In this document: in pieces, positions 1 to 64,000 of the stretch
Layout: each line of letters opens with the position of its first letter
How positions within the stretch are numbered: position 1 is the first letter of the stretch
Source of the DNA: Anthoceros angustus
Taxonomy: Eukaryota > Plantae > Anthocerotophyta
Reading direction: 5' to 3'
DNA: 64,000 nt
Assembly (NCBI GenBank): GCA_010909165.1
Contig: MU008158.1
Coordinates: forward strand, 1,637,478 to 1,701,477
Made by a program: the position numbers and the translations under genes
The notes under the pieces: model-generated
Database searches by the model: none
What the model was told of the DNA's origin: nothing
Seen by the model: the letters and a program-made list of their open reading frames with translations, nothing else

Positions 1-388
1 AAACCCCAAAGTTCGCTGGAACTGCCATCTCTGGTTCTTCCTACCAATGCCCAACGGCAAGCAACACTGAATCCTGTGAAGAGGAGGCCTGACTGAAGAT
101 ATGCTACAGGTAGCAGAGACAGCATCCAGGTAGGTCCTGCTCTTGCCCCGACGAAGGAGAGTGCAAGTAGTGAGGGATAGTAAGCCAGAGCAAACAGCGC
201 GATGGGAATGAAAAGTTGGAGAAGAGGTTGCATCCAACGACAGAGAGCTTGGTTCAGGACTTTCCCAAGAGTCAGCAAGTCCTGATCTGAAGTCTGTTGT
301 TCCATGTTGTGTGGTTTCTTCAAGATGTCAATCGCTTCGGTCTGGTTATTGGGTTCCGCAGTGCATGTTAGAGCTGGCATCTGCTGGT
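1..388 (-). repeat. Extra copy of a coding segment of the NRPS-like gene (matches 3780-4167); probably continues upstream of the window
   Basis: Direct match of 1-388 to 3780-4167, ending at ...GGCATCTGCTGGT, after which the sequence switches to a copy of 1442 onward. Confidence 0.95.
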
Positions 389-391
389 TAC

Positions 392-1929
392 TGAGATTGA
401 ATTTTGTGTTTCTCTTAATGCGCAAGCTCGTATATCTATTGAACCAAACAACTACTTTGTGATCGACCTTGATGACAAGCCAATGGTCATTAAGCCAATG
501 GTCATTAAGCCAATTGTCATTAAGTCAATGGTCATTAAGCCAATGGTCATTAAGTCTATGGTAGAGGCTCAACAATTCAAATCGGTGGAACACTATTGGA
601 TATCAACTTAGAACTTGAACTATTTAGTGGCTAGCTAGGTAAGAACTAAGGTAGACATTTGATAACCCGGATCAACGAAATGCGGATTCTAAGAATTTAG
701 ATTTTTTGTGGTTGGGTAAGACAAGAAGTAGAGGCTCAACAACTCATATTAATGAATCAACATATTCTAAGAACTTGAATTGTTTCAAGGTTCGATTGTT
801 TATTAATGCAAGAATCTCACTATCATGTTGGGTGTTAATGAAAACAATAAAAATAGTAATCAAGCATTCTAGTGTTCATTTATTTTTAATATATAATATA
901 AAATTAAGTTTTTAAGTATAAAGAAATTTGTGAGCGGAGGCTCTAGAAGTTTTGCCACAAGACAAGCTAATTGTGTAGAATTCTTGAAGTTTTGCCACAA
1001 GACAAGCTAATTGTGTAGAATTCTTGCCACAAGACAAGCTCATTGTGCTGGAGCAGGCGCCTACTTCACCTCCCAGCTTTGTAACTAGGTCCACGAAAAG
1101 AAGCTCAACAAAAACAAAGCAAAGGGTCATGGCAGTCTGGCCATGAAGCGGTGGTGCCAAGGAAGGCAAATTTGTGAGCGGAGGCTCTAGAAGTTTTGCC
1201 ACAAGACAAGCTAATTGTGTAGAATTCTTGAAGTTTTGCCACAAGACAAGCTAATTGTGTAGAATTCTTGCCACAAGACAAGCTCATTGTGCAGCGGAAC
1301 GAACTGTGCCTACTTCACCTCCCAGCTTTGTAACTAGGTCCACGAAAAGAAGCTTTGGCGTGCCACGTTAGGTGGTCAAGTACCTTGTGGTACTTTGCCG
1401 CATGTTGCTCTAATTTTGTAACATTTGTGTCTTGGTTCTGTTGAGATTGAATTTTGTGTTTCTCTTAATGCAGCAAGCTCGTATATCTATTGAACCAAAC
1501 AACTACTTTGTGATCGACCTTGATGACAAGCCAATGGTCATTAAGCCAATGGTCATTAAGCCAATTGTCATTAAGTCAATGGTCATTAAGCCAATGGTCA
1601 TTAAGTCTATGGTAGAGGCTCAACAATTCAAATCAGTGGAACACTATTGGATATCAACTTAGAACTTGAACTATTTAGTGGCTAGCTAGGTAAGAACTAA
1701 GGTAGACATTTGATAACCCAGATCAACGAAATAGCGGATTCTAAGAATTTAGATTTTTTTGTGACTGGTTGGGTAAGACAAGAAGTAGAGGCTCAACAAC
1801 TCATATTAATGAATCAACATATTCTAAGAACTTGAATTGTTTCAAGGTTCGACTGTTTTATTAATGCAACTGAATCTCACTATCATGTTGGGTGTTAATG
1901 AAAACAATAAAAATAGTAATCAAGCATTC
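392..1929. repeat. Dispersed ~480-bp direct duplication (392-869 and 1442-1929), each copy containing about five 15-bp units AAGCCAATGGTCATT
   Basis: Near-identical copies; the first differs mostly by small deletions. The 15-bp arrays are at ~477-560 and ~1527-1610. Confidence 0.9.
925..1353. repeat. Duplicated ~185-bp unit with internal ~35-42-bp repeats (TTGCCACAAGACAAGCTAATTGTGTAGAATTC)
   Basis: 925-1105 matches 1168-1353; the core GCCACAAGACAAGCT occurs six times. Confidence 0.9.
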
Positions 1930-1951
1930 GTGGTATATGTTTGTATTGTAA

Positions 1952-2890
1952 GAACGTTAATGAACATGAAACCAACCATTTAGAGATTAATTATTGTAAG
2001 AGAATTCATAAACGTTAATGAACATGAAACCAACCATTTAGAGATTAATTATTGTAAGAGAATTCATAAACATCAACCGAGCCGGTTTTATTAACCAAGA
2101 TGGAGGCATATAGTAATTTTATTATTTTTGGATTGAGGTATATTAGTGTGCATTAGTTTTGGATGAGACAATCTTTTCCTAACTTCTTTTTACCATAAAT
2201 ACTATGGTAATTCGTTTCATGTTGCTTGGCAAGACTAGTCTAGAGATGGGCATAATTAGAGAAATTGGCCGAAAGCCTTCTAGACATGTTTTTTCGGGCC
2301 GACAAACAACCCAAGAGAAGTATCATATTGTAGGTTGTGCGAGAATTTTGTAATTCAGTGAAGAAGTATGATGTTGTAGGTTGTGCAAGAATTTTGTAAT
2401 TTATTGGATACATAAAGAAATTTGAAGTGATGTATCATTAGACAAGTTTAGGGAAACCTAAGGGGTTACCGAGGGAGAAGTATCATGTTGTACGTTGTGC
2501 AAGAATTTTGTACTTTATTGAATAGATAAAGAATCATGAGGTGATCTATCATAACACAAGCTTATGGAAACCTTATGGTTAGGGTAACAAGGAAAAAAAG
2601 AAAAACAAATTCACTTAAGATGAATAACTGCCATGGGACTAAATTATGATAAGTAGATAGATTGTGATAAAACTGTATGGTCTAGAGCTAAAACTCAAAC
2701 AAGAGAAACAATCAACCAATTAATCTATGTTTATACTTAAAGTCATTTGCACCACGTATTATGTTTTGACCAGGGAGATAGAAGGACCTACATAATATTG
2801 AGTATAAGAGAATAATTGTATCGTATTATGTTTTGACCAGGGAGATAGAAGGACCTACATAATATTGAGTATAAGAGAATAATTGTATAT
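1952..2890. repeat. AT-rich block with short tandem duplications (58 bp at ~1952-2070, ~68 bp at ~2755-2889, degenerate GAAGTAT...GTTGTGCAAGAATTTTGTA units at 2316-2511)
   Basis: Direct visual alignment. Confidence 0.8.
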
Positions 2891-3381
2891 ACTTTGATAG
2901 AATATAATTGGTCTTTTGGATAAATCCATCATAACTCTTTAGGCGTTTTTATTTCTAATAAATTCACATAAATAAATACTCTTCATGGCGTACTCGCTAT
3001 GGCTTCATCAATATGTGCGGAGCTATGATGCACGGCCAGATGTAGCTTGTGAAGAGAACCATATGTATTAAAAATTATATAAAATATTATTAATATTTGA
3101 TGTAAAATAGTAAATTTAACCATAAATTTATAATACAAAACGACATGATGCTAATAACTTGGTTGGGAATCGAGAGAGGCAGAAGTGCAGCCTCCACCAC
3201 AAGCAAACGCCCAAATTGACACGCCGGATTAGTGTACACTGGTTCAAAGTATCCGTATGAAACCAGACTGCCTGCCTACTTTAAGCTACCTAGGCCACAA
3301 GGCGAGGAATTGTTGAATCGTTCCAGGACTTCGGTGAGGAGGTTGATCTTGAGCTTAATTGCAGTTGCCCGTTTTCCTCGG

Positions 3382-6300
3382 TCAGTAAGCAGCAATGACT
3401 TCACCTTTCATTCCAAGTGCAAGTGCCCCCAATTCCGCACTGTCCTCCATCTTCACGCCCGGTAACAGCAACGCCCTAGAACCGACATAGCAGCTCTGTC
3501 CAATCTCATTGGCTTTGAACCCTACTTTTCCTCCTTCATACAAATGCCCGAAGATGAGAGCATTTCTGCCCACAGCGGTGCCGGCTCTGACTGTCAGCAG
3601 GTCAGGGTTGAGAGTCAGAAGGGTGTCCATGTATGCCACTCTTCCTGCAGAGTCCCCAATGTTTGCACCACGTATTATGTTTTGACCAGGAGATAGAAGG
3701 ACCTACATAATATTGAGTATAAGAGAATAATTGTAGGTTGTGCAAGAATTTTGTAACATTTGTGTCTCGTAGGGATGTGAAACCCCAAAGTTCGCTGGAA
3801 CTGCCATCTCTGGTTCTTCCTACCAATGCCCAACGGCAAGCAACACTGAATCCTGTGAAGAGGAGGCCTGACTGAAGATATGCTACAGGTAGCAGAGACA
3901 GCATCCAGGTAGGTCCTGCTCTTGCCCCGACGAAGGAGAGTGCAAGTAGTGAGGGATAGTAAGCCAGAGCAAACAGCGCGATGGGAATGAAAAGTTGGAG
4001 AAGAGGTTGCATCCAACGACAGAGAGCTTGGTTCAGGACTTTCCCAAGAGTCAGCAAGTCCTGATCTGAAGTCTGTTGTTCCATGTTGTGTGGTTTCTTC
4101 AAGATGTCAATCGCTTCGGTCTGGTTATTGGGTTCCGCAGTGCATGTTAGAGCTGGCATCTGCTGGTACCTGCTGGGAGCAATTTCAAGTTTCCCTCCCG
4201 ACATTGCTGGACAACCTCCTCTGGATTGTGTCTGCTCTTGCTCCCTAGCCTCTGGAAGTTGCAGCATGACATCAGATTGCTTAAGTAGCCTCTCCCAAGT
4301 TGGAGGCAGAGGCTGCCCTGTTCGGAGATATTGAGCAATGCTATATGCCAGGGACCGACCATGGTCAATAGAAGCATTTTGCAAAGCTGTCTTGGCTGTG
4401 ACCATATCAATGCTCTTTGTGCCATTTATGGGGTTGAATCGAAGACGCTCGGTGACCTCTCCATCTAGAATCTCAGTCAGGTGTACCACGCCCACGTCCG
4501 TGTAAGGGTAGGCAGCTTCGTCCCAAGGTTTGGTGCAGTCGAGCGCATCTTCATTCTCAGACATGTCTTCTGAGACAGGACGCAGCTGCAGCTGAAAGAC
4601 GTACTTCACTCCATCCGCAGAGAGCAACCTCTTTCGAAAGTCATCTGCCAAGAACCGGGGCGGGCGAGTATCACTTGGACTTCGAGGAATTGCTCCGGTT
4701 TCAGGTGGAATGAAGTCGAATGCCTCCACTTTGCCTTCCTCTTCGCCGAAACGCTGGTCTGCAGGACGCATTCTGAACTTGACGTAGTACTCCTGTGAGC
4801 TTCCAGACACGCGAAAGAGCCTGGCCACATTGGAGTAGTAGTGCAGGTCAGCATAGGAATTAGGTAGCCGGAGAGAGTCCCATGATGCAATGCCAGACCG
4901 CGGATTCTTCTGCACAAAGGCCACCCTCTGCTCGTGGCTTTTCATCATGTAGTTGACGAAGTCCACTATGTTCCTGCAATTGAACGCTCTCCCTGACTTC
5001 AGTGTCAGATCAAGCATGCTCTGCTCAGCATCTGATTCTGCCCCGGGTCTCAGAAGTCTCACCGACGCTCCCCGTCCATCGCTTCTGGCATCGTCGTCGC
5101 CACTCAGACTGTTGCTGTGGCGGATAATGATTCCATAGGTCTTGCCAGGAGCGAAGACGTCATGCGCCGGGATGGTGTCCGGAAGGTTGCTCAATATGGT
5201 CAAGGTGCCCTTCCCTGCCACTCCCAGGCGGTGGAAGTATCTTGCATCCACGGACAGCGTGGTCTTGGCAATGCTTGCAGCTAGGTTCGCAACCAATTTC
5301 TTGTAGAGAGGATCCATCTCCCGGATTCTGAAGTCTGTTGTTCCATGTTGTGTGGTTTCTTCAAGATGTCAATCGCTTCGGTCTGGTTATTGGGTTCCGC
5401 AGTGCATGTTAGAGCTGGCATCTGCTGGTACCTGCTGGGAGCAATTTCAAGTTTCCCTCCGACATTGCTGGACAACCTCCTCTGGATTGTGTCTGCTCTT
5501 GCCCCGACGAAGGAGAGTGCAAGTGCCCCAATTCCGCACTGTCCTCCAGCTTCACTCCTGGCAAAAGAACACCCTGTGCTCCAACAACACATTTCGAACC
5601 TACCTCCACCCCGCCAAAATGCATAGAGTGCTTGTATTTCGCTTGCTTCACAACAGTCTGGGTCACGGTGCTGGTGATGATCTTTGCGAAGTCCCCAGAT
5701 GAGATTCATCTCCAGCATTAGCAGGTCAGGGTTGAGAGTCAGAAGGGTGTCCATGTATGCCACTCTTCCTGCAGAGTCCCCAATGTTTGCACCAAGTAAT
5801 TGTAGGTAGAATGAGCCAAGGAGAGAGCCTTTGCCGAGCTCAAGGAAGCTGTTGGACAAGAGCAGGTTGATTGCTTGCCATGTTGCCTATCCTGGCCCCT
5901 AAGCTGCGCAGATAGCACACCAGTGTTTGCGTCCCGGACAAGAACAGGGTGAACTTCACGTGTGCAGCAGTTAGGAGGCGGTGCACCAGCCAGACTCTGA
6001 AGCCCAGGTCGGAATTGACCGGCAATGCTCCATCCTTGCTCGTTCTCTGGGAAATAGCATTGCCTACGAGGTGCCACTTGAGCAGGCAGGTGATGGCGCT
6101 CAGAGTGAGGCCGTAGACCAAGTAAGCAGCCCCAGAGCAAGCAACTACTAGCAAGGCATCCTTGGGTTGGCAAACCTGTAGAGGAAGTTGAAGATGAGCT
6201 CAGAGTTCTGGAAGGCTAGGAGAGGTGACAGACCCGCCAGCGCCCATGGCAGAGTTGCTGCAACCGGAAAGCAGAAGAAACCAATCCGAACAGTGGAAGC

Positions 6301-9300
6301 AAGTCCTTTCAGTGGACTGCTGTCCTGTATGACCAAGAGCCTGGAGGTAAGCCAGAGAAAGGAGATGTAGGACACGATGGCGGAGACTGTGGACACCAGT
6401 CCCACAACGTACAGCCCCACAGATGCCTCAGAGCTATATTGTACTGCCCTCCTCTTGCAATTTTCACTCCCTGCACCATCAAAGTTGAAGCGACATTCAG
6501 ATCACAGTAGGTAACATGTGATGTGTTGTCATCTGCAGCATTCTGGTATATCATCACGGGGTTTTCCACACCAACGTACACGCCTCCTGCTTTCAGAACA
6601 GAGCCAGTAACTGCCACTGAATTGCTCCGAGGATAGCTCTGTCCTTCCCAAGGCAGGAATGCTTGCTCCAGCGTCTAGGATGGTGTCGGAAGGTTGCTCA
6701 ATATGGTCAAGGTGCCCTTCCCTGCCACTCCCAGGCGGTGGAAGTATCTTGCATCCACGGACAGCGTGGTCTTGGCAATGCTTGCAGCTAGGTTCGCAAC
6801 CAATTTCTTGTAGAGAGGATCCATCTCCCGGATTCTGAAGTCTTCTTCGTTCACCTCTTGATCTTGTTGTTTCTTGGATTTGGATGATGTGTTGTCATCT
6901 GCAGCATTCTGGTATATCATCACGGGGTTTTCCACACCAACGTACACGCCTCCTGCTTTCAGAACAGAGCCAGTAACTGCCACTGAATTTGCTCCGAGGA
7001 TAGCTCTGTCCTCCAGCTTCACTCCTGGCAAAAGAACACCCTGTGCTCCAACAACACATTTCGAACCTACCTCCACCCCGCCAAAATGCATAGAGTGCTT
7101 GTATTTCGCTTGCTTCACAACAGTCTGGGTCACGGTGCTGGTGATGATCTTTGCGAAGTCCCCCAGATGAGATTCATCTCCCAGCATTAGCAGGTCGGGA
7201 TCAAGCAAGGCATTGACTCCACGGATGGATGCCATGTTGCCTATCCTGGCCCCTAAGCTGCGCAGATAGCACACCAGTGTTTGCGTCCCGGACAAGAACA
7301 GGGTGAACTTCACGTGTGCAGCAGTTAGGAGGCGGTGCACCAGCCAGACTCTGAAGCCCAGGTCGGAATTGACCGGCAATGCTCCATCCTTGCTCGTTCT
7401 CTGGGAAATAGCATTGCCTACGAGGTGCCACTTGAGCAGGCAGGTGATGGCGCTCAGAGTGAGGCCGTAGACCAAGTAAGCAGCCCCAGAGCAAGCAACT
7501 ACTAGCAAGGCATCCTTGGAGTTGGCAAACCTGTAGAGGAAGTTGAAGATGAGCTCAGAGTTCTGGAAGGCTAGGAGAGGTGACAGACCCGCCAGCGCCC
7601 ATGGCAGAGTTGCTGCAACCGGAAAGCAGAAGAAACCAATCCGAACAGTGGAAGCAAGTCCTTTCAGTGGACTGCTGTCCTGTATGACCAAGAGCCTGGA
7701 GGTAAGCCAGAGAAAGGAGATGTAGGACACGATGGCGGAGACTGTGGACACCAGTCCCACAACGTACAGCCCCCACAGATGCCTCAGAGCTATATTGTAC
7801 TGCCCTCCTCTTGCAATTTTCACTCCCTGCACCATCAAAGTTGAAGCGACATTCAGATCACAGTAGGTAACATGTGATGTGTTCTCTGGTCTAGCAGAAA
7901 GATTGATGATACATACCGGTGTGTTGGTAGCAACGTTAACCTGGTAGTCTTGATGCTTCTTGGCCACCTTTTCACCTATCTCTGTCCTTCCCAAGGCAGG
8001 AATGCTTGCTCCAGCGTCTAGGATGGTGCCCTGCTGCAACACGGCGTAAGGTCCCACGACGGAACCAGTTCCGATTCGGATAGGTTGGAATCTGACGACC
8101 CCTCCCCGCACGTCATGGCTTTGGACGGTGGCACCCTCGCTTACGACAGCACCGTTGCCAACATAGAGCAGGGAGGGATCTGTGATATCCGTACTGTCCA
8201 GAAACACATGCTTCCCAATCTGAGCTCCAAGCAGACGGTACCAGCAGGAGAGGAAGACGGTTCCTCGGAGATGGATTCCCACCACATGGTTGGAGGCGAA
8301 ATCACAGAGACGATAGAGCACCCACCACTGCACATAATCCAAGGACCAGAGGGGAATGGCTGTCTGGATGGAGTAGTTCGGCCTTAGCAAAGTGGTGGCG
8401 AAGAAAGAGATGCTGAGAGCAGTCAAGGCAAGGTAAGCAAGCCAGGCCACAGGTAAGAGCAGTATGGAGATGAGGAGGGAGGAAAGCAGAGGCAAAGCTG
8501 CCTCTGAGTCAGCAGTACCAGCGGTATAGAGCAGCTTGGCAAGCTGCCCGTAGACGACGAAGGCCGGGAAGATAATCACAGCTGCAATGTACAGCAGCCC
8601 CAGCACCTGAAGGCAAGTGATGACCAGCTTCCGCCTAGGAGAAGGCTCCAGAGCGGATGCCAGATCGGCATCCGGAATGAGCTCTGTCTCAATCTCCTCC
8701 TCCACAAGCCCCCTGTCATACCCAGCATGATCCGGAGCAGGCGCCTGTACGGCCACTGCATGCACATGGGAGATCTGACCCTTGCTTGCTGCAGGAGTGG
8801 TGGAGGCCTTGTTGAGCAGGGAGTGCGCCATGCTGCTGAGCTCGGAGATGGAGCCCGCAGTGTAGACATCGATAGCCGCAATGTGGATTCCCAGAAACTC
8901 CGAAAGCTTCTGCGCTGCCCACACCACCCCAACAGAATCGATCCCGAACGACGTCAACACATCCGTGGTGGAAATCTCGTCGGTCTCCAATCCGGTCCTC
9001 TCTCCCACGAGCTTCACAAGATAATCTCGGATTTCCCTCTCGCCCTTCATCCCCCCAGAAGCTGCTTCCTCCACGGAAAGGGAGGTCACATCCTTCCCAT
9101 ACGCACGCTCTCCGACGCTCCCCTGTTCCCTGGGCTCCGGCTTCCCCCTCGCCTCCTTGGCCAGGAGGCCATCGGCCATGTCCGCGAGCTCGGCGATGCA
9201 TCCCGCGGTGTAGATATCGATGGCCGCAATGTGGAGCCCCAGGAAATCCGACAGCTTGGACGCCGCCCACACTATCGCCACGGAATCAATGTTGTAGCTG

Positions 9301-12300
9301 GTGAAGCTGTGCGTCTCAGAGATCTCCGGCGCAACAATCCCGGTCTTCTCTGCCAGAATCTGGCGCAAGAACGCGGTGATATCCGCCTTGGTGGGCCTCC
9401 CACGGCCATGCCCAGCTGCAGTCCCGACATGGCTCGAATTCAGGCTGTGGGTCCCGCGGCCAGCATCAGGGAAGGAGGACGACTGCATGTTGATCGGGGC
9501 AGAGTCGCTTCTCCTCATCAGCCTCGCCCTGCCCCTGGCTCTGGGGCTCACCAGCACATTCGGCTTCGCAGTGACGAGCTTCCCGTCCAGAAACCTCTGC
9601 AAACATTCCAGCCGCCGGATTTTCCCAGACGTGGTCTTGGCGATGGTTCTGGGCTTCACCAGATTGACGTGAGCCACCTCCACGCCGTGCTCCGCCGCCA
9701 CAGCCGACTTGATCTTCCCCACCAGCTCCGGGTCCACGTACTTGTCATCCCGCACCTCCGTCACCACCACGATCCCCACATCGTCCGGGCCGGAGCCCGC
9801 GGCGTCGCCCACGTTGAGAATCCTGTGCAGCGCCGACACCGGGGCACCGAAGGCGGCGCTGCAGCCGGGGCGGATCCCCGTGGAGCAATTTTCCACCGTC
9901 TTCTCGATGTCGGAGGGGTAGATGTTGCGCCCGGCCACGATGATGAGGTCCTTGATGCGTCCCGTGAGGAACAGCATGTCGCCCACCAGCCGCCCCAGAT
10001 CCCCGGTGCGGACAAAGGTGCGCCCTGCTTGGCCTGCAGCGTTGCTGGGTGGATGCCTGCTCTTGACAACATTGTGGAACACCTCCCTGCTCAGCTCCTC
10101 CAGCCCCCAGTACCCGATCCCCGCGCTGGGGCTGCTCACCCAGATCTCCCCTTCCTTCCCCTCCGCCGCCTCCTCCCCGGTTTCGGGATTCACAATCCTG
10201 ATGTCCATGTCCTGGTTCCCCCGCTCCACGTACCCGCAGCATACCCTGTTCTCCCAGTCCAGGTAAATCGGCCGCCTCTGTCCGTACGCAACGCACACGA
10301 AGACGCAGTTCTCCGCAAGCCCGTATGCCGGAGCCATGATCTGCACACACCATTTCCCATTCATGTGTTGCAATTCACGACTGCTGCAATGAAAACGGGA
10401 AGAGAAGGATGGAGGAAAATTCACCTGCTCTCGGAGGCCGGATGGTCGGAATATGTCCAAGAATCGGGCCACGGTCTGGTGGCGGACGGGCTCGGCAGAG
10501 ATCATGATGAAGCGGAGGGAGGAGAGGTCGAAGGTGGGCACGGGCCGGCCGCTGCTTCTCAGCATCTGCATCCTGCGGATGGTGAGCTCGAAGGCGAAGT
10601 TGGGGCCAGCAGAGTGCGTGGCGCGGTAGGTGCTCAGGGCCTCCATCCACAGCAAGGGCCTCTTGATGAAGGTGCCGGGGGAGAAGAGGACCGCAGTCCC
10701 TCCCGACACCAGGGCGGTGAAGAGGCCGCCGATGAGGCCCATGTCGTGGTACTGCGGGAGCCAGCTGACGAGAACAGTCCTGGAGCTGCTCTTGTACTGC
10801 CGCCGCATGAGCTTCACGTTGTGGATGAGACCCGCTTGGGTGATCATGACGCCCTTGGAGTCGCCTGTGGATCCCGACGTGAACTGGAGGAAGCACACGT
10901 CTGCCGGATGCGGGGCCTCGAATTCGAACGTCTCTGCGGATTCGGAGGACTCGGAGCTGGAGTAGCCGTTCTCTCTGGGGCTGGTGCTCAGGGCTGGCTC
11001 GTCCTGGTTGAAATTCAAGCTGCTGCTGCTGCTGCCGCCTTCGCTGCCGGCCGTGAAGCTTCCGCTGCGGGCCAGGTCGGAATTGAAGCTGGAGCTCCTC
11101 CTGGGCGACGGCGGGGGCCGCAGAAACCTGAGCGACCTGGGCGACACAGCCTGGGAGTCCGCGTCCGCCGGGGACGAGGACTTGCTGCTGGTCTGCCCCG
11201 GACTGAGCTTGTCCAGGAGCCAGTTGGTCCACCTGGGAGCGGCCGTTCCAGAGCGCGCATTCCGGGTCCACAGGTCTGTGTGATACCACGGCAGGTCCGG
11301 CCACCGCGGCTCCTGGGAGCCCACCGAGCCCGAGGACGTGATGCGGGTCTTGAGCATGCCTGCCTTGACGCCGATGTGGTAGGACGAGGTGGACAGAATG
11401 GCCTTGGCGGCGCAGGATTTGGCCACGTTTTGCACCTTGAGCAGAGCTTGGGCGCTGCCTGTCGCCCCGGGGTCGGGCGGGATGAGCGGCACTGGTAACA
11501 CCTGCCGCGCCCACAACACGGAGTCGCCACAAAGTCTGTGTCAGATGGAGTGCTCCAACATTCTTGGAACCACCATCCCATGTTCGGTTGAAACGCTACT
11601 TACTCGAGCGCGGAGGCAGCCGAAGAACGCTTCCACGAAATCCAGGCCCGGCGGATGCAGGAGCAAGACGCGGTCCCCGTACTTGAGCTTGGACCTGTTG
11701 GTGAGAAGGCGGTGCGCTACGATGGAGGCTCGCACATTCAAGTCGGCGTAGGTTCTGGCGTCGGATTCCTTGCCCTGATCGTCCAGCCAAGTGTAGAGCA
11801 CCTTGTCCTTGGCCACTTCGTGTTTGGCATAGAAATTGAGGTAGGCGTCCAAGGTGGGCAGGTCTGGGAACGTCATCCCGGGAGCTTCACTCAGCTCCTC
11901 CACATTGTAGCCTGGCAGTGACCAAATCCCACCGCGGCAACCGCTCTCCACCTCTGAGTCAGGCTCACGCTCAGGTACTTGGATTAGCCTCTGCAAAGAA
12001 ACCTCAAAAAAATCAGTGACATGCTCCCCGCAGCCTGCCCGAGACACCTCCAGAGATGTATCGACAAGAGCTTGATTACAGCCCAGTCCTTTGTGTGTGG
12101 AAACCAAAGTCTGCCTGCCTCAAGTAATCACCTTGACATAAGGCAGAGTGAGGTGCGTAGAGCCGAAGTGTTGCGCGACTAAGTTGATGGAGAAGGCGGC
12201 ATTTCTCTCGGTGAGCTCAAAAGCTAACAAGCCTCCAACGTAGTACGTGTTATTCTGCCCTTGCAATTTGCTCATGTCGTCATAGAAGCCAGCTTTCATA

Positions 12301-13861
12301 TCTGCAATTCGTCCACGAATCCGTTAGAAGGAAGTCGTGATAGGCAGATGGCCAACACCCAGCATTGTACCCACCTCTACTCTGTACATGGGGGAAATAA
12401 TTCCACTTCCGTTGCAAAATAAACTCTTCCACGGTTCCTCCAATTTTCTCCACATCTTCATAAACCAAGGCGGTGACTTTGTCGGGCAGAATTCGTGTAT
12501 TCCCGTAGGACCAAAACAGGAAAACGTCGGTATCGGGAAAAAACCTTTGCATGGCGACAGGGTGGCCTATCGTGTTGGGGTCCTGGATATACTGTTTGAA
12601 ATAAAAGAAGCCTGCTGGAAGGTGGTGTAGGCCCTGGATTCTAACCACCGTCGTGTAGTACTCCACTGTGCGCACCTTGGAGAAGCAGATGCTTTCCGCT
12701 TGCGTCCATTGCAATGGCCCGGCTGCTGCTGCTGCTGCTGCATCCACATCGTCCGGCGGGGAGGAAATCCCATCACTTCACTCTGTCTGAGACGGATTTC
12801 CAGAATTGCAACGCAAGCAGCAGCCAGCACTTACTTGCAGGCGAGGTGGAGGACCGGTATGCGGGATTGCTGCGGAACGGGAGAGCCCCGGTGACGATGA
12901 TCTTGTCGAACTCCAGCTCCAGCGGCGCGGAGTCCCCGGCGGGGTTTGCGACCTGGACGGTGACAGGGCCGGCGTCCGGTCGGCAGATGCGGGTCACCCT
13001 GGTGTCGCAGCGGACGTCGGAGAGCGAGGCGGCCAGCTTGCGCCACAAGGTGGTGTACCCGCCCTTCACCCGCGCGATCCTGCCGAGCAGCGAGGTGCGG
13101 TTGAATTCGTGCAGGTACGCGTAGGGGATGTCGTCCGTGTAGCCGTAGCCGGAGCTGGTGAAGGCGCAGGCCGTGGTGAGCGGCACCCCGTTCCTGTAGC
13201 CCCGGGATTTGAGAAACTGGTCCGCCGGCTCGCTGGCAAGCGAGCTGACCGCGTGCACGCCGCTCCTGCCGCTGGCCACGGCCGCCGCCTCCGCCTCCGC
13301 CTCCGCCTCCGCCTGCAATTTCACGGTGAGCGGCACCATCTGGACGAAATCCTTGAACACGGGCAGGTCCTGCCCGGCTCCCCCCGCGTCCACGTCCAAC
13401 ACCATGTGCTTGTGCCCGCCCAGATCCTCCATCTCCACGCCCAGCTCGGACGCCAGAGCCGCCATGGTCGGCGAGCGTTCCAGCGCCAGGACCTGGCCCC
13501 CGAGATCATACGTCCTCCCTGCACCGTCGCATGTGAAGGAAATGACATGAATGTGATCACGCGCGTGAATTGCGAGCAGTCGCCACTGGCCACTCGCCAC
13601 TCGCCTTCAAGAGCAAGCACGCAAGCAAAAGCAAGGTGCAAAGCAACCAACCTTGGATGGGGACGGACTCGCACATCCCGCCCACGGTATGGTGCTGCTC
13701 CAGCACGGTGACATGCTGGAAGCCCAGGCGCTCCAGGGCCCACGCGGCGGCCAGGCCGCTGGGGCCGCCGCCCACCACAGCGATTCGGGCATGGGTGGCG
13801 AGGCCGGGGTGGAGGCCTCGGAGGAGGTCGGTGGCTGGCGGGGCGCCAGCCTCTCCATCAT
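3382..13861 (-). CDS. Multidomain NRPS-like enzyme, ~2,700 aa when reconstructed: FAD PUFA-isomerase-like + fatty acyl-AMP ligase + 2 carrier proteins + 3 TM/left-handed beta-helix repeats with an inserted catalase-like (AOS-like) heme domain; disrupted as assembled
   Basis: Motifs: VVGGGPSG and WNYFPHV..QGQNNTYYVGG (FAD domain); FLQFTSGSTGDSKG, WLPQYHDMGLIG, YGLAE, RTGDLG, GRIKDLII, KTTSGKIRR (FAAL); NIDSV and GIDSV (carriers); LLGAQIG, SLGARIG, LLGANIG (repeats); RYFH, RHSN, RSLAY (catalase-like). Approximate exons: 13861-13652, 13518-~12835, ~12776-12376, 12301-12133, 11990-11604, 11501-10425, 10340-7941, 7826-6844 joined to 5336-~3760, displaced 5885-5795, then 3670-3382. The start at 13861 needs a +1 correction at 13840-13843. 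Confidence 0.85.
4300..5250 (-). other. Domain: catalase-related heme domain (allene oxide synthase / hydroperoxide lyase-like)
   Basis: ARYFHRLG (distal His, 5231-5233), IIIRHSNSLSGDDDARSDGRGASVRL, YYVKFR, RFNP, HGRSLAY (RxxxY proximal Tyr, 4343-4345). Confidence 0.85.
5337..6843. other. Mosaic insertion of nine same-orientation fragments copied from within the NRPS-like gene
   Basis: Fragments match 4065-4241, 3916-3947, 3416-3449, 7006-7196, 3596-3670 (extended by unique sequence 5795-5885), 7230-7883, 6885-7012, 7980-8028 and 5170-5336. The joins that can be checked overlap by 8-10 nt. Confidence 0.9.
8814..9396 (-). other. Domains: two tandem phosphopantetheine carrier (ACP/PCP) domains (~9396-9163 and ~9040-8814)
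   Basis: FTSYNIDSVAIVWAASKLSDFLGLHIAAIDIY and LTSFGIDSVGVVWAAQKLSEFLGIHIAAIDVY; Ser codons at 9282-9284 and 8934-8936. Confidence 0.85.
9580..11900 (-). other. Domain: fatty acyl-AMP ligase (FAAL)-type adenylation domain
   Basis: LLLHPPGLDFVEAFFGCLRA, TSGSTGDSKG, SWLPQYHDMGLIG, GPNFAFE, GRNIYPSDIE, KTTSGKIRR. Confidence 0.9.
12133..13861 (-). other. Domain: FAD-dependent polyunsaturated fatty acid isomerase-like (PAI / amine-oxidase fold)
   Basis: Rossmann GxGxxG, GG motif (TVGGMCES), YDLGG, GYGYTDDIPYAY, and the spliced C-terminal segment WNYFPHVQSRDMKAGFYDDMSKLQGQNNTYYVGGLLAFE. Confidence 0.75.
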
Positions 13862-14549
13862 CGGCCCCGGCCCCGGGGAATAGATAGTATGTGGCTGGTG
13901 CTGGGGACGGGGGACCAGGACCTGCACCCGCACCCGCACCCGCACCCGCACCTGCTCCCGCTCTAGACGGGACTTGGCTTTCCCGCTCGCAGGCCCATCG
14001 GCCGGCCGCGATGAGGAGCTTTGTACTCCGTCCCTCGGACGCCGCTTCGGTCTTGTCAACGTCTACAGCAGACGGCCGGACATTCCCGCGGAGGTTGCGT
14101 AGGCATCTTGAGGCTACTTAGGCATGTCCGACGCGCACCCCAGTCGCACGGCTGTATGCGCTATGCACTATGCACTATGCACTGTCGGGGCATGGCATCC
14201 TCCTTCTTCCAAATTCCTCGCCAGTGCCAACATGAAGTTTTTTCGCCCGCAGCCCTGGACTCCCGGGCCGCCCGCTCCAGCCTGTATTAATACATGGCTA
14301 GGGGAATGTTGCTCACGCGTTGTCGGCGTCATTTGTCATCATCGTGCCCGCCTTTGGCCCACTGCCGGCACTGTCACGGCCCGGAGCGCGACCGGAAACA
14401 CCGACGCCAACGGAGACATCCACGCCAACACTAGCAAGGCACCGCATCAAGTATGGATGCCTGCCCTCTGCCATTTTGTCGGCCTCGTTTGTCACTATCG
14501 TGCCTTGCCCACACTTCGAAACTCCCGATTAGTAATAAAGGAGCATTAA

Positions 14550-14621
14550 GGCATCTGCCAGGAGTCGAACCCGTATCTGCTGCTTGAAAGGCATTTACCC
14601 TAGCCGTCGGACTACAACAAC
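14550..14621 (-). pseudogene. Degenerate tRNA-Gly(TCC) copy; anticodon now reads TTC
   Basis: Minus strand TGTAGTCCGACGGCTAGGGTAAATGCCTTTCAAGCAGCAGATACGGGTTCGACTCCTGGCAGATGC follows the plant cytosolic tRNA-Gly(TCC) pattern. The T-loop GTTCGAC is intact, but the acceptor and anticodon stems are mispaired. Confidence 0.75.
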
Positions 14622-16178
14622 AACAACAACTACAGATACTACCCCACCCGCCGTATAAGATAGTTACACATACCATATTCAAAGGCCTTAAAGTACAAAC
14701 GATTTGAATTTTCAGACGCCAAGCCCTGGTAACTCACTTACTACCACCCCGTCGTACCTCTGGTAAAAGCAACAACGGCGAACCTCGTAACCGACAACCG
14801 CAAGTGGGCATTGAAGGATTCATGTCCGGGAGCTACGGCATGGAAGACAACTTCGGTAACCCTGACAAAAAACACCAGGCAACCTTGTTTCACGATGGAC
14901 GTAGCCTTTTGGCTTCCATTGCTGAGCATACCTACCCCGCCCATGGTTCCCAGCTGGCCTGGCCGGCTTTCAAACAAATCCAAAGCCTGGATAGGCTTTG
15001 CGGACAGTGCCAGGATGGGCACTAGGATTTGACACAAAACAACCTACAACAATGCTATCTCACGCTGCAAAGAAAGCAAAAATCTGCAGCAATGGGTGTG
15101 ACCCCCACAGACACACAAATTGTTAACCTCTTCAACTGTGAACATCTGCCAAAAAAATCGAGCCTGTCAACTTCAACCCAGAATCTTATCAGTCAAGGCC
15201 CGACCTGCCCGGTATCACAAAGCTTGAATCAAGATTCTAGACTCTGGAAAACACCACTTGTCCTGTCCAGTCCTCATCCACCTTACTCACTAGGCTAGCC
15301 ACCACTGAAATTGCTCAAAACAGACCAAACTCTTTTTTATGAGTAAAGCACGTCATGAAATGGCCTCCACAAGCCATCACATAGAAAGCAACAACGTAAG
15401 CAGAAGCAGCAGCAGCAGCAGCAGCGGTGTTCTGGCCAGGGGCTACGAGAATTTGAACCACTACAAACATCATGAATACCTCATGTCATTGTCGAAGAAA
15501 AGGCTGCTGCCAGCACAGGTGTGGATCGGGCTGCACTATTACCAAACTGTCCTCAATCATTGGAATTTACTTGTTTGCCAAGCAAACGAGCAAAAGGGCA
15601 GTACCTAGTAACACAACCTAAGTAGATGAGCAACATAGAAACAGCAACATTTTGCACAGATGCCGGGGCAACAGTCCCCCCAATAATTCCGGACGTATCC
15701 CCAAGCAGATGATGTGCATGGAACACCAACTCGAACATAGTCCAGGCAGGTCATGCTGCAACACAAGCTGCTTGCCATGCGTATGCGAAGATGCCGGCAA
15801 AAAACATACGCATCCTTGGCCAAGTAAAATCAGGTCTTCAAACAAGCCCCTGCAGAAATTATGCTTGACCGATAATCTCTCCATGCTTGGTGCCAAAAGC
15901 ACCTCCCGCCAGACCCTCCCCATGTACATCTCATGATACAATGAAAATCAGCCAATACCACTGATGGTCACGATGATGATGCGCACAATCTTATGACCAA
16001 GTTGCTACTCAAATACAAGAACAGATATCATAGCCATGATGCTGCAGTCTCATGCATCAACAGGATCCGATGATTCCAACCTTCCATGCTTCAAGTGAGC
16101 TTTAAAGAATGAGATACATCACTTTAGAGGAACTGCCGCTGAATGCTTCATGACCCCAACATGACGACATCCCGTCGC

Positions 16179-18456
16179 CTATACAGCTTGTTGATCTGTT
16201 CCACCTGAAGTAGTGCTTGTCTGTGCAGATGCTGACAGATCTGAATTGCCATTCAATTCATGACAGACGGTCACACCTGGAGCACCATTATCAACCACTT
16301 GTTGTGAAACTGGTCCCATTCCATCTCGTTTTCGCCCATATGGGTTTTTTGAATATGTGGGAAAAGTAAAGTCAAGGGGAAACTGAGAGATATAAAACGG
16401 ACAAAAACTGCTCTCTCTGCCAGCAGAATCAAACGAGAGACACAAACCACATCACAATACCATGCGTCAAAAGGATATTGTATTCTCATACCGCCTCGAT
16501 CTGAAGTCGACAAAACAGCTCCTTGAAGGTTGGCGTGAACGGCAGTCGCTGTGTTCACATCCTGGATTGAAAAAAACAGACCCATATCCAAACAAAGTTT
16601 TCCTCAGGAGGTTTCAGGCTCTTCACACCGAGTTGCAAAACGTTTACAAGGAAGCAGGGTGGTAGGGCAGTATGCAACAAAAATGTACTCACCACAAATT
16701 CAATGAAGCAAACTGTGCTTTTGCCCTGCCGCAGAACCTTCATTTGCCGAAAACCGGGCTGACTGCAATGGTTGCATGCAACTATTTAGTGTCATTGCCG
16801 AGGCATGACAACCCTTGTCAACTACGTCCATCTAGCAGACAAGCGAGCTCCAAAGGCACCCACTGCAAAGCACTTTGCAGTTGTGTCTGCCTGGAAGAAG
16901 AAACTAAAGGCCACATGGGGGTAAGAATCATACTTGCTAAACAACCCACGCAACTCTTGCTCACTAGTCGTCTCACCGAGATTCCCGATAAACAGGGTGT
17001 TACACGGAGGATTATCTTTATTGTTCTGCACGTTATCAAACCAGAAAAAAGAGTCACAAACCCCACACACAAAGAGAAGAAGCCTCAAATCTCCCTTGCA
17101 TTGAAAAGACCTCCATAGACAAAGAAAGGTTGATCACCTGAACAAACGCATAACCAGCTGGTGCTATGGGTGGCACTTGTGCAACTGGATAGGCACCATA
17201 AGGGTCATATTGACTTCCAGGCGGGATGTAGCTGCATGTCAACACACAGCCATCGCACCCATCAGAGACTCAGCACCGATTTCTACACCATTCAGGAACC
17301 AGTACAGTCCAAGACAGTGCCATGCCACAAGCAAATCCTATCCAATCCGGCAGCGAGAAAGCCGACCTTTGAGGGCCCCAAGAAGGTGCAGCAGCTGGAG
17401 GATAAGATTGAGGGGCTGCATAAGGTGGAGGAGTATAATCGCCTGCAGTTCGCATTCTCTTGCTGGGATCATAACCCCCAGACTCCGCTGTCCCACTGGC
17501 CAGACCTGAGACCACAACAGGGGATTCAGAAGAGCAGCTCGAAGGAAGAGAAAGTGTGCAAAGTCTAGGAAACAGATGCTTGGCATGCTCTGTGATGATC
17601 TGCTCCTTGGCATTTTAAGTCATACCTCTCTTCACATACAGATTTTTCTTGGCCATTTCCGCACGAAGAACTGAATTTGTCTCCGCATCAAATACCAAGT
17701 TCTGAATGCAACATCCATGCCTCAAAACTACGTTCTTACAACCTGGGAAGAGTAAAAACTCCCTACTCAGTCTCAACAGGAAGGCCCGACGGGAGAAGAC
17801 AACTGACCTGGAGGGCATCCCGGGCAGCCATGGCCATGGATGATGTGGAGAAGAGTGCAAACCCCATGGGTTGATCCGCCTTGAAATTCATTTGCGAAGC
17901 CTCGTAGCCGGGCCACCATCTCAACAGATTCTGCAACTCCCGCTCTTTCACGTCTGGGGGAAACCCTAGGACAAAAATGGTTCGCACCTGCAGGGGAGAT
18001 GGCGCAAGCCAGGACAAGCGCGTTAGACGAGGCCAGAAATCCGCGATCCTTCCCAACCAATCCCGGTGCCCGTGACAATGACAGCAGCGGCGGCGGCAGG
18101 GCCCGGCGGACCCGGCCACGGCGAGCCTGAGCCCCCGGGCTCCGCAACCTGACATTGCAGCGTGCCTACACTGGGGTGAAGAGGCAAGGCGCATTCACCC
18201 GGCCCCCGGAGCTGGCAATTGCAAGCACGCAGGCAAGGGGGAGCTGAGGGGGACGGGTGACACAGCCTGGGCAGGACAGGCGCAGCTCTCCGGCAGCGGC
18301 AGCGGCAGCGGCGGCAGTGACAGCAGCAGCATCCCAGAGCGACGCATGATTCCGACAATGCAAGGAGCAACATGTTACCTCATCGTGGGGGGTGGTGTCG
18401 ACCTGAGGAACGGCTGCACCCCACTGCTGGTATTGGCCGGGAGGCTGGCCGGCCAT
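16179..18456 (-). CDS. Two-RRM RNA-binding protein (RBPMS/Scw1/Whi3-like plant family, At3g21215-like), multi-exon
   Basis: Exon translations VRTIFVLGFPPDVKERELQNLLRWWPGYEASQMNFK, VLRAEMAKKNLYVKRG, KDNPPCNTLFIGNLGE, MKVLRQGKSTVCFIEF, GMRIQ/YSKNPYGRKR, with GT-AG boundaries. The 3' end is less certain. Confidence 0.85.
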
Positions 18457-19677
18457 CCTCTGCCGCCCGCCCTCCCCCTCGTCCTCTCGCCACCTCCCTA
18501 TTGCGCCGGCTGGGGCGTCGCGGGAGCGCGGAATCCGCCCGAATCCTGAGCCCCGGCAGCGGGCAGGCGCAGCCGAACCGGAGCCGGAGCCGGCCCGGGA
18601 GCGGGGGCGGGGATGGAGCAGGAAGCCGAATCAGCAGGTGGCGCGGGAGCGGGCCGATCGGTCCATGCGCAATTCGGAGGCGAGCTCGGCGATGGAAGAA
18701 GCCCTAGCGGGAGGCGGGGGCTTGGCAATGCGGTCGCGGCGTGAGGCAATCCATGGGCGGGCGCGAGGCCGGCGTGAGCGAGGCGGAAGATGGCGTGTCG
18801 CTGCTGAGCCTGCTTGCTGCTGCTGCTGCTGCATCCATGTGCGAGGCGGAGGCGGAGGCCGAGGCAGAGGTGGAGGCGCTGCGCCCACTCCCGCTTGGTT
18901 CCCCTGCCGCACGCCTGTCCCCGTTGAGCGCTCCAGGCCGCATCCACGGCTCAGCTGCGATCCCCGGATGGATGGACGGTGGATGCGGGGCCCAAAATGA
19001 CGGGCTGCTCTGCTCTCTGCCCCCTCGCCCCCCACGCACCTCACCGTGGCGCTTCACGGGAAGCGTTGGGAACGTTTCGCGGAACGGACGTCCGCTCATG
19101 AGCCTCCCCGGAAGAAACTGTCACTTCTCCCAACCAGCGCCACCCTCCGTGTAACGCCTGCCAGGCTCCACTGCTTTTATCGTCCCACGTGTCACCCACT
19201 CCCCTCACCCCACACGCCCGACCGTTACTTTATATTTTTCTCTCCCACACATCCATGGACAATATCCAAATGCAAAATACATATGTGCCCTCCTTCTACC
19301 TACATAACTGCATACGTATGTACAAACTCGTCCCGCCTTGCTGCTGCGACATCAGCTACTACTACCCATACAAACTGGCGCTTTGTCGCTCATCCAACTC
19401 CTCTTCACGTTATGACTTCTTTCCTGTTGATATAAAAATATGATATTTTATCTATTTAATTAATTTTTGGTGAGTACCTCTGGCATGAGCCCTCTATGTA
19501 GTGGGTTGTTCCCAATTGCCTGGGTATAGATGGGACTTCCCATCTTTGCATGGGGCTAATAAGATGTCTTATTGTATTCTTTTATTTTGTTAATGTTCAT
19601 CAGACTAGTTAACTACTCACGGTGATATGCAACTCCATCATCTGCACGTCCAATGTAAGCTTAGCAGACACGGTTAG

Positions 19678-19756
19678 CATTAGCAACTAGGTCAACGTTC
19701 ATGGAAGCTACCTTGCCATTAGCAACTAGGTCAACGTTCATGGAAGCTACCTTGCC
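19678..19756. repeat. 39-bp tandem duplication
   Basis: CATTAGCAACTAGGTCAACGTTCATGGAAGCTACCTTGC x2. Confidence 0.9.
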
Positions 19757-20673
19757 GTTCCTGCTTTTGCTGCCTAAAGCAGAAACAATGGAAGGCATGA
19801 GATTGTCTTGAGCACTAGTCAGTTATAAAAGAAGCACAACCATCACTTGCCTTCGATTACTAGTCTCCATGTTGAGAGACATGTAGTGCGTAAAAAGACC
19901 ATCTATCTATCATGAACCTTCTCTTAGGGTTTGTAACGTAGGATGCACAATTAACATGGCCAGTTTGGTGGTAAGAGTTGCAGCCTAGATTCTCCCACCT
20001 AGGATAGGGACACTCATTTTGACAATATTGTCTGGAGATACACAATAGTTGCATGTATTCGTAGTACGGATGGTTGGAGATAGTGTTTTCAATGCCGAGT
20101 GGCTACTAGTTCCAATGCCATTGAGAACTAGTAGCCACTCGGCATGAGAGCTTGTAAGTTTGCTTATAAGCATGTATACCTCCCCAAAGCTTTCACGTGA
20201 TCGATGTTTGCAACATCCAGCTTCTTCACTACGTCATGTAGGTAATAATCCAAATTACATAGAAAATCGACTAACAAGAATTACTCTTATGGTCAAGAAG
20301 TGCAAACCCATCTATTATTGCTTCACGTTTTTTGCCAAACCAAAGTACAACCCCCCGGAACCTCAATGAAAAGATCCTCAAATTTTATAACACTCATGCT
20401 CATAAAATTAAACCCTTAGCAAGATTAGCTTCGAATCAAACTCAATCAATACCTATCAACCATTACCTGGAAACTCAACTGGCCACGATATTCTACAGGA
20501 ATAGAAAGACAATTTTCAGAGTAGTAAAAAATAGCCGGAGCCAAAACCGCAAGCCCTTTCTCAATAGCCTCTGAATTCTCTTTTTCTTGTAAAGACTTCC
20601 AGTTTTCCTTTGTGTTTTTCCAAAGATAAAGTCTTATTCTAGTATAAAGTCACAAATGACAGCCAATCGCATA

Positions 20674-20832
20674 CGGGCACAAAGAGACATTATTAGGCTA
20701 CTCGATGCTAATAGGAGGAGCTCGGCGATGACATCAAATAAAAAGCTAGAGCGGGCACAAAGAGACATTATTAGGCTACTCGATGCTAATAGGAGGAGCT
20801 CGGCGATGACATCAAATAAAAAGCTAGAGCGG
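20674..20832. repeat. 78-bp tandem duplication
   Basis: CGGGCACAAAGAGAC...AAAAAGCTAGAG x2. Confidence 0.9.
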
Positions 20833-22329
20833 AATCAAAGTAGTGATTTTTTACAGCTCACAAATTCTTGTTGAACAAAGACTAAGCCAGATATGAGGAA
20901 AGCAAATATAACATTCGGAAGCGACTTGAGGACCAGACTGGTCGTTCAAGTAGTGATTAATAGCTATACCTCCATTATACATCGGTATTTGACATCTACT
21001 ACTTTTCAGAGTTTGAGCTTTCTAATAGCATCAATCGCATGTAGCTTGGCCTTACACATTGAAGAATTGTCATTTCTCTTCATCCTAAAGTATAGTAATC
21101 TCCATGTTTGTCACATGGGCACTTTTTTTTAGTGAGATTAGATTAGAAAATTGAAAGGGATACAAAAATATACAAGTATGGCTATCAAGGAAGCCAAAGA
21201 TCGTACTATAAAACACCCAAACATCACCTGCTACATAATATGGTATGAAATGAAAGATACAAATCCGAGGTCACGACTTCTAGTTACACTTCTTCGTTTT
21301 AGTAGCATAGTTTGTGTTATAAGAGTGCTAGATGATTGATTCAGTTTAAATCCCCATATTCTAATAATTCGTAGCATTGAACTCGAAATTATGAAAAATA
21401 TTTTGAAATTTTAACGGTTAATATTCATGATCGCAAATTGTAGTGGAAACAGAACGGTGAAGAGAGGTACGATACGCTTAAGTTCCTTCCCCTTTCTCGA
21501 GCTCATTGGAGCTCGTGACCATCCTTCTACAAAGGTCATTGTAGTTAAACGCGTGTTTTCCGTGCTGAACACCATTTTTGTTGATGACCAAGGCTACATC
21601 GTGATCGAACATGTGAAAGATATTGTGCTCTTTTTGATTCGGTGTGAATCATACATTCAAATGCTTGCAGAAAACGGGTTGCTCGCTTGACAAAGGCAAG
21701 TTGTCTTGATTCAAACTTGTGAAAGCCAAAACGCAGGTAGGCATGAACTTCCTTCTAGACCAAAATGGTAATGGATTGATGCACAGGCAAACGCCAAAGC
21801 TACATGCTACTTGTACGAGCAGACAACCATGGTCTAACGTGGATAAGTCATAATATGTATTGGTGCACAACAAGTGGTTGTAGGCCATACTCTTTATGCG
21901 GACGCAGGCATATCTATGCGCACACAAAACTTATCTAAGCCGGTGCCCTTTGGAGGGACAATAAGGGCATGATGTGCCAGTATGCTAGCACTCTCATTTT
22001 CATCTATCTTTTGCCAAGCAAGCTCAATTATCATCTGAAAGACTTTGTGAAGTACCAGGACCTAGGAACCAAAGGTCTCGGGTGTGAATCACACATTGTA
22101 TTTTTCAGAATTGATTGAATTAAAGTTTCATTTATGGCGCCGACATGCCTCCACCATACCTACAGGGCTGTTTCACCTAAACATGACCCAATGCGAATAA
22201 TAAGGCCAAAAAATACAAACGAACGGAAAATTGATCTTACTCAAAACTATGATTTAGTTACTATCAAGTTTTTTGTAAGCGACTTTGTATATTCACCTAC
22301 TTCAAATATTATTCTATTGTACATTTGTA

Positions 22330-22781
22330 GTCCACAAAGTCGGCCTCCCTAGTTGGTGCGAGAGCAGCTACTACCCATAGAAAAAGGTGCTTCGTCACAA
22401 CAATATTATGCTCTTGTACATACATTGTCCACAAAGTCGGCCCGCCTTGTTGGTGCGAGAGCAACTACTACCTATAGAAAGAGGTGCTTCGTCGCGACAA
22501 TATTATGGTGTTGTGCATGCATTGTCCACAAAGTCTGCCCGTCTTGCTGGTGCGAGAGCAACTACTACCTATAGAAAGAGGTGCTTCGTCGCGACAATAT
22601 TATGGTGTTGTGCATGCATTGTCCACAAAGTCTGCCCGTCTTGCTGGTGCGAGAGCAGCTACTACCTATAGAAAGAAGTGCTTTGTCACGACAATATTAT
22701 GGTGTTGTGCATACGTTGTCCACAAAGTCGGCCCGCCTTGCTAGTGCGATAGCAATTACTACCTATAGAAAGAAGTGCTTC
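22330..22781. repeat. 97-bp minisatellite, ~4.7 copies
   Basis: GTCCACAAAGTC recurs at 22330, 22427, 22524, 22621 and 22718; the units carry substitutions. Confidence 0.9.
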
Positions 22782-24083
22782 TGACGACATTTGTTTGTCA
22801 CAACCTATGTGTATCCCTATGATGTCCCATTAATTAGTCCTTACTGGATTATAATAAAAAAAAATTTCATCATCTCCTCCTTGGGTTGCTTTTCATTATC
22901 ATTATAAGTTCTTCAAATATCCTCCTACATGTTTATAATCTCAACTAAATCGTAAACTAAACCCCTCTAAGAGAGGTGGGGTTAGTATATGCATCAAATT
23001 CAAATGAAATTTGTAGATAGAAGTAGCATTCGCCGGTTTTTAAGGAAACATCAGATTCTCAAAGCCGGGATAGTAGAAGTGGCATCCACCAGTTCCTAAG
23101 TATAAGGATACATCACTTCCACAAAGCTAGGAAAATTGAAGTGGCATTCACCTGTTCCCAAGGACACATCAGTTTCCCCACCGGATCTTGACTGGTGGAT
23201 TCAACTATATCCTCATGACCGGTTTGTCCTTGCGTCGGTCATATAAAATGGTAAGGCCGCTGCATGGAAGATCCGGTGAAGACATGAGATACTTGACCGA
23301 GGGACCTTGTGCTGACCTTCCTCCGACGTCGAGGCCATCAGGAATATATATTTCTTTAAACGATTAGTTTTCTCAAATTAACTCAGTTTGCCCAGCAGGA
23401 AAGGCCCGGTCCCGTTAACCACCATCCGAAGGTACTACTGCTCCGATGTACAGGCCAGCACGTTCCAGCCTGCCGAGGCCGGCATGGAGGCTTGTAGTGG
23501 CAGGCAGAGCATAAAGGCTGGTTCACAGAAAAAGAGACTTCGCCTGGACTGCTGCTTCAAAAGATTTCACTCCAAACAGGCTGGTTAGTAAGTACGAAGT
23601 AGTGCCAAAAGTTCGACACACCCGCATTGTCTTGTAGGGAGGAGACTGGCTAAGCAGTGTTGGTTGTATCCACCACTAGCTGTTGCGGGCGCGCAGAAGG
23701 AATTTAAAGGGGCTGAGGCCGGGAGGCCACTGTTCAGCAGTTCAGCAATGCAACAGCTTCTCATTCACAGATAGCTCAAACTATACCTCTTTTAACTGAC
23801 CGACATCCATCCGCAGAAAGAAATGACTAATACTCTCTTCTCGGCCGTCCTGTGCCCACCCGGGTGGGCACAGGTCATCCATCCTCTCCTCCAGACGCTA
23901 GGCTGCCTAGCAACAATGCAAAATATGGCAAAGACATGGAGAGGATGGACATTTGTGTTCTCAAAAAGAACACGAGCTGCCATCCACTCGATAAATGGGG
24001 GGCTTAACCTCAACCCTGCACCCTACCTAAGCTACTGCTACCATGTTGCGGGATAAGGAGGGGTAGTCTTTTCAGATCTTCCT

Positions 24084-25265
24084 TCAGGCCTCGGTTTTCT
24101 GCCACTTGAGGGGCTTCACCACCTCCCAGGTGAAGTCGGGGTCGGATCTGCCGAAGTGGCCATAGGCAGCGGTCTTCTGGAACCGCTTGTTGCCTCCTCT
24201 CTTGAGGTCCAGGTTGATGGTGATGAGGCCGGGGCGGAAGTCGAACGCCTCCTTGACAATCTTGAGGATCTCGGGATCCGACAGCTTTCCAGTGCCGTAA
24301 GTGTCCACGAACACGGACAGAGGCTCCGGCACTCCAATAGCGTAGGACACCTGCACAATGGCACGTCGGGCAAGGCCAGAAGCAACGATGCTCTTGGCAG
24401 CCTGCCTCACAATGTAGGCCCCGGAGCGATCCACCTTAGTGGGATCCTTCCCGGAGAAGGCACCGCCTCCGTGAGCTCCCCAGCCACCGTAGGTATCAAT
24501 GATGATCTTCCGACCAGTGAGGCCGGCATCACCATGAGGCCCCCCGATGACAAACCTGCCAGACGGGTTGAGGTGGAAAATGGTGTTCTCATCCAAGTAC
24601 TTCTCCGGAATCACAGGCTTGATCACATGCTCCCTCAAGTCCGCCGCAATCTGGTCGTTGGTGACGCTCTCGTCGTGCTGAGTGGAGATCAAGACGGTGT
24701 GCACCCGCAGCGGCACCATGGCCCCGCCCTCGTTCCTATACTCCACCGTCACCTGCGTCTTGCCGTCCGGTCTGAGCCAGCCGCACACCCCGTTCTTGCG
24801 CACCTCCGTGAGCTTGGCCCCGAGCTGCGTGGCGAGCACGTGCGACAGCGGCATTAGCTCCTCCGTCTCGTCCGTGGCGTAGCCGAACATGTGGCCCTGG
24901 TCTCCCGCCCCGATTTCCTCGGGCTTCTTGGTGAAATGGCCGTGCACACCCTGCGCGATGTCAGGGCTCTGCTGCTCGATGTTCACCAGCACCTTGCAGT
25001 GGTCCGCATCCAGCCCGACGGCGTCCGACACGAACCCGATCTCCCGGCACGTGTCCCGCACGATCTTCTCGTAGTCGATGTTGGCCTTGGTGGTGATCTC
25101 CCCGAACACCATCACCATATTGGTCTTGGTGCACGTCTCGCACGCCACCTTGCTGTCCGGGTCCTGCTCCAGGCAGGCATCCAGCACCGCGTCCGAGATC
25201 TGGTCGCACAGCTTGTCCGGGTGCCCCTCGTTCACCGACTCGGACGTAAACAAAAAGGTCTCCAT
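24084..25265 (-). CDS. SAMS: S-adenosylmethionine synthetase, 393 aa, intronless CDS with a 5'-UTR intron ending just before the ATG
   Basis: [37 protein letters not shown]. Acceptor GTGCAG|ATG at 25266 and donor CAG|GTGAGA at 25393. Confidence 0.97.
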
Positions 25266-26298
25266 CTGCACCACCAGATCCGCCACACTGACACTCCATC
25301 AAGAAACCACACCACAACAACAACAACAACAACACCACCAACACCTTGTGCGACAACATCAACACCTTCTGCTTCCCCTAGCCGGCATCTCACCTGGCCC
25401 GGATGCCTGGACCGGAACGCCAAGAAAGCCGCTACGCTGCGCTCCCGCACGAGGCCTGGAACAGGAGGAGCCCGGGCAGGAAGGCGCGGGCGGGAAGCAA
25501 AGCGACGGGGAGAAATGCCTGACTCTGCGAGAACGTATACCGCCCTGCTGCTTATCAACGGGCAGGGAGGGAGACTGGCTTTAGGGCGTACGCTCCCTGG
25601 CTGCAGGGAAGGCTGTAAAAAAGGTGGGCAGGACTGGGTAAACCCAGTCAATCTGGCAGTCGCCTCAACGCGCATCGCTGCCGTCCAGAGCGGGGCGATC
25701 AGCGGGTCGCCACAGGTTCAACGAACATAACCCTAAACTCGTACGCCGGGGGACCTAGGGTTTGGCGTGCGACTGGATCGTGAGGGAGAGGGGGCGGTAA
25801 CATGCAGCCTGCACGATAGCGGGCAGCAGCGCAGCAATTCGGGAACATGCCACGCTTTTACAGCTGTACACGCGGCCATGGCTCACAATGTAATGGCACC
25901 ACGCTGCTCCAGCGCCTGGCCAGCTTGCTTCCAGCTTCCGTTCCGTGTGACTTTGTGCTTTACACTTTACAACAGCCCTGGATGGGATCGGACGCAGCTT
26001 CCGCGCATGTGGGCATTATTGGGGTTGATGCAGGGCTCGGCTGGCTGCTGCCTGCCAATGCTGCAGAGGGCAGGGAGTCCCCATCCACACCCCCGGGACA
26101 TTACAATGTACATCCGCATCCAATCAACAAAGGAAATTTTATTGCGTACCTATACAACAAGTAGGGAATTGTATGTAAGGAATTGTCTATGATCTACATA
26201 TCTAGCAAGAAGCCCCCTGCTGCGGGAGGGAGGGGGTACAGAAACGGGGAGTCTCTCTCTCTCTCTTCTACCTCGCTTGCTGCTGGGAATCTTCGACT

Positions 26299-29200
26299 TC
26301 ACATCAAGCCGTTTTCCCACAGGCCGTGGTTCCAAGCAATGCACTTGGCTCTCTTCTGGGGGCTGTGGAAGTTGGGCTCCTTGGGGACGGTAAGTCTCTT
26401 GGAGGATCTGCTCAAGCGTTTTCCCAGGAACACCAACCAGTGTCAGACACAAGTTGAGTCCAGTGTCAGTCTGCATCCAAGTGGCGCAGGTGGGGGGACA
26501 GCTGACCTGCGGGGTTGGAAGGGATGGTCGAAGTATGGCATGAGTTGTGCTTTGGGCACCATCTCCTGTCGCAGTCTCTTCACTTCCTCCTCCTCTGAGA
26601 TCTGCAGCAGCATCGGTTTTGTGAGTGTTTGGCGGATGTGACAGGTGGGCCGGGGCAGAGGGGCAGGGGCACTTCGGGGAGACGAACCTGTCGGAGCCTG
26701 TCCTCCTCTCGTCGTTGAAGCTCGTAGGAGTGCTGGCCCTCCGCGATCTGAGAAATGGGGTGGAACCATATCGGCGCCAGAATCAGAATCAGAACCAGAA
26801 GCATAACCATCAGGTGGTTCAGTTGCAGGAACCCCTGTCCCACTACCGACAAACCTACAGGTGGGTCCTGGTGCTTACAAATTTGTCGAACTCTGCTCGA
26901 TCCAGGGCACGGACTGTGCTGTTCAGCCGGAACTCTACAGGCTTGGTTCCTTCCTTCACCGGAGGCTTGGGTACAACCTGTGTGGGTCACCGGATCACAC
27001 ATGGGTTAGGCAAACCAGTTCCATTTTTGTGCAAACCAATATATCTACTTTATGTGATTGTGCGGGCGGAGTAGGCGTACCTCTGGCTCGTCGGTCGTCC
27101 ATGGCAGCCCACGTGCTATAGGGATCCTGAGGCGTGCCTCCTCAGCAAACATCTGCCCCACCTTTCGTATAAACTCCATCTCATGGATGGCCCCCCTTTC
27201 CTGGAGATGCAACGCAGTGTCACACAAGCTGCAGCCACGCAAAAAGCACCCAACAATCTGCTGCCACACTCCTTACCTCGGTCTGCAATTTGAACGGTTG
27301 AGGGACGCATGCCTTCACCCTGCGTTGTTGAGATGAGGATGGGCTCAACTTCTCGGAAGGGGACGCTAGGCCGATCGTGATGTTGTCCCGTCTCTTCTGC
27401 CAACAGGATAGGTAAGCAAACCACGGACTTCAAACAAGTAGATGTGGACTGGAACGTCTCCGGGAACTCACACTCACCTTGTTTCTTGACCTGTTGACAG
27501 CCTCACCGTCTGCAGATAAGCTCATGCATGCCTCCCTCTCCTCTTTTTTCTTTGGTGTTTCGTCGTCCACAGTTCTTGATGGCTGGTCGTTTCTGTGTAC
27601 TCCTTCAGGGCTCTCGCTCGTCTGTCCCCTAGTACACGTCTCTGCTTCCTCATTGAAGCCAAAGGTTACATGGCACTCCTCTTGTAGCTCTTCGTCCACG
27701 TTTGTTGGTAACTCCTCATGGTCAGCGCTGAACATGTCAACAACACCAGCATTTTCTGCTTCATCTCGACTCTCAAGTTTCCCTGTCCGTGCATTGTCCT
27801 CATTTGTATCCGTCTGTTCGTTTTCTTCCCCGTTTACTGGTGATTCCTTCGCAGTTGCGTCCTGGAAAAAGTCGCAGTCACCTACGCTTCCTGTAAAGTT
27901 CTCCCCTGTAGGACCCTCAGCCAGATTCTTTGATTCATGCAGTTGACGTGCATTGTCTCCATCTTTTGGCTCATCTGGTTTTGACGACTCCTGATAAACG
28001 GCCTCCATGGAGACTGCAAATTCTCTGTATATAGCTTCAAGCTCAGAAGAGCGAACATATGCACCCCTCCCTAAATTACTATCTGTCGGCCGCGTTTCCT
28101 TCCTTTCTTCATTCTGCATGCCAACAGACATTGTCTCCCGTTCCTCACCCTGCATGTCAACAGACATCACATCGACGTCTACCCAGTCTGTAGACGAAGA
28201 TGCTACAGTCTTTTGAGAGTCGCTGACACCAGGCTCTTCTTCCCCTGACCGTGGTCGAAAACTGAATGTCCGACGTGCATGCCTTGGCAGCTGCGGTTCG
28301 CACTCTGCCAAAGAGATAACCTTCTCGAAAGCTTCCACCAGAGTGCGGACTCTGCCTTCACCATTAAGGTCAGAATCTGCAAGTTCCTTAATCATGGCAT
28401 CGTCGATTCTCCACTCGCTAGATAGCTTTCTGCGTGACGGCTCCTGCCGTCTCAGCGCATGGTTCTCGTTACCTGGCACAGAACAGCCAATGCTTCCCTT
28501 CGTCCGGCCCCATATCCGTCCTGTCAAGTAATTCCCCACGAGAGATGGGCGACCACTGATATCAGGCAGCAAGTCCTGCTCGAAATCAAAATCACCATCG
28601 GTCTCTGCAAAACGGCCAACCGAGATCCAGGATTCACGTGGACTTGCAGCTAGTTTGGCATCCCACATTGCCCGGAGAAGCCCGAACCCTTCAACCACAT
28701 CCGAAGCAGGACAATCAGCACCGTCACCCTCGAAGGAGGACCTTGGAGGCTCCCAAACCAACTCCTTGTCGCAGCTCCTCTCTGCAGCCTCCGCGTCCTG
28801 GACTATATCCAAAACCTCGCCATTCATGACAGCATGTTCCTCTTCAGTGTCCCCTATTGCCGCAGGCTCCATTTCCACCTCCAAGTCTCCAGGACACTTC
28901 CCGACATCGCAGCTCCTTGCACCATCTTGAGCCACCTCCAAGTCTCCAGGACACATCCCAACATCGCAGCTCCTCGCACCGTCTTGAGCCACCTCCAACC
29001 CTCCAGGACACATCCCAACATCGCAGCCCCTCGCACCATCTTGAGCCACCTCCAAGTCTTCAGGACACATCCCAACATCGCAGCCCCTCGCACCATCTTG
29101 AGCCACCTCCAAGTCTCCAGGACACATACCAACATCGCAGTTCCCCGCACCATCTTGAGCCACCTCCCCACCTTTCTCAACTGGCTCAACCACACAGCCG

Positions 29201-29826
29201 CTGCCCGACTCCCCACCAACCCCAGACATCTCCACACAACCCAGACCCTCGTCACAAGATGGAGTCCGACTGGCAGAAACATCAACATGCAAAACTCCAT
29301 CTCCCTCCCCAGCAACACAAACACCGCCCTCATCCTCAGCACCGACGTCACGACTCAGACAACCCGCACTGTCCTGCTCATTTTCGTTCTCGTTGCCCTG
29401 CAAGGCCTTGCCCTTCCCAGGCGTGATCCGGGGCCTGTTCAGGCTCTCCTCCAGCTGCTGGTGCAGCAGATGGCGCTTGGACACCAGGAACTTCCGGGGC
29501 TGCACAGCTGCAGGCACCGCGTAGTCCGGGTCGTTGGCAGCGCATCTGGCGGACCTGCAGATATGCTTCCTGCCGGGAGTGTACGCGCTCCCGCAGCTCT
29601 GCTCCTTGGGGGCCTTACTGCCACTCCTGGGCACCGCAGGACTGTCGCAGGACACCGAATCGTATGCCCCGGGCGAGGCACCCCGCTCCCGCCTGGGAGA
29701 CGGGGCGAACAGCTGCCTGGACGCCTTCACGGGAGTCAGACAATTCTCCCCTTCCGCTCTGGCCTTGGACGCCCTCCCGCCAATGAAATTGGGATCGCAA
29801 TTCTCCGTAGCTCCATGCTTCAACTC

Positions 29827-29857
<31 letters not shown>

Positions 29858-29982
29858 TGCTTGGAGGGAGTTGGAGTCTTGGGCTTGGGATTCCCCCCTG
29901 CCTGCCTCATCTTGAACGCTCTGGAATCCACCAACACATTAGACTCGGCCCCAGCGCCAACGGAAAGCCCCACACTCTGCAT
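26299..29982 (-). CDS. TPX2-domain microtubule-associated protein (MAP20/MDP60/TPXL-like) with a long acidic N-terminal extension
   Basis: 3' exons encode QPFKLQTE, RIPIARGLPWTTDEPE, VRALDRAEFD, EEEEVKRLRQEMVPKAQLMPYFDHPFQPR and RLTVPKEPNFH; TGA at 26299-26301; large first exon 29982-~27477. Confidence 0.85.
28876..29167 (-). repeat. 57-bp coding minisatellite x5 (EVAQDGARxCDVGMCPGDL)
   Basis: Period of 57 bp, in frame within the TPX2-like ORF. Confidence 0.95.
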
Positions 29983-31429
29983 GATACCAGCAAGAAGCCA
30001 GGGCTACAGGAAAACCACTGTGCTACCATCTACCTACAGCCCTACAGGCCAACAGAATTCATGGCAGGAATGCAGCACGTATTATCCACAATCCGGCAGC
30101 CCAACTCCTGAGCTGGGAGCACAGCAAGCGGGAATGACACACACTCAAATCTAAAGCCAGCCACAGCAGAAACGGCCACAGCTGAGACAGTGCAGCAATT
30201 GCGAAATCCGCAACCGCACACAGCGCAAATTGGATGGAGGAAGAGCGGGAGATGCCCGTGATGAATCCAACCAGGCAGTCGGGAATGGGAGAAGCAGCAA
30301 GCAGAGGGGACGGTAAGGGAGGCGGGAGAAGCTCGGTAGCCGAGGGAAGGGCCAAGTGACCGTTGCGATAAAGCAGGAGCAGCACACTTGTTTCCCTGCC
30401 GTCTCCAACGGCGGTCCAACGGGCAATTCACGTCTTAAAACACCTCGCTTACCACAAAATTAATTCATTACGTACCTGCAAAACCTCGTTTATCTCTCTT
30501 CTCTCCTTCAAGGAAAGCGCCTCTTCAAAATTCCTTGCTCTCTCACACTCTCGCCATCAAGTCACTACCTACCTAAATAAACACACAACTCAAGCTCAAC
30601 CTTGAGGTAAATATTGAATCCTCTAGTCTTTGTAATCTAAAAGTTATTGCTTTTAGTACACTCACTACTTATATTGATAGTGGTTTGGCAAAAGTTTTAA
30701 AATGAAGAAAAATAGTTCTAGAATAAGAGCAGCAAGTAAGCAACAAGTTCACAAGAAGACTGACAAAACGATTACTATCTTGGAGGCCATATTATAGGAA
30801 GAGCTTCTATATTATAGGAAGAGAAGCCCTTACAAGGAAATTAAGTCTATTTAACACTTCCAAAAAAATTATAAACTAACTAAAAACCTAAATCTACTTA
30901 ATAGATAGTTCAAGACTGTACAACCTAAACCTAAAAGAGTATTATGTACTTGTACTATAACATGGATTGTGTAGTACTATTTTAAGCATATTGGAACTCC
31001 GCACTTCATCGCCCTCGGGCTAGGGATGAGGCTCCTCATGTTTAGTGTAATATCATCTAGAGAGGTGATTAGTTTTCGTTAAAGGTTGTACATTTGTCAT
31101 CCACTATGTGCAGGCTCCCAACTTTCATTCGTGAATTCTTTGACGCAAAACTACCCTCTCAAAAAATGAAAATGAAAAAGATGGAAAAGCCGATATACTT
31201 CATGATGTTTAGAATCATATATCTCCTCCTATCTTGGCCACATTAAGGATGGTTTGAGCCAAAGCTCAAATTTGGAGAGCAACGGAAACTTCTTATCAAA
31301 GGAAAGCCATCACAATGGACAAAAGAAGCCAAAGCCATCACAAAGGACAAAACAAGCCCACTCCGCGTCTCTATGACTAATATGTCTAGCCTTACTTCGT
31401 GTCTATGTGACTAATATATATGGAAACAA

Positions 31430-32240
31430 AACTAATCAATCTATTGAAATGAAAGAATAGGAAATTCATCCATGGATTACCCTACCTCGTCCCAAGATGA
31501 GTAATATGCCTTGGCGTACGACTTAATAAATCTATTGAAATGAAATACAGTACAACTTAATAAATTTGTTGAAATGAAATACAATACAACTTAATCAATT
31601 TGTTGAAATGAAACGCACAGATTACACGAAATTGAAATATGGACTCGCAAATTACGATCTCGCAGTGAGATTACTTTTCTTTTTAATTGTTGATTTCAAA
31701 GACGTCATCGATATATTAAAGTGTACATTGAAGCCCCGCACAAGGGTTTCATTCAAATGTAGCCCCATAGGGCTCTTACAAGAGGTGGCCCTGCACAATG
31801 TGCGCGGACGATGGCAAGATTTTTCTTACAAAAGACAGTGTGCGGGGACTAGGGCAGGATTTCTCTTACAAGAGGTGGCCCTGCACAATGTGCGGGGACG
31901 ATGGCAAGATTTTTCTTACAAAAGACAGTGTGCGGGGACGATGGCAAGATTTTTCTTACAAAAGACAGTGTGCGGGGACTAGGGCAGGATTTCTCTTACA
32001 AGAGGCGGGCCCGCATATTGTGCAAGGACGAGGGTAGGATTTCTCTTGTACTAAGGGCAGGATTTCTCTTACAAGAGATGTAGCCGCACATTGTGCAACG
32101 AGGCAGGGTTTCATTCTGAACTAACCCCGTAGGGCTCATTGTATGAGAATGAGGGTAGGATTTCTCTTATAAGGGGCGGCCCCGCACATTGTGAATTTCT
32201 CTTTACAAGAGACATAAGTTGTACGACCAAGGCAGGATTT
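31430..32240. repeat. Degenerate tandem repeats: ~32-bp TTGAAATGAAA units (31430-31612) and a complex GATTTCTCTTACAA...GTGCGGGGAC array (31780-32240)
   Basis: Recurring cores visible directly; no TE protein recognised. Confidence 0.75.
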
Positions 32241-33514
32241 CATTTTGAAGTAACTCTGTAAGGCTCTTACAGCAGGCAACCCCATAAGGCCATGAAACAA
32301 GGGATAGGTGGCACTCCATCTTGAAATTGATCCGTCCGCAGGACCCTTGACTGTTGAGTTTCAATAAACTCATGTCTGGATGTCACTCCTTCAAGAGAGG
32401 ACCAATACGTGAGATTACTCTGCACAGCCCACCCTACTTCATGTCTAAGTTATTAATTTGTCTTTGCACATGACTTATTGCATGTTATAACTAGACATTA
32501 TATTTACAAGCAAAAGCTTAGAAACAAGAGACACATAAGGCCTTAGCAAAAGATATGTGCCCTAATAACAAAACCACATAAGAACATTTCAACAACTCAA
32601 CAGTAGAATGACAACCTCGATATTCTCTAGTTTGCCTCCAGCCTTCAACATGGGGCTTGGAACCAAATACCTTTGAGACGTGTGACAAGACAGCATACAC
32701 CAATAGCAACCTTAATCCCGCTTTCTCATCCAGATAGCTAGGAATGGTAATTGCACATGAGCGATTTGCTCCGGATCTTTGTTTCTACCAAGAAACTCAT
32801 CTACAACCATTCTTCACATTCTAACTTATGAGGCCTGGTTCTTTTGTATTCTCATGGAAGTGTTGTATTGTAGATTCTCATATCAAACAAAGCAGTTTTC
32901 CTTGGCCCAGATTTATTTTCCCTTCAAAATAACATGAAATAAATATACCCAACTCACGTGGAGTGTGGCTGCCCAACGCACTATCACGATTGAGATCAAA
33001 TTCAAAGAAAACTAATGCAAGCATCGGGGCCAAAGAGCGGATTGGCGCATGACTTGGTAAACTTATTAAAATAAATATAAGAATTAAATATTTCTGTGAT
33101 TATGTTATGTGTGCTTCGACATGGGTGGTAAGTAGGCCTTTTCACATCCCTGACCACGAAGTTCTTCGAGCGGTTGGTATTTTTGAAATGCGTGATCGTG
33201 GGGGCTAGTCCCCGTAGCATGGTGCCCCTCGTTGGGTTTTTCCCCCTTTGTTTTTAGGGTGGATGAGTTTTTCCATCTCTTTTTTATAATTAAGTCTTCT
33301 TTTCCTTGTTATGTGCACTTAAGACTTGTATGTGTAAATGTTTTTATTTGATTTCATATTTTTAGCATGATAATCTCAGTATACACCATACAAAACTATG
33401 AAACACCCTTGATCACATTATTTATAAATACTATATTGATATAATTTTTATTCTAATATAAAATATAAAATACTATGAAACTTAATTCATTGATTTGTTA
33501 AACTACTTATACTA

Positions 33515-34268
33515 TTATACTCCTATTGCAGTAGGAGCAATAGTAGGAGCAGTAATAAGAGCTGATAAAGAATCTCTATTAGTAGATGGGTTTGTAGGCA
33601 CCTCCGTTGAATGTGCTGGAGTACTTTGATTAATTCCTAAGTAGTCCTGAATCACAACAAGTGTGAAGTGCCAATCGACTAAGATAATTAGCTCATGAAG
33701 GTAACTTTTAATGCGTAGCATTTGAAGATCGTTCTGAGGATCTAGTTCACGAACAAAGCTCCTTGCCATTGCAGCTAGACCAGGAATATGTTGCTGATAT
33801 TTATGCTCAGCTATTTCCTGTTGAAAATCTTTATGCTTATGCACAAGGTTATATGTATAAAATTTTGTACTAGTCTCTGCAGAAAAAATGAAACAAGACG
33901 TACCTTCTTAATTGTAGACTTTAGAATCTTGCCATTTGCATCTATTATCATCAAGCCCAACACATCCTAGCGAAAAGGAGATACATAGAAGTTACAAATA
34001 TCAACAAACAAGATGACTGAAAAGGTAAAATATAGTAATGAGAGATAACATGATTTCGTAAATAATACAAATGCTATTTCACCCAGGTTTTACCTTAAAA
34101 CCATTAATCCTTGCCAAAGCTTTTTCAGCATCGGCCTACATACAAATATGAGCATACTTAAAATGAAATACCAGTAAGATCTATTTTAACCTGAAAATCT
34201 TAAAGGAAGATGTAAAAGTTAGAAAACATATAGATATGTATTCACAATGGTAGGCATAAACCTACCAT
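33515..34268 (-). CDS. DYNLRB: Dynein light chain, Roadblock/LC7 family, 4 exons
   Basis: Spliced M|ADAEKALARINGFK|DVLGLMIIDANGKILKSTIKK|EIAEHKYQQHIPGLAAMARSFVRELDPQNDLQMLRIKSYLHELII; the VR(D/E)LDPQNDL..LRI signature is present; phase-0 GT-AG introns. Confidence 0.85.
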
Positions 34269-35289
34269 ATTCTTGAAAAGCAAAAGGTATACAAAATTTC
34301 TTTGTAGATTATATTTTAAAGATGATCAATTTATTTGAAAAGAAGCCCCAAAATCACATGTAGATCGAATAATTTGAATGCCACTAGTTTAAAACCTCAA
34401 GAAGAAAAAATTAACATATAATAGATTTTTTCTAATTTGGTATTTTGAAAATAAATCAAAACAACCCCAGGGGAGAAATGGTCAGCAACATTAACATATA
34501 ATAGATGACAAGTTTGACTCTTGTTCACTATTAACACATTCGCACCTAATAAACATAAGTTTCTATTAAAAATTATTTTTATTTTAAAAATACCTTTTTA
34601 ATTGAACTATGTGATTGCATATAATCTTGAATTCATTGTTACAAAACTCCTAGAAAATTTTGGAACCTGTTTTATATAATAGGACATAAATACTTGTGGG
34701 CATGGTACACTATAACCCTATTTGATGTTTGACGTTTCTTTTAGGTGATGCTATATTTTCTGTGTGATATCTGCTACATTTTTGTTCATGGTAAGTACTC
34801 CCTTATATTTATTATTAATAATAAAATAAATAATAATACCTCCGTTCTTATTAGACTATAGAACATTTCTTCTTCTTTTACTTCTTTGAAAGGACGAGAA
34901 GAAGAAGAAATATTTTAAGGTATTTAACATATAAAATATGATGCATAGAATCTCTAATATTCAATTGATATTATTTATTAGCTCACATGATCATATATCA
35001 CTAGATATTACATACATAAGAGGGGTACCCATTTTTATACGTCCGCAGCAGGTACCTAATATATTTTAATGATAAATTACTTGTATCTTTTAAAAATAAA
35101 CGACATTATTTCTACCTACCCCATTCCCTCGCTTTATGAAAATCGGGACTCATATGTTTAAATCGACCAACACGGCTTTTTACGAACCTGTAGGAGTACC
35201 TCGTTTGCGCGTTGGCGCCACGGTCCGGGGCTTCGGACGACGCCCGCAGGCGGTGCTTGGGACCAAATTTTGTGGAGTGGATGCGGAAT

Positions 35290-36510
35290 ATGGAAGAGGC
35301 CAATGGATTTGAGAAGATGATTCTTCGACCACGAGGGTCTGCTCAGGTGATGATTTCTCAGCTGTTCCTCAAAGGTGTTTCAGCATTTGGAGAACACTGG
35401 TCATTCTACTGCCTGGTGGTTATGTGGCAGGCCTCGGCGCATGAATTTGTTCTGGAAGAGCTGGAGACTGCAGCCTCGGAGCAGCTGAATGGAGTCATTC
35501 AAGAAATGCGAGACGGCTACCATGAACCGGAGTACGAGCACCTGGAGATGATTAGGCAGAAAACTGACGCTCTGTTGCAATCTACTCGAAGTGCTGCCGC
35601 CGAAGTGAAGGCCATCGTAGACGGTAAGCTTTCTGGTTTGATCTCCGATGCCAGAGCACTAGTGGCTTGTAGTGATAGTCAGTCTCTTGTTTGTTGTTGG
35701 CTGCAAGTTGGTCTTGGTAGATGCAAGGGTTTATGAAGCTCAACTGATGGACAGACTTGGAAGAGCAAGTGCGCGTGGGGGAGGAAAAGCTTCTGGCTAC
35801 AGAGGCGGAAGGTCTTGCTGATGAGGAGAAAGAGCTGATGGAAAACAGCCTGGCCAGCGCACGGGATGCTGAGAGAAAACTGCGTGCAGAAGCGAGATAA
35901 GTCCGCAACTTTGCTGTGATGCTTCAATTCTGCGTGTTAGGTATGCACTAGAAGCACATTCCATTAGGTCGACTGTAGACTGCGGTTTCTTTGTCTACTA
36001 ACGGTGCGGAGTGGAGGCTGGTGAATTTTGCACAGTCATTGAAGAGCACGTGGAAGCCCTAGGCGAGCAGCTCGCATCAATCAGCAGGCAGAAGGAGGTC
36101 CTGAGCAAAGTCGACACGGAGCAATTGCGAACGAAGTAAGTGTGTGCAGAGGTGTATATAAACTGCGTATGAGTGTTTTGCTCGCGACAGTGAGCCACAT
36201 CTACCTGGTATGTCATGCAGGAGGGAGCTATCGCTTTTTTTGCAGCTGACGAAGACCGTCCCACACAATGTTGGCAAGCCACACGATGGATTCATCACTG
36301 GAAGTATCCTTTCTCTCATCATGATGTGTGCGAAGTTTTAGAGATGTGAAGCCTGTTTCGATCCAGCACTCGCTCCTTTACTACCTCGCAGATATCATTA
36401 TCGACAAAGAAAGGGACAAAACAGAGGTGTTCTGTGTGGATACCAAGAAGCATTCTCCCTTCGAGATCAGCAACTACCTCTGGGCCAAAGTAACTCAAAC
36501 CGATAATTAG
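35290..36510 (+). CDS. SPC24: Kinetochore NDC80-complex subunit Spc24-like, multi-exon
   Basis: Coiled-coil exons, then RELSLFLQLTKTVP...FITG/NIIIDKERDKTEVFCVDTKKHSPFEISNYLW, a typical Spc24 C-terminus. Start could be 35281 or 35290. Confidence 0.7.
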
Positions 36511-36687
36511 CAGAAGTGTGTCCTTGGAGGACATGCAAGGAATGCTGAACTAACTGAACATCGGCAGCGGACAATGCGTCCAGGTTTCTACTAATCCCGT
36601 CGAGGCAAGGCAGGAGGCGCATTCCCTTGTTGAGAGTGGCTCTGAGTGTGAGACATTGATGCAGACGATTTGTGCCGTGGCACCAGT

Positions 36688-37522
36688 TCAGAGACCTTTG
36701 AGCAACTCAGAAAAGCCTGTGAGGTTGGACCATCTCTCCAAAGCCGACGCCGAGACGACGAAGGCGCTTTTGGAGCTGTCCGCTTCTTGCTTGGACACTG
36801 CAAGGGACCAAGGAGCGCAACGTCATGGACCGCCTAAACAGCAACAGGTTGGAGCAAGAAGCGACGAGAACCGGAATCACACATACCTGCAGTCTGCAGG
36901 TCCGACAAAGCCGAGGTAAACGTGCTGGCTTCGGTCACCTCCTCAGGGCTAGAGCTCACCTGCACAAGCCAAGGGACCCCGAATACACATGAATATTTCT
37001 TGCACTTGCAATGCCGAATTGTGAGCTGTCGGATCCAAATAACAGCCGGTAGCGCACCTTGGACAGGGCAGCTTTGACATCACTTATCCAGGCCTCACCG
37101 GCGCCGCTGAGCAGGCTGTTGGCCGCGGGGAAGTCACTCCCATCCAGAGCCTGCCCCACCTTACTCAGCTCGTACACGGCGGCCTGCACCGACTCTGTCT
37201 CCTTCTGCAGCGACTTCACCTCCACCCGCTTCTGGATCTTCTTCTGCCTCCCGGCCTTCACCTTCTCCAGCAAGCTGTCATCCTCGTCGGCCTCCAGCAG
37301 CGCGAAGGCAGGCTCCCCCCGCAGAGACAAGAAGAGGGACACCCCGGCCCCGGCTCCCGCCACCAAATCCCTCCTGGACAGGCTCCCGTTCGAACCTCCC
37401 TCGCCACCCTGCCGGCTCTGCTCGCACCGCACGGACACGCAAGCCCGCGTCGCCGGCCGGGACGCCCTCCGGGTGCAGGAAGCGCAGGACAGCGGCGCGC
37501 ACACTCCGATCGCGGCCGCCAT
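36688..37522 (-). CDS. MPH2: Thylakoid lumenal 16.5 kDa protein (TL16.5/MPH2-like), 3 exons
   Basis: Bipartite transit peptide with a twin-Arg motif (LSRRDL) and AFA cleavage site; LEADEDDSLLEKVK, VYELSKVGQA, C-terminal SKSAFVVSASALERWSNLTGFSELLKGL*. Confidence 0.85.
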
Positions 37523-37803
37523 TGCGCTGAGCACGCACTCCCCGAGCTTGTTCCTCCCGAGGGGATAGAAACGTGGTCGCGCCCGAGCCCCACTAGCAAT
37601 GCCACCAAGCAACCGCCACGTGTCAGTCAGTCCGTCCCGGCTGGGATAAGCCCTCCCCTCCCAAGGAACGAAACCATCCCCGCCCAATCTGTGCGGGCAA
37701 GCTTGGGATGGCGCCATGCATTCTCTGAAGCGGCTGGTGTCGGCCCACGCGCTGCAGCGCGCGCAAGCTGCAACCTTTTCCCCAGCCCGGCCCGGTGCTG
37801 GCT
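37523..37803. promoter_or_regulatory. Putative bidirectional promoter between MPH2 and PheRS with G-box, I-box and CCAATC motifs
   Basis: The start codons are 281 bp apart, head-to-head. CCACGTGTC at 37616-37624, GATAAG at 37645-37650, CCAATC at 37684-37689. Confidence 0.55.
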
Positions 37804-39987
37804 ATGGCCGCCTCCTTCCCGCCGGTCTGCTCGTACTCGGCGGCCGCGCGCTCCTGCTTGGACGCGCCGTGGACGACCTCCAGGCTCTGGCCGCACAGGG
37901 GTCGGCGGCTCCGGTCGCAGCCGCCCGGGGGTCGGCGGGCAGCAGCATCTCGTCCGGGGCCCTGGCTTTCCGTTGGCGAATTTCGGGAGAGGAGAGGCCA
38001 CGGCGGCCGCGGCTGCCGCCTCCGCGGTCGAAGTAGGAGGACTCACCATCAGCCGAGACGGTGGGTGTTCATCCTATCGGGTCGGCCTGGGTCTGGGTTG
38101 TCGTCGCATTTTTGGCTTGCAGGCCTGAGATTTGATGCCGCAGATGTGGTGAGAGAGGACGACCCGACCAACAACGTGCCGGATTCGGTGTTTGCCAAGA
38201 TCGGGGTGCAGCTGCACAGACGAGATGACCACCCCCTGGGGATCATTAAGAACGAAATTTACCGCTACTTTGACGAGACGTACCCGGGCCTGTTCCAGAA
38301 GTTCGACGATAACAGCCCCATTGTGTCAGTTAAAGCTGTGGGTGCCATGATGGGTGACCTGTTGTTGTGTGGCTTTGTTTCCCTGTGTCCTTTTTTGGGG
38401 TTGTTCTGAATTATCATGTGTGTGTCTTGTGGCAGAATTTTGATGATGTTTTGGTGCCCGAAGACCATGTCAGCCGGAACTACAATGACACCTATTACAT
38501 CAACTCCGAGACTGTCCTGCGGTGTCATACCAGTGCACACCAAGCTGAGATGCTCCGGAACGGCCAGACTCATTTTCTTGTTACGGGGGATGTGTACCGA
38601 AGGGATGCCATCGACGCTACCCACTACCCTGTCTTTCATCAGGTTAGGCATTTATGAGTTTTTGTGGATGATGGTGGGAGGTGGGCACTTGGTCCATGAT
38701 GTGCAGCTCAGTCTTGTGTGGGGATGATGGTCCTTCAGATGGAGGGGTTTCGGGTTTTTTATCCCGCTGAGTGGGAGGGCACTGGTCTGGACGGCACGGC
38801 CTATGCAGTCAAGGACTTGAAGGATACTCTAGTGGGGCTGGCCCGCCGGCTTTTTGGTCAGATGTTGTGGGTTAGGTTATTGGTTGCATCTTAGAATGCC
38901 GGGGACACTCTAGTGAAATGTCTCTGGAACAGTGTCTTGTTGTGGGTGACAGGCGAGGTGGAGATGAGATGGGTTGAGACATATTTCCCCTTCACGGACC
39001 CATCCTTTGAGCTGGAGATTTTCTTTCAGGTATTGGCTCTCATGTATCGGAAACTGCTGGAAAAGTTGGGAAGTCCGGTCTTCATGATCTCACCGAGTTG
39101 CCATTATGCGTGCAGGGGAAATGGTTGGAAGTTTTGGGTTCTGGAGTCACTGAGCAGGCAATCCTGAAGAACAATGGTCGGGACGGAACTGTAGCTTGGG
39201 CTTTTGGTCTCGGTTTGGAACGCCTTGCTATGGTGCTCTTTGACATCCCCGACATCCGCCTATTCTGGTCTTCCGATCCACGCTTCACTTCTCAGGTACA
39301 CAGTTGCTCTGTGTTGCGAAGAGTACAGGATTTGTCCCAAGATGGGGGTTTGCATGTGTTGACGCGCCCTTGCTGCTTGTAGTTCAAAGCTGGACAGCTT
39401 GGCGTCAAGTTCAAACCCTTCTCCAAGGTAAGCACAGATTTTCATGCCCCCATCCATCCGGGTGCTGGTTTGCCCAGGGATGCTCAGCATTTTTCACAAG
39501 GATTGTGGTGTCTTCGGAAAGGAGCCTAATATTTTGTGTAATGTTGGAGCAGTTTCCTCCCTGCTACAAGGACATCAGCTTTTGGATCAGTGACGCTTTC
39601 ACCGAAAACAATCTCTGTGAAGTTGTGAGAGGCATTGCTGGAGATCTCGTTGAGGAAGTAAGACCTAGAGAGTGGCCATACATCGTAGAAGCTTGTGAGT
39701 CTGTGATTACTTTGTTAACCCCATGCATGCTGCAGGTTGCGCTTATTGACAACTTCACGAATAAAAAGGGCATGACAAGCCACTGCTATCGGATTTCATA
39801 TCGGTCCATGGAGAGATCTCTGACAGACGATGAGATCAACGCATTTCAGGTACCCCCTTCTTGAGACCTTCGTGCGCTTTCTTACACAACCCTGTTCTGT
39901 CCATCCTCCACTTCTTAAGCGTGTGCTTTTGTTCAGGCTCAAGTGAGAGAGGATGTACAGCAAAAGCTCAATGTTACCCTGCGATAA
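37804..39987 (+). CDS. Phenylalanine--tRNA ligase, chloroplast/mitochondrial monomeric type, multi-exon
   Basis: [100 protein letters not shown]; N-terminal transit peptide. Confidence 0.95.
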
Positions 39988-42098
39988 GTGTGACCGGTGT
40001 GCACTGGGTTTATTAGAGACGCTAGAACTGGAGCCGCCAAACCTGGAGGAGCCTAAAGGCCAAAATGGTTGCTAGCACTCGGACTGGCGTCCGAGGTGGG
40101 TCCTTGTCAGGATCTTGCAAGTCATGTATCACAGCTGCAATCCACAGTGCTGCAGCACGAGGTATCAGGGGCACCTTGTGAGCACTGAGATATTTGGTAG
40201 TCAGCAGACAGTGACTAAAAGACAGCTACCTCTCAGCTCAGAGAGTGTCGGAAAGCTCACGCAATGCGGTATGCGTGGCTATGTGGTTGGCACTTGCAGT
40301 TGGCGACCCACCAACAGGGGTGGGTGCCGGTTGAAACAAGTGTGTCTTGACCTTTCTCGTAAAAGACTTGGTCTCAGTTGTTGCTTCGGAACGTGAAGAT
40401 TTCGGCGATGCCTGTGCAGGCCCGCATACATACTCGCCCGCTAAATCGCGTATACCGTCCTTCTGAAAAGGTGGGGTCCCAGGAGCCCATGAGTAGTCCA
40501 GCGCAATCGACTATCCCACCCGCAACGTGTTGGATGCAGCAGCAGTCCTTGCCGGCACGATGCCGGCTCGTCCTTCCTGCACTTCGGAGTAAATGCAGAC
40601 ATGAATGGATCAACAGCAGCAACTGCTACATCCCTCTGATATTCATTTGCGCTCATCTAATGGAAGCTAGCTTACTAGACCCGGCTCTGGGTCTGTTAGA
40701 CATGTCACGGCGCCACCCACCTGATGATGGTTGCAGTGGGCAGCCCCACCCACCTTACCTTGTGCATTCAAGTTCGCAGTTTGCGACCTCATGAGCCGGT
40801 CTTCACCGGCGCATGAAGCATCACACATGGCGGATTCTTTGCACTCCAACTGGCCTGAATTAATGAAGATGAAGCTCGTATGTAGGTCGCTGCTCTTCAG
40901 TCCTGGACTCCTGGCCTGAGATCAACCTTACTGCAAAGCACGTGAGAAACAGAAGACACCTCGAATTCTGGAACTGGACTGCAGATTCTGAGCCCTGGTG
41001 AGGAGCCCAGGACTGCGATGTGGCTAAGTATGGATGGATGCTTGTACGTGCGTGCGTCCAGGACATCAGTTCGTGACTCCCTCATCAGCAATGACCAGCT
41101 TGGGGCCGGGCCTGCTCTCATGGCGATTTGTAAAGCTCTGTACTTGTTACCGAGCACAAAGTTGACTGCTCGGTATACGAGTCTCGCAGGATCATTAAGC
41201 TCGTCCGAACGTGTCGTGGTAGTAAGTATCACAAGACGGTACAATGACGAGCCCACTTTCATGGGCGTGTAACAATTGCAAGTATGTATATGCCACATGT
41301 GGTAAACGGATTCACAACCTGCTTTGCCTCAAGCCATTTGATCAGGAGTTGCCACTCGCAGCAGAAGGCATTTGTGGCGCTTGAGGGAGGTACAGAGTTG
41401 CATTCATCTGTCTGGTACCAGGTGCTGTCCGAGCTGTGCATCCGGACTGGCCAGTCACGGAAGGAGCAGTGAGAACTTCTGAGAAGCTGTGTGTGCGGTG
41501 GCCAATCCAAACCTGGCATTGTCATACGGTGCCTTGCATTCCATGGCAGCTGAGTCGAATCAGCGTGGTACCTGTACTGTGATCAAGATTGAAGCCCGCT
41601 TCTGTGGCTCTCCTAGCAGACAGACTGGCATTCTGTTCAGTGGCGTCCTCTAATGCTTGCGAACAACATTCAGGAACCGTTGTCTCTTTCTCCTCTTTTT
41701 GGCGAATGCTGCAGTCGCTGGCTAGTCAATTGCTCCCTTCTTACGGTACCCTCGTGCTTCTTGTGCCCGTGGCGGTGGAGCTTTACCAGAAACGCCGCAG
41801 TACATAGGTCTGCACCTGCCCTCCCTTTGCAGAGCACACAGAGCTCTTTTGTCAGGCAGGAATCAGTCCTGAAGGCTCCTGAGAGTGCTGCCAGCCAGAG
41901 CCCCAAGTGTTTGAACTCTGCTCAGGACTGTGTGCATGCATTCCATACAGATTGACCGGCCTTGGACAAGCTTGAAGTGATTCGCAGACCAGCTTACTGA
42001 CTGCAGAGTGTTCGAATCGCAAGTCCCTCTGGCCTGATCACTTCCGAAGGCCCGCTGAGGACACACCTCCTGACGATATTCTTCCCCTCAGCGCCGGC

Positions 42099-43351
42099 AT
42101 GGCATCTCCGAAGCTCCTCACACGGCCGGAGTCTTCCAGAGGTGGTCGTTTGGCAACCATTTCAGCGATGTGGTTGCTAGTTCTGAGCACCATGAGCACG
42201 GTGAGCCTGGTGGAGGGGCAGCTGCGATATGGGTTCTACTCTGCCAGTTGCCCGAATGCTGAGAACATTGCGAGAGCTGCGCTCATGGCAAATGTGGCGA
42301 GAGATCCAACAGCCCCGGCTGCTCTGCTGAGGCTCGCCTTTCACGACTGCATAGTTGAGGTAGGCAACTGTGGCTTGCATGAATGATGGAGGTAAATTGA
42401 AGCAAATTTCACGGTCAAGATTGCTCAATGCAACCATAATCCACTCCCCTCCCCGATCTCGAGTCCCAGGACTGATCACTCTATCGTGCAACACAATGCA
42501 GGGCTGCGATGCGTCCATCACGCTCACCGCGGGACCTCAGGTGTCCAGCGAGCTCATATCCGACCGCAACTTCGGGATCAGGCGACTGGACTTCATAGAC
42601 AACATCAAGAGTGCGCTGGAGAGCGCTTGCCCCGGCAGAGTGTCCTGCTCCGACATCATCGTCATGGCGGCCAGAGACGCCATCCTGCTCTCAAGCGGCC
42701 CCTTCATCCAGGTGCCCCTGGGCAGGCGGGATGGCACCTCGGCGAGCAACCGCAGGGCAGACTCTGAAATCCCTCCAGCCTCCTCCGGCTTGGCTACTGC
42801 ACTCGCCGATTTCAGCAGAATGGGCATGACGCTGCAGGAATCCGTGGCAATCATAGGTTAGTGCAACATTCAGCACATGGCAATTTTGAAGACGTGCTTG
42901 ACAATGTGAGTGTGAGAAACCCGATTAACCATCACAAGTGTGGGTGAATCCAGGAGCACACACCTTGGGAGTGGGGCACTGTGTCAGCATTCTCCACAGG
43001 CTGTTCCCCAACCAAGACCCTCAGCTAAGCACAAGTCTGTTCGGAGCACAGCTGCGCACCTCTTGCCCCACCAGCCCACCCATCACGAATGCCACCGTGA
43101 TCAACAACGACTTCACCAATGGGCTGTTCGACAACCAGTACTACCGTGATCTCACCCTTGGACGAGGCCTCTTCACCATCGATTCTGAGCTATCCACCGA
43201 CTCCAGGACCGCTCCCATTGTGAGGCAATTTGCTGGCAACATAGGACTCTTCTACCAAACATTCTCCACTGCGTTTGTGAAGCTGACATCCAACAGAGTC
43301 CTCACAGGCAACCAAGGGCAGGTCCGACGGAGCTGCAGAGCCGTGAACTAG
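42099..43351 (+). CDS. Class III secretory peroxidase (peroxidase 29-like), 3 exons
   Basis: Signal peptide, QLRYGFYSASCP, LLRLAFHDC, GCDAS, VSCSDII, GAHTLG, FDNQYY, VRRSCRAVN*. Confidence 0.95.
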
Positions 43352-43798
43352 CCTGCACACTCTTGCCATCCAATGCAGCGGATGCCATTCAACAAACATG
43401 CTTCCCGGACGAAATTTGCGAATACTACCGTAGTCTCTCTAGCTCAGGCGCTCGTGTATATGTTTTGCTCTTGTTGTACATAAGCCAAAGGAGCTCGCGT
43501 TCGATCACACACAGCTCTGTTGATGACAGATCCACAATTATCTACATGTATCCGGAGCTTGCTCTGTCTCGTCTCATGTTGGGGGCTGGCACAAATCCCA
43601 ATTCCACTCGACAAATGCATCCCACCTCTGCTTCCAAGGGTTTAAGAAAACGTACATTATCCGAGGCCGCTAACTCTCGCACTTTCTGCCCTAGCTTTTG
43701 TCTCAGCTAGTTCAGCAAGCGTATCCGTTTCGAGTGGCAAGCAATCTTAGACTTGGCCAGGCAGCACTGTAATGTGGGCCTGATTGTAAGGAACATCC

Positions 43799-46700
43799 AT
43801 GGAGTGCATGGCGCTGGCTCAGGGAGGGGCGGTTGCCTTCCCGCACCTGACCAGCAGACGCGGCACGCGAGCTACAGGTTGCCGGCCGTGTTTGCCTTGG
43901 GCGCTCCGTCTTTCGGTGGCGCCAACGCTGTCGTACTTCTCTCGATCCTGGGGAAGATTGAAGTCGTGCAGTGAAGGTGATGGGAATTGAAATTGTGATT
44001 CACAGCTGCTACGAAGTTAGACCAGCTTTGGGAGTCGGCTTGTAAGGTTTGACCAATTTGGCTTGAATCGATTTTGTGTAGGCTGTGGGGACGGAAAGTA
44101 TCGATTTCAGGTGCAGGCACAAGCTGTTGCGGGAACTGAGCAGGTGCGAATTCGGTGCTTGGTCTTGTGCGTGCGGAATCAATTCTGCAATGTGCTTCAC
44201 AGTGTCCACCCGATGCACATTTGTGATTAGGATGCATTGCCAACAACACCTCTTATCGTCGAGTCAGCCTCAGAGCTCTACCATCTGTATCGATACCCTC
44301 TGCTTCCAGAGGCTGGTGCAGCGGCACTTTTGAAACAGGTGAAGTGTTTGAATTCACCATGTTGAAGCTCTGAGAGGTGCTGCTTCACGCACTTCTGTTA
44401 TATTTTTTCAGGTCCGGGAGAAAATTTCTCCAGACGTTGCCTCTATCGAAACTGAACAGGTATTGGACGGTTCCTTTTGAGCAAGCTATCCGTGTTTGTT
44501 AAGATTCTTGCTTGACGCAGTTTATTCGTAAATTGTGTGCAGTGCTTCAACATCGCTGTGACTGCACCGCTTTCGCCAGAGAAGCTGAATGTGCTCAGGT
44601 GGTTGCTGCAAGAGACCTATGCACCGAAAAACTTGAAATCCATCAGTCATCTGTCAGCACGCTCTGCTCATGAAGGTTGGTAGAGCAGTTTGCCCCTTCT
44701 GTTGATGGAAAAGGCTCTTCACGGATTGAGGTTTTACGGGACACATGTTGTAGACCAAAGTGGCTTCCAGCAAGCACCATCTGGCTCACATTTGCGGGTC
44801 TTTCATTTTGCATCAATGCATGTGGCTACCTAATGAGGAGATGGAGTAGTTAACTTTGGGGTTCGCTGGTCCAGTGGTGGTGGAGGTTGGCCCACGTCTG
44901 TCTTTCACAACTGCCTGGTCAGCAAATGCGGTGTCAATATGCAGCGCTTGTGGATTAGTTGAGGTTACGCGCATTGAGCGATCAAGGAGGTACTTTTTGA
45001 GTGTCAGCAATGAAGCAGCGCCACTGGATGGAGATCTGGTTGAAAAGTTTGCATCAATGGTAAGCTGCAACACCATGGAAAGGGCTCGCTCTGTGGCAGT
45101 CTACTTTCCAGTTCTCATCAGTATCGATGTAAGACTGTGCTAACTTGGAAAGTCTCTCCACTCAGGTTCATGACAGGATGACTGAGTGTGTATACAGCAC
45201 AAAGTTGATGTCCTTCGAGAATAAAGTGTTCCCAGCACCTGTAATTCAAGTACCTGTTATTGAGGTAGGGTTGATTGAGTTCATTGTCAAATTGAAGCAA
45301 GCTTAGGCATTTTTTGTCGCTCATAGTTAGCTGTCCCTGTGCATGTGATTCTCTGGGAAAAGGAAGGGCGGGCAGCACTTGAGGCAATCAACAAGTCAAT
45401 GGGGCTAGCTTTTGATGAGTTCGATCTTGAGGTCAGATGAAAATTTGAACCTTGTCATGTTTGTCAGCTGAACTACAACCTCAACTGGGTCTGAACCTTA
45501 TATGTGTTTTACGGCCTGTTTGAGGTGGACAGTTTTATACAAACCTTTTTGTGAACGACATCAAGCGCAACCCAACAAATGTTGAGCTCTTTGATATTGC
45601 TCAGTCAAACAGCGAGCACAGCAGGCACTGGTTTTTTAAGGTAATTATTCCGCTATCCAAATGGGTTGAGGAACATTATCATTTCTTTAAGCTCACCAGT
45701 GGACGTGTGTGCAACAGGGGAAAATAGTCATTGATGGGCATCCAGCACCATTTACGTTGATGGATCTTGTTAAAGACACTTTGAAGGCAAATCCAAACAA
45801 TTCTGTCATTGGCTTCAAAGACAATTCCAGGTACAGCACTCGCCACCCCCTGAAGAACCTTCAGGTCCATATTAGTGTTCACCTGGTTAGTTATGTTACT
45901 GTGGATCTGGCATGCTGCAGTGCAATTCGAGGCTTCGATGTAAAGGCAGTTCTGCCTTCCCAACCTGGACGGCCTTCACCGTTGGGGCCCAAGGATCGAG
46001 ATTTCGATATCCTCTTCACTGCTGAAACACACAACTTCCCCTGTGCAGTAGGTTTCTAGGCCATTTTCTCAAGAAATTGAATGGGCTTCTTCTGTCACTG
46101 TGCAGCTGGCAGCTCTAACTGAGATCCTCTTTTGCAGGTTGCACCATTTCCAGGAGCTGAGACAGGGGCAGGAGGTCGCATTCGAGATACCCATGCTACG
46201 GGGGTTGGATCCATTGTGGTTGCTGCAACAGCTGGGTACTGTGTTGGGAATCTCCAGGTTTGCAGTGATGAGCCATGGTCTTGATATGCGTGCAATCTAT
46301 GGTTATTTAATCAGTGTCGACCTAGCAGTTTGTAACTAGCATTGTTGTACTCACAAGAAAAAGTTTTATCATCGTTGTGGAGTCTCCTTTTGGTTCTTTA
46401 TTTGTCATTGTATGCCTGCTACTAGACTCGAATGGGTGCTTGTTACATGTAGCTGGAGGGATCATTTGCTCCATGGGAGGATTCAAGCTTCATCTATCCC
46501 TCCAATCTGGCATCTCCCCTCCAGGTATGTCATAAATACCAACAGAACACTTCAATATAGTGTCTAGGTTATGCAATTTCAGTACTTGAGCTTGGAGTGA
46601 TATGTTTGGAAATCAGATTCTGATTGATGCAAGCAATGGAGCATCTGACTACGGCAACAAGTTTGGGGAGCCGCTCATTCAGGTTTCTCTTCGACTGTCT

Positions 46701-49700
46701 ACTGTCTAAGCTGGAGTGAAGGTGGAATGACATCTCATAAAATGCGACTGACCTAAGCATGCTGATGGCAGGGTTACACTCGTTCATTCGGGATGAGACT
46801 TGTGAATGGTGAGCGGAGGGAGTGGCTTAAGCCAATAATGTTCAGTGCCGGTATTGGGCAGGTATTGTATTTGACTGTCAATATACGACCTGAAAAGTTG
46901 TATTTTTTTCCAAGTATAGTCTACTCTAGCTGTCTATAGTACTCTTCGCACTCTTCACCGCTCTGAGCAGCAAGCATTTTGTCATAGATTGATCACCGTC
47001 ACTTGGAAAAAGAAGATCCTGAAGAAGGGATGCTTGTGGTGAAGGTATCAACTGTGCCTTGCACTAACTGTGTATCTTTATGAAAAGTTATGACGTGCAA
47101 GCTGATGGTTTATAATACCTCTGTGCTGATTGACTTTATCCTCCAGATTGGTGGCCCAGCCTACAGGATAGGGATGGGAGGTGGTGCAGCTTCCAGCATG
47201 GTGACTGAGGGAACCCCCCTGTGAAAATACCAAATGATCTATTATTTGACTTGAGTTATCTTCTTGGTTTGAAGTTTAGGATGGTTTGGAAGGCTAATTC
47301 TACGAGTCTACTGTTTGGAGCAGGTCAGTGGACAAAATGATGCAGAGCTGGACTTCAATGCAGTACAGAGAGGTGATGCTGAGATGGCACAGAAGCTGTA
47401 TCGAGTAGTTCGTACATGTGTTGAACTGGGCGATGAAAATCCAATTGTCAGCATACATGATCAAGGCGCTGGAGGAAATTGCAATGTTGTGAAAGAGATC
47501 ATCTACCCCAAGGTTGATGATCTTCGATAGACACTGTTGAACCTTGTCCTTATCGAATGTTTCTTTACTGCGCTTTCTGTAAGGGTGGACATCCTGGTGA
47601 GCCATGGCCTGATATCTTTCTATCAGGGTGCAGAGATTGATGTGAGGTCAATTGTTGTGGGCGATCACACAATGTCAGTCCTGGAGATCTGGGGTGCAGA
47701 GTATCAGGAGCAGGTACTTTTATTGAGATTTCTCTTTGTGACAATGTGCCCAGGGTCTGTTACCTGCATTGGTTCTTCCCTGTTTAACTACTTCTTGCAT
47801 TATGGTGCTCAAAAGTGAAGGGATTCTGTGGTGCAATTCGGAAGTGATGCATGAGAACTGTCCTCAAACATTTATGGCTGGCTTGTCATTTTCTGTGCAT
47901 CTTAATGTGCTGCATGCATGTTGTGTACACATGGAGGTGTGGGTGGCATGTCTGATTAAACTATTGGGGTTTCTACTCAGGATGCCTTGCTGATCAGACC
48001 AGAAAGTGAAGGATTGCTGCGTTCAATCTGTCAGAGGGAGCGTGTGTCAATGGCAGTGATTGGCAAGATTAGGTTGTTATCTTGTTTGTTTGGATATCTC
48101 CCTCTCATGAGGAGCGTAGTGAATAAATGGTGATCAATCTAAATTTTAAATCTTTGCTGGCATGCAGTGGTGAAGGTCAGATAGTCTTAGTGGATGGGAC
48201 TGCTAGGGAGGAAGCCCGGTCCAAGGGTCTTCCAGACCCAATTCCTGCTGTGCAGCTCGATCTTGAAAAGGTGTACAATATTTCTATGGTCTTGCTACAC
48301 AGGAGTATGATATTGTATGCTTACAATGTTTCTAGGTCTGCTTGTAGTTAACAATTACTTACATGTCACTGCTCCTCTTCCGAAAGGTGTTAGGTGATAT
48401 GCCACAGAAGGTGTTTGAGTTCAGCCGGAGATACAACCCTTTGGAGCCCTTTGCCACTGCACCCGGACTCACTGTGTCAGAAGCCTTGAAACGCGTTCTA
48501 CGGCTGCCATCTGTGTGCTCCAAGCGGTTTTTAACCTCAAAGGTTTATATTGTGCAAGTGCACCATGTTCTGACCTAGTGCGATAGGATGAGTTTTCAGC
48601 ACTGTATTAATCCTAGGTTGCATTTGTGGCAGGTTGATCGCTGTGTGACAGGCCTGGTTGCTAGGCAGCAAACAGTTGGCCCTTTGCAGTTAACCCTGGC
48701 AGATGTGGCTGTTATTGCACAGGTCCCCTTCACTCACACAGTTCCATTTGTGAATCTGCTTATGTGAGCATCTTTCAGGCAAATATACCAAGTTATCGAT
48801 ATATTTGTTAACGTGTGATTTACCTGTCTTAAATAGACTCACACAGGCATAACGGGGGCTGCATGTTCAATTGGAGAACAGCCTATCAAGGTACTCTTTG
48901 AAAACGTACCACAGGATACTCAGCTTCTTCCTTTGCATGGGAGATTCATGCATGTACTTTGAACTGACAGGGCTTGCTTAACCCCAAGGCTATGGCCAGG
49001 CTGGCTATAGGAGAAGCACTTACCAATCTCGTGTGGGCAAAGGTGATTTTCGGTACCACAATTGTTCAATGCTGGCTGTAATAGGTGCTAGCTTAGCTTC
49101 TGATATCTTTGTTCAAAAGCAGATCACTTCATTGAGGGATGTCAAGGCAAGTGGAAACTGGATGTATGCTGCAAAAATGGACGCAGAAGGAGCGGCTATG
49201 TATGATGCGGGCGTTGCTCTGCGTGATGCTATGATTGAGCTGGAGATTGCAATTGATGGGGGTAAAGATAGTCTGTCAATGGCTGCCCAAGCAGGAGGGG
49301 AGACAGTAAAAGCGCCTGGAAACCTGGTCATCAGTGCTTATTGCTCTTGTCCAGACATATCAAAAGTTGTTACTCCTGATTTGAAGGTAACATGAGTAGT
49401 TGTCTCTCCTCTTAGCTCCCTGAAGGAGGGTTGGCACAAGTTATCCAGCTTATATGTTCATTTTTTTTCGATTAGACCAGTGTTTTGGATAGCCTGCTAT
49501 GTAAGAAACTTTTCAGCTTAACGGGCTGTGGGCCACAGCTTGGAAGTGCGGGGTGTCTATTGCACATTGATATTGCTCATGGGAAACGGCGCCTTGGAGG
49601 TTCCGCTTTGGCACAAGCATATGATCAGGTTCTTGTCATGACGTTTCTTCTAAGACACTTGAATCATCTACCCAGTCTGTACTCAGGGTTGACTCTGAGA

Positions 49701-51435
49701 GCCGTGTAGCATGGTTATCCCTCAAACGTGGTTTGTTCTTTAGGACAGATTGGAGATGAATGCCCTGACGTTGATGACATACAGTATCTTCAGAAGGTGT
49801 TCAATGTCACTCAGGTAACGCTATGATTGCTTAAGTGGTGTAAAGGAGGTGTTCCTGCATGCCTTCAGTGGCCATTGGCTGATGAATAGGTAGATTAACA
49901 CGGCATTGCTCCTCGGCTCTTACTCAGGTACTGGTGGACAAACAGCTCATTGCGGCAGGGCATGACGTCAGTGACGGTGGCATTATTGTGACCTTACTGG
50001 AGATGGCATTTGCGGGTAATTGTGGAATCGACGTAAACTTACCCACTTCTCAGGGTCTTGCCCAGGACCCTTTTGCAACTCTGTTCTCTGAGGAACTCGG
50101 CCTTGTCCTTGAGGTTAACTCCTGCTCGGAATACGTAATGTGGTTCACGTTGTTGGTTTCCACATTCTTGGAGTGGGGTACTTAGTTCGGCTGTTGAAAC
50201 TTGTTGGCACAGGTGAACCACTTGGATTCCGGTAGAGTAGAAGAAATACTGCAGTCAGCTCGGGTCAGCTATGAATGGATTGGTTTCGTCAGAGCTTCAC
50301 CGCGTGTGATTGTGGCTGTTGATGGGGTTGTGTATGTCGAGGATGCAACATCTGCCCTTAGAGACGTTTGGGAAGAGACAAGCTTCTCACTAGAAAGACT
50401 TCAACGCCTTGAGTCCTGTGTGGAAGCCGAGCAGCAGGGGCTTCGCAGCAGGACAACCCCCTCATGGAACTTAAGTTTTGCCCCCATAAGGACATCTGAA
50501 GATCAGTTGAATGCAGCCGCAAAGCCAAAGGTTGCGATTATTCGCGAAGAAGGGAGCAATGGTGATCGAGAGATGTCTGCTGCCGTTCATGCAGCAGGAT
50601 TTGAACCTTGGGATGTCGCAATGGCAGATTTACTCGCTGGAAAAGCAACGTTAGATCAGTACAGAGGGATTATTTTTGTAGGTGGCTTCAGTTATGCAGA
50701 CGTATTGGATTCTGCAAAAGGATGGGCAGGCACAATACGCTTCAACGCAGGCATATTGAAACAGGTGAGACTCCATGGTTTGCCTTTTCCAAGCTTCTGC
50801 AGGGTGTCTGCTTTTTGCTGAACACCCATACCATTGTACTTTTGCAGTTTCAAGACTTCTACAACCGCCTAGACACTTTTAGTCTTGGTGTTTGCAATGG
50901 CTGCCAATTGATGGCACTTCTCGGATGGGTCCCTGGAGCTGATGTTGGAGGCACTCTTGGTTCTGGTGGGGACCAAGTACAGCCAAGATTTGTGCACAAT
51001 GAGTCCGGTCGATTTGAATGTCGGTTTTCATCTGTCACGATCAGAGATTCACCGGCCTTGATGTTGAAGGGAATGGCTGGAACAACAGTGGGCGTGTGGA
51101 CTGCCCATGGTGAAGGACGAGCTTTATTCCCAGATGGAAGTATCCTAGATCAAATCCTTGATTTGAGTTTGGCACCTATAAGGTACTGCGACGACTCAGG
51201 ATTTGCAACCGAGGTTTACCCATTCAATCCCAACGGCTCACCCGGGGGGATTGCTGCTATATGCTCACCGGATGGGCGACATTTGGCCATGATGCCACAC
51301 CCCGAGAGATCTTTTCTCATGTGGCAATTTCCCTGGTATCCTAGGGAGTGGGTGGACATTGATCCTCTGGGTCCAAGCCCCTGGCTGCGTCTTTTTCAAA
51401 ATGCCAGGCAGTGGTGTGACGAGGTCTGTGCTTGA
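43799..51435 (+). CDS. PUR4: Phosphoribosylformylglycinamidine (FGAM) synthase, large PurL type, organellar, about 30 introns
   Basis: VEVGPRLSFTTAWS, QSNSEHSRHWFF, AETHNFPCA, DFNAVQRGDAEM, HDQGAGGN, GGKDSLSM, GHDVSDGG, GGFSYAD, GVCNGCQ, MMPHPER. The start is inferred from the transit-peptide-like exon. Confidence 0.95.
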
Positions 51436-53536
51436 TCATTCTTGCGTGGTGCCTTATTTTGCTCTTCGGGAGTCTAAGCAACCCACACGGACTACAGCGT
51501 CATCAATTTTTTGACTTGCATGAGCACTGGCATGTAGCTTCTATTATGTTTTCTGGCAATATGAGAATATTAAAATATGCTAGGAATAAAATCGTTTTTT
51601 GTGTAGTGAAAGACTTGTTTGCGGTCGGGCGGCTTTCAACCGTCCAACGTGAGAAACCTCGCATATGCAGCAGGTCCACTACGAGAACCAGGACTTCTGA
51701 AAAGGAGTTTTGCGCCCATCACGATAAACCGTCTCGCGCCCACCATATAACCCAAGAGGTATAAACTCTTTCATCTCAATAATTATGACATCAAAGATGA
51801 GGATAAGTGTAATCCAGAAAGGAGTAATTTTAAGGGTAGCTTTACACTATGACCGGGCACTCAACACCACGAAGAACAAACTACCAGCCGGTTATGGCAT
51901 TGTTGAATGATAGACTACGATTTTGGGGTGATTTGGGTTTTATACTAGCCCGATTAAGTTCATCGTCTTATCTCCCGTTTAGCTTCTTGTGGACATGGTT
52001 AAAAATGAATAATATTACCAAAACGTGTGCTCAACAACTGATCTCTTATAATCTCGAGTTCTACGATCTCGTTTGTGCAATATCGTTTGTGCCATGCGTT
52101 TCCACATCATGCTCGTCATGCCTTTCGAGTTCTACGCATTACACAAAGGCTGTCCAGGATCTACAAGTTCTTTATTGTTGTGACAAGACCACTAAAAGTG
52201 CCAAACAATGGCCAAAAACAAGATTTCGACAATGCCGACTCAAAATTTTCGTGAATGCCCTTGAGAATACGGAGTCACAAAGTTATGATGGCAAATCTTA
52301 ACCAACCAGCGGTCTATGAGTATCATTTTGAATTCATGTGAGTATTCTTTGCAGACCATGTAATCGCGATTCCTTATCGAGCCTTTCGTTTCGTAATGCA
52401 TGATGTGTCAATTCCCCTTCGTGCTACGGATGGCCACAAAAAAGAAAATGTTGTTGGCCTTGGGTGTTTTGTGTGCCTTGGAAATATGTTCATCATCTCT
52501 CCGTGGTTTCATGTTTATCGCAGCTATAGCCGTGCAAAGATACATGCTTAAGTATCCAATCAGAAAAAATAGAAGCGACAGTCAGCATAATGGTGTGTTG
52601 CACACAATCAAGGTTTTGCATTTCTAATTGCTTGTTAGGCTTTACATTGATCGAATGTTCAATCAATTGACTTCAAGTGAATAGACATACTTTCCACCAT
52701 TTGTGCAACCAAATTGGTCTTTTGTTGCAAAAGTAGGTTCACATCACATCTTGAAGGTCATTCCTGTTGACCTGAAAGGTTAGTCTCGTTGTGATGTTGG
52801 GAGCCATGACGATGTTGGGGGCAGAATGCTGAACACGTGAACCTTCTCCTTTTTGAGGGCTTGAATCACAACTCGCTCTCTTTGTCTTAGAAGATCCTCC
52901 CCAAGGGGTTGCCTCCTCAAGGGGTTGGTGCTGTAGTGTGCTTGGCTGACTAGGCAAGAAGAGGCATTCCTTTCTCCTGCTCTTTGTGCCATCAATGATT
53001 TGCTGATTGCGCTGAAGTGACCACTTTTGTGTGGTCTTTATTCTGCTCACTTGCCAAGGTCTAGCTATCCCTGGCATTGGGTTTTTGTCTATGCCTTTCT
53101 CATGTTGAAGACTCGTGTACAAATCTATTCTTTATAAGGTCTCTTATTTCTCTAAAAAAAAAGCCAAAATAGAGTAGTAGGCTGTAGATATGCTCGATAG
53201 CCAAATAGGTCACCAACAATTTGCAACGTTGTCAGCTAATAGTTTTATGAGTGCTATAACAATAATTATTATAGTACTCACGAGGAATGACCCTATGATA
53301 GCCCCCAAATCTGCACCATAACTTGTATAATATTGGTCTGGAGCACTTGGAGCACATGAAACTACCCATTGAGTATACGATATCATTGCTTCATAAGGCT
53401 TTGGCACAAATGGATCCATGTGCCTCCAATGAACACTTTGCCTTCTTGAATAAGGGCTAGGATCCAACTTAGAAATATGAGTTGTGGTGGAATTAAGACG
53501 ATGCACTTCCTGCGGTACATGATGGTATCGAAATCA

Positions 53537-53874
53537 TATTGTAAACGAGGACGATGAATGAACCGTGCACAGTAAATGGCCTACTTTAAAGTGGTTCATA
53601 AGCATGGCAAAATATCATTACATAATAATTTCTATATTATTTTGACATAACCGGACCATATCAATTTGTACCTACCAAAATTCTCATTAAATGCAAAGTA
53701 TGAATTATTGTAAACGAGGACGATGAATGAACCGTGCACAGTAAATGGCCTACTTTAAAGTGGTTCATAAGAATGGCAAAATATCATTACATAATAATTT
53801 CTATATTATTTTGACATAACCGGACCATATCAATCTGTACCTACCAAAATGCTCATTAAATGCAAAGTATGAAT
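53537..53874. repeat. 169-bp tandem duplication with a few substitutions
   Basis: TATTGTAAACGAGGACG starts at 53537 and again at 53706. Confidence 0.9.
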
Positions 53875-54775
53875 CGACTGGAGTTAGAGGCGAGAGAAAT
53901 TGCCATGTCCCATTAGTTTGGTTAACCCGACAGTGTAAAAAGTGCTTAGGGTACGTCGGATCCATCTCTCCAACTCATGTGCGATAGTAATGACCACCCT
54001 AATGTAAAGCTGACCTAAGAGCAGCCAACTCATGCACGGTGGCAATGACCACCCTAGTGTAAAGCTAACCTAAGAGCAGCAACTACACTAGGAGCAATCC
54101 TAAAGATAAGCGATGATAGCAGTACATGCATCCTTGATAAACCTAGAGGTATTTAGACCCTTCCGTCTTGTTAGTCATAGCTACCCATCCCCAGCTTCAT
54201 GGCCCCACACGGCAGCTTCATGACCACCGGTGTTCGTTCATCATGTTCTCGTATCCGCAGTGTGTGGGGCCGCTAGTTGTTAATGCCCTACGCCTTACTC
54301 CATATCAAAAACCTAATGTGGGATTTTGATGTATACTTTGAAGTCTCGGAATTCACTAAAAAGTCCCTATATATGAAAGAGAAGATGAGTAAACCCATCT
54401 ACCTGTCTACCCATCTACCCATCACATACATCCCTGAAGGTAGGTGTCGTGTGTCAGTATCGTCTCGTTTTGTTGTGTGAGTTGGCCGTTTTGAAACTTC
54501 CACGAACAAGACAAGCCGGCAGCATGAAGTCGCCAAGTTGCGAGCCCAGCTGGTTTGGTCTTTCGGTCCGCAGCCGCGTGGCGGGCTAGACCGGCGAAAT
54601 ACCAGGATTGAGGCAAAACTGGCGAAACCCAACATCGAGGCAGTCAGATCTGGGTGTCTTATTCCACCCAATTTGGCATTCTGTCGTCGTTGGTGTGGGT
54701 GATTGCAAGGCCTCATCACGGGGAAGGGGGTAGCTGCAGGTGGCGTGACGAATTGGCGCTCATCGGGTTGCAACC

Positions 54776-57601
54776 ATGTTGGAGCAGCTGCTCATCTTCA
54801 CACGGGGGGGGCTGGTGCTATGGACATGCCGGGCGTTCGGAAATGCACTAAGAGGCACACCCATCGAGGCCCTCATCCGCACCTGCTTGCTGGAGGAGCG
54901 GGCGGGGTCCTCTGCGTTCCAGTATGATGCACCAGGACAGGCGGCAGCCTACACTCTGAAATGGACCTTCCACAACGAGCTTGGTCTGGTGTTTGTCGCA
55001 GTCTATCAACGATTTCTGCACCTGCTCTACGTGGACGAGCTGTTGAGCAGGGTGAAGAAGGAATTTTGCGAGATCTACAACCCCAAGCTCACCAGGTACG
55101 AGGGATTTGATGAAACATTCCGGCAGCTCCTCATGGAAGCGGAAGCCAGAGCGGAGGAGCTTCGGAGGCCTAAACAAGTTGCAGAGGTTAAGCGGCAGGT
55201 CAATGGACCGCATGGCAAGGTTTTGAAAGGGTCAAGCAAGAAGGAATCCGGCGGAGATGACGAGGATGGAGATGCGGATGCAAAGTCTGGGAGCTTTACT
55301 AATGTGGGGAAGCCTAGTTTGCTTGTAAATGGCATGACTACTAACAAACCTGCCAGCAATGGTAATGTAACATCAAATGGGAGTGGGAAAGCCCATGGGA
55401 GAAGCAGTAGTAGCGATGAGGATGTAGGGAAGGCGGCCAACGAGGTGGCCTTTAATGTAAACAAATTACAGAAACTGAGAGCAGCCGGGAAGGGGGGCAA
55501 GAAGGGCGGTGCAGATGCAAGCAAGGCTTCCAAGGAGGAGCAGGGTAAAAAGACGAAGAAAAATAGGGTTTGGAACAATGCCTCTGCTCCATCAAAGCTG
55601 GATTTCACGGACCAGTCAGGGGACCAGGAGGGATATGAGAAGATTGTTCCGCTAACTGATCAAGGTGAAAGTTTGATGGACAAGGATGACTATGTGGCTG
55701 AGTCCGATGATGACAAGGAGAATGAGGGGGAGGAGTCTGGTGGTAAGGGTGGCCCAGCAAGGAAGGGGTGGTTTTCTTCCATTGTTCAGAGGTATGGGTT
55801 ATGCGTTACGGGGCAACTTAACTTATGTGTCAGTGACTTTGTTTGGTTCCGTCCTGGACCTTACGGGAATCATTTTGGGCACGTAGACCACAAGCTATTT
55901 ATTGTCTGCGTGTCATCAGTAGATATGATGAGGATTCATGGGAAAATGTTTGGGTTCGCAGTGTTGCTGGGAAGCCGTGCTTGGAATTGGCGGACTTGGA
56001 GCCTGCACTGAAGGCGTTGAAGGATCGTCTCATGACCAAGAATGTGGTATGATTGGATGTTCAGGAATTTGATGTTATCTGGCATTGATGATATTTATTT
56101 CACTTTCTTTCAGTTTCTTTCTTTTGATATAGCGTATTGAGTCTTCAGGCAGAGGAAATAGCTGAGAAGCTATGTGATTCGGTGGCCGCTAGCCTCATTG
56201 GGAAGAAGCTTGGAACCTTTTCTCGTGTGTCATCAACAGTCCAGGTTGGTTGTGTGTCTGGTATATGAAGGCACATGGATCCATTTCTGCCTTTCTCAAA
56301 GGTATTGATGTCTGTTGGATGCAGGCTGCGATGGAAGAGGCCCTGCTCCGCATTCTCACACCTAAGAGATCTGTGGACATACTTCGAAATGTTCATGCTG
56401 CTAAAGATGAAGGACGGCCATATGTCATCGTTTTTGTTGGGGTCAATGGCGTTGGCAAGTCGACAAATCTTGCTAAGGTTTGAGGCATAGGTGGTTCAGA
56501 CTCAGGTTGCACTTGGTGACGTAGGTTTGATGCTTGCTTAACTGGTAATGACATGCCATGGTTTTACTGCAGGTTGCTTACTGGCTTCTACAGCATGATG
56601 TGAGTGTGATGCTAGCAGCATGTGACACCTTCAGGTCAGGGGCTGTTGAGCAATTGAGAACACATGCTCGTCGTCTGCAGGTTAGTCACCTTTTATTAGA
56701 GTGAAGGAAGACCTCCTCTTAGACTTAAATTGAAAGAACGATGGGCAAAATTTTCTGCCAAAAATGTTTCAATTCTCCGAGGGCCTGCCTAAAGCTGTTT
56801 ATGGTCTGTTCTCTGTTTCAGATACCAATTTTTGAGAAAGGTTATGAGAAGGATCCAGCTGTCGTTGCAAAAGAAGCGATCCATGAAGCTGTGCGCACAA
56901 AACAGAATGTCGTACTTGTGGATACTGCGGGTCGCATGCAGGTAGAGAGTTGTATCTGAAGGTGCTTGTGCTCATACGCAACATGACTGTTTTAGTGTGA
57001 AATGGCCGTGTAACGTTTTTGCATTTTTGACGCAGGATAATGAACCACTGATGCGGGCTTTGTCTAAACTCATCAATCTCAATGAGCCAGATCTTGTTCT
57101 GTTTGTCGGAGAGGCACTCGTTGGAAATGATGCAGTGGATCAGCTCACTAAATTTAATCAGGTGAAATGGCAGTTAGTGGTGACACTAGTGACATGCACT
57201 TGCCCTGTTGACAACCTCTAACGTATCAGACATGTGCAGAAGCTGGCTGATCTGTCTACTAAGGCAAACCCTCGCTTGATTGATGGTATACTGCTTACCA
57301 AATTCGACACTATTGACGACAAGGTTTGCACTTAAAGTCTTTCACAGTGACCCTTGCTCTTGCCCCGCAGACCGTTATTGCTGTAAATGTGACACTGAGG
57401 TTCGGACACCAGTTCTGTCCGTCGATGAGAGTATGTCGTTCTGTCGAATTCACTGTGTGACTTGCTTCTACTCAGGTGGGAGCAGCATTGTCCATGGTGT
57501 ACATCTCTGGAGCGCCTGTGATGTTTGTGGGATGCGGGCAGACTTATACGGATCTGAAGAAGCTGAATGTCAAGTCGATCATCAAATCATTGATCACATA
57601 G
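54776..57601 (+). CDS. SRPRA: Signal recognition particle receptor alpha subunit, multi-exon
   Basis: [89 protein letters not shown]; TAG at 57599-57601. Confidence 0.96.
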
Positions 57602-58060
57602 TTAGGGGGCACTGCAGATTTTGGGTCGAGCGGTTTACCCCGTGCACTTGCGATTTTGCCACTGCCATAGATAGTTTCTATGTTATGATGAGGCGGTTGA
57701 ACTTCCGTGAGTGATCCAATGCGTTGTCGACTACTTGAAGGACAAACTTGTACACCTGGCGCGGTAATGACAGGCTTCAACTGCTACATTGAATTCAGCA
57801 CAATTGCACAACAGTAGTCTGTTTGTGATTCCATATGCCTAGCAAGAAAGCCACCCGCGTAATCACAACATTTAGCTTCACAGTGACGCCTGCAACAAAA
57901 ATGGCAATAGAAGGAAAAGTTGCAGGTTCCCTAGATCCCGCAAGCGCCGGCATTAAGAGTCAAACAAGAGGATGGCCAACTTTATCTTCAGCCATCGGAT
58001 CTAAACCACTATGAGCTAGGAGTCACATGCCGTGTACCCACCTGTAGAAAGGAGAGGCAG

Positions 58061-59101
58061 TCAGGCTTTCCCATTGCCCCATATAGGCTGGGTATCCTCC
58101 TTAACTTTGATCAAAGGTTCAACCTCATCGCTGTCCACATGACTGGCATCCTTGGTAGACAGCGGAAGTGGTGCAGTAGACTCCAAGGACTTCTGTTGGC
58201 TCTCTCGAACGTTAACATATGAGTAAATTCCCATGCCCACCACAGCAACAACGATGCCGAAGATATTCCTCCAACTGAAAGGATTACTCAGCAGTATGTA
58301 ACCAAATGCCAGAACCAAGCACGTCTTGAGATGACCGAGCACCTGGTACGTTACCGGGGATGTCTTGCCAATAACAAGAAAGGTGCTGAAGTTGACAGAA
58401 ACTGAGATGAGGCATGAGAGCAAGATGACGAACGCCACCAGAGGACTATATTGAAAGGCAAACACGTTCTTCGATGTCAGCGCAGCGTCCAGAAAGGGGC
58501 CGGTCAAGAAGAGAGTGGTTGTCTGATAAGGACAAGACTGGTACAGCAGTTGAGTAGACGACACCTTGAACCTCTTCTGGATGGTATTGGTCATGATCTG
58601 TGCCACACAGGTGGTGACGATGGCCAAAAGAGACAGGATGAGCCCTAACAAGTTGAGCTGCAAGTCCGTGACGGTCGCAATGCCGACTCCCAATAAAAGG
58701 ACGAAGAGTGCCAGCTGCACATTGCGGCTGAAGCGCTTGTTGAGGAACACAGTCTCCAGCAGTACCGTGCAGGGAATGATGGCCAGCTTCGTCATCTGGT
58801 AGAATCCTACAGAGTTGAACCCCAAGCTGAGGTTGAGCAAGCCAATCGAGATGCCGTTGAGAATGCCGAACCCCATGACAGTCCGTGCGTCAAACGGCTT
58901 ATGCTCAAATAACTTCACCGATCTGGCAATGTGTAGGCCGCAGAAGGTGACCAACAGATGCCAGCTCGTCAGCGTGGTGGCGAACTGAAAGTGTAGGTTG
59001 CTGATCAAATACTTGTTGCAGATCACAATAGCCACCGATGATATGACGGACAAGGCCAGTGCGCCCGTCGTCCCAAGCTGTATCCCTGCAGTCTCCGTCA
59101 T
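58061..59101 (-). CDS. UXT: Nucleotide-sugar transporter, UDP-xylose transporter (UXT2/UXT3-like), intronless CDS
   Basis: 346-aa multi-TM ORF with IVICNK, FATTLTSWHL, NLSLGFNSVGFYQMTKL and IGKTSPVTYQVLGHLKT. Confidence 0.9.
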   Translation of the reverse strand: MTETAGIQLGTTGALALSVISSVAIVICNKYLISNLHFQFATTLTSWHLLVTFCGLHIARSVKLFEHKPFDARTVMGFGILNGISIGLLNLSLGFNSVGFYQMTKLAIIPCTVLLETVFLNKRFSRNVQLALFVLLLGVGIATVTDLQLNLLGLILSLLAIVTTCVAQIMTNTIQKRFKVSSTQLLYQSCPYQTTTLFLTGPFLDAALTSKNVFAFQYSPLVAFVILLSCLISVSVNFSTFLVIGKTSPVTYQVLGHLKTCLVLAFGYILLSNPFSWRNIFGIVVAVVGMGIYSYVNVRESQQKSLESTAPLPLSTKDASHVDSDEVEPLIKVKEDTQPIWGNGKA

Positions 59102-59839
59102 CCTGGCCGCGCGAAGCTGGACCAGCCACGGCAGCGGGAGGGTAATGGAAGCCGGAAGCCGCTGGTACGCTGCAACACCAATGGCCGGCCGCAGCCAAGC
59201 TCCGAAGAACCTTCCACCACCTCAGGCACCAACCCTCCCAGCAGAATGCAGTCCGTTCCCGCAAGCAAAGAAGGCAGACGCAGCGGCCCCGCGAGCTGCC
59301 AACGCCACGGAGGCCATGGCACGGAAGCAGCAAAAAGAACCTCAGAGAGACGGTGAGCAACAACAGCTGCGGGTAGGACAGGGGAAGAAACGGAGCCTGC
59401 CGCCGGAGCAGCAAAAGTTCAAGAGAACATAGGAAGACCAGTTCTGGTCCCACGAGAAGGATGAACAGGCAACCCGTTGCGGAGGAGGAGGAGGAGGATA
59501 GGGCAGACGGGGACGGGGTGCGCCAGGCTTGGGAGCTTCCCGACAAGAAGCCCCTTCCGTCCCACTGCGCCGATCACGCCGTGCTGGAACGGCAGCAAAA
59601 GCCTCTAAACCCGCCAAACTCACGAGCACCACGTTGGTCTGAAAACAAAGGTTGATCTTCACTCCGGTTAACTCCCACTCAAGACACCCGCACGACGAAA
59701 TGCGCACCGCGTATCCTGCAGTCTTGCAACCCACTGCGCTCGTCGTGCGATGGACGCCCCGACGCACTCAATTGAGTAAGAGCGAGACATATTAAGAGAA
59801 AAAATTGTTATTCATACAACGATTAGTAGAGAACATAAG

Positions 59840-59909
59840 GGGCATTGCGAGAATCGGATTCTCGACCTTTCGCACCCTAAGCAAGACTTGTACGACTAAT
59901 GAAATGCCC
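59840..59909 (-). pseudogene. Degenerate tRNA-Pro(AGG) copy
   Basis: GGGCATT...AATGCCC acceptor stem and TTGC-TTAGGGT-GCGA anticodon arm retained; D- and T-arms decayed. Confidence 0.75.
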
Positions 59910-60512
59910 TCAACTCAAGTTGGTTACTAAGTTCACTTTGCGTATACTACTACCCCACTTAGAATAGGTTTTTTCACCAAAAGGAAGTAGCAGCAAAGGC
60001 AGACCATATTAGGTATCTCAATTACTCGGCACTATCCTAGCTGATATGGCTATTAGATGCCCCGCCTTATAGATCATTGTTTTGGATGTATGCCATTAGG
60101 AAAAATAAAATAAAATAATTAAACTATTTACTTTATATATATAATATAATAATATGTGTATACAAGTTCTAAGCCTATAGTTTTTTAAAATTTCAACATG
60201 GATGAACATATAATATTAGAAAAAAACAAATTAATTATTTTCTATCGAATGGACATATCAATTATGGGTACCTCAATTACTTGGCAGTAAGTCTTTTCAG
60301 CGAAAGAACCTTTTAGAAAAAAATGGACTTTCAACATACATTGATTACTACCGTCATTATATCGCAATTATTCGGCACTACCTCAATTACTTGGCAATAG
60401 GTAGGTCCTTTCAGCTAAAGAACCTTGTACAAAAAGTGCGCTTTCAACATAGACTACTTCTCAGCAAAAAAACCTTGTAGGAAAAATGAGCTTTCACTAG
60501 GATAGTTAAGTA

Positions 60513-60605
60513 CGCTGTTGCCAAGGATCAAACATGGGGCACTCAAGATCGAACATCGGTCACTCCCGTGATAAGCGGGAATACTAACTACCATACTACA
60601 ACAAC
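60513..60605 (-). pseudogene. Degenerate tRNA-Asp(GTC) copy with anticodon ATC and a duplicated T-arm segment
   Basis: GTTGTTGTAGTATGGTAGTTAGTATTCCCGCTTATCACGGGAGTGACCGATGTTCGATC...CATGTTTGATCCTTGGCAACAGCG follows the plant tRNA-Asp pattern. Confidence 0.75.
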
Positions 60606-61497
60606 AACAGTTTTATTTATGTCCACTAAGGATGGAAGCACCATCATAGGACAGAGATAATACAGCGTAAAAAGAGGTGAAAAACTGATTACACATATGT
60701 ATATCTTAACTAGAGGGACGGTAACAGTGTGTGATGCAAACAAGAAGGCAATCGAGATAATCAATCAATAGTGTCACAAAAAAGATCGATGATGAGGCTC
60801 CAAAATAACGATGAGGCTCCAAAATAACCAACTGATCACCACAAAAAAGACCACCTGTCCCATTGTAGGAGTAGCCTTAAAAGCAAGCAATTTTTCCTTC
60901 TTATTTTGTTACTGCAATGGCATAAGGTCCTCGCTGATATACAAGGTTGTTTTCTGCAAAGTAATCGTTGCCTTCAAAACCTGAAGCCGATCATCCAAAG
61001 AATGGAAAGTCAAGACTAAAGTGCGTTCTCGGCAAGATCCTTTCCCAGCCAAAAGGCACACGGAATAACCAGGTCGTCCTATAACCGGCTGAGAACCAAG
61101 ACAAGGAAAGGGGTAAATTCAAAGCATAGTGGGCCTGGTCTAAAGTTTCTGAAAAAACTTTTGTGGAAGGAGGGACTGCCATAATCTCCGGATGCTTGTG
61201 ACCCAAAAATAATTTCTCTCGATAGCTATATGAAGCTTGTTCCAAACCTATACCCTTGTCCTCACGTTTCCGGGTGAAAGCAATTTTCTTCACCACTTCC
61301 TCTCGACATTGCAGAGAGAGATCATTTACCCAGTTGGCAAAACCGAAGGATAAATCATTAACATATCTTTGTAGTTTTCAGATGTCCTTGCATTTGATCA
61401 TTCATAAGCCTATGCAATCGCCACTGTCTAGAATCAATAACTTTGCAAAAAGCTTTCCCAAACCGTCGGGACTTGAGCTTTATCTCTGGCCGAACAA

Positions 61498-61693
61498 AAT
61501 GTGTAATTCTCAGATGCGAAAGCGTGAACGCCTTCTTTAAACCTTGGGCACTTGCTGCAAGAGCAGAAACCCATTCCTGTTAACACAAGAAGCTTAATGT
61601 GTAATTCTCAGATGCGAAAGCGTGAACGCCTTCTTTAAACCTTGGGCACTTGCTGCAAGAGCAGAAACCCATTCCTGTTAACACAAGAAGCTT
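61498..61693. repeat. 98-bp tandem duplication
   Basis: AATGTGTAATTCTCAGATGCG...CACAAGAAGCTT x2. Confidence 0.9.
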
Positions 61694-63148
61694 CGAGGGA
61701 CTGAATAGATGCAGTAGCCAAGTTAATAGACTCTTGGAACTCGAAAACCTGTTCGTTCTTTTCATCCATCCATGTGATCAAATAATTCACCGGTTTCCTC
61801 AACCAACTTAGCCGCATCCTCAAGCTCCAGCGCAACGACAACTACAATAATATGATATGTTATTTCATTGATGATAAAATACAAAGAGAATGTAGTTATT
61901 ACAAAAATAAAAAAACTTTAAATCATGTTATCTTTATTCTATTACCTACATGAATCCATAACATTTAAAAGTTAAGGAGCTTATTATAGCTTATCTTGAG
62001 AGATTATCCTTTTCCTGATACTATTTATTCCAAATATTGATTCCACAAGAAGGATCATAATTGTGCATGGAAAATAAATCGATTCAATTTCGAGTGTGCA
62101 CCAAAACGTAAATTTTTGTTGTCCAGATTTTTATTATTAGTTATAAGCCTAGAAAGGCCTTTAAAAGGTTTTGGAGGAGAAGTTTTTACAAGAATTTTTG
62201 TTTGAATAAAAATTACTAATGAAGAGTTTTAAAAATTAATTATCATGATAATATATATTATATTATATATATAATATAATATTTTGGTCGGAAAACGATA
62301 TTGGTGACACCATGCATAGGGGACTTACATGTTAAACTATTGCATCCTTGTTACTATTGACCAAGTCTCTCCTAGACACAAAACACATGTGTGTTTTCTT
62401 ATGCGTATAATATCAGGAAAGTTTAGGTTACTAGCAAAAGGAATAGGGAATATGCTTTAGGTGAAGATCTTCTACTAGTTCGTAAAGGTTCAAGCGGATG
62501 AAGCACAAGTAATAAGCTTTCTGCTCTAGTTATAAGCTTTAGGTTTTATATTACTAGTCTTTATCCATTTAACCATTTTTTATATATTTTATGATTGTAG
62601 AAAAAAGCATAAAACATACATAATCCATAAATTCCTTCTTTTCCACAATCCATGTTTTGACTAATTATATAAATATGTCTTCCTATTTACAATAGTAATA
62701 TATCTATAAAAGTTTTTAGGGATAAACAAACCCAGCTGAAGCTCAAAAAAAGAAACAAAATCATTTTAGAAAAGTGAAACTCACTTATGAGATTTACGGG
62801 TTAACATAAGGAAGGTGAGTCTTGCGATAGAAGACTACGATCTCGGTTCTCCTGTCTCCGTTCCAGCATGGCTGTAAGGGCCTCCTCCTGGAAAGGAAAA
62901 GCTCCAATCCTCTTTCGAACTCGGAAAGTGAACTTTCATACCTGGCTGCTGCATCCTGCCCACTTGCGTTTTCTGTTGCAGTCGTCTTCTCCCGCTTCCT
63001 GGAAGCTGCAAACGACCAATGACCAATGTAGCTGTATGTTACTCCAGTCCTCTGAACAGGATGCTAGGGGACAGGACATCCACCATTCTGCTAGAGAACT
63101 GGGACGGTGCCGAAAATGTGTGTTGCTACCTGGTGTTGACAGACGCAT

Positions 63149-63220
63149 AACTGCAGGAAGGGACAATAATTGGAAGAGTATTCAACTGCAGGAAGGGACA
63201 ATAACCGGAAGAGTATTCAA
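63149..63220. repeat. 35-bp tandem duplication
   Basis: AACTGCAGGAAGGGACAATAA(TT/CC)GGAAGAGTATTC x2. Confidence 0.85.
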
Positions 63221-64000
63221 CGGGGTTGTGTTTCTGATATGGAAGTGAATTTGTGGGTGAACAAAGGTCCAGCTCAATACCTAGGAGACATCGAGGCCAA
63301 ACTATGGTCCAGCACCAAGGATGAGTCGTCCATGCTGCTCTTGCAGCTACATTGTCATCAGGAACATAGTGAGAAAAAACGACCATGAAGGCAACACGCA
63401 ATTTCAACTGCCTTTCGATGGATACTAAGTGGTTACCCGCAGCCACTGCCGCAGCGACAGTCGGCGCAAGAGCAGTTAGAATTTCCGCACCCAGACATGT
63501 CTACCGACCGAGCCAACACCGTAGCAGAAAAGAAGGCGCTGAAGTTCCAAATGCTGAGGCATATCGTTCGTCTCAGTCAGCCAATTTTTAGGAAGGAGGT
63601 GCGTTGCTCGTCGCGGTTTTGTAGTACAATCCTGCAGTGTAAGGCACGAAACTGGCATGTGTAGTACACTCCTCCATGCCAGCTTTTTCGGTGTTCGCAG
63701 CTTACGAGTATCCGAAGTATCTGAAATCAGTAAACCAATGTTAGTCAGCTGCGCGTATGTGAGAATGCTGACCCGCATCAAACAACCCAGCTATGTGTAC
63801 TGCTATACTACTTTTGTACTACACGCTAGATAACCTCTGCAGCAATTTGGCTGAAATGTGGGTCATGTCCATCCAGCCTCGGACCTGATTCAGCCATTTG
63901 CCCACTAATACCATTTTGGAATCAGGATAGTGGGTGCATCACTGCATGTGTGCATAGGTGTTGACCACGTTATCATGATTCATGCCCCAATTCATTGGGA

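What the first reader, a model, noticed from the sequence alone, without database searches (positions are those of the whole stretch)
3382..13861. Single-polypeptide lipid assembly line in a plant: isomerase-FAAL-ACP-ACP-membrane Pls-like repeats with an embedded AOS-like catalase
Seen: six pieces of the ORF track (13557-13778, 12773-13600, 12280-12747, 11541-12107, 6675-11519, 3602-5317) plus 3382-3639 and an unlisted exon at 12133-12301 join into one ~2,700-aa protein. It has an FAD domain, a FAAL adenylation domain, two DS-motif carriers, three TM + G(T/S)xxxxxxxxxLGAxIG beta-helix repeats and a catalase-like domain. Known: FAALs load acyl chains on carrier proteins instead of CoA; A-T-(TM-C)x3 is the layout of epsilon-poly-L-lysine synthetase (Pls/PosA, TIGR02353-type terminal domain); catalase-related heme domains such as coral allene oxide synthase act on fatty-acid hydroperoxides. 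Inference: a membrane-anchored enzyme that isomerises a PUFA, tethers it, modifies it oxidatively and condenses or polymerises it, giving an unknown oxylipin conjugate or lipid polymer. I recall similar architectures annotated only as uncharacterised proteins in other land plants, so the likely novelty is the chemistry and product rather than the gene's existence.
Basis: partly seen in the sequence, partly recalled or inferred. Interest (0 to 1): 0.9.

Follow-up and report, generated by a model that had tools for sequence, protein, structure and literature searches.

The report
Conserved plant fatty-acid megasynthase gene
This is a real gene for a membrane enzyme of about 2,700 residues, kept across land plants and never characterised, that joins a fatty-acid loader, two carrier domains, a flavin domain, a heme domain and a membrane module like that of poly-lysine synthetase; in this window its 3' half is scrambled, most likely by mis-assembly.

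Summary
On the minus strand, from about 13829 to 3382, lies one gene. Its domains in order are a flavin domain whose only full-length solved relative is the Propionibacterium acnes PUFA isomerase, a fatty acyl-AMP ligase, two carrier domains, and three (TM pair + beta-helix) repeats of the Pls/PosA type. A heme domain sits between repeats 2 and 3 and is closest to coral allene oxide synthase.

Colinear proteins of 2,300-2,650 aa occur in liverworts, lycophytes, ferns, conifers, monocots and dicots, all unnamed. A 2021 paper noted "HemY-FAAL-catalase" plant proteins of unknown function. I found no paper that mentions the Pls-like module in plants.

The joins need correcting. There are two extra in-frame introns (10424-10341, 7915-7826). 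Window 5180-6686 is not an intron: it is a patchwork of copies of the gene's own exons. The real coding sequence for repeat 3 (5720-5882) is displaced into that patchwork. Read contigs from this species and a relative give a simple colinear open frame.

New here: the closest non-plant relatives of the heme domain are fused to the same flavin domain and a carrier, often with a FAAL and a thioesterase or hydrolase. None of the 12 tested carries a lipoxygenase domain. The product is unknown.

The parts
13652..13829 (-). Exon 1 (5' limit unresolved): start of the PAI-like flavin domain, with the GxGxxG FAD-binding fold
   Evidence: Pfam NAD_binding_8 and Amino_oxidase. Homologues align from 13829. 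GT donor at 13651. No in-frame ATG upstream; an ATGATG near 13860 lies in another frame.
12835..13518 (-). Exon 2, PAI-like flavin domain (intron 1 = 13651-13519)
   Evidence: tblastn colinearity; homology-guided GT-AG choice
12375..12722 (-). Exon 3, PAI-like flavin domain (intron 2 = 12834 to about 12723; the acceptor is ambiguous within a CAG run)
12132..12301 (-). Exon 4, end of the flavin domain (intron 3 = 12374-12302).
   Evidence: The whole domain in homologue P0001 matches PDB 2b9w at E 2.6e-35.
11604..11897 (-). Exon 5, N-terminal start of the FAAL domain (intron 4 = 12131-11898; intron 5 = 11603-11502)
   Evidence: Pfam AMP-binding and NCBIfam FAAL models; splice choice
10425..11501 (-). 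Exon 6, FAAL domain including a lineage-variable Ser-rich insert
10341..10424 (-). Intron 6: 84 nt, GT-AG, in frame and free of stops, so hidden inside the long ORF
   Evidence: A 28-residue insert absent from all 8 aligned homologues, exactly bounded by GT and AG. Not covered by the read laying.
7916..10340 (-). Exon 7. It holds the rest of the FAAL domain (to about 9570), carrier 1 (about 9371-9177), carrier 2 (about 9040-8835), TM1-TM2 (about 8627-8385) and beta-helix domain C1 (about 8264-7950).
   Evidence: Pfam PP-binding x2 and AMP-dom_DIP2-like; TIGR02353; hydropathy and motif scan. The carrier duplication shows as direct repeat D6. Sub-coordinates were derived arithmetically and are approximate.
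7826..7915 (-). Intron 7: 90 nt, GT-AG, in frame and free of stops
   Evidence: Skipped in contigs of X2 and X9, retained in X1 and X3; sequence
6687..7825 (-). Exon 8, first part: TM3-TM4 region (about 7763-7455), beta-helix domain C2 (about 7289-6880), and the first residues of the heme domain (from about 6843)
5180..6686 (.). Patchwork insert that interrupts exon 8 in the window. Its pieces copy 7977-8028, 6885-7012, 7230-7883, 7003-7199, 3916-3947 and 4065-4245. It also holds the displaced true exon piece and one arm of the 157-nt flanking repeat (5180-5336 = 6687-6843).
   Evidence: the repeat finder; self-BLAST. No contig of X1 or X2 carries its junctions; all four runs join 6687 (organism B: 6862) directly to 5179/5336.
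3760..5179 (-). Exon 8, continued: cAOS-like heme domain (to about 4300), a low-confidence linker, and TM5-TM6 (about 3994-3827)
   Evidence: PDB 1u5u at E 8.7e-26; Foldseek on the model of homologue P0001; hydropathy
5720..5882 (-). Displaced true piece of exon 8, which belongs between 3760 and 3595. It encodes the adapter helix and the G-S...LGAxIG motif that open beta-helix domain C3.
   Evidence: Contigs of all four runs go 3760 > 5882..5720 > 3595. 5799-5875 is unique in the window. In-frame translation.
3675..3759 (.). AT-rich filler that replaces the first 84 nt of the displaced piece in the window. It is related to the 67-nt tandem repeat at 2746-2888 downstream.
   Evidence: Self-BLAST: 2746-2820 and 2822-2887 match 3662-3735. 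It is not in the read contigs' path.
3382..3595 (-). End of exon 8: beta-helix domain C3 and the stop codon. 3596-3674 duplicates the last 79 nt of the displaced piece.
   Evidence: TIGR02353 positions 604-685 of 695; colinear with homologue C-termini; read contigs
1..388 (-). A further 100% identical copy of 3780-4167 (the TM5-TM6 coding region), cut by the window edge

Best explanation
This is one gene for a multi-pass membrane 'assembly line' that works on a fatty acid.

Shown by homology:
- A FAAL-type adenylation domain sits next to two phosphopantetheine carriers.
- An N-terminal flavin domain belongs to the P. acnes PUFA-isomerase family.
- A heme domain belongs to the catalase-related (coral allene oxide synthase) family. 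It keeps the proximal Arg/Tyr and the distal His.
- A Pls/PosA-type C-terminus has six TM helices and three left-handed beta-helix acyltransferase-like domains, each with an invariant His.

Inferred mechanism:
1. The FAAL makes acyl-AMP and loads a long, probably polyunsaturated, chain as a thioester on the carriers instead of on CoA.
2. The flavin and heme domains act as a coupled tailoring pair on that chain. The flavin domain rearranges or oxidises a double-bond system. The heme domain then uses the resulting peroxide or activated chain.
3. The three beta-helix domains, held at the membrane, take the acyl-S-pantetheine as donor, as LpxA-type and acetyl-CoA-type hexapeptide transferases do. 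They pass the acyl group to a hydroxyl or amine acceptor, possibly repeatedly as Pls does with lysine.

The product is unknown. In this window the gene's 3' half is scrambled, most likely by mis-assembly, while the organism's reads show it intact and spliced.
For: - Domain hits.
- One polypeptide: 114 of the 120 listed plant homologues span the whole C-terminal 1,157 residues, and four checked in full are colinear with every exon. One X2 contig of 4,621 nt, spliced at intron 7, runs from upstream of 9299 to downstream of 3300 as a single open frame.
- Heme ligands are under selection: distal His 118/118, proximal Arg 118/118, Tyr 114/118.
- Flavin-heme-carrier coupling: all 12 non-plant proteins I scanned among the best heme-domain matches carry an Amino_oxidase flavin domain. 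Eleven also carry PP-binding, and several carry a FAAL and a thioesterase or hydrolase. None has a lipoxygenase domain. Their flavin domain is 32% identical to the plant one over its full length, and their FAAL is 38% identical. They share the Phe-His distal signature.
- The Pls-like module is used with acyl rather than aminoacyl chains elsewhere. P0208 reads FAAL-ACP-KS-AT-KR-Pls-like, and the cluster of P0190 (961 aa, matched over its Pls-like TM and beta-helix part) also holds Nannochloropsis proteins named PKS or NRPS, up to 6,656 aa. These are the top non-plant hits to the plant module.
- Each beta-helix repeat has an invariant His.
- The AlphaFold model (pLDDT 84) shows TM hairpin + adapter helices + beta-helix three times, with the heme domain between repeats 2 and 3.
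Against: - No activity of any domain has been measured for any member (searches found nothing).
- The heme domain has Phe-His and Lys where allene oxide synthase has Thr-His and Asn. Its reaction may therefore be neither AOS-like nor catalase-like.
- PAI works on free fatty acids without net redox (my recollection of Liavonchanka 2006; the paper was not readable here). I did not test its substrate-binding residues.
- TIGR02353 scores (127-181 bits) are far under its 423-bit cut-off.
- The acceptor, and whether transfer is iterative, are pure analogy.
- Exons 1-6 and intron 6 rest on homology only.
- The window itself does not encode the intact protein.
Confidence: 0.55

Rival explanations
1. 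The assembly line is the same, but the flavin and heme domains form an oxidase-plus-peroxide-handling pair and do no oxylipin chemistry. The amine-oxidase-fold flavin domain oxidises or desaturates the tethered chain with O2 and releases H2O2. The fused catalase-fold domain destroys that H2O2 or uses it as a peroxygenase.
For: The heme domain's fixed partner in relatives is the flavin domain, never a lipoxygenase in those tested. The AOS-specific Thr and Asn are absent. The fold is catalase.
Against: The domain is much nearer to allene oxide synthase than to H2O2-dismutating catalases (E 1e-25 against 1e-3). The distal Asn needed by catalases is also missing. The flavin domain's only full-length solved relative is an isomerase, not an oxidase.
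Confidence: 0.2
2. The scrambling of 5180-6686 and 3675-3759 is real in the sequenced individual, as a recent replication-based rearrangement. This copy would then be a fresh pseudogene.
For: The window sequence itself. Piece borders overlap by a few bases, like microhomology joints. Another first-stage note reports a 'locally assembled mosaic locus' elsewhere in this genome (s1-262150, unchecked).
Against: Contigs of two runs of the same organism, one keeping intron 7 and one spliced, show the simple colinear order, as do two runs of a related species. None carries a patchwork junction. The spliced X2 contig's order (3760 > 5882..5720 > 3595) cannot be made from the window's order by linear splicing. 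The copies are 98-100% identical. X1 carries 1-nt deletions at 7160 and 7770, which lie at the ends of the source stretches copied into the patchwork (7003-7163 and 7521-7773). This suggests that noisy long reads fed the assembly.
Confidence: 0.15
3. The pieces are several neighbouring genes (a flavin oxidase, a FAAL with carriers, a membrane acyltransferase, a catalase-like protein) and not one polypeptide.
For: Exons 1-6 were not covered by the read laying. Some database entries are shorter (1,800-2,000 aa, or 430-600 aa catalase-only fragments).
Against: Reading frames join across every GT-AG intron without stops. More than a hundred annotated proteins from all major land-plant groups carry the full set in the same order. 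One spliced contig spans from upstream of 9299 (carrier 1) to the stop.
Confidence: 0.04
4. It is a true Pls-type homopoly(amino acid) synthetase.
For: TIGR02353 matches in three stretches, and the TM/beta-helix layout is the same.
Against: The adenylation domain scores 260 bits on FAAL models against 97 bits on the amino-acid adenylation model. It carries the DIP2/FAAL-type C-terminal subdomain, not the NRPS one. Bacterial Pls-type hits with the NRPS-type subdomain score lower (110-140 bits) against the plant module than the best acyl/PKS-linked hits do (P0154 254, P0190 171, P0208 147 bits).
Confidence: 0.02

Closest known systems
[quoted passage not shown]
   Same: An adenylation domain and carrier are followed by six TM helices and three tandem soluble C1-C3 domains of left-handed beta-helix type. 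There is no canonical condensation or thioesterase domain. The model matches in three stretches.
   Different: The loader is a FAAL, not a lysine A domain. There are two carriers. A 350-residue heme domain is inserted between C2 and TM5. An extra flavin domain sits at the N-terminus. Scores are well below the family cut-off. The product is presumably an acyl ester or amide, not a polyamide.
Coral allene oxide synthase (catalase-related domain of the Plexaura homomalla AOS-lipoxygenase fusion, PDB 1u5u / 3dy5)
   Same: It is the best solved relative by sequence (E 8.7e-26) and by fold (TM 0.77, 26-28% identity). The proximal Arg...Tyr heme ligand pair and the distal His are conserved.
   Different: The residue before the distal His is Phe, not Thr. 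The distal Asn is Lys in plants (Thr in the bacterial and chytrid relatives). There is no lipoxygenase partner: the conserved fusion partner is a flavin domain plus a carrier.
[quoted passage not shown]
   Same: It is the only full-length solved homologue of the N-terminal domain (residues 28-452 against 7-423, E 2.6e-35). It shares the FAD-binding amine-oxidase fold.
   Different: PAI is a free-standing soluble enzyme. Here the domain is fused to a FAAL and carriers. Catalytic and carboxylate-binding residues were not compared.
Uncharacterised bacterial and chytrid proteins with the order FAAL - cAOS-like heme - PAI-like flavin - ACP - thioesterase (for example Archangium sp. WP_407755965.1, Spizellomyces punctatus XP_016610660.1)
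   Same: They carry the same four modules, each detectably homologous to the plant one: flavin 32%, FAAL 38%, heme 30-35% identity. They also share the Phe-His signature.
   Different: The domain order is permuted. Release is by a thioesterase or hydrolase, not by the Pls-like membrane module. They have no TM segments of that type. The bacterial gene examined stands alone among unrelated neighbours.
Plant 'HemY-FAAL-catalase' proteins noted by Patil et al. 2021 (eLife, PMC8460268)
   Same: This is the same protein family. That paper lists rice, soybean, oak and other members and calls their function unknown.
   Different: That paper does not describe the Pls-like membrane module, the PAI or AOS affinities, or the bacterial and chytrid permuted relatives.

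Membership tests
Pls/PosA family non-ribosomal peptide synthetase (TIGR02353) | Three tandem C-terminal soluble domains (C1-C3), each preceded by a pair of TM helices | tested here: met
   Three motif occurrences and three TM clusters in the read-supported model. The AlphaFold model of homologue P0001 shows hairpin + adapter helices + beta-helix three times. TIGR02353 matches in 2-3 stretches.
Pls/PosA family non-ribosomal peptide synthetase (TIGR02353) | Score at or above the curated cut-off of the family model (423 bits) | tested here: not met
   127 bits for the window's big ORF, 41 bits for the last exon, and 181 bits for P0001:1300-2576
Pls/PosA family non-ribosomal peptide synthetase (TIGR02353) | Amino-acid-activating adenylation domain | tested here: not met
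   FAAL models score about 260 bits against 97 bits for TIGR01733. The Pfam AMP-dom_DIP2-like C-subdomain is present.
Pls/PosA family non-ribosomal peptide synthetase (TIGR02353) | Iterative polymerisation of the loaded monomer onto a free acceptor | not testable with these tools
   Needs enzymology
Fatty acyl-AMP ligase (FAAL) | ANL-fold domain whose best matches are FAAL models (FadD32, FAAL28 and others), with a FAAL-type C-terminal subdomain | tested here: met
   NF004509 and NF038339 at 260 bits are the top hits, though below the full-length cut-offs because the domain is split over exons. PF23024 gives 36.9 bits.
Fatty acyl-AMP ligase (FAAL) | Hands the acyl chain to a carrier (fused or adjacent ACP) | tested here: met
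   Two PP-binding domains with the conserved Ser lie directly downstream
Fatty acyl-AMP ligase (FAAL) | FAAL-specific insertion and blocked CoA pocket | not tested
   Patil et al. 2021 report these features for plant FAAL-like domains in general. I did not examine them in this sequence.
Catalase-related allene oxide synthase (cAOS) | Catalase core fold with proximal Tyr ligand, partner Arg, and distal His | tested here: met
   Alignment to 1u5u; conservation 114-118 of 118; Foldseek TM 0.77
Catalase-related allene oxide synthase (cAOS) | Thr before the distal His, and a distal Asn (Thr66/His67/Asn137 of 1u5u by the alignment) | tested here: not met
   Phe in 114/118 and Lys in 117/118 plant sequences
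Catalase-related allene oxide synthase (cAOS) | Works with a fused or adjacent lipoxygenase that supplies the hydroperoxide | tested here: not met
   No lipoxygenase domain in the gene, nor in the 12 nearest non-plant relatives scanned. A separate lipoxygenase elsewhere in the genome is not excluded.
PAI-type polyunsaturated fatty acid isomerase | Full-length homology to PAI with an FAD-binding fold | tested here: met
   E 2.6e-35 over 425 residues for homologue P0001. The window's exons 1-4 are 51-66% identical to that homologue.
PAI-type polyunsaturated fatty acid isomerase | Substrate-channel and catalytic residues; isomerase activity on a 1,4-diene | not tested
   The structure paper could not be read here. 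Activity needs an assay.

The most novel reading that the evidence does not exclude
Land plants keep a Pls-like membrane polymerase that, instead of lysine, repeatedly esterifies a flavin- and heme-tailored (hydroxy, epoxy or conjugated) fatty acid loaded by a FAAL. It would make a so far unrecognised oligo- or polyester or acylated membrane lipid. The flavin-heme pair would be a lipoxygenase-independent route to oxygenated fatty acyl chains, shared with myxobacteria and chytrids.
Probability: 0.15. Interest if true: 0.9.

Novelty: new variant of a known kind. Interest (0 to 1): 0.62.

Why it matters
Plants are usually said to lack NRPS-type megasynthases. Here is one that is conserved from a hornwort-like plant and liverworts to cereals and trees, and that is transcribed. 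It combines four enzyme kinds known only from bacteria, fungi or corals, and no member has a known product.

The analysis gives concrete handles for experiments:
- Which domains to express.
- Which residues to mutate: the three beta-helix His, the heme Tyr/His/Lys and the two carrier Ser.
- The observation that the flavin and heme domains travel together with a carrier in other kingdoms. This points to a lipoxygenase-independent tailoring pair.

It also warns annotators about this locus. The assembly is scrambled, and two introns are invisible to ORF-based reading.

Tried and rejected
- I read 5317-6675 as an intron, then rejected this. It is made of exon copies, and the read contigs do not contain it.
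- I proposed a 55-nt intron at 3757-3703 to bridge the last two ORFs. I rejected it once the contigs showed the 163-nt piece belongs there.
- I considered a retro-copied cDNA origin for the patchwork and rejected it. The patchwork includes part of intron 7 (7826-7883).
- Word-indexed search with the heme domain alone found only plant fragments, so it was uninformative for origin.
- PDB sequence search with the TM/beta-helix part found only generic hexapeptide proteins. I found no solved Pls structure to compare with.
- Gene context of one bacterial relative showed unrelated neighbours.
- Literature searches for locus tags, for a PAI/AOS/carrier combination and for the Pls terminal domain in plants gave nothing relevant.
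- A UV-induced FAAL-clade '4CL homologue' of Mesotaenium could not be tied to this family.
- The PAI structure paper was not held, so PAI residues were not checked.
Domain sub-coordinates were computed arithmetically and are approximate.
- The joined spliced protein was built only inside local scripts. It was used for frame checks and for local alignment to homologues already fetched. It was not sent to any database, family or fold tool. Those tools were run exon by exon by reference, or on the Marchantia paleacea homologue P0001.
- Complex prediction, the second structure job and the atlas searches were not needed.

Full report
**What is there.** The minus strand between about 13829 and 3382 carries one large gene.
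- Pfam finds an FAD/NAD(P) Rossmann and amine-oxidase start in 13557-13778. It finds AMP-binding in 11541-12107 and in the 1,614-codon ORF 6675-11519, plus two PP-binding domains, the DIP2/FAAL-type C-terminal subdomain and hexapeptide repeats in that ORF. It gives a weak Catalase hit in 3602-5317.
- NCBIfam ranks fatty acyl-AMP ligase models first (about 260 bits, against 97 bits for the amino-acid adenylation model). It also finds the Pls/PosA terminal-domain model TIGR02353 in the big ORF (127 bits) and in 3382-3639 (41 bits, model positions 604-685 of 695).
- Neighbouring genes are ordinary nuclear genes of a photosynthetic eukaryote: SAM synthetase, SRP receptor alpha, a nucleotide-sugar/TPT transporter, MPH2 and an FGAM-synthase amidotransferase.
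- Other agents' notes on this genome call it a probable hornwort. I did not verify that.

**One polypeptide, conserved across land plants.** A search with the big ORF returned 2,530 hits. The best 120 are all plant proteins, mostly of 2,300-2,650 aa, and most carry Amino_oxidase + AMP-binding + PP-binding + Hexapep + Catalase. They come from liverworts (Marchantia paleacea, 45% identity, the best hit), Selaginella, ferns, Cryptomeria, grasses and many dicots. They are named 'uncharacterized', 'Carrier domain-containing' or, wrongly, '4-coumarate-CoA ligase'.

Homology-guided GT-AG splice choices give these exons: 13829(+)-13652, 13518-12835, 12722-12375, 12301-12132, 11897-11604 and 11501 onward.

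Two further introns hide inside the long ORF because they are in frame and free of stops:
- 10424-10341 (84 nt) is absent from all eight aligned homologues.
- 7915-7826 (90 nt) was confirmed by reads (below).

The protein is about 2,700 aa. Its start is unresolved. No in-frame ATG lies upstream of 13829, while an ATGATG near 13860 sits in another frame at the distance that the homologues' N-termini predict. A 1-nt indel in the assembly or a short upstream exon would explain this.

**The 3' half of the locus is scrambled in the window.** The stretch between the big ORF and the catalase ORF is not an intron.
- Window 5337-6686 is a patchwork of 98-100% identical copies of 7977-8028, 6885-7012, 7230-7883, 7003-7199, 3916-3947 and 4065-4245. 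It is flanked by a 157-nt direct repeat, 5180-5336 = 6687-6843.
- One piece inside it, 5799-5875, is unique in the window. It encodes a canonical repeat-opening motif.
- At the place where that motif is expected, the window has an AT-rich 85-nt filler (3675-3759), related to a 67-nt tandem repeat downstream at 2746-2888.
- Window 1-388 is yet another perfect copy, of 3780-4167.

**What the reads show.** I laid Logan contigs of two runs of the same organism (X1, X2) and two of a related organism (X3, X9) on 3300-9299. The run kinds are guesses on record. I call X2 and X9 RNA-like because they lack intron 7.
- All four runs give the same simple path: ...7916 / 7825...6687 joined directly to 5179...3760, then 5882...5720, then 3595...3300.
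- X2 and X9 skip 7826-7915 (GT..AG). X1 and X3 keep it. The colinear form is therefore seen both in runs that keep the intron and in runs that lack it.
- The X2 contig is 4,621 nt and is otherwise identical to the window.
- Joining the window pieces in that order gives a 6,540-nt frame with a single terminal stop.
- The spliced X2 contig's order cannot arise from the window's order by linear splicing.
- X1 carries many 1-nt deletions. Two of them (7160, 7770) lie at the ends of source stretches copied into the patchwork, which hints at noisy long reads in the assembly.
- I put mis-assembly at about 0.8 and a real private rearrangement at about 0.15. Contigs show presence, not absence, so this needs PCR or long reads.

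**Domain identities.**
- *Flavin domain.* In homologue P0001 it matches PDB 2b9w, the P. acnes polyunsaturated fatty acid isomerase, over its whole length (E 2.6e-35). The next PDB hits (putrescine oxidase, 1e-9) cover only the FAD-binding start.
- *Heme domain.* It matches coral allene oxide synthase 1u5u at E 8.7e-26, against about 1e-3 for true catalases. An AlphaFold model of P0001:1420-2576 (50-sequence alignment, mean pLDDT 84, pTM 0.69) finds 3dy5/1u5u first by Foldseek (E 1e-18, TM 0.77). Catalases follow at E 1e-12 and TM about 0.5.
- *Heme residues.* By the 1u5u alignment, the distal His and the proximal Arg...Tyr are kept in 114-118 of 118 plant sequences. The residue before the His is Phe (Thr in AOS), and the distal Asn is Lys in 117 of 118. 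This is a distinct subfamily and not an allene oxide synthase by signature.
- *Membrane module.* The model's secondary structure shows, three times, a long TM helical hairpin, a short strand, two or three adapter helices and a beta-helix. The heme domain and a disordered linker sit between the second beta-helix and the third hairpin.
- *Beta-helix residues.* Each beta-helix has an invariant His. Parts of the beta-helices also hit WcaF, NeuD and other sugar O- or N-acetyltransferase models.

**Relatives outside plants.** An exhaustive profile-free search with P0001:1377-2576 shows two things.

First, the best non-plant matches to the heme domain are not lipoxygenase fusions.
- Twelve were scanned. 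All carry an amine-oxidase flavin domain, and eleven also carry a PP-binding carrier.
- Four of 2,270-2,850 aa read FAAL - heme - flavin - carrier - thioesterase.
- Named members come from the myxobacterium Archangium and the chytrid Spizellomyces.
- Their flavin domain is 32% identical to the plant one end to end, and their FAAL is 38% identical.
- Most share the Phe-His signature, with Thr at the Asn position.
- The one bacterial gene whose context I read stands among unrelated genes.
- The recurrence of the same modules in a different order is the strongest clue here that the flavin and heme domains work together on a carrier-bound chain.

Second, the best non-plant matches to the TM/beta-helix module are linked to acyl or polyketide machinery. 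P0208 reads FAAL-ACP-KS-AT-KR-Pls-like. The cluster of P0190 holds Nannochloropsis proteins named polyketide synthase or NRPS, one of them 6,656 aa. P0195 reads FAAL-ACP followed by the first repeat. Classical bacterial A-T-Pls proteins score lower. This module is therefore not confined to amino-acid polymerisation.

**Mechanism.** What is shown is homology and conservation. The rest is inference.
1. The FAAL adenylates a long-chain, probably polyunsaturated, fatty acid and loads it on the tandem carriers.
2. The PAI-like flavin domain and the AOS-like heme domain tailor the chain as a pair.
3. The three beta-helix domains at the membrane use the acyl-pantetheine thioester as donor. Their His acts as a general base to transfer the acyl group to a hydroxyl or amine acceptor, once or iteratively as in Pls (Pls architecture from PMC7179176).

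The main rival for step 2 is a flavin oxidase whose H2O2 is consumed by the heme domain. Nothing here identifies the substrate, the acceptor or the product.

**Novelty.** The family's existence and a 'HemY-FAAL-catalase' description are in print, with function stated as unknown (PMC8460268). A 2026 survey lists plant FAAL 'NRPS-like clusters' (PMC12820801).

I found nothing in the searchable library on three points: the Pls-like membrane module in plants, the PAI and AOS affinities, and the permuted bacterial and chytrid relatives. That is absence of evidence in that library only.

I file it as a new variant of known kinds, a Pls-type membrane synthetase with a FAAL loader and a flavin-heme tailoring pair. 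It is not a member of the Pls or AOS families in the strict sense, since defining features of each were tested and not met.

**Method note.** The joined spliced protein was assembled only inside local scripts, for frame checks and for alignment to homologues already fetched. Every database, family, PDB and fold query used single exons by reference or the homologue P0001.

Noticed in passing
window 1-388: A perfect copy of 3780-4167 (the TM5-TM6 coding region of the same gene) runs off the window's left edge. Its upstream border joins unrelated AT-rich sequence. It is either another sign of local mis-assembly or a segmental duplicate.
   Followed up: partly
window 392-869 vs 1442-1929; 924-1105 vs 1168-1354; 2755-2821 = 2822-2888: The 3 kb downstream of the gene is full of 95-100% identical direct repeats, including a 67-nt tandem pair. 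A relative of that pair was pasted into the gene at 3662-3735.
   Followed up: partly
window 10341-10424 and 7826-7915: Two short introns are in frame and lack stop codons. An ORF-based reading therefore silently adds 28 and 30 false residues to the protein.
   Followed up: yes
window 13829-13960: No in-frame ATG precedes exon 1. An ATGATG near 13860 lies in another frame at the expected distance, next to a GC-rich hexamer microsatellite. I suspect a 1-nt assembly indel or a short upstream exon.
   Followed up: partly
window 27430-29982 (-): An 850-codon ORF has no Pfam match. It overlaps internal tandem repeats at 28875-29167 (period about 57 nt).
   Followed up: no
window 24084-25286 (-), 36956-37717 (-), 50608-51435 (+), 54776-56011 (+), 58061-59101 (-): Ordinary plant genes: SAM synthetase in a single ORF, an MPH2-like protein, an FGAM-synthase amidotransferase domain, the SRP receptor alpha N-domain, and a TPT/nucleotide-sugar transporter.
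   Followed up: no
proteins P0161, P0172, P0184, P0224; P0157, P0167, P0169, P0170, P0173, P0175, P0179, P0182: An uncharacterised family in myxobacteria, metagenomes and chytrids fuses an AOS-like heme domain to a PAI-like flavin domain. Most also carry a carrier, and some a FAAL and a thioesterase. No lipoxygenase domain was found in any of them. This family is worth its own study.
   Followed up: partly
proteins P0208 and the P0190 cluster (Nannochloropsis, up to 6,656 aa): P0208 is a FAAL-loaded polyketide-synthase-like protein that ends in a Pls-type TM/beta-helix module. P0190, which matches the same module, clusters with Nannochloropsis proteins named PKS or NRPS. This suggests that the module off-loads acyl chains in other eukaryotes too.
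   Followed up: partly
window 8807-8942 vs 9155-9290: The two carrier domains are a 74% identical tandem duplication at the DNA level. Some homologues (for example tomato P0091) seem to have only one carrier.
   Followed up: no
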